Shown one piece after another: positions 1 through 33,308 of a stretch of 33,308 nt of DNA (position 1 is the stretch's first letter; the number at the start of each line of letters is the position of its first letter). The position numbers and the translations under genes were made by a program. This stretch comes from Elusimicrobiota bacterium (GTDB lineage Bacteria; Elusimicrobiota; Elusimicrobia; F11): the NCBI GenBank assembly GCA_046153645.1, contig JBJXGI010000077.1, positions 1-33,308 on the forward strand, written 5' to 3'. The notes under the pieces were generated by a model. It worked only from the letters and a program-made list of their open reading frames with translations. It did no database searches and was not told where the DNA came from.

Positions 1-129
1 TCACAGCGTTTGGATCGCGGTTAGAATCAAAAAACAGCGCCTTTTCTCGTCAAAAATCGCATTTTTCCCGTCAGAAATGCTCAGAATCAATCTTGCTCGA
101 AAATAGGCCTCATTTCGCAACTGCCCCAT
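1..129 (-). CDS. Possible 42-aa small ORF (MGQLRNEAYFRARLILSISDGKNAIFDEKRRCFLILTAIQTL); may instead be non-coding or an IS-end remnant
   Basis: ATG at 129-127, purine-rich GAAGGAAGG immediately upstream, TGA at 3-1. No recognisable motif. Confidence 0.2.
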   Translation of the reverse strand: MGQLRNEAYFRARLILSISDGKNAIFDEKRRCFLILTAIQTL

Positions 130-180
130 CCTTCCTTCGTTAAATCTTAATCTCAAATTAAAGCCATTTTAATCAGACCT

Positions 181-200
181 TTGTAACATTGATGTAACAA
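181..200 (+). promoter_or_regulatory. Candidate transcription-factor site: TGTAACA direct repeat with 11-bp period (OmpR/PhoB-like geometry)
   Basis: TTGTAACATTGATGTAACAA with TGTAACA at 182-188 and 193-199, ~40 bp upstream of the ATG at 240. Confidence 0.4.
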
Positions 201-239
201 GGAATGAGAAATGTGGCTTTTAATTTATAGGGAAAAATA

Positions 240-1355
240 ATGAATAAATTGAGTCTCTTAAAATTAACAAAAAAAATGACAACACTGATGATAACTTCAG
301 TTGTTTTCTTTCCTATATATAGTTGGGCTGGATCAACCTCCGGTGCAGACTTCCTTAAAATTCCAATAGGAGCTGAAACGGCCTCTCTGGGTCAAGCTTC
401 AAGTGCTATGTCATCTGGAGTCAGCGCTCTTAATTCCAACCCTGCCGGAATTTCTCAGAAGCCAAAACAAGTGAGTAATCCCACCGCTTTATTTTCTTTC
501 TCTCATCAAGATCATTTTCAACAAACAACATTCGATCATGTCGGGGTTGTTTTTCCTGGAAATATCAAAAGTAAAAATGTTACTTATGGTTTTAATATAT
601 TGAGACTTTCATATGGAAAAGAAGAGCTTCGCGGTGAAAATAGAGAAGTCTTAGGTCATGCGGAGTCTTCTGATCTGGCGATTGGGGGGGCTTTTGGTCT
701 TCAAATTCAAGGTGTCCAAATAGGAAGCCAAGTAAAAATTATCCGCCAATCTTTAGCGGGCGAAACAGCCAATGGTTATGCGCTTGATCTGGGCGTCTTA
801 TCTAGAACCTCTATTCGTGGATTACAAATTGGCGGATCAATCAGAAACTTAGGCCCTCAAATGAATTTCATTTCAGAAAATTTTAAATTACCTCTGACAC
901 TTTCTTTAGGCGCAGCTTTTCAAGTAAAAGGTCCACTCACATTTGCTTTAGACCTTATTGAACGACCCCATCAAAAACAATTTTCTGTCGCTTTTGGATC
1001 AGAATTCAGGGCTTCAAGCTCGGTTGCTTTAAGAGCGGGATACCTCACGAAATTAGCCGATTCAGTTGTTAATAATCGAAAAACTGATTCAAACTCCAGT
1101 TCTATTGGCAATCTTAATGGACTAACCGGTGGAATTGGAATTAAACTTTCTCAATTTTCCATTGATTATGCGATGACGCCATTTGCTGATTTAGGAAATG
1201 TTCAAACCTTTACTTTGTCGACTTGGTTTGGAGGCACAAAACCAGCGAGCACGCCTGTGTTTATGGGACCTGATACAAAAGAACAGCCTTCTAAAGACTT
1301 ATATAAAATTGATTCTCCTGCGCATGAGCCCTTTTGGGATAAGCTAAAATTTTGA
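240..1355 (+). CDS. PorV/PorQ (UPF0164)-family outer-membrane beta-barrel protein
   Basis: Signal peptide ending ...YSWA. Family N-terminal signature GADFLKIPIGA..ASLGQA...ALNSNPAG, amphipathic strands (GYALDLGVL, IGGSIRNLGP, ALRAGY), and a C-terminal FSIDYAMTPFADLGNVQTFTLS strand pair followed by a Pro-rich tail. Confidence 0.8.
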   Translation: MNKLSLLKLTKKMTTLMITSVVFFPIYSWAGSTSGADFLKIPIGAETASLGQASSAMSSGVSALNSNPAGISQKPKQVSNPTALFSFSHQDHFQQTTFDHVGVVFPGNIKSKNVTYGFNILRLSYGKEELRGENREVLGHAESSDLAIGGAFGLQIQGVQIGSQVKIIRQSLAGETANGYALDLGVLSRTSIRGLQIGGSIRNLGPQMNFISENFKLPLTLSLGAAFQVKGPLTFALDLIERPHQKQFSVAFGSEFRASSSVALRAGYLTKLADSVVNNRKTDSNSSSIGNLNGLTGGIGIKLSQFSIDYAMTPFADLGNVQTFTLSTWFGGTKPASTPVFMGPDTKEQPSKDLYKIDSPAHEPFWDKLKF

Positions 1356-1367
1356 TATTGTTTCAAA

Positions 1368-3062
1368 ATGTCCCATAAACCAAAAGTAGTTGAAGTCGCA
1401 ATGGAAATTTCATTTCCAAGAGCTCTTCTAGAAAAAATCGGTATAAACGCCTCTCCTCAAAAAGCTCGCGAAGCAGCCATGTCTACCTCCGTTGGTGGAA
1501 TTGGTCCTCTTTTAAGAGAAAGAATTGCTGAACAATCAACGCAAGATATAGATGTTATAGGCGTGACCCTCTTATATGAATCCGTTTGGATTCAAACTTG
1601 GCATGAGTGGGGACAAATAAATTTAAATAAAAAGAAAATTGGTGAAACGCTCAGGCAGTTTCTAACACCTACAGACATAAGTTTTGATCTTGAAATATTT
1701 GATGGCACAACAATTAAAGTAACCGCCTGGAAATTGTTGTATGAAAAATCAGAAGTTTACTTTCTCTCTGCTCCCAGTATTACCGATGTTGTTTACCCGG
1801 GCCCAAAAGACGCTCCGGCAGACTCTGAAAATCCAGGTTTATGGGCTCATCTTCAAAGACTTAAACATAGTTGGGTGGTTGGACGTGGTGCACTAGAGCT
1901 TTCAAAACAACTGAATCGACGTGTTGATATAATAACCTTAAGTGAAACCCCGTCATTATTCGCTCATCACAAAATTGTTAAAGATATTTACCAGAACGAT
2001 CCCTTCTTTAATGAAACTAAATACATTTTTAATGATCACACTCCGCTTGAATATGCACATCCTATTTGGGACGTTGAAACACTTGAAACAATTAAGATGG
2101 ATCCTGCCATTTATCATTCGTCCCAAGGTTGGAACGCAGCAAAAAAAACACTTGATATCACAAGTCTCTTGGTGGGTGTTTGCGAAGGCGTTTATGGGGT
2201 AGCCAAAAAACACGAAGTTGTTATGAAAGCGATGCCATCATTAAAGATATATGAAAATAAAATTAAGTCGATTACCAATGGAGTTAGGGTTGATGATTGG
2301 CAAAACCCAAAACTTAAAAATCATCAAGATTTATCAGATACTGAATTACTTAACATCAAAACAGAAGCAAAAAAAGTTTTTTTAGATTTTTTATGGCGGC
2401 ATTGTAAACTTTGGCCTCAATGGGCCGAGCGCTCTTTGAATAAAAAGTTCATTCTGTGGACAAGGCGTATTACTCCCTACAAAAGACTAGATGCGCTTAT
2501 CCGCTTATTAAAAAACCCGGATATGAGAGAAAGGTTTTCTCTCCTCAATGTGGTTATTGTTGTAGGCGGAAGGATTCATCAAGAAGACAATAAAGCGCAA
2601 GACATGGTTTATGAATTGGTAGATGTTTTAGAAAAAAATATAAAAATCCAAGAACAAGTAATCCTTTTAGATAATTTTAACGTTTGGGAGGGCAATAAAT
2701 TATTTATGGGAACTGATGCCGCCATCATGTTGGCAGATGATACCCGCGAAGCTTCAGCAACAGGATTTATGAAAGCCCAAATGAATGGGGCCGTTATTTT
2801 GGCTACTTCAGATGGCGCTATTCCGGAATTTGTGCATTTCCAAGGGCAAAGCCATAATCCCAATGGATTCTTTATTCCTTATATTAATGGGGAGCCCCAA
2901 CCGGAAGGATTGCTTAATGCCTTAGAATCATTTGAGTCAGCATTTAATGATCCTGACCAAAGAATAAAAATGATTCGCGCAGCCCTGTTGGAAACACCGA
3001 ATGTGAGCGTAACAAGAACTGTTCATGAAATGAAAAGTTTTTATAATAATATTCTCAAATGA
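1368..3062 (+). CDS. glgP: Alpha-glucan (glycogen/maltodextrin) phosphorylase family GT35, short divergent form
   Basis: AMEI...GGIG (canonical GGLG), FNDHTP, ITNGV, TRRITPYKR, and a PLP-lysine signature variant EASATGFMKAQMNG followed by ATSDG. Confidence 0.75.
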   Translation: MSHKPKVVEVAMEISFPRALLEKIGINASPQKAREAAMSTSVGGIGPLLRERIAEQSTQDIDVIGVTLLYESVWIQTWHEWGQINLNKKKIGETLRQFLTPTDISFDLEIFDGTTIKVTAWKLLYEKSEVYFLSAPSITDVVYPGPKDAPADSENPGLWAHLQRLKHSWVVGRGALELSKQLNRRVDIITLSETPSLFAHHKIVKDIYQNDPFFNETKYIFNDHTPLEYAHPIWDVETLETIKMDPAIYHSSQGWNAAKKTLDITSLLVGVCEGVYGVAKKHEVVMKAMPSLKIYENKIKSITNGVRVDDWQNPKLKNHQDLSDTELLNIKTEAKKVFLDFLWRHCKLWPQWAERSLNKKFILWTRRITPYKRLDALIRLLKNPDMRERFSLLNVVIVVGGRIHQEDNKAQDMVYELVDVLEKNIKIQEQVILLDNFNVWEGNKLFMGTDAAIMLADDTREASATGFMKAQMNGAVILATSDGAIPEFVHFQGQSHNPNGFFIPYINGEPQPEGLLNALESFESAFNDPDQRIKMIRAALLETPNVSVTRTVHEMKSFYNNILK

Positions 3063-3982
3063 ACAAAAAACTCCAGCAATATTTTGAAATTAATTCAAAA
3101 ATTATAAATAAGGCTTTAGATAGATTTCTCCCCGGAACAAAAAAAACGCCTCATGTAATTCACGAGGCGATGCGATATTCAATTAATGCTGGCGGAAAAA
3201 GGTTACGCCCTATTCTGGTTATGGCCGCGGCCGAAATATGCGGGGGGAAAAAATCAAGTGTCATTCCTGCTGCTTGTGCGATGGAAATGATCCACACCTA
3301 CTCATTGGTTCATGACGATCTCCCCGCCATGGATGATGACGACCTAAGAAGAGGCAAACCAACCAGTCATAAAGTTTTTGGTGAAGACATCGCCATTTTA
3401 ACGGGTGACGCTTTATTAACAACGGCATTTGATCTTTTAGCTATCAATGCCAAATTAAAAGGAATTGTGAAAGAATCAATCCCAGAGGCTCTTAGGATTG
3501 TGGTTAAGGCTGCTGGAACCTTTGGCATGATTGGAGGTCAAGTTGCTGATATCAAAGCAGATAAAGGCCGTTGGAAGAACCTAAAAGGAACCGAATTTAC
3601 CTCTCCTCAGGCATTATTAGAATATATTCATCTGCATAAAACCTCTGCTCTTATACAGGGAAGCCTATTATTAGGAGCAGTTTTGGTGGGCGCTACACCA
3701 AGGCAAAAACAAGCTTTAAACCAATACGGACGCTATTTAGGCCTTACCTTTCAAGTAACTGATGACATCCTCGATATTATTGGAGATAAAAAGAAGTTAG
3801 GCAAAAGGGGGAGCGATCAGAAAAATGCCAAATTAACTTACCCAGCCCTCTTTGGCCTCCAAAATTCACAAAAACGAGCTGAAATCTATACTCAAAAAGC
3901 TATTTCGGCCCTTAATTTGTTTGGTAAAAAAAATCACCTCTTAACTGACCTTGCCAACTTTATCTTCCAGCGCGATCATTAA
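3059..3982 (+). CDS. ispA: Polyprenyl (farnesyl/geranylgeranyl) diphosphate synthase
   Basis: GGKRLRP, FARM HTYSLVHDDLPAMDDDDLRRGKPT, GGQ..D, HKT, SARM FQVTDDILD, KLTYP. ATGA overlap with the upstream gene. Confidence 0.93.
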   Translation: MNKKLQQYFEINSKIINKALDRFLPGTKKTPHVIHEAMRYSINAGGKRLRPILVMAAAEICGGKKSSVIPAACAMEMIHTYSLVHDDLPAMDDDDLRRGKPTSHKVFGEDIAILTGDALLTTAFDLLAINAKLKGIVKESIPEALRIVVKAAGTFGMIGGQVADIKADKGRWKNLKGTEFTSPQALLEYIHLHKTSALIQGSLLLGAVLVGATPRQKQALNQYGRYLGLTFQVTDDILDIIGDKKKLGKRGSDQKNAKLTYPALFGLQNSQKRAEIYTQKAISALNLFGKKNHLLTDLANFIFQRDH

Positions 3983-4007
3983 TCCAATTAATAATTAGTA
4001 AAGGTAG

Positions 4008-4138
4008 TTGTTACATCAACAGGCGATGAAAAATGTTTATTTTCAGGTGTTTTTAGTCGTTTTTAGTGGAAATATTGTTGCATGGTTTGAGTGGATGTCA
4101 TGATAAGATAATGATGGAAAGATGACATATAAGTGACA
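4008..4138. promoter_or_regulatory. Putative regulatory region upstream of the envelope cluster
   Basis: TTGTTACATCAA (4008-4019) is the exact reverse complement of 189-200. TGACA repeats with an 11-bp period at 4123-4127 and 4134-4138. ATGTCAT (4095-4101) and ATGACAT (4122-4128) form an inverted pair. RBS GGAG at 4196-4199. Confidence 0.35.
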
Positions 4139-4207
4139 AAAGTTCTCTTGTAAATTCCTCGATACAAAGGTATCTCTTGAATACGATAGGGACTAGGAGC
4201 AACCCAT

Positions 4208-4609
4208 ATGATTTCAAATTTTATGAATTTAAGTATAAAAACGTGGTTTTCAATAATTTTAATTAAATTTCTTATAATTATTAATGGATTTTCAGTTGTT
4301 TCAGCAGATACCCATCATTTTAATATTAATACACCCACGCCTCTTTGCCCTGGGCTCAATAAAATAGAAATCGAATCTAAATCGGCGACAGATAAATTGA
4401 ATCAAAGCGACAATCAAGCCATTACAGTAATTACTTTTATTGGAGACACAAACAAAACCCAAACAATTGGATTGATATCAGGAAAACAAACAATTGAATT
4501 AGATTTAAAAAAAGACCTGATAAACATGATTCAAATTATGAGTGTAAACAATCCATTATTGGTCGCCTATAAAGACCTAACCCCAGTGCATTGTAAAGGG
4601 GAGAAATAA
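4208..4609 (+). CDS. Small exported protein, probably a single Ig-like domain resembling the first domain of the downstream giant protein
   Basis: GGAG RBS, hydrophobic signal peptide ending VVSA, beta-rich mature part (DTHHFNI...IEIESK...), two Cys. The stop codon lies 1 nt before the next ATG. Confidence 0.7.
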   Translation: MISNFMNLSIKTWFSIILIKFLIIINGFSVVSADTHHFNINTPTPLCPGLNKIEIESKSATDKLNQSDNQAITVITFIGDTNKTQTIGLISGKQTIELDLKKDLINMIQIMSVNNPLLVAYKDLTPVHCKGEK

Positions 4610-4610
4610 G

Positions 4611-5048
4611 ATGTTTAAAAAGCTGCTATCTTCAATTGGAATTATTACTTTTTTCTCTGGATTTCTTTTCGCTTTGCCAGTTCATCATTACGATATAACT
4701 AAACTGACAGATTCCGATATTAGTGTTGTAACTCGAGGAAAACAATATTTATTTCGCATTGAAGCAAAAGATATTAATGGAAATATCCCAACCTCTGGGC
4801 AACAAGAGTCTGTTGTTATTAATTGTGGTGGAGTTAGCCCTTGTAATATCTCAATTGATTCACCAGCAGACACGCCGCTTGGAAGTGGTCGTTACACTCC
4901 TGATCCAACAGGTGTTATTTTGGCAATCATTAAATTTACCAGTGCTCCTGAAGGCATTTTATTAACGGCCAAAAATTTTAATACCCCATTTATTACTGGT
5001 AGTACCCCCCATCACAGTACAAAGATTTCCAACTCAATTTTCTTTTAG
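4611..5048 (+). CDS. N-terminal fragment (signal peptide plus first Ig-like domain) of the frameshifted giant surface protein
   Basis: GGGGAG RBS and Sec signal MFKKLLSSIGIITFFSGFLFA. After ...ITGSTP the sequence continues sensibly in the +1 frame into the 5062 ORF. Confidence 0.75.
   Translation: MFKKLLSSIGIITFFSGFLFALPVHHYDITKLTDSDISVVTRGKQYLFRIEAKDINGNIPTSGQQESVVINCGGVSPCNISIDSPADTPLGSGRYTPDPTGVILAIIKFTSAPEGILLTAKNFNTPFITGSTPHHSTKISNSIFF
5005..5010 (+). repeat. C6 homopolymer at the apparent frameshift joining 4611-5048 and 5062-10494
   Basis: AGT ACC CCC C|ATC ACA GTA CAA. Removing one C gives GSTPITVQRFPTQFSFSTPLSVDAGVPFTISITALD with no stop, for a 1960-aa product. Confidence 0.65.
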
Positions 5049-5061
5049 TACGCCATTAAGC

Positions 5062-8000
5062 GTGGACGCGGGAGTTCCCTTTACCATTAGTATCACCGCT
5101 TTGGACGCGACGGCAACGACCGTGACAAGTTTTAGAGATTCTGTTCAATTAAGTGAGACATTAAACGGTTTTAATATTTCGAGTGTTTTAGGGTCTAACT
5201 TTTTTAATGGTATCGCCACTGCAACAGTCACATTAGAAGCTGGAGACGCCATTAGTCATGTTAATAGAATTCAAGGAACAAACAGTTTGGTTTATTTTGG
5301 GCAAGGCACAGCCGCTTCTGGAATCAGCAATAACATACTCGTTAATCCTGATGCCTATGATAGAATTGTTCAAGTTTTTCCTGGCGAAATCTTAACTCCT
5401 GGTATTCCTCCTGGAAAAAATTCAGCGGGAACTCTACCTCAAGTTGCTAACCAACCTGTGGTTCCTGTAAAAGTTTTTGCAACCGATCAATTTTATAACC
5501 CCATATTGGTAGGAATTCCTTCACCTTTAAATATTTCATTTTTTTCCAATGTTGGAAGTGATATTTTACCTCCAACAACTCAACTCGTTTCAAATCCGCT
5601 CCAATTCTTGGCTTCAGAATTTATTTTTCCAACTGTGGGAACAAGAATTATTCAAGCTCAACCAAGTGTCAATGTAGGAAACACAAGTCAAAGCACCATT
5701 ACTGTTAATGCGGGGCAAGTTGACCATTATTTATTTACCATTCAACCAGCCAATGGTTCTATTCTAACGGCTGATGTTCCTTTTACCATTCAAATAACAG
5801 CCTACGATTCCGCAAATAACGTAAAAATAGATTTTAACGGAACTTTTTCGGATGCATTTGAAGCCGAGTTAATTGGGACCCCTTCATTAATTGATAAGAA
5901 ATGGATTGATACCAACCCTGGAACAGAGAATCCAGATAACACCATCACATTTGTTAATGGTATCGGAAATCTATCGAATAGCATGATGATCACAAGAAAA
6001 TGGCCCAATGTGAGACTTATTTTTAGAGATGGCGCAGGAATTCAAGTTGTTTCAAATATTTGGAATATAAATGAAGGATCTCCAAAAAAGATTCTATTAA
6101 CCTATAAACCCAGTCAATCTTATACGCCTGGAACGTATCCAGGAAACAATGGGCTTCCAGCTCAAATCACAGCCGGAGATATTGTCACATTGGAAGCTCG
6201 CCTTGTTGATGGAAGATGGAATGTAACCTCAGGACCCACAACCGACAACACAACCATTACTTTAAGTGGTCAAACAAATAATCACTATATCGATATTTTT
6301 GGTGGTCTGCCAGATTTCCCACCAACAGGTGAACTTATTGCTTCTGATTCATTTCAAGTTCGCTTTAGAACAGCTGGGAACCAATATTTAAATGCTGGCG
6401 CAGGAGGGGCTTCAGGAAACTTTACAACACCAAGCGATACGATAAGAGTAAATCCTGGCACTTATGCGAAAATGGCTTTGGTCGCTCCCGGAGAAACATT
6501 GCGCCCTGGTATTCCAAGTTTATTACAACCAGATGGAAAAGAAGGAACGCCCAATATCCAACAAGTCGGCAATCCTTTTGTTTTATCTGCCTATGCAACA
6601 GATCAATATTGGAATCCAATCCAAAGCTTTACTTATCCGCGAATAGATTTTACCGTTCAAGATCCAAGTCACACGCATATACCCTTGACTCCTTTAACAA
6701 TGGGAGGATCACGTGAAGATTTCAACTTTACGCTGCAATCGCTGCTTTTACCTCAAATTACTGTTTTTGATACCGCTGATAACCTCAAACAACAAACGGT
6801 TTCTATTAATACTTCCGCTGGTGTACTAGATCATTTTGAAATGGATACCATTTCTTCACCTCAATTTGCTGGTGCTCCATTTAATATAACAATGCGGGCC
6901 GAAGATGAATTTGGAAATACCATACCTTCTCCTTTTACTGTCACTTTAACCCCTACAACAGGGACTGGGACAATGTCTCCAACCACAGTGAATCTCGTTA
7001 ATGGAACTTTCACAGGTGCCGTAACAATGTTTGCTTCATCTCCTTCTGTGAAAATAAATATGTCCATGGCAGGTCAACCCCAAGCCACAAGAGAAAGTAA
7101 TTCTTTTATAGTTTTACCATCACCTCAAGGGTATAAAAAGTTACTCCTGCTTTTAGATGGTGAATTTATTGCGCAGGGAACTATTTTAGGTAAAACAGGG
7201 TCCCCAACTCCCAAAACGGCAGGTGTTATTTCCATTGCCAGAGCGATCGCTTGTGACCCTTTTTATAATCCGGTCAATGTTTCAGGAATTGTAGAATTTC
7301 AAAGTAATCGCTACACTCAATTTGGATCTGCTCAAGGAAACTTAGTGAATATCAATGGTTACGGAGAATACGCTACAACCATGATTCCTAGAGCGGCAGC
7401 AACTCATACCGTAACATTGAGAGACGTCAATTTAGATGGAACAGTTGCCAGATCTACAAGTGTGGTAGTAGCCAATCCCGGTACTTATAGAAAAATCCAA
7501 TATTTACTTCCTGGAGAAGTTGCCGATCCAGGGACATTTTTACCCAATGGAAAAACAATTGCTCCACCACTTGATCAACAGGTTTCCCGACCATTTAATG
7601 TTCAATTAAGAGCTGTTGATGATTTTTGGAACCTTGTTAGTTTTAATGATGGGGACTTAAGACTTATCGCTGATATCACTTCCATATTCTTTACTCCTCC
7701 TAATAATCTGGGTGGTCCCAACCCAAGGAAATATTCGCTTGGAATTTCCACACGTCAAGTTATTATAGGTCAACAAGGAATAACCACCTTAGGAGTTATT
7801 GACGATCAGAATTTATCTAAACCAGGGCAATCTGTTCAGGTTAATGTTGTGCCAGGAGCCGTATACGCGTTTTATGCTTCTTCATTTGCGACGGCCGGCG
7901 TCCCATTCTCACTAACAATCCGATTAGAAGAAAATGGTGTACCCGTGGTTGGATACAATGAATCAATTTTCTTAAGCGCTGCTCTTCCCAGTGGAAACCC

Positions 8001-10494
8001 TGCCTCTGGTGCATTTAATCCCGATGGTTCAGAGAGAGAATATGTAATGAACAACGGGGTTGTTGTTATTAATGATTTAACCTACGCCTATGTTGAACGG
8101 ATTAGAGTTAAGTTAAGAGATAATTTTGCGCGAATCGCATTTTCAAATGATATTGAAGTTGCCCCAAGTGGACTTAAATACAAAATTACAGTCCCGCCAA
8201 CGGCAATAGCAGGACTTCCCAAAACTTTTAATATCAAAGTTGAGCTCCTAGAACAGAACACGAATACATTGGTCAAAAATTATGATCATTTAGTTAATGT
8301 TGAAATTTTATCAGCAATAAACCCTACGGCCGCAGGACAATATACTGTGACATCAGCAAATTTAAGCCAAGGTATTGCTGATTTTCAGCAAAGTTATACC
8401 AAAGCTGAATCTATCGTTATTCGAATAGCAGAATCATCGACCGCGGGCGTTCCAGGTTTTGTTATTCCTTCTGGAACAAGCAATAACATCACGGTTGCGG
8501 CCGATGGATATAAAAAGATTTTGCTCATTATGCCAGGAGAAACACATATTCCAGGTGTTCCCTCTTCAAGTGGAAAAACGGGAACTCCCACGACACGTCA
8601 AAAAGGCGTTCCTTTTATCGCGCAGGTACGCGCGGTGGATCAGTATTGGAATATAGACAACAGCTTTAGTGGTGGAAAAATACAATACCTTTCGAGTGAT
8701 ATTCCACCGTCAATTAATGGAAGCAATCCCACAAATCAAAATGAACCTTTTGTAAATGGTGAAAGTGCTGCCTTCTTAAAACTTTTTAATGCAGGAAATA
8801 TAACAGTAACAGCGCGTGACTCTGATAATGAAAGCATCGCTTCGCAGTCAGTTTTGCTTACGGTGGGTGGAAATTATTATCAAGTTGTCGCTCCAGCTCA
8901 GGATTTTTCAGGGCCACCCAGTGTTTGGACAGTTAATGTCACTTTAATTGACTTTATTTCTGGTAACCCCATCATTACCGCAAACCAATCGATTCGATTA
9001 AATGCATTCCTCCCTGATGGAACCACAGCACAAGGAACCCTTGGCGTTTCCAATGCAAATCTCTCTAATGGTACTGTTGGGATTTTAAATCAAAGCTACA
9101 CCATTGCAGAAAACATTATTATTCAAGTGAGTGATGATGAAGGAAATACCGGATCAAGTTCTGTTATTCAATTGATTCCAAGACAAGTGAGCTATATATT
9201 CGAAACTCCTTCCGATGCGGAAGTTAATCAACCTTTTACGGTCATTATTCGAACACTTGATAAAGATACAGGCACAAACGCGAAAAATCTCAATAGAACA
9301 AATACACTAGAAGCTTATTCGAGCCTCACCGGTCTTCCCGGAACAGGGACTTTTGTTCCTGTCGTTGCCAATATTATTAATGGAGTGGCCACCATTAGTG
9401 CTACTTATACTCGGGCCGAACCCATATTCTTGAGAATGGTTGACAACACGTCACCTTTCGCGCAAAGCCCACCCTCTCAACCCGTGTTCACCTCAGCAGG
9501 AAGTATCAATGTAAAAGCGGGCGCCTTGGCTTTAGTAGATCTCAGCAGTTTTACAATAAGATCCAACGAGACCAGAACATTTACAGTTAATTGCACTGAC
9601 GTGTATGGAAATCCCATTTCAAATCAAACATTAAACTTAAGCATTATTTCTCCAGAACTTCCTGGTCATATCGAAATGAATGGGAAAATAAATAGTTTAA
9701 CCATTAATGCTAATAGTCAAGGCCAGTTGGATATAACATTTGATCCATCATCAACAGCCAATGGTGAATATAAACTATCTATCGATGATGGGGACAGAAC
9801 GAATGGTTACAATAAAATTGTGAATATTCATGTTCAAGGGTTTCCACAAGTTCCCGCTCCTGCGCTGGCTTTAGGAGAAGATCGTATCCCGGTTAACAGT
9901 ACTTATTTCTTAAATCTACCAGAAGTTTTACTCCCAACAGGGGCCTTCAGAAGAACCTTTTATCGAATTGATGGAAGTGCCTGGTTCGCCTATGACGAAA
10001 CCATCGGAATTAAACCACAAGACGCAATAAGACCCGGGATTAATGCTTTTTTTGAAACTCGTGGTTGGGCGATCGAATATTATTCGCAAATTTGTTACGA
10101 CCTTGCTTGTGTGAATCCTATCGATGAACGTCAAATTAATGGTTCACCAAATATCGCAAGCATTCTAACCTACCAAGTGGAAGACAAACTGAATGCCTAT
10201 CCAAGTCCCTTTAATCCCAAGAGTAACGGTATTGATGGCTTTTTAACCATCCAATATCCATTGGGAACTGCTTCAACTGTAGAAATAGATATTTACGATC
10301 TCTTTGGTCAACCAGTTTGGCATAAAGACATTCAAGCTGGAGAAGAAGGGGGACAAGCAAAGTCTGATAATCGAGTGTTCTGGTCCGGCGTGAACGATGA
10401 CAATATCGTCGTTGGAAACGGCGGATACATCATCCGTGTAAAAGTAGGGGCAACTGGTCAAATAATGAAAACCAAAACACTGGTGGTGAAATAA
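5062..10494 (+). CDS. Giant repetitive Ig-like-domain surface protein/adhesin with a C-terminal T9SS type-A CTD-like/FlgD-Ig domain (main part; true start probably 4611)
   Basis: 1810 aa, rich in Thr/Gly/Pro/Asn and beta-strand-like. Recurrent AG.PF.i.i.A.D units and six PGE..PG...GK.G.P...AxDxxWN units. C-terminus LNAYPSPFNP...TIQYPL...VEIDIYDLFGQPV...WSGVND...GGYIIRVK...KTLVVK. The GTG at 5062 has no RBS and no signal peptide follows it. Confidence 0.85.
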   Translation: MDAGVPFTISITALDATATTVTSFRDSVQLSETLNGFNISSVLGSNFFNGIATATVTLEAGDAISHVNRIQGTNSLVYFGQGTAASGISNNILVNPDAYDRIVQVFPGEILTPGIPPGKNSAGTLPQVANQPVVPVKVFATDQFYNPILVGIPSPLNISFFSNVGSDILPPTTQLVSNPLQFLASEFIFPTVGTRIIQAQPSVNVGNTSQSTITVNAGQVDHYLFTIQPANGSILTADVPFTIQITAYDSANNVKIDFNGTFSDAFEAELIGTPSLIDKKWIDTNPGTENPDNTITFVNGIGNLSNSMMITRKWPNVRLIFRDGAGIQVVSNIWNINEGSPKKILLTYKPSQSYTPGTYPGNNGLPAQITAGDIVTLEARLVDGRWNVTSGPTTDNTTITLSGQTNNHYIDIFGGLPDFPPTGELIASDSFQVRFRTAGNQYLNAGAGGASGNFTTPSDTIRVNPGTYAKMALVAPGETLRPGIPSLLQPDGKEGTPNIQQVGNPFVLSAYATDQYWNPIQSFTYPRIDFTVQDPSHTHIPLTPLTMGGSREDFNFTLQSLLLPQITVFDTADNLKQQTVSINTSAGVLDHFEMDTISSPQFAGAPFNITMRAEDEFGNTIPSPFTVTLTPTTGTGTMSPTTVNLVNGTFTGAVTMFASSPSVKINMSMAGQPQATRESNSFIVLPSPQGYKKLLLLLDGEFIAQGTILGKTGSPTPKTAGVISIARAIACDPFYNPVNVSGIVEFQSNRYTQFGSAQGNLVNINGYGEYATTMIPRAAATHTVTLRDVNLDGTVARSTSVVVANPGTYRKIQYLLPGEVADPGTFLPNGKTIAPPLDQQVSRPFNVQLRAVDDFWNLVSFNDGDLRLIADITSIFFTPPNNLGGPNPRKYSLGISTRQVIIGQQGITTLGVIDDQNLSKPGQSVQVNVVPGAVYAFYASSFATAGVPFSLTIRLEENGVPVVGYNESIFLSAALPSGNPASGAFNPDGSEREYVMNNGVVVINDLTYAYVERIRVKLRDNFARIAFSNDIEVAPSGLKYKITVPPTAIAGLPKTFNIKVELLEQNTNTLVKNYDHLVNVEILSAINPTAAGQYTVTSANLSQGIADFQQSYTKAESIVIRIAESSTAGVPGFVIPSGTSNNITVAADGYKKILLIMPGETHIPGVPSSSGKTGTPTTRQKGVPFIAQVRAVDQYWNIDNSFSGGKIQYLSSDIPPSINGSNPTNQNEPFVNGESAAFLKLFNAGNITVTARDSDNESIASQSVLLTVGGNYYQVVAPAQDFSGPPSVWTVNVTLIDFISGNPIITANQSIRLNAFLPDGTTAQGTLGVSNANLSNGTVGILNQSYTIAENIIIQVSDDEGNTGSSSVIQLIPRQVSYIFETPSDAEVNQPFTVIIRTLDKDTGTNAKNLNRTNTLEAYSSLTGLPGTGTFVPVVANIINGVATISATYTRAEPIFLRMVDNTSPFAQSPPSQPVFTSAGSINVKAGALALVDLSSFTIRSNETRTFTVNCTDVYGNPISNQTLNLSIISPELPGHIEMNGKINSLTINANSQGQLDITFDPSSTANGEYKLSIDDGDRTNGYNKIVNIHVQGFPQVPAPALALGEDRIPVNSTYFLNLPEVLLPTGAFRRTFYRIDGSAWFAYDETIGIKPQDAIRPGINAFFETRGWAIEYYSQICYDLACVNPIDERQINGSPNIASILTYQVEDKLNAYPSPFNPKSNGIDGFLTIQYPLGTASTVEIDIYDLFGQPVWHKDIQAGEEGGQAKSDNRVFWSGVNDDNIVVGNGGYIIRVKVGATGQIMKTKTLVVK

Positions 10495-10495
10495 C

Positions 10496-11872
10496 ATGAA
10501 TAAGACACTTAAAAACATAATAAGAAAGAATTTTTTAGCTGTGATTGTTTTTTCTCAGGTTCTCTCTGCGCATGCAGGAGGAAGCTTTGGGCAATCTTCA
10601 GATATTTTTAATGTAGGCGCTGGAGCTCGAAGCATGGCCATGGGGGGAGCTTTTACGGGGCTTGCTGATGATGGATCTGCTTCCTATTTTAACCCAGCGG
10701 GACTTGCTTACTTAGATGAACATCAATTATTAGCTATGCATGCTCCCTTATTTATTGATACTCATTACAATTATCTCTCTTCTGCACATCCCTTTGGTGA
10801 TAAATGGGGGTCCGTTGCTGTCTCTGATTCTCTCCTCTTATCAGATGGTTTTCAAGTGAGAGATGCTTTTAACAACGTAACAGATAAAAATGGAGAATTA
10901 AGAAATAATGTTATTTTCACATCATACGCTAGAAAAATAAGACCAAAACTTTCTATTGGAGCCAATATTAAATTAATTCAGCAAAAAGTGGCTGGGTTTT
11001 CTGATGGCGCCTTTGGATTAGATTTAGGTGTTCTCTATAAGTTTCACCCGTTGCTTAATGTCGGAGCCTCTATCGGCAATGTAAATTCTCCTGAAGTTAA
11101 ACTTAGAAATGAAGCGGACGTTTTTAAACCTATTACTAAATTCGGCGTGGCATCAGAAGTATTGAAAAATAGACTTATGCTCACAGGGGACTATATAAAA
11201 TTGAGTAATCAAGATAACCTCTATGCTGTTGGAGCAGAATACAAGCTTCATAAATTCGTCGATTTAAGAACTGGTTTTAATGCCAACAAAAGCTTCACCA
11301 TGGGTATTGGTCTTAATCTAAAACAATTTCATGTGGATTATGCCTTCAGTGATACAGATATTGGGGCTTTTAATAAGGTTTCATTTACCTGGGCTTACCA
11401 TAATATTTATAAAACCAATATTGAACCTCCTATCAAAGAAGGAAAAGCCGTCTATCCGCTTTCAGGTTTTGAAAATCAAATTGCGTTTAAAACAACGGTT
11501 CCTCAGCATACCGTTATATCCAAATGGTCTTTGTTAATAAAAGATGCTGAAGGAAAAGATGTTCGAACACTCGAAGGTGATTTGGATGCCCCCAACCCCA
11601 TTATTTGGGATGGGAAAAACCAAATGGGAGAACCAGTTGTCGATGGTGAATACAACTATGCTTTCCTTGTCACATATAAAAATGGAAAATCTTGGAGCAT
11701 TCCTGGGGATTTGTTGCTAACCTTACCCCAGCGACAAAATGAAGAAATCATTGATATGAATTTAAGACTTAACGGAGCACAATCATCAGAAGCAATTCCT
11801 GTGAATAATTCGAATAGCCCACAAATTGTTCCTGTGCCTGAAACTGCTCCACAAACTGAAGAAATTAAGTAA
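10496..11872 (+). CDS. PorV/PorQ-family outer-membrane barrel with a C-terminal FlgD-Ig-like domain
   Basis: Signal peptide ending SAHA. GAGARSMAMGGAFTGLADDGSASYFNPAGL signature, FGLDLGVLY, VDYAF. Then KWSLLIKDAEGKDVRTLEG...IIWDGKNQMGEPVVDGEYNY. Confidence 0.85.
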   Translation: MNKTLKNIIRKNFLAVIVFSQVLSAHAGGSFGQSSDIFNVGAGARSMAMGGAFTGLADDGSASYFNPAGLAYLDEHQLLAMHAPLFIDTHYNYLSSAHPFGDKWGSVAVSDSLLLSDGFQVRDAFNNVTDKNGELRNNVIFTSYARKIRPKLSIGANIKLIQQKVAGFSDGAFGLDLGVLYKFHPLLNVGASIGNVNSPEVKLRNEADVFKPITKFGVASEVLKNRLMLTGDYIKLSNQDNLYAVGAEYKLHKFVDLRTGFNANKSFTMGIGLNLKQFHVDYAFSDTDIGAFNKVSFTWAYHNIYKTNIEPPIKEGKAVYPLSGFENQIAFKTTVPQHTVISKWSLLIKDAEGKDVRTLEGDLDAPNPIIWDGKNQMGEPVVDGEYNYAFLVTYKNGKSWSIPGDLLLTLPQRQNEEIIDMNLRLNGAQSSEAIPVNNSNSPQIVPVPETAPQTEEIK

Positions 11873-11892
11873 CCCTAAGGTTCAGGAGACAT

Positions 11893-14877
11893 ATGAAAAG
11901 CAAATTGACACACGTTTTAACAGCAAGTCTAATTGGAATTTTTATACATCCAAGTATACATGCCATTTCTGAAGACCCAATGGCTCAGTTTAAAATTGCT
12001 TCAACTGCTTATCAAAATAGACGCCTAGATACAGCCGAACAAGAATTTGAAGGTTTCCTTAAAGCATTTCCCTCTCATCGCTTAGCTCCTCAAGCCAGAC
12101 TTGCTTTAGGAGAAATTAAGTTTAATTTACGTAAATATCCAGATGCAGCCGAAGAATACTCTCAAGTGGTTAAAAAATTTGGCAATACCTATGAAGCTCT
12201 CAATGCCAAGTTAAGGCTTGGTCATTGCGAATATAATATGAAGAAATATTTAAGTGCAATGGACTACTTTGAAGAAGTGAAAAATAAAGCACCTAAAGTT
12301 TTGAGATCCGAAGCCCTTATAGGTAAAGGACTTTCTCTTATGTCTCTCGGTTCATATGAAAAAGCTGAAGGGACATTTATTGAATTACTTCAATCTTATC
12401 CAAAATATAAAAACAACCCCAATGCTGTGGTTCCATTAGGATTATTGTACCTTCAACGCAATCGTACCCAAGAAGCCCTTGAGATGTTTTCTTTGTTACC
12501 AATCGACATTGGGGCTCAGTACTACAAAGGAGTCACCTTAAAAAAATTAGGCCAAATTATTTCCGCTTCTCAAATGTTTAAAGATGTTTACGAAGAAGAT
12601 CCTCAAGGTTTCTGGGCTGATAAAGCACAGTTGCAAATGGCTGAAGCCTATTACTCAGTAAACGAACTCAACCTGGCTTATGATAGTTTCAGAAAAGTAT
12701 TTGATCGTTTTGCTACCAGTCCGTTAAGACCTTATGCCTTACATCGAATGGCCTGTGTTCACTTTCAACTGGGCCGTTTTCAAGAAGCCGGATTAAAATG
12801 GGAAGAACTCATTCGAACTTTTGAAGACGATGTGAATCTCCCTAATGGTATATATATGCTTGGTGAAATGGCTCTCAGACAAGGTGAATACGGAAAAGCT
12901 ATTTCGTTTTTTAGTCAAATCTCAAGCGCACATGAATTAAGAATGGATTCTCAGTATAAAATCCTTTGGTGCTTAGCTCAACAGAAACAAGATGAAACAG
13001 CGATCGCAAAATGCGACCAATTCTTAAAAGAATATCCTTGGGGTGAATTGGCGGCAAAAACTCACCTTGTGAAAGGTATTTGTCTTCAGCGAATTAAAAA
13101 GTATACGGAAGCCAACTCGGAATACCAAATTGTTATTGATCAATTTGGACAATCAATTTTCTCAGAAAAAGCAATGTATTTAATGTCCACGAGTTTATTT
13201 CAAAACAATCAACTCGCTGAAATTGTGACATCGTTAAACTCCACCTTAAAATTAGCCCCTGTGAGCCCCACTCGTTGGCAGGCAGAAACATATCTTTGGA
13301 TTGCTGAAGCATATTATTCTTTAAACCAATATGAAGCAGCTGAAAGAACTTATCAACTCGTTGTTGATAACTACAAAGAGAGTCCAAAATTAGCTCACGC
13401 CATGCTTGGGGTTGCGGCGTCATTGGCTAAAGAATCTAAGTTTGAAGAAGCCAGCATCGCGCATGAAAAAGCTTTGGTTATGGCCGAAAGTTTAAAGAGC
13501 AAGGAAGTTAAGCGTTCTGTTTTAATGGATACGGCCCAAGTTCTTTTCTCGCAAAAGAAGTATGAAAAAGCCATGGGGTATTTTGACGAGTTTGTGAACC
13601 GTTATCCAGATGATTCTTTAGTACCAGAAGCGTTATTCCAAGGAGGAATGAGCTTCTATCGATTGGAATACTACACTGAAGCATTGAATAGATGGAAACG
13701 TGTCGTCAATGAATTCTCAACAAATGAATTGGCACCAAAAGCTTTATTTGAAATTGCAAAAACCGAATTTGGTTTAGGTCATTATGATGAATCTGCTAAA
13801 CAATTTCAGTTGTTAATTGATAAATATCCTGCCTTTAAAAACAATAAAGAAGCGCGCATTCAAATTGCTCAGTGTTATTACAATCAAGGGAATTTTGATT
13901 TAGCGACAAAAAAATTACAAGAATTTCTGAATAATTATCCAAAAGATCCAAAATCGAAAGACGTTCTTGAATTGCTTCAAATGGCTCACTTTAGAGAAGG
14001 CAAAAATAAAGGTGACATGGGCTTATTAACAGAAAAATATCCACAGAGTAAATTAACTGCCGATATTTATTGGCAAATGGGGGGAGACGCTTACAATAAT
14101 AAAGATTATAAACAGGCTCTTGATTATTTCCGAAAGCTCGTTGGAGAGTTTCCTGAAGCCCAGTACACTCAACAGGCCTATTATTATATGGCTGAATCAT
14201 ATTTTAACCTTGAGAATTATCCAAGTGCAGTGACAGCTTATAGAAATTACTTGTTAAATTTTCCTGATTCTCCAAGTAGAGTTGAATCCCTTTTTAGAAT
14301 GGGTGTTAGTCATTTTCAAACACAAAACTACTCCGAAGCTGTCGTCGCTTTTAATGATGCTTTAGAAGCAAACCCAACCGGGCCATTATCTAGAGATGCT
14401 TTGGTTAATATTCCTCTTTGTTATAAGAAGTTAGGCCAATATAGCCAGACTATTTCTTCTTATGAAAGATTTTTACAAAGTTTTCCTAAAGATCCACAAA
14501 GAAACAAGGTTTTAGTTGATATGGGTGATCAAGCCATGGAACTTAAAGAATATGAACAAGCCCTTAAGTATTACAAGATGGTTTCAGAGGGGACAGAAGA
14601 ATCATACAGTTCTTATTTAGCTCAAGGGAGAGCCTATCGGTTGATGAAACAACCCAATCAAGAAATTTCTGTTTATGAATTATTAAGAACAAAGGCGCCG
14701 GCCAGTAATGAAATTCGCTTAACCGGTCTTGTGACTCTTGCTGAGTTGTACCAAGAAATGGGGAAAGTGGACAAATCAATTGCTGTCTACGATGATATTT
14801 CTAAAAATGCCAATAACCCAGATTGGAAACAAGCAGCCATTGATCGAGCCAAGGCGCTTCGATCAGAAGCTCAATAA
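11893..14877 (+). CDS. Large periplasmic tandem-TPR protein (CpoB/BamD-type repeats)
   Basis: AGGAG RBS and a signal peptide ending SIHA with no lipobox. Many ~37-aa helical repeats of the form A...y..l...yP.s..a..Al...G..y along the whole length. Confidence 0.9.
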   Translation: MKSKLTHVLTASLIGIFIHPSIHAISEDPMAQFKIASTAYQNRRLDTAEQEFEGFLKAFPSHRLAPQARLALGEIKFNLRKYPDAAEEYSQVVKKFGNTYEALNAKLRLGHCEYNMKKYLSAMDYFEEVKNKAPKVLRSEALIGKGLSLMSLGSYEKAEGTFIELLQSYPKYKNNPNAVVPLGLLYLQRNRTQEALEMFSLLPIDIGAQYYKGVTLKKLGQIISASQMFKDVYEEDPQGFWADKAQLQMAEAYYSVNELNLAYDSFRKVFDRFATSPLRPYALHRMACVHFQLGRFQEAGLKWEELIRTFEDDVNLPNGIYMLGEMALRQGEYGKAISFFSQISSAHELRMDSQYKILWCLAQQKQDETAIAKCDQFLKEYPWGELAAKTHLVKGICLQRIKKYTEANSEYQIVIDQFGQSIFSEKAMYLMSTSLFQNNQLAEIVTSLNSTLKLAPVSPTRWQAETYLWIAEAYYSLNQYEAAERTYQLVVDNYKESPKLAHAMLGVAASLAKESKFEEASIAHEKALVMAESLKSKEVKRSVLMDTAQVLFSQKKYEKAMGYFDEFVNRYPDDSLVPEALFQGGMSFYRLEYYTEALNRWKRVVNEFSTNELAPKALFEIAKTEFGLGHYDESAKQFQLLIDKYPAFKNNKEARIQIAQCYYNQGNFDLATKKLQEFLNNYPKDPKSKDVLELLQMAHFREGKNKGDMGLLTEKYPQSKLTADIYWQMGGDAYNNKDYKQALDYFRKLVGEFPEAQYTQQAYYYMAESYFNLENYPSAVTAYRNYLLNFPDSPSRVESLFRMGVSHFQTQNYSEAVVAFNDALEANPTGPLSRDALVNIPLCYKKLGQYSQTISSYERFLQSFPKDPQRNKVLVDMGDQAMELKEYEQALKYYKMVSEGTEESYSSYLAQGRAYRLMKQPNQEISVYELLRTKAPASNEIRLTGLVTLAELYQEMGKVDKSIAVYDDISKNANNPDWKQAAIDRAKALRSEAQ

Positions 14878-14947
14878 AAGTGTGAATTATCACCTTTAAA
14901 AATTTAATTTTTTAAGTAAGTTAGAAGTAAGTGCCACGGAGGACAAT

Positions 14948-15631
14948 ATGTTAAGAGAATTAGGATTCATAGGAATATTTAAAGTTAACCCACTCATTAT
15001 AGGAACGCTTATGTTTTTTTCGTTCCTCATGGTGGCTTTTCTAGTTGAGAGAGTCTGGTATTACTTGTCTCATGCCAACTGGTCTGAAGAATTTTGGAAA
15101 CGTTTAAAGGCATCTGTTCAATCTGGCCATATACATGAAGCTCGTACCATGTGTGTTCAATCAAATAATGTATATGCCCAAGTTTTTGCAACAGTTTTAA
15201 ATTCAACTCACTTGGACAGAAAAGACAACGAAGAATTAGCTCAAATTTCAAGAGAAAATCAACTAGAAAGACTTCGTAAACGATTGGGACTTTTTTCGAC
15301 TTTCTCTTTTATTTCACCTCTGGTTGGATTACTTGGAACTGTTACCGGAATCATGCAAGCTTTTTCAGATCTAGGTCGGTCAGGATCAGGTGGAGCTAAC
15401 ATTGTTGCCGCTGGTATTGCCGAAGCACTTGTTGCAACAGCAGCAGGTATTCTTGTGGCTGTACCCTCTGCTCTTTTTTATAACTTTTTTACTTTTAAAT
15501 TGCGCTCCATCGGATTAACAATGACAAATCATGCTCATGAATTACTCATCTTGGTTTATGGTGGAGAAAATTCTAGCAGAACGACGAATCCCAGTGCCTC
15601 AGGAGATCCTCGTGCAAAAGCAATCCGATAA
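14948..15631 (+). CDS. exbB: MotA/TolQ/ExbB proton-channel subunit
   Basis: GGAGG RBS, three TM segments, SPLVGLLGTVTGIMQAF and GIAEALVATAAGILVAVPS signatures. Confidence 0.92.
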   Translation: MLRELGFIGIFKVNPLIIGTLMFFSFLMVAFLVERVWYYLSHANWSEEFWKRLKASVQSGHIHEARTMCVQSNNVYAQVFATVLNSTHLDRKDNEELAQISRENQLERLRKRLGLFSTFSFISPLVGLLGTVTGIMQAFSDLGRSGSGGANIVAAGIAEALVATAAGILVAVPSALFYNFFTFKLRSIGLTMTNHAHELLILVYGGENSSRTTNPSASGDPRAKAIR

Positions 15632-16037
15632 ATTAGAAGAACCGGTCAGTGAAGTTAACATCGTCCCATTGGCCGATGTGACACTTGTATTATTGATTTT
15701 ACTGATGGTTATTTCACCTATGGCTTTACAATCTATGATTCAAGTCCAAGCTTCACAAGCGGTTGCAAGTCGAACAAAACAAGCTGTTTCTGAAAAGCCT
15801 TTATTTGTTGATGTAACCACGACTGGATTTACTGTAAATAATAACATTGTTTCAACAGAATACGAGCTATTTAGATCTCTTCAGAAAATGCTCGCGGGCA
15901 AGTCAGATAAAACAGTTCTTATCTCATCTGCTGCTGATGTTCCTTATGAAAACGTTGTCAAAGTGTTGGATTTGGTTAAACAAAGTGGTGCTATCAGTCT
16001 TTCTCTTGTTCCAAGAAAAATGGATACCCCATCATGA
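15612..16037 (+). CDS. exbD: ExbD/TolR family protein (paralogue 1)
   Basis: SEVNIVPLADVTLVLLILLMV with the conserved TM Asp, and VLISSAADVPYENVVKVLDLVKQSG. Start reassigned to the GTG at 15612 because AGGAG lies at 15601-15605. Confidence 0.9.
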   Translation: MQKQSDKLEEPVSEVNIVPLADVTLVLLILLMVISPMALQSMIQVQASQAVASRTKQAVSEKPLFVDVTTTGFTVNNNIVSTEYELFRSLQKMLAGKSDKTVLISSAADVPYENVVKVLDLVKQSGAISLSLVPRKMDTPS

Positions 16038-16462
16038 AACATTCAACTGAAACTGACGAAGCTATTTCTGGCGTTAACATCATTCCTGTTATTGATGTCA
16101 CGCTGGTTCTTCTCGTGGTTTTATTGGTTATGAGCCCTGTTATTAATATCCCAGGTTTAAATGTAAATTTGCCTGAAGCTATGACCAAAGAAACAAAAGA
16201 TGAAAATTTAACGGTTAGCCTTTCAGCAGAAGGACAAATATCGGTGGATCAAGATGTTGTCCTAAGAGAACAACTTCCAGCGATGCTAATGAAAAAATTA
16301 AAAGACAGACAAGATACTGTTATTATCGTACGCGCGGATAAATCATTGCCGTATGGCGCAGTAGAAAGCCTTATTCGTGAAGTTAATAAGTTTGCTGGTA
16401 ATAACGCGGTTGCCATTGCGACCAAACAAAGATCTTCTAAAATTGAAGGTGTTCAACAATGA
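16034..16462 (+). CDS. exbD: ExbD/TolR family protein (paralogue 2)
   Basis: SGVNIIPVIDVTLVLLVVLLV, LNVNLPEA, VIIVRADKSLPYGAV. ATGA overlaps at both ends. Confidence 0.9.
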   Translation: MKHSTETDEAISGVNIIPVIDVTLVLLVVLLVMSPVINIPGLNVNLPEAMTKETKDENLTVSLSAEGQISVDQDVVLREQLPAMLMKKLKDRQDTVIIVRADKSLPYGAVESLIREVNKFAGNNAVAIATKQRSSKIEGVQQ

Positions 16463-17793
16463 ATCGTTTTTGGTTTCCGGAATTAGAGTTAAATAAACGA
16501 GAAGTAACGTGTCTAGCTTTAGCAGCTGTTCTTCATTCGCTTCTATTTTTGTGGAAGGGCGGTATGTTAGAACTTCCCGATCAAGAAAAGTTAGGAGACA
16601 TGGTTGTTCAAGTCCAGTTTATGAATGATATGCCTGACTATGATATGCCGGGTGCCGGTGGAGGGGGGGCGCCTCAATCGACTGGTTTGCTAGATAAAAT
16701 GAAATCCCTTTTTAAAGGAAAGGGTGGCTCCGCCCCTGAAATTTCTAAAGGTGTCGACATTAAAGTTGATACAGGTCAAACTTTTACAAAAGTGGGCGAT
16801 CAATTAACCAATAAAACATTTGACGATGTAAAAGGATTTCAAGGTCTTGCCAATACAACCGATAACGTTGATATTGCTAAAGGATCAAACAAAGAAATTA
16901 TCAATAAACCTTCCCAGGGAAATTTTGAACCAGCTCCTGCAAATCTTAAAGAATCTAAATTTAAATTAGCTATGAAAGATGCTCCTTTTGCGGTAACCAA
17001 ACCCAAAAATTTTGATTCATTATCTAATGCCAATGCGGTTCCTGTGGCCATTGGTAATGCCACTTCTCAAAACATAAAATCTTTGAGTGGCGGTGTTGGT
17101 GCGGGACCTGCCCTACAGTCAAAAACAGTGGCTTCAAAAGGATTTAACCAAACAGGTTTCTCCGGTGGAGCTTCGAGTGGGGGCAATGGTTCGGGAGCAG
17201 GATCAAGTCTCTCTATGGGGGCCGGTAATGCTTTTGGAGGCGTCGCTACAGGCGGTGGCTCAGGAGCGGGAAGTGGAATGGGTAGTGGCAGTGGTGTTGG
17301 AAATGGCGGAAGTGGTTCAGGGACAGGTGGCGGATCTGGAAGTGGGACAGGAACTGGATACGGAAGTGGGTCTGGCGCCGGAAGTGGTGGTAAAGCTTAT
17401 GGTGGTGGCGGAAGTCGAGGTTTGATGTCTCTTCCAAGAAATGAAGTGGCATCCTCCGATTTAGCAACAGGTTCAGGTAATGCTTCTTCAGGCAAGAGTG
17501 GATCAACAAATCGAGATTCAAGGTTTGCTATTAGTGGCGCCCTGGCTAATCGCCCCGTACAATCAAAAGTATTTGCGACTTATGAACGAGATGGAAGGGT
17601 TTCACTCAGATTTAAAGTGGATTGGAGAGGACGTGTATTAGAAGGAATTGTTGTTGAGGTTTCTTCAGGATCACCTAGTTTTGACCAAAAGGTAGTTACG
17701 TCTTTAAAACAATGGCTTTTTAACTCACTACCAACGAGTAGATCAAATGAAATTCAAGAAGGTGTGATCACCTTTGTATTTAGGGGAGTCTAA
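16459..17793 (+). CDS. tonB: TonB/TolA-like energy transducer with a Gly/Ser-rich linker
   Basis: N-terminal TM helix with His (LALAAVLHSLLFLW), a long low-complexity linker, and a C-terminal TonB_C-like domain GRVSLRFKVDWRGRV...VEVSSGSPSFDQKVVTSLKQWLF...ITFVF. Confidence 0.8.
   Translation: MNRFWFPELELNKREVTCLALAAVLHSLLFLWKGGMLELPDQEKLGDMVVQVQFMNDMPDYDMPGAGGGGAPQSTGLLDKMKSLFKGKGGSAPEISKGVDIKVDTGQTFTKVGDQLTNKTFDDVKGFQGLANTTDNVDIAKGSNKEIINKPSQGNFEPAPANLKESKFKLAMKDAPFAVTKPKNFDSLSNANAVPVAIGNATSQNIKSLSGGVGAGPALQSKTVASKGFNQTGFSGGASSGGNGSGAGSSLSMGAGNAFGGVATGGGSGAGSGMGSGSGVGNGGSGSGTGGGSGSGTGTGYGSGSGAGSGGKAYGGGGSRGLMSLPRNEVASSDLATGSGNASSGKSGSTNRDSRFAISGALANRPVQSKVFATYERDGRVSLRFKVDWRGRVLEGIVVEVSSGSPSFDQKVVTSLKQWLFNSLPTSRSNEIQEGVITFVFRGV
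17164..17421 (+). repeat. Low-complexity (GS/GT/GG)n coding tract within the TonB-like protein
   Basis: Encodes GGGSGAGSGMGSGSGVGNGGSGSGTGGGSGSGTGTGYGSGSGAGSGG. Codons are varied, so it is not a perfect DNA tandem repeat. Confidence 0.85.
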
Positions 17794-17797
17794 TTCA

Positions 17798-18709
17798 ATG
17801 AAGACACAAAAAAGATATAAAAATACACTTTTACTAGGACTTATTCTTCTCTTAACCTCCTCAATAAAAGCGCAAGATTCAAATACGCCTCCGGCACCAA
17901 ATGAACCCATGTCAGAAACGATTCGGGGCGAAATTAAAGAACAACTAGATATTCAAAAACAACCTCCCGCTATTGAACTCGATATAAAAGAAATTGTTGA
18001 AAGCGGAACGCCTCAAACTGAAACCGTTCTTAGCGGAAGTAAACCTATTCCCAGTAAAGAAGATTTCGATAACTTCTCAACTATTTATTCACAACAAATT
18101 ATCCGAGCATGGATGCCATTATTACCTGAACCACCATTGGTTACTTTTTATCCTGGTTTGTCAAAAATTGCGACAAAAAAATGGGAATTTCGTGTTTCTG
18201 ATGAAACGGGAAATATTGTTAAAACAATTAAAGGGAAAGGGATTCCTCCTCGTCAAATCGAGTGGAATGGGTTAAATGAGAGAGGAGTTTATATTACGGT
18301 TGGAACCATTTATTCATATCAATTTGTTACTTATGACGACAATGGAAACTCCCAAACATTTCCTGGTGAACCCTTCCAAATAGATGCTCTTTTGTATCAA
18401 CAAAAAGGAAAAATTTTTATTGAATTCGCCGATAAAAAACTTTTCCAAGAAAACTCTTCGAAGATTCGACCTGAAATGGAAGGATTATGGGAAAGAGCTA
18501 TCGATGTGATTCGAGAAAATTCTAATCAACCTTTGACTATTGAAGTTTACGCAGAGAGCACGAAATCAACTTTGGCCGAAGAAAGACGTCAGGTGGCTGT
18601 TAATTCCATTTCAGATTCAACCAATATTCCAGCCGTAGATATCCGCCATAAAGTAGATAAAGCTGTTGAACGGGGAAGTATCCTTCGCCTTGTTATGAAT
18701 AAAAGGTAA
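17798..18709 (+). CDS. Exported protein with a FlgD-Ig-like domain and a degenerate OmpA-like C-terminal domain
   Basis: GGGGAG RBS before the ATG at 17798 and a signal peptide ending SIKA. KWEFRVSDETGNIVKTIKGKG.PP.QIEWNGLNERG...YSYQFVTYDDNGN, then LFQENSSKIRPE....W..AIDVIRE.....LTIEVYAES...LAEERR (OmpA_C-like pattern). Confidence 0.7.
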   Translation: MKTQKRYKNTLLLGLILLLTSSIKAQDSNTPPAPNEPMSETIRGEIKEQLDIQKQPPAIELDIKEIVESGTPQTETVLSGSKPIPSKEDFDNFSTIYSQQIIRAWMPLLPEPPLVTFYPGLSKIATKKWEFRVSDETGNIVKTIKGKGIPPRQIEWNGLNERGVYITVGTIYSYQFVTYDDNGNSQTFPGEPFQIDALLYQQKGKIFIEFADKKLFQENSSKIRPEMEGLWERAIDVIRENSNQPLTIEVYAESTKSTLAEERRQVAVNSISDSTNIPAVDIRHKVDKAVERGSILRLVMNKR

Positions 18710-18763
18710 AAAATTTCATTCTCATCATTATTTAATCTGGTTTTTTCGTAATATCATGCCCTT

Positions 18764-19954
18764 ATGAAAAAATCTTTTTACCAATATTCTCAACGAACTG
18801 AATGGATGAAAGCCTCAATCATCCGTGAAATTCTTAAAATTTCATCTAAACCGGGGATTATCTCTTTTGCTGGAGGCCTTCCTTCCTCTTCAAGTTTTCC
18901 TCTCGTCGAATTTGAACAAGCGCTAATTCAAGCCCTTCGAAAAGATGGAACCAAAGCACTTCAATATACTGTTACCGAAGGTTTATTTGAATTAAAAGAA
19001 TACCTTTGCCATTGGTTAAATCAACAGGATATTAAAGCCGAACCTTCCCAAATGCTCTTGACCCATGGTTCTCAACAAGCCTTAGAGCTTCTAGGTAAGA
19101 TTTTCATTGATAAAGGGCAATCTATTCTCGTTGAAAACCCAACATATCTTGGTGCCATACAATCTTTTAATATTTTTGGTCCTCGGTACATTACCGCAAG
19201 AATGGATGACAAAGGAATGATTCCTGAAGAATTAGAAAAAACATTAAATAAACACAAAGTAAAATTTATTTACACTGTTCCAACTTTCCAAAACCCCTCT
19301 GGAATTACAACAACTTTAGAAAGGCGTAAAGCCCTTATTAAAATCGCAAAAAAGAAGAATATTCCTATTCTTGAAGATGACCCTTATGGTTTATTAAGGT
19401 TTAGAGGTCAGCCTGTTCCTTCTCTCTATTCGCTTGCTCGTGGAAAAGGTGTGGTTTATATGTCCACGTTTTCAAAACTATTGTCCCCGGGTATTAGACT
19501 TGGGTTTATGATTGCGGAAAATGAATTGATCCAGAAATTGGTTTTAGCCAAGCAGCCCACAGATCTTCAAACTAACACACTTATTCAATATGCGGTTTAT
19601 CACTATTGCCAAGCGGGAAACTTGGACAAACACATTCCCAAAATTATTAAAGACTATAAGCATCGTTGTGAAGTAATGATGACTGCAATCAAAAAATATT
19701 TTCCTCCGGAAGTCACTTATATTGAACCGGAAGGGGGAATGTTTATTTGGTGCCAATTACCAAAGAAGAAAAAGGCCAGCCTCTTATTTAAAAATTCCAT
19801 CAAAAAAGGTGTGGCATTTGTGGATGGAAGCGTGTTTTATCCAAATGGCGGAGGGGAAAATACTTTTCGTCTTAACTTTACAAGTTCTTCCGATGAAATG
19901 ATTATAGAAGGAATTAAACGTTTGGGAGACGCGATAAGAGAAATTTTAGCCTAA
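18764..19954 (+). CDS. PLP-dependent aminotransferase class I/II (LysN/ARO8-like)
   Basis: S.IREILK, ISFAGGLP, GSQQAL, ENPTYLGA, PTFQNPSG, EDDPYG, STFSKLLSPGIRLG (PLP Lys), PEGGMF.W, RLNF. Confidence 0.92.
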   Translation: MKKSFYQYSQRTEWMKASIIREILKISSKPGIISFAGGLPSSSSFPLVEFEQALIQALRKDGTKALQYTVTEGLFELKEYLCHWLNQQDIKAEPSQMLLTHGSQQALELLGKIFIDKGQSILVENPTYLGAIQSFNIFGPRYITARMDDKGMIPEELEKTLNKHKVKFIYTVPTFQNPSGITTTLERRKALIKIAKKKNIPILEDDPYGLLRFRGQPVPSLYSLARGKGVVYMSTFSKLLSPGIRLGFMIAENELIQKLVLAKQPTDLQTNTLIQYAVYHYCQAGNLDKHIPKIIKDYKHRCEVMMTAIKKYFPPEVTYIEPEGGMFIWCQLPKKKKASLLFKNSIKKGVAFVDGSVFYPNGGGENTFRLNFTSSSDEMIIEGIKRLGDAIREILA

Positions 19955-20161
19955 CAATATAATTCTAATTTCCCCAGTAGGACTTTTCTGAACTCTTAAT
20001 TGAGGGACTTCTTGACCATTCCTTCTTAAATAGTCACAACGGGGAATAACCACTTGCTCAAAAAAATATTCAGGATCATGTAACCGCTCATTGATTTCAT
20101 TTATGCTCCAATGCTGCAGCAAAAAACGACCAATAGTTTTAGAGAGATCACTCAGTTGCAC
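19946..20161 (-). CDS. Small hypothetical protein (71 aa)
   Basis: Fills the gap between convergent genes, overlaps the end of the MauE/DoxX gene as the last cistron, and has a protein-like composition. No motif recognised. Confidence 0.5.
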   Translation of the reverse strand: MQLSDLSKTIGRFLLQHWSINEINERLHDPEYFFEQVVIPRCDYLRRNGQEVPQLRVQKSPTGEIRIILLG

Positions 20162-20591
20162 AAGATTTAAGTTGATGTCTATTTTTAAGAAAGACAGCTA
20201 AACAGGCTAATAAAAATAAGAAATCGCGTAAAAATGTAAACCAAGTAGCAGGTGATCCGCCGCTTTTAAAACAACCACAGGAAATATTAAGTCCTCGCAG
20301 AAGAGCCGCCATGAGTCCGATCTGAAAGGCAATCATCATGAGCACCGTTCCCAGGGATGCTCCCAATTGGAATCGATTTAAAACCAGTGAAAAGCCGCAC
20401 AGCAGTTGAAACCAAGGTAGAATAATAGCCATTGGGTTTATGGCCCAAGTGGGGAGAAGTTTATAGTTGTAAATTTGGTGAGCAAACTCTCCCGGCGAAG
20501 CTATTTTGTAAAGACTGGCATAAATAAAAATACCGCCACAAAACAGTCGTAACAATAAAAAAAAGAATTCGATATATTTTTTATTTTTCAA
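20148..20591 (-). CDS. MauE/DoxX family redox-associated membrane protein
   Basis: LRLFCGGIFIYASLYKIASP..FA.QI.NYKLLP, LPWFQL..G, GLNISCGCF, LRDFLFL. Likely TTG start at 20591 overlapping the rhodanese stop (the ORF track extends to 20645). Confidence 0.85.
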   Translation of the reverse strand: MKNKKYIEFFFLLLRLFCGGIFIYASLYKIASPGEFAHQIYNYKLLPTWAINPMAIILPWFQLLCGFSLVLNRFQLGASLGTVLMMIAFQIGLMAALLRGLNISCGCFKSGGSPATWFTFLRDFLFLLACLAVFLKNRHQLKSCATE

Positions 20592-21090
20592 TGGGCAACC
20601 CCGCATTTTTCCATTCAGGATACCCACCATAAAAGATTCGAACATTTTGATAGCCTTGAGTCTGGAATTCCCTTCCTAGAAAAAAACTGAGTTCACAGCC
20701 GACTCCTTCGCAATAAATAATAATGGCATCGTCGGTGTCAATTCCTTTCATCGCGTCATTTTGAAATTTTTCCATTTCATAAAAAGGTAAGTTTCGAGAG
20801 TGCGGAATGCGCCCTATAGTAAATTCTTGAGATGTCCTTGCGTCAATAATAAAAGAAGATTGATCTTTCTGAATTTGAATAACCTCAGCAAGGCTTACAA
20901 ATTCAGGGTCACCTTCTCGAGCAATCATTCTATAGGCATCTTCAGTAGAGGTTGAAGAGGTGGGCCATTGCCCAAACCAAGAAATGCCTTGCGGAAAATA
21001 TTGACGACCAAATCCAAATAATAGAGAAAATAGTAAAAGCAGCAAAAACTGGAACAGCAAATTTTCTTTAAAACGACACCAGACTTTCAT
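20581..21090 (-). CDS. Membrane-anchored rhodanese-like domain protein
   Basis: N-terminal TM helix, IIDARTSQEF..GRIPHSRNLP, IIYCEGVGCELS, FYGGYPEWKNAGLPIE. Likely ATG at 21090, just after the upstream stop. Confidence 0.88.
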   Translation of the reverse strand: MKVWCRFKENLLFQFLLLLLFSLLFGFGRQYFPQGISWFGQWPTSSTSTEDAYRMIAREGDPEFVSLAEVIQIQKDQSSFIIDARTSQEFTIGRIPHSRNLPFYEMEKFQNDAMKGIDTDDAIIIYCEGVGCELSFFLGREFQTQGYQNVRIFYGGYPEWKNAGLPIEK

Positions 21091-21091
21091 T

Positions 21092-21832
21092 CTATTTTTT
21101 CTTGTCAGGTGCAGGTGCGCTTGTTGGTTTGGGGGCATTATTGAGAATACGTGAAGCTGGGGGAGGCGTTCCAGTTCGAATGGCAACCGTGAAATAATGA
21201 ACGTTGGTTCCCTCAACAGCTGAAACCGTAAATGATGTGTTTTTAGATTCATTCACATCTCCCGAAACGCTAATGTCAAATTTAACGGATTTTCCATCTG
21301 AAATTGTTTTACTGGTTAATTTTACATTCGCCCATTCAGCGGGTTCTTGTACTATTTCTAAAGTAGCATCATTTTTAGATTTGTTAACAATAGAGACAGA
21401 TTGTTCTTTTTTAGAATTTAAATCAAATTCAACAATGCCATTCCCTTCGGGGAAAATGACAGCGTCAGAGGGGGTAACGTGACCTTTTAACACGACTTCA
21501 TAATCCTCATCTGACTTTACTTTCGTTGATTTACTAAACATTGTTTTGGCATAACCTCTCGTGTTAAATGTCAAAATTATTTTTTTGGAATCATTCGAAG
21601 AAAGTTTACTGGGGGTAAAATTTGTCGCCGTGCAACCACAGGTCGGTTGGATAGCAGTTAAATCAACAATATCAGAAGTCAAGTTTTTCAAAGTAAACTC
21701 AGCTGAGATTTTAGCGTTGTCAGGTGCCCATCCAAAATCAAACGTTGTTGGGGATATTTGGAGGGCTTCTTTACCAAAAACAATTCCTGAAAAAAATAAA
21801 ACCACTGAAAAAACTTTTACAAATTTACGCAT
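21092..21832 (-). CDS. DUF1573-domain exported protein (two Ig-like domains)
   Basis: Signal peptide, FDFG...AEFTLKN, IQPTCGCT signature, I.LTFNT.G, V.LKGHV. CAGGAG RBS. Confidence 0.8.
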   Translation of the reverse strand: MRKFVKVFSVVLFFSGIVFGKEALQISPTTFDFGWAPDNAKISAEFTLKNLTSDIVDLTAIQPTCGCTATNFTPSKLSSNDSKKIILTFNTRGYAKTMFSKSTKVKSDEDYEVVLKGHVTPSDAVIFPEGNGIVEFDLNSKKEQSVSIVNKSKNDATLEIVQEPAEWANVKLTSKTISDGKSVKFDISVSGDVNESKNTSFTVSAVEGTNVHYFTVAIRTGTPPPASRILNNAPKPTSAPAPDKKK

Positions 21833-21845
21833 TTTTCATCTCCTG

Positions 21846-23042
21846 TTAATAAAGAAAATATTGTTTAACCTGCTCTATAAAAATTTGTCTTTTCTGATTA
21901 TACTCGGATAAAAGAGACTCAAGACTTTTCTTTTCATTAATAAAATCTTTTAATAAATTTGAACCAGTCACAATCCGTAACTCTTCCCAATCAAACTTTA
22001 GCTCTTTAGTGTAATTTTGATGCATAAACCAAAAAGAAGCAATAAAAATCTGAAATGGTGAGATGTCTTTTCGATTTGTAACAATCATTTTGACACCGTT
22101 ACACTTTTCATTCGCATATATATCATTTAATGGAACAAATTCCACTGGTTCAAATATAACCCCTGGGAAATTAAACGCTCTCAAGTAAGCAATCAATTCT
22201 TTAGAGTTAATCCACGGTGCCCCAAAAATTTCAAAAGGTGTTTCAGTTCCTCGGCCGACAGAAATATTTGTCGCTTCAAAACATCCAATGCCTGAATACA
22301 AAAGGGCTTGGGTCAGGTTCCTGATGTTTGGTGACGGGGGAATAAATTGAAGCCCCGTCTCATCATACCAATGTATTCTTTTCCATTTTTCCATTCTTAC
22401 AATGACCAAATCTGCTTTTAACTGATAATAAGCATTCATCCAATTCGCAAGTTCGCCGATGGTTAATCCATGCCGAGTGGGGATAGGGAAATATCCTGTC
22501 ATTCTTTTGATTTCAGGATCTAATATGTCTCCGTCTGTCATATCACCTCTAATGGGATTGGGTCTGTCTAAAACAACAAACTTAATTTTTCTTTTTGCCG
22601 CCTCTTCTAATGCCATGCCCATGGTTGTGATGTAGGTGTAATAACGTGTTCCAATATCCTGGATATCAAAAATAATTGTATCGACACCTTCTAACATTTC
22701 ACTCGTTGGCCGCTGCGTTTTCCCGTATAACGAATAGATATGAATGCCTGTTCGAGAATCTTTTGAATCTTCTACTTTTTCGCCGTGTTTTAAATTCCCT
22801 CGAAAGCCATGTTCAGGAGACATGACATTAACGAGTTTGATCCCTTTGGTCTTATAGAATAAATCAACAGCACTTTTTCCATCAATTGTAACTCCGGTTT
22901 GATTTGTGATGAGGGCAATTTTTTTTCCACGAAGCGATTCAAAATTCTCTTCGCGCAATACGTCAAGCCCCGTCTTTACAGCAGCAAAACTTGATGTGGT
23001 AAAGAAAAAAACAGTGAACAATAATGTTTTAAATTTATGCAT
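21846..23042 (-). CDS. namZ: Exo-beta-N-acetylmuramidase NamZ (DUF1343/YbbC, GH171)
   Basis: VKTGLDVL, LITNQTG, SPEHGFRG, SLYG, FDIQDIGTRYYTYI, VLDRPNP, RHGLTIGELA, PPSPN, SVGRGT..PF. GAGG RBS before the ATG at 23042 and a signal peptide. Confidence 0.9.
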   Translation of the reverse strand: MHKFKTLLFTVFFFTTSSFAAVKTGLDVLREENFESLRGKKIALITNQTGVTIDGKSAVDLFYKTKGIKLVNVMSPEHGFRGNLKHGEKVEDSKDSRTGIHIYSLYGKTQRPTSEMLEGVDTIIFDIQDIGTRYYTYITTMGMALEEAAKRKIKFVVLDRPNPIRGDMTDGDILDPEIKRMTGYFPIPTRHGLTIGELANWMNAYYQLKADLVIVRMEKWKRIHWYDETGLQFIPPSPNIRNLTQALLYSGIGCFEATNISVGRGTETPFEIFGAPWINSKELIAYLRAFNFPGVIFEPVEFVPLNDIYANEKCNGVKMIVTNRKDISPFQIFIASFWFMHQNYTKELKFDWEELRIVTGSNLLKDFINEKKSLESLLSEYNQKRQIFIEQVKQYFLY

Positions 23043-24519
23043 TTTGGTCCTCTTTTTCAAAATGGCTTAACATCCAGGACACAAACATGGTCCCAAAAGT
23101 TCCAAGTAATACAAGCCAAGTCCAACCTATGACGAATATTTTTTTCTCAGTTAAAATAAGTAAAACAGAATTGATGACAGCCATTAAAATCATAGAAAAG
23201 AGGTTTGCTTTATTGGCCTTTACTTTGGTTAATAGGCCTAATAAAAAGACGCCAAGTAAAGAACCAAATGTGACACCACCAATCTTAAAAGCCAACCACA
23301 AGAATCCTGATAAGAAACTAAATAGATAAGCCAAGATAGCGAGTAATACACCAAATAACAAAACCATGATTCGAGAAACGTTAACATAGTGTTGATCCGT
23401 TTGGTTTCTCTTAATGAGGGGTCGATAAATATCAGTGACAAAAGAAGCTGTTAATGACCCCAGAGGAGAATCAATACTTGCCATAATAACGGCTGATAAA
23501 ACAAGACCTCTTAATAAAGCGGGCATTTGAAAACTTGCGAAAAAAGGATAAATATCATCAAGTTTTTGAGGAAGTGGTAACTGCGGATTATTTTGATAAA
23601 AGACAAATAGACCGACTCCAATGATTAAGTAAAAAGACAACGTAAAAAGACCTAATAAAGGAGTTGCCAGCGTTGTTTTTTGACTTTTTTCTCTGGTTTC
23701 TAATGTTAATAATCGTTGCATGAGTTCATGATCAGTTCCATAAGCAGCCATTGAACCAAAAAAACCATTTAAGATAGCCAACCACCAAATGTTGGGGTTG
23801 GTTAAAATTTGACGAAAAAAATCAGGAGAAGAAAGGTTTGGTCCCCAGTCAAAGATGCTTAATTTTCCTGCCGCAGAAGCTTGGGAAAAAATGGCCGATA
23901 TTCCTCCGGGAACTGACTGGGCTAAATAAAAAACAGTCGCACCTCCTGCAAGAATAAACGTACACGATTGCCATACATTTGTCCAAATAATGGCTTTAAT
24001 TCCACCCCACGAGATATACAAGATAGATGCGATGGAAAATAAAAGGATCGTCGTCAAGAGAGGAAGGCCGGTTAAAACCGACACCGCCGTGGCTGCCACA
24101 GTGAGTCGAACCCCCGACCCCAAAAGTCGAGTCACAAAGAAAAAACAAGTGGCCGTGTATTGCGTTAATGGGCCAAAACGAAATTTCAAAAACTCATAAA
24201 TTGTTGTGCAGTTGTACTTATAAAACGCGGGGATAAACAAATAAGCAAGAGCGATTCTTGAAGCAAAGGAGCCAATGAACAATTGCAAATAAGCCCAATT
24301 TTCTTTGTAAACAGTAGCGGGAACCGAGATGATGGTAACTGCACTAATTTCTGTAGCGACGAATGATAAACATGCTGCCCACATGGGAATTTTTCTCTCA
24401 CCTAAAAAGAAGCCTTGTGTTGTTTGATTTTTTTTACCACATAAAAAACCGATGATAAAAAGAACGGCAATCGTGAATAAAACAACCGAATAATCAATCC
24501 AAGTAAGGTTCGTTATCAT
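23035..24519 (-). CDS. Sodium:solute symporter family transporter (candidate amino-sugar uptake)
   Basis: About 13 TM segments, FFLGER.IP.WA..LSFVATEISAVT, TIYEFL..RFG, GGIKAIIWT, MQRLL, A.S.DS. Confidence 0.9.
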   Translation of the reverse strand: MITNLTWIDYSVVLFTIAVLFIIGFLCGKKNQTTQGFFLGERKIPMWAACLSFVATEISAVTIISVPATVYKENWAYLQLFIGSFASRIALAYLFIPAFYKYNCTTIYEFLKFRFGPLTQYTATCFFFVTRLLGSGVRLTVAATAVSVLTGLPLLTTILLFSIASILYISWGGIKAIIWTNVWQSCTFILAGGATVFYLAQSVPGGISAIFSQASAAGKLSIFDWGPNLSSPDFFRQILTNPNIWWLAILNGFFGSMAAYGTDHELMQRLLTLETREKSQKTTLATPLLGLFTLSFYLIIGVGLFVFYQNNPQLPLPQKLDDIYPFFASFQMPALLRGLVLSAVIMASIDSPLGSLTASFVTDIYRPLIKRNQTDQHYVNVSRIMVLLFGVLLAILAYLFSFLSGFLWLAFKIGGVTFGSLLGVFLLGLLTKVKANKANLFSMILMAVINSVLLILTEKKIFVIGWTWLVLLGTFGTMFVSWMLSHFEKEDQNA

Positions 24520-25631
24520 GGTTTAGTAATAGATCCTAGTACACAGGATTTTTTAGCTCCAGTTGTATGTGGTAAGTGATTATTTTTTCCAAGGAGGCAT
24601 CTTAATCCCATAAAAGCAAAAGCCAAAGGTTCTTTGATTTGGGACGGTATACCCAATTTATCAATAGGGATAATAGGAATGGGTGCAAATAAACATTCTA
24701 ATTTTTTCATTAAAGTTTTGTTATGAGAACCGCCACCTGAAATAATAATTTCAGAAACGGAAAATTTGGGGAAAATAAAACGTCGATAACTTTCTTGAAT
24801 TGAAATACAAGTTAAATAATTTAAAGTGGCCAATACATCATTTAGGTTTGTTTTAATCTTTTCATCAGGAATATATTTATTTAGAAAATCACGATTAAAT
24901 AATTCTAAACCCGTTGATTTGGGTGGGGGTTTTTTAAAATAAGCATCTTCCATCATTTTATGAACGACAAAAGCGTTCATTTTCCCTTTTTTAGCGCCCT
25001 CTCCATTTTTATCAAAACTTTCTTGATTGTTCGTGGCGATTCGAACGGCTAAATCCATTAGTGCGTTCCCAGGTCCTGTATCGAAAGCCAGCGGATCTTT
25101 TATGGCTTTTCCAACTATCGTCACATTGCCGATTCCGCCAATGTTTTGAAAAGCACGGATGGGGCCTTCGCTAAAAAAATATTGATCGAAAAAGGGAATA
25201 AGCGGGGCCCCCTCACCACCAACCGCCATATCTTTTTGGCGAAAGTGACTTACCACAGGGATCCCCGTTCGTTCAGCGATAACAGCAGGATCGGATATCT
25301 GGAGAGTATTTTTTATTGAATCATTGGGACCATGATAAATAGTCTGACCATGAGAACCAATACAATGTATATCAGCGGGACTGATGTGTGATTTCTTTAA
25401 AACTTGAAGAGCTGCTTTAGCAAATATTTCACCAAGAGCCATATTCAGTTGTGATAACTCACTGGCCGGAAGCTTTCCACCCAAGCGAATCAGAGGAAGT
25501 AAATGATCGGGATAAGCCGTTTGGGAATGCGAAATAATTTCAAAATGTTTTTCTTTAAATGCAGCTAAAACAGCGGATACTCCGTCAGCGGATGTTCCAG
25601 ACATGAGGCCGATTGCATAATATGTTGTCAC
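24516..25631 (-). CDS. anmK: Anhydro-N-acetylmuramic acid kinase
   Basis: IGLMSGTSADG, IGSHGQT, GGEGAPL.P, NIGGIGNVT, FDTGPGN, PPKSTGLELF, SGGG.HN, KE.LAFA. Confidence 0.95.
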   Translation of the reverse strand: MTTYYAIGLMSGTSADGVSAVLAAFKEKHFEIISHSQTAYPDHLLPLIRLGGKLPASELSQLNMALGEIFAKAALQVLKKSHISPADIHCIGSHGQTIYHGPNDSIKNTLQISDPAVIAERTGIPVVSHFRQKDMAVGGEGAPLIPFFDQYFFSEGPIRAFQNIGGIGNVTIVGKAIKDPLAFDTGPGNALMDLAVRIATNNQESFDKNGEGAKKGKMNAFVVHKMMEDAYFKKPPPKSTGLELFNRDFLNKYIPDEKIKTNLNDVLATLNYLTCISIQESYRRFIFPKFSVSEIIISGGGSHNKTLMKKLECLFAPIPIIPIDKLGIPSQIKEPLAFAFMGLRCLLGKNNHLPHTTGAKKSCVLGSITKP

Positions 25632-26530
25632 TTTTTTAGAACCTTGTGCAAAAGGCCATCATTTTTTTTCAAAAGCAATTTTGCCTGATTAAAATTTACC
25701 TTTAACTTTGCCATGACAATCGCCGTTTTGGCATGGCCGTTAGAAGCGCTCATTAATTTTTCAGCCTCTTGTTGCGTAACTTCGCCTAATTCTCGAATAA
25801 GTCTTAACGCTCGAGCTTCTAACTTTTTTGATTTGGGCTGAAGATCAACCATTCGATTTCCATAAACTTTACCCAATCGAATCATAGAGCAAACAGTGAG
25901 AGCATTTAAAACAAGCTTGGTTGCAGTTCCTGCTTTTAACCTTGTGGATCCTGAAATAATTTCTGGTCCTGTTTTTAACTGAATGGTTATGGCTGCAGGG
26001 CTTTTGAATTGAAGAGAAGAATTGCAAGTGATGAGAATTGTTTTAGCTGACTTTTTATTCGCTGCTATTAAACCATCCCGCACAAAGGGAGTAATTCCAC
26101 TGGCGGCAATTCCAATAACAACATCTTCTTTGGTCACATTTTTTTTGATGATTTCGATAGCATCACGTCCGCGGTCTTCAGCGCCTTCCTTAGATCTAAA
26201 AACAGATTGATTGCCGCCTGCCATAAAAGCTTTGATCAAATAAGGAGGGGTATTAAATGTGGGAGGACATTCTGCTGCCTCTAGAATTCCTAAGCGACCA
26301 CTGGTCCCGGCTCCAATAAAAATTAACTTTCCACCTTTTTTTAGTTGGTGAACAATAACATCAACGGCCCGATCAATATTTTTAGTTTGAGATTCAACAG
26401 CACGAAACGCGTGTCGATTGGCTTGATTCATGATGGATAAAGCTTTTTTAGTTGAAACACGATCGATGTGAATTGATAAAGAATTAACCTGTTCAGTGGG
26501 GAGAAAATCAAAGGGATTTTTGAGTGTCAT
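25628..26530 (-). CDS. murQ: N-acetylmuramic acid 6-phosphate etherase
   Basis: TEQ.N, GAGTSGRLGIL.AAECPPTF, EGAED, GIAASG.TPFV, TGPE.ISGSTRLKAGTATK, GKVYGN.MVD. Confidence 0.95.
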   Translation of the reverse strand: MTLKNPFDFLPTEQVNSLSIHIDRVSTKKALSIMNQANRHAFRAVESQTKNIDRAVDVIVHQLKKGGKLIFIGAGTSGRLGILEAAECPPTFNTPPYLIKAFMAGGNQSVFRSKEGAEDRGRDAIEIIKKNVTKEDVVIGIAASGITPFVRDGLIAANKKSAKTILITCNSSLQFKSPAAITIQLKTGPEIISGSTRLKAGTATKLVLNALTVCSMIRLGKVYGNRMVDLQPKSKKLEARALRLIRELGEVTQQEAEKLMSASNGHAKTAIVMAKLKVNFNQAKLLLKKNDGLLHKVLKK

Positions 26531-26537
26531 AACGAAA

Positions 26538-26556
26538 TGATATGAAATTCACATCA
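26538..26556. promoter_or_regulatory. Imperfect 19-bp palindrome, candidate operator between divergent murQ and nagZ
   Basis: TGATATGAA-A-TTCACATCA: 8 of 9 arm positions are complementary, within a 46-bp intergenic gap. Confidence 0.5.
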
Positions 26557-26576
26557 AAAATTTGTACATTTTTCTT

Positions 26577-28097
26577 ATGGTTACTCATTTAGAAGATTTG
26601 GTTGGTTCAAAACTCGTCATTGGTTTCCCTGGAACCAAAGTCACAGCTGAAATTATTGATCAATTCAGGCGCACTCACGCTGGAGGGGTTATTTTTTTTA
26701 GAATTAATTTTGATTCTCCTGAGCAAATAAGAAATGTTATTACCCAATTAGAAAATGCGCTCCAAAGGAAATTATTGGTCTGTGTTGATCATGAAGGGGG
26801 GCGGGTTATTATGTACCGAGATGGTATTACCGTATTTCCAGACAACATGGCCTTTGGAAGAACAAGAAAAATAGAATATGCCCAAAAAGCAGGGGAAATC
26901 GCCGCGCAAGAATTACGCGCCCTTGGGACGGATATTAATTTTGCCCCGACATTAGATGTGTTAACAGGTTCTTTTTCTCCCAATATCGGAATTCGCGCTT
27001 TTGGTGGAGATTGGAAATTGGTTTCAGACATGGGTGTGGCCTACATTCGAGCCCTCCAAAAAGGGGGCGTTTCTGCAACGGCCAAACATTTCCCAGGGCA
27101 AGGTCATTCAACGCTAGATGCTCATTTAAGTTTACCCACAATCAATTCAACCTGGACAGAAATGAACCAAATTCATTTGCAACCTTTCGTAGAATCAATT
27201 AAAGCAGGGGTCGATGTTATTATGACTTCCCATCCTCGTTATCCACGTTTAGATCCAGTGAACATAGCTACTTTTTCAAGACGGATCGTGACAGATTGTT
27301 TAAGAGACGAATTAAATTTTAAAGGAATCATTTCAAGCGATGATTTAGAAATGGGCGCCATTCGAGAAATTTGTCCTATTGATGTAGCCGCTGTTAAAAC
27401 CGCTGCGGCAGGCCACGATCTCATATTAAGTTGCCATGATTTCGAAAGTGAAATGAAATGTTACCAAGGATTATTTGAAGCATATAAATCAAGATTTTTG
27501 CCATTAGATGAATTAGAAGAAAGCGCCGATCGAATTGAACAAATTAAGAAAAAACACCCACAACGATTTGCTGGAAAAGTTGGTCCTCATCCGGAAGGAG
27601 TTTCGTTGGCATTGAAAGTAGCCTTCGAGGGACTCGAAGTGATACAAGACTCTGATAAAATTCTACCCCTACCCAAATCGCTCCGAGAACAAGTGGGAAT
27701 TATTTTCCCTAAATTATCATCATTGGCATCGAAAATTATGGTTGAAAAAGAATTCGAAGATGAGAAAAACTTTTTCCATCATTATCTTGGACACTTTAAA
27801 CAAAACCATGTCGTTGAAACATACAAAATCGATGCCGATGAAGAAGATATTCGAATTGCTTCAGATTTAAGTAAACGTATGAACGTCACAGTTTTTTATT
27901 GTTACGACGCGCATTTGTTCCCATCTCAAGGAAAGTTGCTTCAATCACTGCAGCAATCAGCTCGAAAGCTTATTGTCGTTTTATTACGAGATCCTTATGA
28001 TCGAAAATTTTTAACGCCTCAAGATACAGGGCTTACCGCTTTTGGTTGGCGCAAATGTCAAATAGAAGCCTGCACTCATAAGATATTTGAATCATGA
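26577..28097 (+). CDS. nagZ: Beta-N-acetylglucosaminidase, GH3, two-domain
   Basis: GGVIFFR.N, VDHEGGRV, NFAPTLDV, IGIRAFG, KHFPGQG....DAH, SDDLEMGAI, AG.DLIL, and a C-terminal domain with LRDPYD. ATG at 26577 preferred over the TTG at 26562. Confidence 0.9.
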   Translation: MVTHLEDLVGSKLVIGFPGTKVTAEIIDQFRRTHAGGVIFFRINFDSPEQIRNVITQLENALQRKLLVCVDHEGGRVIMYRDGITVFPDNMAFGRTRKIEYAQKAGEIAAQELRALGTDINFAPTLDVLTGSFSPNIGIRAFGGDWKLVSDMGVAYIRALQKGGVSATAKHFPGQGHSTLDAHLSLPTINSTWTEMNQIHLQPFVESIKAGVDVIMTSHPRYPRLDPVNIATFSRRIVTDCLRDELNFKGIISSDDLEMGAIREICPIDVAAVKTAAAGHDLILSCHDFESEMKCYQGLFEAYKSRFLPLDELEESADRIEQIKKKHPQRFAGKVGPHPEGVSLALKVAFEGLEVIQDSDKILPLPKSLREQVGIIFPKLSSLASKIMVEKEFEDEKNFFHHYLGHFKQNHVVETYKIDADEEDIRIASDLSKRMNVTVFYCYDAHLFPSQGKLLQSLQQSARKLIVVLLRDPYDRKFLTPQDTGLTAFGWRKCQIEACTHKIFES

Positions 28098-28783
28098 AAA
28101 CCCTCTTCTGCGATATTGGCGGAACTCGAATTAGAATTTGGGGAGAAAAATCACCGCTAAAGTTTATGGATTTAGATACGTCCATGAAAGTTCTAAAAAA
28201 ATATCTTAAATCTAGAGCACCTCAAAAATTAGTTATTGGCATTCGAGGCGTATGGACCTCTAAAGAGAAAAAGGTTTGGAGTCACTTAATGAAAGAAGTC
28301 GCTCCCATGGTCAAGATTTTTTCGGATATTGAACTGGCCCATCATTTGTTTTTTGGAGAACAACCAGGAATTATTGCTAATGCAGGAACAGGTTCTATTG
28401 TATTTGGAAAAGATTCAAACGGAAAAACCTTCAGAGCCGGTGGGTTGGGCCCTTTCATGGGAGATGAAGGCTCCGCATTTTGGATTGGTCGGGAATACTT
28501 AAAAGTAACTTATGAAAAGAAGAACTGGCTTTATATTCGAAAAATAGTCAAAAACAAAAACCCTATTGCGAAAATTGCTTCCTATTCCAAAATGGCGCTT
28601 TTCAAAGCGGAAAAATCAAACGGTCCCGAGCGCCAAATCATAAAACAAGCCATAAGTCATTTGATTGCGCTTATTCATGATGTTCAAAAAGGTTTATATA
28701 AAGGAAAAGCCCTCCCTGTTGCGGTACAAGGAGGGCTTTTTGAGAATTTCTTTTTTAGAAAAGAATTCGAAAAAAGTTTCTAA
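28094..28783 (+). CDS. BadF/BadG/BcrA/BcrD-family sugar kinase (GlcNAc/MurNAc kinase-like), short
   Basis: DIGGT phosphate-1 motif, SDIELA, AGTGS, RAGGLGPFMGDEGSAFWIG, QGGLF. ATGA overlap with nagZ. Confidence 0.8.
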   Translation: MKTLFCDIGGTRIRIWGEKSPLKFMDLDTSMKVLKKYLKSRAPQKLVIGIRGVWTSKEKKVWSHLMKEVAPMVKIFSDIELAHHLFFGEQPGIIANAGTGSIVFGKDSNGKTFRAGGLGPFMGDEGSAFWIGREYLKVTYEKKNWLYIRKIVKNKNPIAKIASYSKMALFKAEKSNGPERQIIKQAISHLIALIHDVQKGLYKGKALPVAVQGGLFENFFFRKEFEKSF

Positions 28784-29142
28784 TTTCCTGTCATATAAGT
28801 AACCATTCCACGTTTGACCATTCTAATCTCTTTAGATCTCCGATGTCTGGTTTTAATGTCTTTAAATAGGGAATGAATTTTTTGTTCTAATACTTTTGCG
28901 GCCACATCAATGGCTTCTATCATCACTTGCGCTTCTTTTTTAATTGAAATTGTTTTTCGAGGGACCTTCGCGATAATGTGACAAGACTCAGCCCCTTTCA
29001 AATGGTGGTGGCTCGATGTGAGAATAAATTCTAATTTGACAATCTTCTCTTCAAATCTGTCCAATTTGGCCAGTCTTTCATAAATGTGATCTCTCCATCT
29101 TGGTTGAACGTCGGTTTCATGTCCGTGAATAAGAACTTTCAT
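28780..29142 (-). CDS. hpf: Ribosome hibernation factor HPF/RaiA (S30EA family)
   Basis: MKV.I.G...DV......HI.ERLAKLDRF, a beta-alpha pattern, M.EAIDVAAKVLEQKI...KD. GGGAGG RBS. Confidence 0.8.
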   Translation of the reverse strand: MKVLIHGHETDVQPRWRDHIYERLAKLDRFEEKIVKLEFILTSSHHHLKGAESCHIIAKVPRKTISIKKEAQVMIEAIDVAAKVLEQKIHSLFKDIKTRHRRSKEIRMVKRGMVTYMTGN

Positions 29143-29260
29143 TTTATTGCCTCCCTCGTAGAACGATGCCTCTAAATTTTCTAATGTAATGATAAGTTAG
29201 AACATTCTACCCCACTTGTCATGATTTAGATCAGGTTTAGGGAAAAAGCGATAATTAAAA

Positions 29261-30259
29261 ATGACTTTAACAAAAAGAGTTTTTTCAGGAATTCAGCCAA
29301 GCGGTATCGTCCATATTGGTAATTACGCAGGGGCATTAAAAAATTGGGTTGGTATGCAAGAAACCTACGATTGCCTTTATTGCATCGTTGATTTACACGC
29401 CATTACAGTTCCGCAAGAACCCAAAGATTTAAAAGAAAGAATTCTAACAACTGCTGCTGTTACTTTAGCGGTGGGAATAGATCCCCAAAAATCAATACTC
29501 TTTGTTCAATCTGATGTTCCCGAGCATGCGGAGCTTGCTTGGATATTAAATTGTTTTGTTTATTTTGGTGAACTAAGTCGAATGACCCAGTTTAAAGATA
29601 AATCAGAGTCGCGTGGGCAAGGAACCTCAACGGGTCTGTTTACCTATCCTGCCTTGATGGCTGCCGATATCCTTCTTTACAATACCAATGCCGTTCCTGT
29701 GGGGGAAGACCAAAAACAACATCTGGAATTAGCTCGAACCATTGCCAGACGAATAAATAACATTTATCCGGATTTATTTATTGTTCCAGAACCTTTTATC
29801 GGTAAAAAAGGCGCCCGCATTATGGGATTAGATGATCCGCTCATCAAAATGAGTAAATCAGCTGCAAGTGAATACAACTACATTTCATTTTCTGACTCGG
29901 CTGATGAGATTAGAAAAAAAATTAAAAAAGCTGTCACGGATTCAGGAACAACAATAGAATTTGATGAGGAAAAACGTCCCGCCATTTCAAATTTACTAAC
30001 TATATATAGTGCATTTTCAGGAAAAAGCATTGAAGATTTGGTTGAACAATTTAAAGGTAAAGGATATGGCGATTTCAAAAAAGATATGGCTGAAATGATG
30101 GTACAGGCCATGGCTCCTATCCAGGAAAAAATAAAAATGATTCTCAGCGATAAATCACAATTGGAAAAATTTCTTACAACAGGAGCAGAAAGAGCTCGAG
30201 ATTTAGCCTCACCTAAAATGAAACAAATAAAACAAACGCTCGGTCTTGGCCGGGTCTAA
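29261..30259 (+). CDS. trpS: Tryptophan--tRNA ligase
   Basis: FSGIQPSG.VHIGNY.GA, IVDLHAIT, RMTQFKDK, YPALMAADIL, VPVGEDQKQHLEL, KMSKS, KAVTDS. Confidence 0.97.
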   Translation: MTLTKRVFSGIQPSGIVHIGNYAGALKNWVGMQETYDCLYCIVDLHAITVPQEPKDLKERILTTAAVTLAVGIDPQKSILFVQSDVPEHAELAWILNCFVYFGELSRMTQFKDKSESRGQGTSTGLFTYPALMAADILLYNTNAVPVGEDQKQHLELARTIARRINNIYPDLFIVPEPFIGKKGARIMGLDDPLIKMSKSAASEYNYISFSDSADEIRKKIKKAVTDSGTTIEFDEEKRPAISNLLTIYSAFSGKSIEDLVEQFKGKGYGDFKKDMAEMMVQAMAPIQEKIKMILSDKSQLEKFLTTGAERARDLASPKMKQIKQTLGLGRV

Positions 30260-30263
30260 CAAA

Positions 30264-31646
30264 ATGGTCGATTTAAAGTCCTATCTCATTGAGTTGGTTT
30301 CTAAATGCGAAAAAATTGTTCCGTACGCTTCTGCGTTGCATAAACAAAAGTCTGGGGATCGAATTCAAGTTAATCCTTATCAAGAAAGTATTGAGCCAGA
30401 AGAGTCTTCTCAGGGGTTGGTTATAAACCTGTGGAATGGTCAGAGTTTTTTTGAATATGCCAGTAATTCAAGCGATCTTTCTTTTATTGAAAAAGAAGTA
30501 CTTCAATACGCGAAATATACTTTAACTCAAATAAATCCCGCTTTAGCAAAATCAGAAATTGATCCAGGTCCAAAAACTCAAAAGGATTTTATTAACCAAA
30601 CAGATTTTCAAGAAGAATTATCGCTACAACAAAAATTAAATATCGCTAAAGAAAGAGTGAAACTAGCACAAGGACTTGATTCTCAAGTCGTTAATGTTAT
30701 TTCTATTGTGGGCGAATCTAAATCTTCCGACATTTTTGTTAACCGCCATAAACAAATGAGTCAACAGATCAAACGGTCTGATTCAATTTTGGTGGTATTT
30801 GTCTCGGATGGAAAGAATACAGCCGATATTCATGGGGGCCTTTCAAAAAACGGTGGGTTCGATAAAGTTCAAATTAATGATGAAGAAATAAAGTTATGGG
30901 TTGAGGATGCGAAAAAATTACTCTCAGCACCTCGAATAAAACCGGGCCTTTATGATGTGGTTACCGATCCTGAATGGTCAGGTATTATTGCCCACGAGTG
31001 TTTTGGACACGGGATGGAAACAGACCTTTACACACGAGAGCGAGCTTTAAGTCAACATTACTTAGGAAAACCCGTCGCCTCAGAAATTGTGAACATGTTT
31101 GATGATCCATCGATTATTGAAGAAGCAGGCGGTTTTTACTTTGATGACGAGGGGGCGCTTTCAGGTCCGACTCATATTATTAAAAACGGAATATTGCAAC
31201 GCGGCCTTTCTGATCTTGCCTCCGCACATAAACTAAAGATAACTCGTTCAGCCAATGGAAGACGCGAAAGTTTTTCAAGAAAAGCTTACGCGAGAATGAC
31301 CAATACTTTTTTTGCAAATGGAAAAACTCCAAAAGAAGAAATGATTGCTTCTGTTGAACAAGGCATCTATCTCAAACATGCAACAAATGGGATGGAAGAC
31401 CCTCAAGCCTGGGGCATCCAAGTGGAAGGCCTTTGGGCACAAGAAATTAAAAATGGAAAATTAACTAACAATGTCTATTCTCCCGTCATTATGACTGGTT
31501 TTGTTCCTGAACTCCTTCAATCTATTTCCATGGTGGGGAATGATCGTTTTATATCAGGACTTGGCATGTGTGGAAAAGGGCATAAAGAGTGGGTTAAAAA
31601 TACAACTGGTGGCCCCCATTTAAAGATGAAAGCGAGATTGGCATGA
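30264..31646 (+). CDS. tldD: TldD metalloprotease subunit
   Basis: HECFGHGME (HExxGH), FDDEG, ANGRRES....YARMTNT, C-terminal GMCGKG with the metal-binding Cys, GGPH. ATG at 30264 preferred. Confidence 0.9.
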   Translation: MVDLKSYLIELVSKCEKIVPYASALHKQKSGDRIQVNPYQESIEPEESSQGLVINLWNGQSFFEYASNSSDLSFIEKEVLQYAKYTLTQINPALAKSEIDPGPKTQKDFINQTDFQEELSLQQKLNIAKERVKLAQGLDSQVVNVISIVGESKSSDIFVNRHKQMSQQIKRSDSILVVFVSDGKNTADIHGGLSKNGGFDKVQINDEEIKLWVEDAKKLLSAPRIKPGLYDVVTDPEWSGIIAHECFGHGMETDLYTRERALSQHYLGKPVASEIVNMFDDPSIIEEAGGFYFDDEGALSGPTHIIKNGILQRGLSDLASAHKLKITRSANGRRESFSRKAYARMTNTFFANGKTPKEEMIASVEQGIYLKHATNGMEDPQAWGIQVEGLWAQEIKNGKLTNNVYSPVIMTGFVPELLQSISMVGNDRFISGLGMCGKGHKEWVKNTTGGPHLKMKARLA

Positions 31647-32953
31647 CAGAATCAATTCTTTCTCAAATCAAAGGCATTCTCAATAAAAAAAAACTGACCG
31701 CCTGGCAAATCCGCCAAATGGTTCAAACGTCTTTCCAATCTTTCTTAGCATTAACGGAGGAAGAGTGCAGGCGTACGGTATCAACAACGATCTATATCAT
31801 TTCTCTTTATAAAAAGAGAGTCGACAAAGAGGGAAAAGAAACCCTCGGTCTATCCCAATTTAAAATTGGACCACAAGATTTAGCTCAATTAGAAAAACTT
31901 ATTGATAATGCCCTTTTTTCCGCCAATTTGGTTTCTAATATTCCCTTTCATTTGCCAGGGCAACCATCAAAACTTCCCGACGTTGAAATTTATGATCAAA
32001 CACTGAATGGATCGTCCTTGATTGATTTTTCTGATCGAATTCAATCCTGTGTAAGTAAAGAAAAAAATATTCGTTTGAGCGCCGCTGAATTTTTTATCAA
32101 TAAAACTGAGGTTCGTCAGATTAATCATTGTGGGTTAGACGTCACTCAAGAAGACACTTCTATTCACACGGAATTTATTCTCTTGGCAAAAAGTGAAAAG
32201 GGGGAAAATGAATTTATTAATCGTTATACGCGGCGTTTCCTCACTGATTTTAAACTAGAAGAAGAAATAGCTCAGAGCGCGCAATTCGCAAGAGATGCCA
32301 CATTAGCCTCTCTCCCTAAAACAGGAGATTATCCCGTCCTTATTTCAGATGAACCTTTGGACCATCTTTTTAATCCCATTATCGCGAAAACGAGCGCCCG
32401 ACTAAAATTTAATCATATGGTGCAATCAAACATAGGTGATTCCATATTAGATGGGACGGCAGTGGGAGATTCCATAACACTTTATTCCAATGGACTCATT
32501 TCACAAGCCTTAGGGACAAATCGATTTGATTCATATGGAGTGCCCACGAATAAAACCCTGTTGGTAGAAAATAATATCATCAAGAATTATTTGGCAGATG
32601 TTCGTTATGGCAGTTATTTGAACTTACCGATCACCGGAGAAATAGGAAATGTTGAAGTTCTTCCGGGGTCACAATCATTTCAATCATTAATTTCTTCGCA
32701 TCCTGTTTTATATCATTTGCAGGCGTTTTCAGCTTTTGAGCCCAATGCCATTACCGGTGCTTTTTCAGCTGAAATTCGAGCGGGTTATGAGATTTCTTCT
32801 CAAGGAGTTCGTCCTATAAAAGGTGGGTCTGTTTCTGGTGTTTTACAGAAAGCATTATTAGATTGTTATCTCTCTCAAGAACGAGTTCAACGTGAAAGAG
32901 TGTTGGTGCCGAAAGGAATCCTGTTCTCTCATTTAACTCTTGCCGGAAATTAA
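31643..32953 (+). CDS. pmbA: TldE/PmbA non-catalytic partner
   Basis: Follows tldD with an ATGA overlap. G.YPVL, FDSYG, NAITGAFS, PIKGGSVSG, and no HExxH. Confidence 0.8.
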   Translation: MTESILSQIKGILNKKKLTAWQIRQMVQTSFQSFLALTEEECRRTVSTTIYIISLYKKRVDKEGKETLGLSQFKIGPQDLAQLEKLIDNALFSANLVSNIPFHLPGQPSKLPDVEIYDQTLNGSSLIDFSDRIQSCVSKEKNIRLSAAEFFINKTEVRQINHCGLDVTQEDTSIHTEFILLAKSEKGENEFINRYTRRFLTDFKLEEEIAQSAQFARDATLASLPKTGDYPVLISDEPLDHLFNPIIAKTSARLKFNHMVQSNIGDSILDGTAVGDSITLYSNGLISQALGTNRFDSYGVPTNKTLLVENNIIKNYLADVRYGSYLNLPITGEIGNVEVLPGSQSFQSLISSHPVLYHLQAFSAFEPNAITGAFSAEIRAGYEISSQGVRPIKGGSVSGVLQKALLDCYLSQERVQRERVLVPKGILFSHLTLAGN

Positions 32954-32954
32954 C

Positions 32955-33308
32955 TTGGTTAAAAACTCAAGAAGAAATGTTTTTAAATACCGGTATTTAT
33001 TTTTTATTGTTTTTTTATCTGGGTGTGTAGCACCTTCTTCTTATATTAAACCTAATCGTTCAAAACCTTTCCCTTCAGAACCATTTATTTCAAGAAAATC
33101 TCCATTCATTTACTTTGTTAATGAGATGGCGTTTCATTTCGATACCGGTTTTTATGTGGCTCTTCCAAATGAGAAAATAACAATTAAAATTCTCCATGAG
33201 AAAACCTGGGAAGTCGTGGCCTCCTCAGAAGGCACTCACACTTCTATTACGATAAGAAGTGAAAAAAAAACCGCAGAGGCAACCTTACATATTTTTACTG
33301 TTATTCCT
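32955..33308 (+). CDS. Putative lipoprotein, partial (runs off the window end)
   Basis: Hand translation from the TTG at 32955: MVKNSRRNVFKYRYLFFIVFLSGCVAPSS..., with lipobox LSGC and a frame open for 118 codons to the window edge. Confidence 0.65.
   Translation, partial: MVKNSRRNVFKYRYLFFIVFLSGCVAPSSYIKPNRSKPFPSEPFISRKSPFIYFVNEMAFHFDTGFYVALPNEKITIKILHEKTWEVVASSEGTHTSITIRSEKKTAEATLHIFTVIP

Follow-up and report, generated by a model that had tools for sequence, protein, structure and literature searches.

An operon that joins PorV/CTD-type surface components to an ExbBD-TonB-type motor in Elusimicrobiota and WOR-3

What would a TonB-type motor do beside a surface protein that has its own secretion carrier? 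To our knowledge, the T9SS (type IX secretion system) is regarded as specific to Bacteroidota and their relatives, with its carriers energised by GldLM. In the window analysed here (the whole 33,308-nucleotide stretch, from an Elusimicrobiota bacterium), an operon at 4208..18709, with every gene on the + strand, encodes in order a small exported protein, a CTD-bearing surface protein, a tailed PorV-family barrel, a TPR protein, ExbB, two ExbD subunits, a TonB-like transducer and an Ig/OmpA-fold protein. Intergenic gaps are 1, 1, 20 and 70 bp and the downstream genes overlap, sharing ATGA at 16034-16037 and again at 16459-16462; judged from the sequence, the first ExbD gene probably starts at GTG 15612 and the last gene at ATG 17798. 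Promoter and terminator scans stayed at chance (51 versus 44.6 and 14 versus 13.8). The coordinates bear out the co-oriented run, order, spacing and overlaps of the original prediction, and profile searches its family calls for PorV, TPR, ExbB, both ExbD and TonB. As it had stated, no TonB-dependent receptor, TolB/Pal or SprA family matched any of the 27 window ORFs scanned; no Gld family did either, so that neither a GldL/GldM motor nor a GldK/GldN hub was seen in the operon. A literature survey at the level of listings, mainly of openly accessible journals, gave no description of the operon, nor any of T9SS components from Elusimicrobiota, and a gene set coupling a TonB-type motor to a cargo-holding outer-membrane barrel is apparently undescribed. 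The operon is real and conserved. It hints at machinery for pulling on a displayed protein and not at a self-standing secretion system, and the reading we favour, at somewhat below an even chance, is an energised tether in which the motor pulls, via adaptor and TPR protein, on a tailed barrel holding exported cargo.

Conservation was assessed by a synteny survey, and the gene order, predicted to recur elsewhere, was found across Elusimicrobiota classes and in WOR-3. The core TPR-ExbB-ExbD-ExbD-TonB-adaptor is present in 62 of 86 loci (a count that includes L141-L150 and L072 and leaves out loci with less than 450 aa of TPR), the remainder being cut or rearranged. In a TPR tree whose filter of E<1e-80 left out several WOR-3 loci (L141-L150) and L072, the window lies within a 23-row clade (SH-aLRT 98), and wherever upstream DNA can be seen in this clade (17 rows, one of them the window), the barrel adjoins the TPR gene. 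This link also occurs in WOR-3, and it persists in the rearranged loci L072, L228, L231 and L236. A search with ExbB alone returned six loci, two of them close relatives (L001, L002) and four with other ExbB genes (L003-L006).

The operon opens with a 133-aa gene (4208..4609, +) that has a signal-peptide-like start and a loosely conserved position; no Pfam or NCBIfam match backs its earlier label as an Ig protein. Ahead of the giant gene, genome G148 has a 140-aa gene that opens with a similar 'D(P)THHF' stretch, and 247-251-aa genes occupy the position in L063 and L064; phmmer and blastp gave no significant match. The giant gene that follows (4611..10494, +) would encode a surface protein of about 1960 aa if read through, a chain of Ig-like repeats with PGE..G and D.Y/F.N motifs. 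In the assembly it is split into 145 aa (4611-5048) and 1810 aa (5062-10494), with a six-C run at the frame change (5005..5010, +) that marks either an assembly error or a real break, and this split counts against the tether. The alignment to G148 begins at 5011, in the downstream frame, and four DNA runs of one study are fragmentary over 4200-8000, with no listed contig spanning 5005-5010; no RNA dataset was listed. In G148, of the same family, the protein is a single intact 1967-aa ORF whose identity, counted from residue 120 on, is 48.6%, and intact relatives measure 1892-1977 aa. Atlas neighbours of the giant protein were unnamed clusters, then lower-scoring Ig/invasin-like families, and serve as a lead only. 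The C-terminal CTD-like domain (10198..10494, +), which ends in KTKTLVVK, scores 18.5 bits on TIGR04183 against a cut-off of 23, a level cleared by ten further matches from the genome; it is also matched by FlgD_ig (E 6e-4) and by a profile built on the host's CTDs, of which it was one. The proposed size of about 1960 aa corresponds to no single ORF here, the gene being frameshifted, and the proposed CTD-like end, under the family cut-off, is a candidate type A CTD. In WOR-3 loci the cargo is just 210-256 aa, which would make a poor long-range adhesin and argues against the tether; a giant cargo as an essential part is ruled out by these short proteins.

The barrel (10496..11872, +), of 14 strands, matches the PorV/PorQ family NF033709 (112.9 bits; cut-off 90) and FlgD_ig, and reaches 31 of the 250 bits required by the PorV equivalog NF033710. 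Its profile matches F. johnsoniae PorV (6h3i_F, E 2e-20), and on the PorP/SprF family PF11751 it stays at 16.5 bits, under the cut-off of 22.3. In the structural model (pLDDT 87.8; closest folds 8gl6_F and 6h3i_F, FadL family next), a FlgD-type Ig tail (~11480-11719) follows the last strand, forms no plug and is probably periplasmic. The tail is found on 27 of 29 barrels in module loci versus 1 of 21 barrel ORFs of the host genome, and all 14 tailed barrels found sit in module-bearing genomes (10 of 10 genomes; base rate 26 of 151), a specificity that is partly circular because the tail and barrel profiles were made from the operon's own orthologues. Three of the 14 are not followed by motor genes, and at a strict threshold, with 11 candidates scored per genome, no tailed barrel was found in 16 of the 26 module genomes.

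The 994-aa TPR protein (11893..14877, +) has a signal peptide and no lipobox cysteine, and would serve as a periplasmic scaffold. It is followed by an ExbB/TolQ-like subunit (14948..15631, +; PF01618, MotA/ExbB), in which T131 and T164, invariant in the alignment, are presumably the proton-channel threonines. Both ExbD/TolR-like subunits (15612..16037 and 16034..16462, +) match PF02472 and carry a membrane Asp, in PLADVT and PVIDVT, respectively. The TonB-like transducer (16459..17793, +) combines an N-terminal membrane helix, a nearly invariant His26, a Gly-rich linker and a TonB_C domain that scores 30 bits on TIGR01352 (cut-off 27.1); all 32 family members match this profile, and the YP helix is shortened in the host's subclade. 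Ton-type ExbB, ExbD and TonB with the conserved His, Asp and Thr are all present.

The last gene (17798..18709, +) encodes a soluble periplasmic adaptor of 303 aa with a signal peptide, a TonB-box-like strand, a FlgD/CTD-type Ig domain and an OmpA fold. Its model (pLDDT 85.1) resembles OmpA/MotB folds (Z 11-14) and the PorU C-terminal domain (6za2, Z 9.4). The OmpA-like anchor originally predicted retains its fold, by structure only, and lacks an OmpA Pfam match; judged against the genome's true OmpA proteins, the peptidoglycan motif is degenerate, with the GHTD Asp missing and the Arg position holding R in 44% and Q in 40%, residues that we take to bind peptidoglycan in OmpA. The box-like motif, PMSETIRGE (17906..17932, +), is disordered in the monomer model and deviates from the family pattern L-x-[DE]-V-[VT]-[IV]-K-G-E. 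This pattern, composed after the alignment had been inspected, was found in 44 of 80 distant adaptors versus 1.8 in shuffles. With p<0.05 as the limit, a box profile picked up 6 of the 36 N-termini that came from true receptors, against 0 of 16 exported proteins of other kinds, with the slice of the second module's adaptor starting past its box; the 30 receptor N-termini below the score count against the tether, as do the window's own divergent box and the after-the-fact origin of the pattern. A model of the complex between TonB_C (345-444) and the mature adaptor, run without folded controls, scored 0.00 versus a mark of 0.32 and was kept out of the evidence.

In the proposed tether, the cargo would cross the outer membrane via an SprA-like translocon encoded elsewhere and, bound through its CTD to its own PorV-family barrel, would be retained at the surface, as knowledge of the T9SS suggests. 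ExbB and the two different ExbD subunits, judged by their families and key residues, would form a proton motor driving the TonB-like protein, whose TonB_C domain may grip the adaptor's box-like strand in place of a receptor. Adaptor and TPR scaffold, which co-occur with the barrel, would relay force to its Ig tail, and this post-export force on the barrel-cargo complex would tension, retract or move the adhesin. The six-gene motor module would be the core, and cargo-barrel cassettes exchangeable clients, in the operon or elsewhere. Two papers describe precedents for such a tether, SprF-SprB and PorE-PorP-PG1035 (PMC9143113) and GltG-GltD/GltF (PMC11761067). Weighing against it, no track or directional component is evident.

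Export of the cargo was considered separately. The host genome encodes an SprA-like translocon, an 1801-aa gene on C100 (family profile versus F. johnsoniae SprA, E 4e-28) that falls far below the TIGR04189 cut-off, along with 23 PorV-family matches (in counts across the phylum, about the best 13 were scored per genome), and 10 of its 16 CTD genes have their own barrel immediately downstream. SprA-like genes occur in 142 of 151 genomes of the phylum, 116 of them without the motor module, and cargo export is therefore explained without the module. A self-contained secretion system is rejected, since the operon has no translocon, and so is a universal motor of the SprA-like translocon (26 versus 142 genomes). 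Of the hybrid minimal T9SS-like machine originally predicted, display of or pulling on an adhesin survives, and secretion is weakened by the translocon encoded elsewhere. The accompanying search for porKLMN counterparts gave no GldK/L/M/N or PorU match in the 99.7% complete host genome and no GldM in 151 genomes, at cut-offs set without a positive-control genome. An unlikely alternative is that the motor is a dedicated export energiser, which extracts the barrel-cargo complex from the SprA-like translocon and stands in for GldLM for this carrier class. According to one study, extraction of the carrier-substrate complex is the step that requires energy in F. johnsoniae and needs the TPR protein SprE (PMC10994853); the missing Gld matches and the SprA-like gene in all 26 module genomes also favour export. 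However, besides the 116 moduleless genomes, a single ExbD match was seen in 109 of 151, no SprA gene is labelled in the module locus maps, and the host's other CTD-barrel pairs have untailed barrels without adjacent motor genes; its larger CTD proteins (4107 and 8730 aa) likewise have no adjoining motor.

The loci themselves raise a different possibility. No barrel is present in the visible DNA of 30 of 58 dereplicated loci, nor in the host's second module (C29, before tilS-ftsH), and both facts count against the tether. They would suit a second Tol-like envelope machine, in which the six-gene core maintains the envelope by shifting or tensioning parts of the outer membrane, the adaptor does the work of TolB plus Pal, and the cargo-barrel pair would be just one of several clients. 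Several loci sit with a 250-aa TPR gene and tilS-ftsH, four (L052, L055, L062, L233) also encode a multi-Ig protein whose OmpA motif is intact, the adaptor couples a box-like strand with an OmpA fold, TolQ, followed by ExbB itself, is the closest solved structure to the operon's ExbB, and TPR-tolQ-tolR-tolR cores without assigned function are known from two papers (PMC3169522, PMC12204202). We nevertheless consider this machine improbable: a full Tol-Pal set is encoded separately, with TolB and Pal on C100 and a TolQRA-like set on C101, 125 of 151 genomes do without the module, and the adaptor's peptidoglycan motif is degenerate. That the operon is Tol-Pal itself is rejected, with TolB and Pal lying elsewhere.

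An ordinary Ton system, powering unlinked TonB-dependent receptors with the cargo-barrel pair as a chance neighbour, appears quite improbable. The host has two receptors without an adjacent tonB and just three TonB_C proteins in all, receptors occur in 24 of 26 module genomes, and one chance barrel-motor adjacency is possible because CTD-barrel pairs are abundant. Yet the barrel-TPR link recurs in every informative clade row and in WOR-3, no receptor was found in 86 loci by a profile that recovered 36 of 40 receptor fragments, the module is absent from 61 of the 85 genomes with a receptor, and G112 and G130 carry it but gave no receptor match. The motor does not track TonB-dependent receptors, an outcome that the original prediction had needed to withstand its own check, and under this reading the TPR protein, second ExbD, adaptor and barrel tail would be left unexplained. 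Least probable, and only remotely so, is a split importer, in which a ligand would be caught by the cargo and the FadL-like barrel opened by the motor via the adaptor, itself the source of the TonB box missing from the barrel. FadL/TodX channels come second among the fold matches, L050 ends in a FadL-like gene and the box-like strand exists, but PorV is best by both sequence and fold, the tail comes after the last strand and makes no plug, and the locus maps, without family scans of the neighbours, show no catabolic or inner-membrane uptake gene as a conserved neighbour.

For the tether, known systems offer partial parallels. As in the Bacteroidota T9SS and its gliding adhesin, a CTD-like cargo has its own 14-strand carrier barrel (PMC10994853, PMC9143113, PMC12635249), the genome encodes an SprA-like translocon, periplasmic TPR, Ig and OmpA-fold parts are present, and a proton motor would act on the carrier; the operon motor is, however, ExbB/ExbD/TonB instead of GldLM, and no GldK/N track or PorU was found. 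The barrel has no SprF-type disulfide link because it is a PorV-family barrel with an Ig tail and no cysteine. Unlike in PorE, the TPR and Ig/OmpA parts are encoded by different genes and have neither a beta-propeller nor a lipobox/lipid anchor, and the PorE-PorP-type B CTD anchor features (PorP/SprF barrel, fused TPR-WD40-CRD-OmpA lipoprotein) were not found. The Myxococcus Agl-Glt core (aglR/Q/S, gltC/D/E/G) likewise combines one TolQ-like with two distinct TolR-like subunits and has a TonB-like transducer as well as large TPR proteins, tied to outer-membrane barrels presenting an adhesin (PMC3169522, PMC11761067). In contrast to it, the operon's transducer has an N-terminal membrane helix and no FHA match, the barrel and cargo are of T9SS type, and no GltI/GltJ-like gene is present; NF033760 (the GltG model) was matched by 1 of 32 transducers (E 1e-3), and NF033768 stayed below its cut-off. 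The Ton system shares the motor families, the conserved His/Asp/Thr, TonB_C and a box-like target strand, but here there is no 22-strand receptor in 86 loci, the strand is on a soluble periplasmic protein, and two ExbD paralogues and a 1000-aa TPR protein are fixed operon parts (PMC11658791). Tol-Pal has a transducer targeting a periplasmic protein and an OmpA-fold partner, whereas the operon has no TolB or lipoprotein Pal. TPR-tolQ-tolR-tolR-vWA operons share the gene order, but the transducer here ends in TonB_C, not vWA, and is tied to a CTD cargo and carrier barrel (PMC12204202).

In two phyla besides Bacteroidota, the operon brings PorV/CTD parts together with an ExbBD-TonB motor, and its candidate TonB target is neither a receptor nor TolB, but a soluble protein with a box-like strand. 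It is possible, if on balance doubtful, that this is a third, independently assembled adhesin-moving machine with a T9SS-type carrier and cargo, a Ton-type motor and a free periplasmic TonB-box adaptor. If so, SprA/PorV/CTD export could be coupled to another motor, the 5:2 proton-motor family would have a new output, and the arrangement would be relevant to the evolutionary assembly of T9SS export and gliding. Elusimicrobiota and WOR-3 would then adhere in a gliding-like or retractile manner with neither GldLM nor Agl-Glt.

The operon forms a single co-oriented block on the forward strand (4208-18709) with gaps of 70 bp or less, as in the original prediction. Family scans identify a barrel of the PorV/PorQ family that carries an Ig tail of FlgD type (10496-11872), a 994-aa TPR protein, ExbB, two ExbD proteins and a TonB-like protein. 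The giant cargo gene (4611-10494), whose product ends in a domain like the type IX C-terminal domain (CTD), had been described as encoding ~1960 aa. This figure holds as a read-through length, because genome G148, of the same family, contains one uninterrupted 1967-aa ORF that aligns from window position 5011 to the gene end (48.6% identity). It does not hold as an ORF, since a run of six C (5005-5010) marks a break that leaves reading frames of 145 and 1810 aa, and no contig among those listed from four public DNA runs spans this position. The break may reflect an assembly error, pseudogene formation or phase variation.

Conservation was assessed across 86 loci in which a TPR and an ExbB gene are both present, corresponding to 58 clusters at 90% ExbB identity. 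The full order TPR-ExbB-ExbD-ExbD-TonB-adaptor (the adaptor being the last gene, 17798-18709) is observed in 62 of these loci. A barrel gene lies immediately before TPR in 15 of the 58 clusters and elsewhere in the operon in 3 more; it is absent from the DNA seen in 30, and the remaining 10 are not long enough to judge. An unrooted tree of the TPR proteins places the window in a 23-row clade (support 98). Wherever upstream DNA is visible in this clade (17 rows), a barrel is present, and the barrel-less loci fall in other clades. Loci whose ExbB clusters with WOR-3-named proteins exhibit the same gene order with a cargo of just 210-256 aa, and their TPR row sits on a long branch. In some barrel-less modules, the TPR and ExbB genes are separated by a gene for a ~1050-aa protein built of FlgD-type Ig repeats (L052:9080-12229, L055:9804-13004, L062:10265-13411, and locus L233); in L052 and L055 this protein terminates in an OmpA domain whose motif is intact.

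The adaptor is predicted (pLDDT 85.1) to have a disordered N-terminus followed by a FlgD/CTD-type Ig domain and then an OmpA fold, from which the peptidoglycan residues usual in OmpA domains are mostly missing. Directly after the signal peptide is a conserved TonB-box-like strand (17906-17932 in the window), with the family consensus L-x-[DE]-V-[VT]-[IV]-K-G-E. This pattern, written post hoc from the alignment, is present in 44 of 80 distant adaptor homologues, versus a mean of 1.8 and a maximum of 6 in 500 shuffles. A profile of the box scores N-terminal strands (e.g. LEEVIVTAT, LDEVVVTAT) in 6 of 36 genuine receptors from the phylum versus none of 16 other exported proteins. According to the accessible part of one report, TonB binds boxes through strand addition and varied sequence is tolerated (PMC11658791). 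Within the window subclade, the TonB_C YP helix is shortened (17490-17793) and Glu replaces the usual Val of the box; this paired deviation may represent co-evolution. Orthologues in G003 and G009 carry a consensus box.

Modelling of the barrel predicts 14 strands with the Ig domain after them. The Ig tail is present on 27/29 barrels from module loci versus 1/21 barrel ORFs of the host genome, and the 14 tailed barrels that the phylum sample yielded all come from 10 genomes that each carry the module, although this association is partly circular since the profiles were built from the operon's own orthologues. No motor genes follow three of the 14, which belong to genomes G009 and G038; two of the three lie directly after a CTD gene, as expected for clients served from a distance. 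Cassettes of CTD cargo and Ig-tailed barrel, with the motor elsewhere in the genome, are L226 (G009:C79) and L227 (G038:C44).

The host genome (G000, completeness 99.7%) yields 23 PorV-family matches, 14 of them exceeding the cut-off, and 17 CTD-model matches. Ten of its 16 CTD-ended ORFs have their own barrel gene directly downstream, a one-cargo, one-barrel code distributed over contigs C20, C30, C33, C40, C69, C71, C74, C84 and C99. Several barrels have other C-terminal tails, LysM- or TPR-like when read by eye. CTD-ended proteins of 8730 aa (C79:12501-38693) and 4107 aa (C84:1525-13848) have no adjoining motor genes. Within the window, a second PorV-family gene (240-1355; NF033709, 129 bits) is located at the contig start, and its upstream cargo gene, if any, would lie beyond the contig. 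An SprA-like translocon gene (1801 aa) is present (C100:33154-38559, L012), and a profile built from 13 phylum homologues matches F. johnsoniae SprA at E 4e-28. GldK, GldL, GldM, GldN and PorU had no match in G000, at cut-offs that no control genome passed either. The two TonB-dependent receptors of G000 are on other contigs, without motor genes beside them.

A second six-gene module, with neither barrel nor cargo, lies directly before tilS-ftsH (C29:57638-65141, L007); it carries an extra 252-aa protein, and the same context is seen in G148, L167 and L168. The window also contains a peptidoglycan-recycling cluster (21846-28783), assigned by family scan as NamZ, a sodium:solute symporter, AnmK, an SIS-domain protein, GH3 and a BadF-type kinase. 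Flagellin-, FliD-, FliS-, MotA- and MotB-like genes (labelled by eye) occur at C58:28342-35563, and the host may therefore have another motility system.

The analysis itself establishes the protein families with their folds, the residues of the motor, the motif and the linkage of the genes. Beyond these, the cargo would be exported via the SprA-like pore onto its cognate barrel, by analogy with Bacteroidota carriers (PMC10994853, PMC9143113; both in part). The TonB-like protein would grip the adaptor, and the adaptor and TPR protein may couple to the barrel tail. This last step follows the example of GltG, for which the available part of one study models binding to GltD, a TPR protein, and to the small protein GltF (PMC11761067). 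We tentatively propose, at somewhat under an even chance, that the motor exerts force on the displayed barrel-cargo complex after export.

Alternatively, the motor could extract the barrel-cargo complex from the translocon, which we consider unlikely. Across 151 Elusimicrobiota genomes, which are kin so that counts carry no statistic, an SprA-like gene occurs in 142 and the module TPR in 26 (single query, E 1e-50); the translocon therefore mostly occurs without the module, which argues against a secretion-motor role. PorV-family genes occur in 143 of these genomes and a single ExbD match in 109; GldM was found in none, although the SprA-like gene is so widespread. A general Tol-like envelope machine is also improbable; in G000, Tol-Pal genes are separate from the operon. 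An ordinary Ton system and import through the barrel are both very unlikely. Receptors above cut-off occur in 85 genomes, 61 receptor-bearing genomes lack the module, and none of the 86 loci contains a receptor, a distribution that argues against an import role.

On the features tested, the operon falls outside T9SS, Ton, Tol-Pal and Agl-Glt. In working, force on the displayed complex resembles the proton-motor-driven SprF-SprB adhesin carrier (PMC12635249, in part), and the motor layout is that of the Agl-Glt core (PMC3169522, in part). A 2025 force-transducer survey describes, in its accessible portion, TPR-tolQ-tolR-tolR operons with vWA transducers, and that portion does not mention PorV (PMC12204202). 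No published description of the operon was found in a literature search that covered few subscription papers. The operon is a real, conserved variant of ExbBD/TolQR motor systems, apparently undescribed so far, with a putative mechanism.
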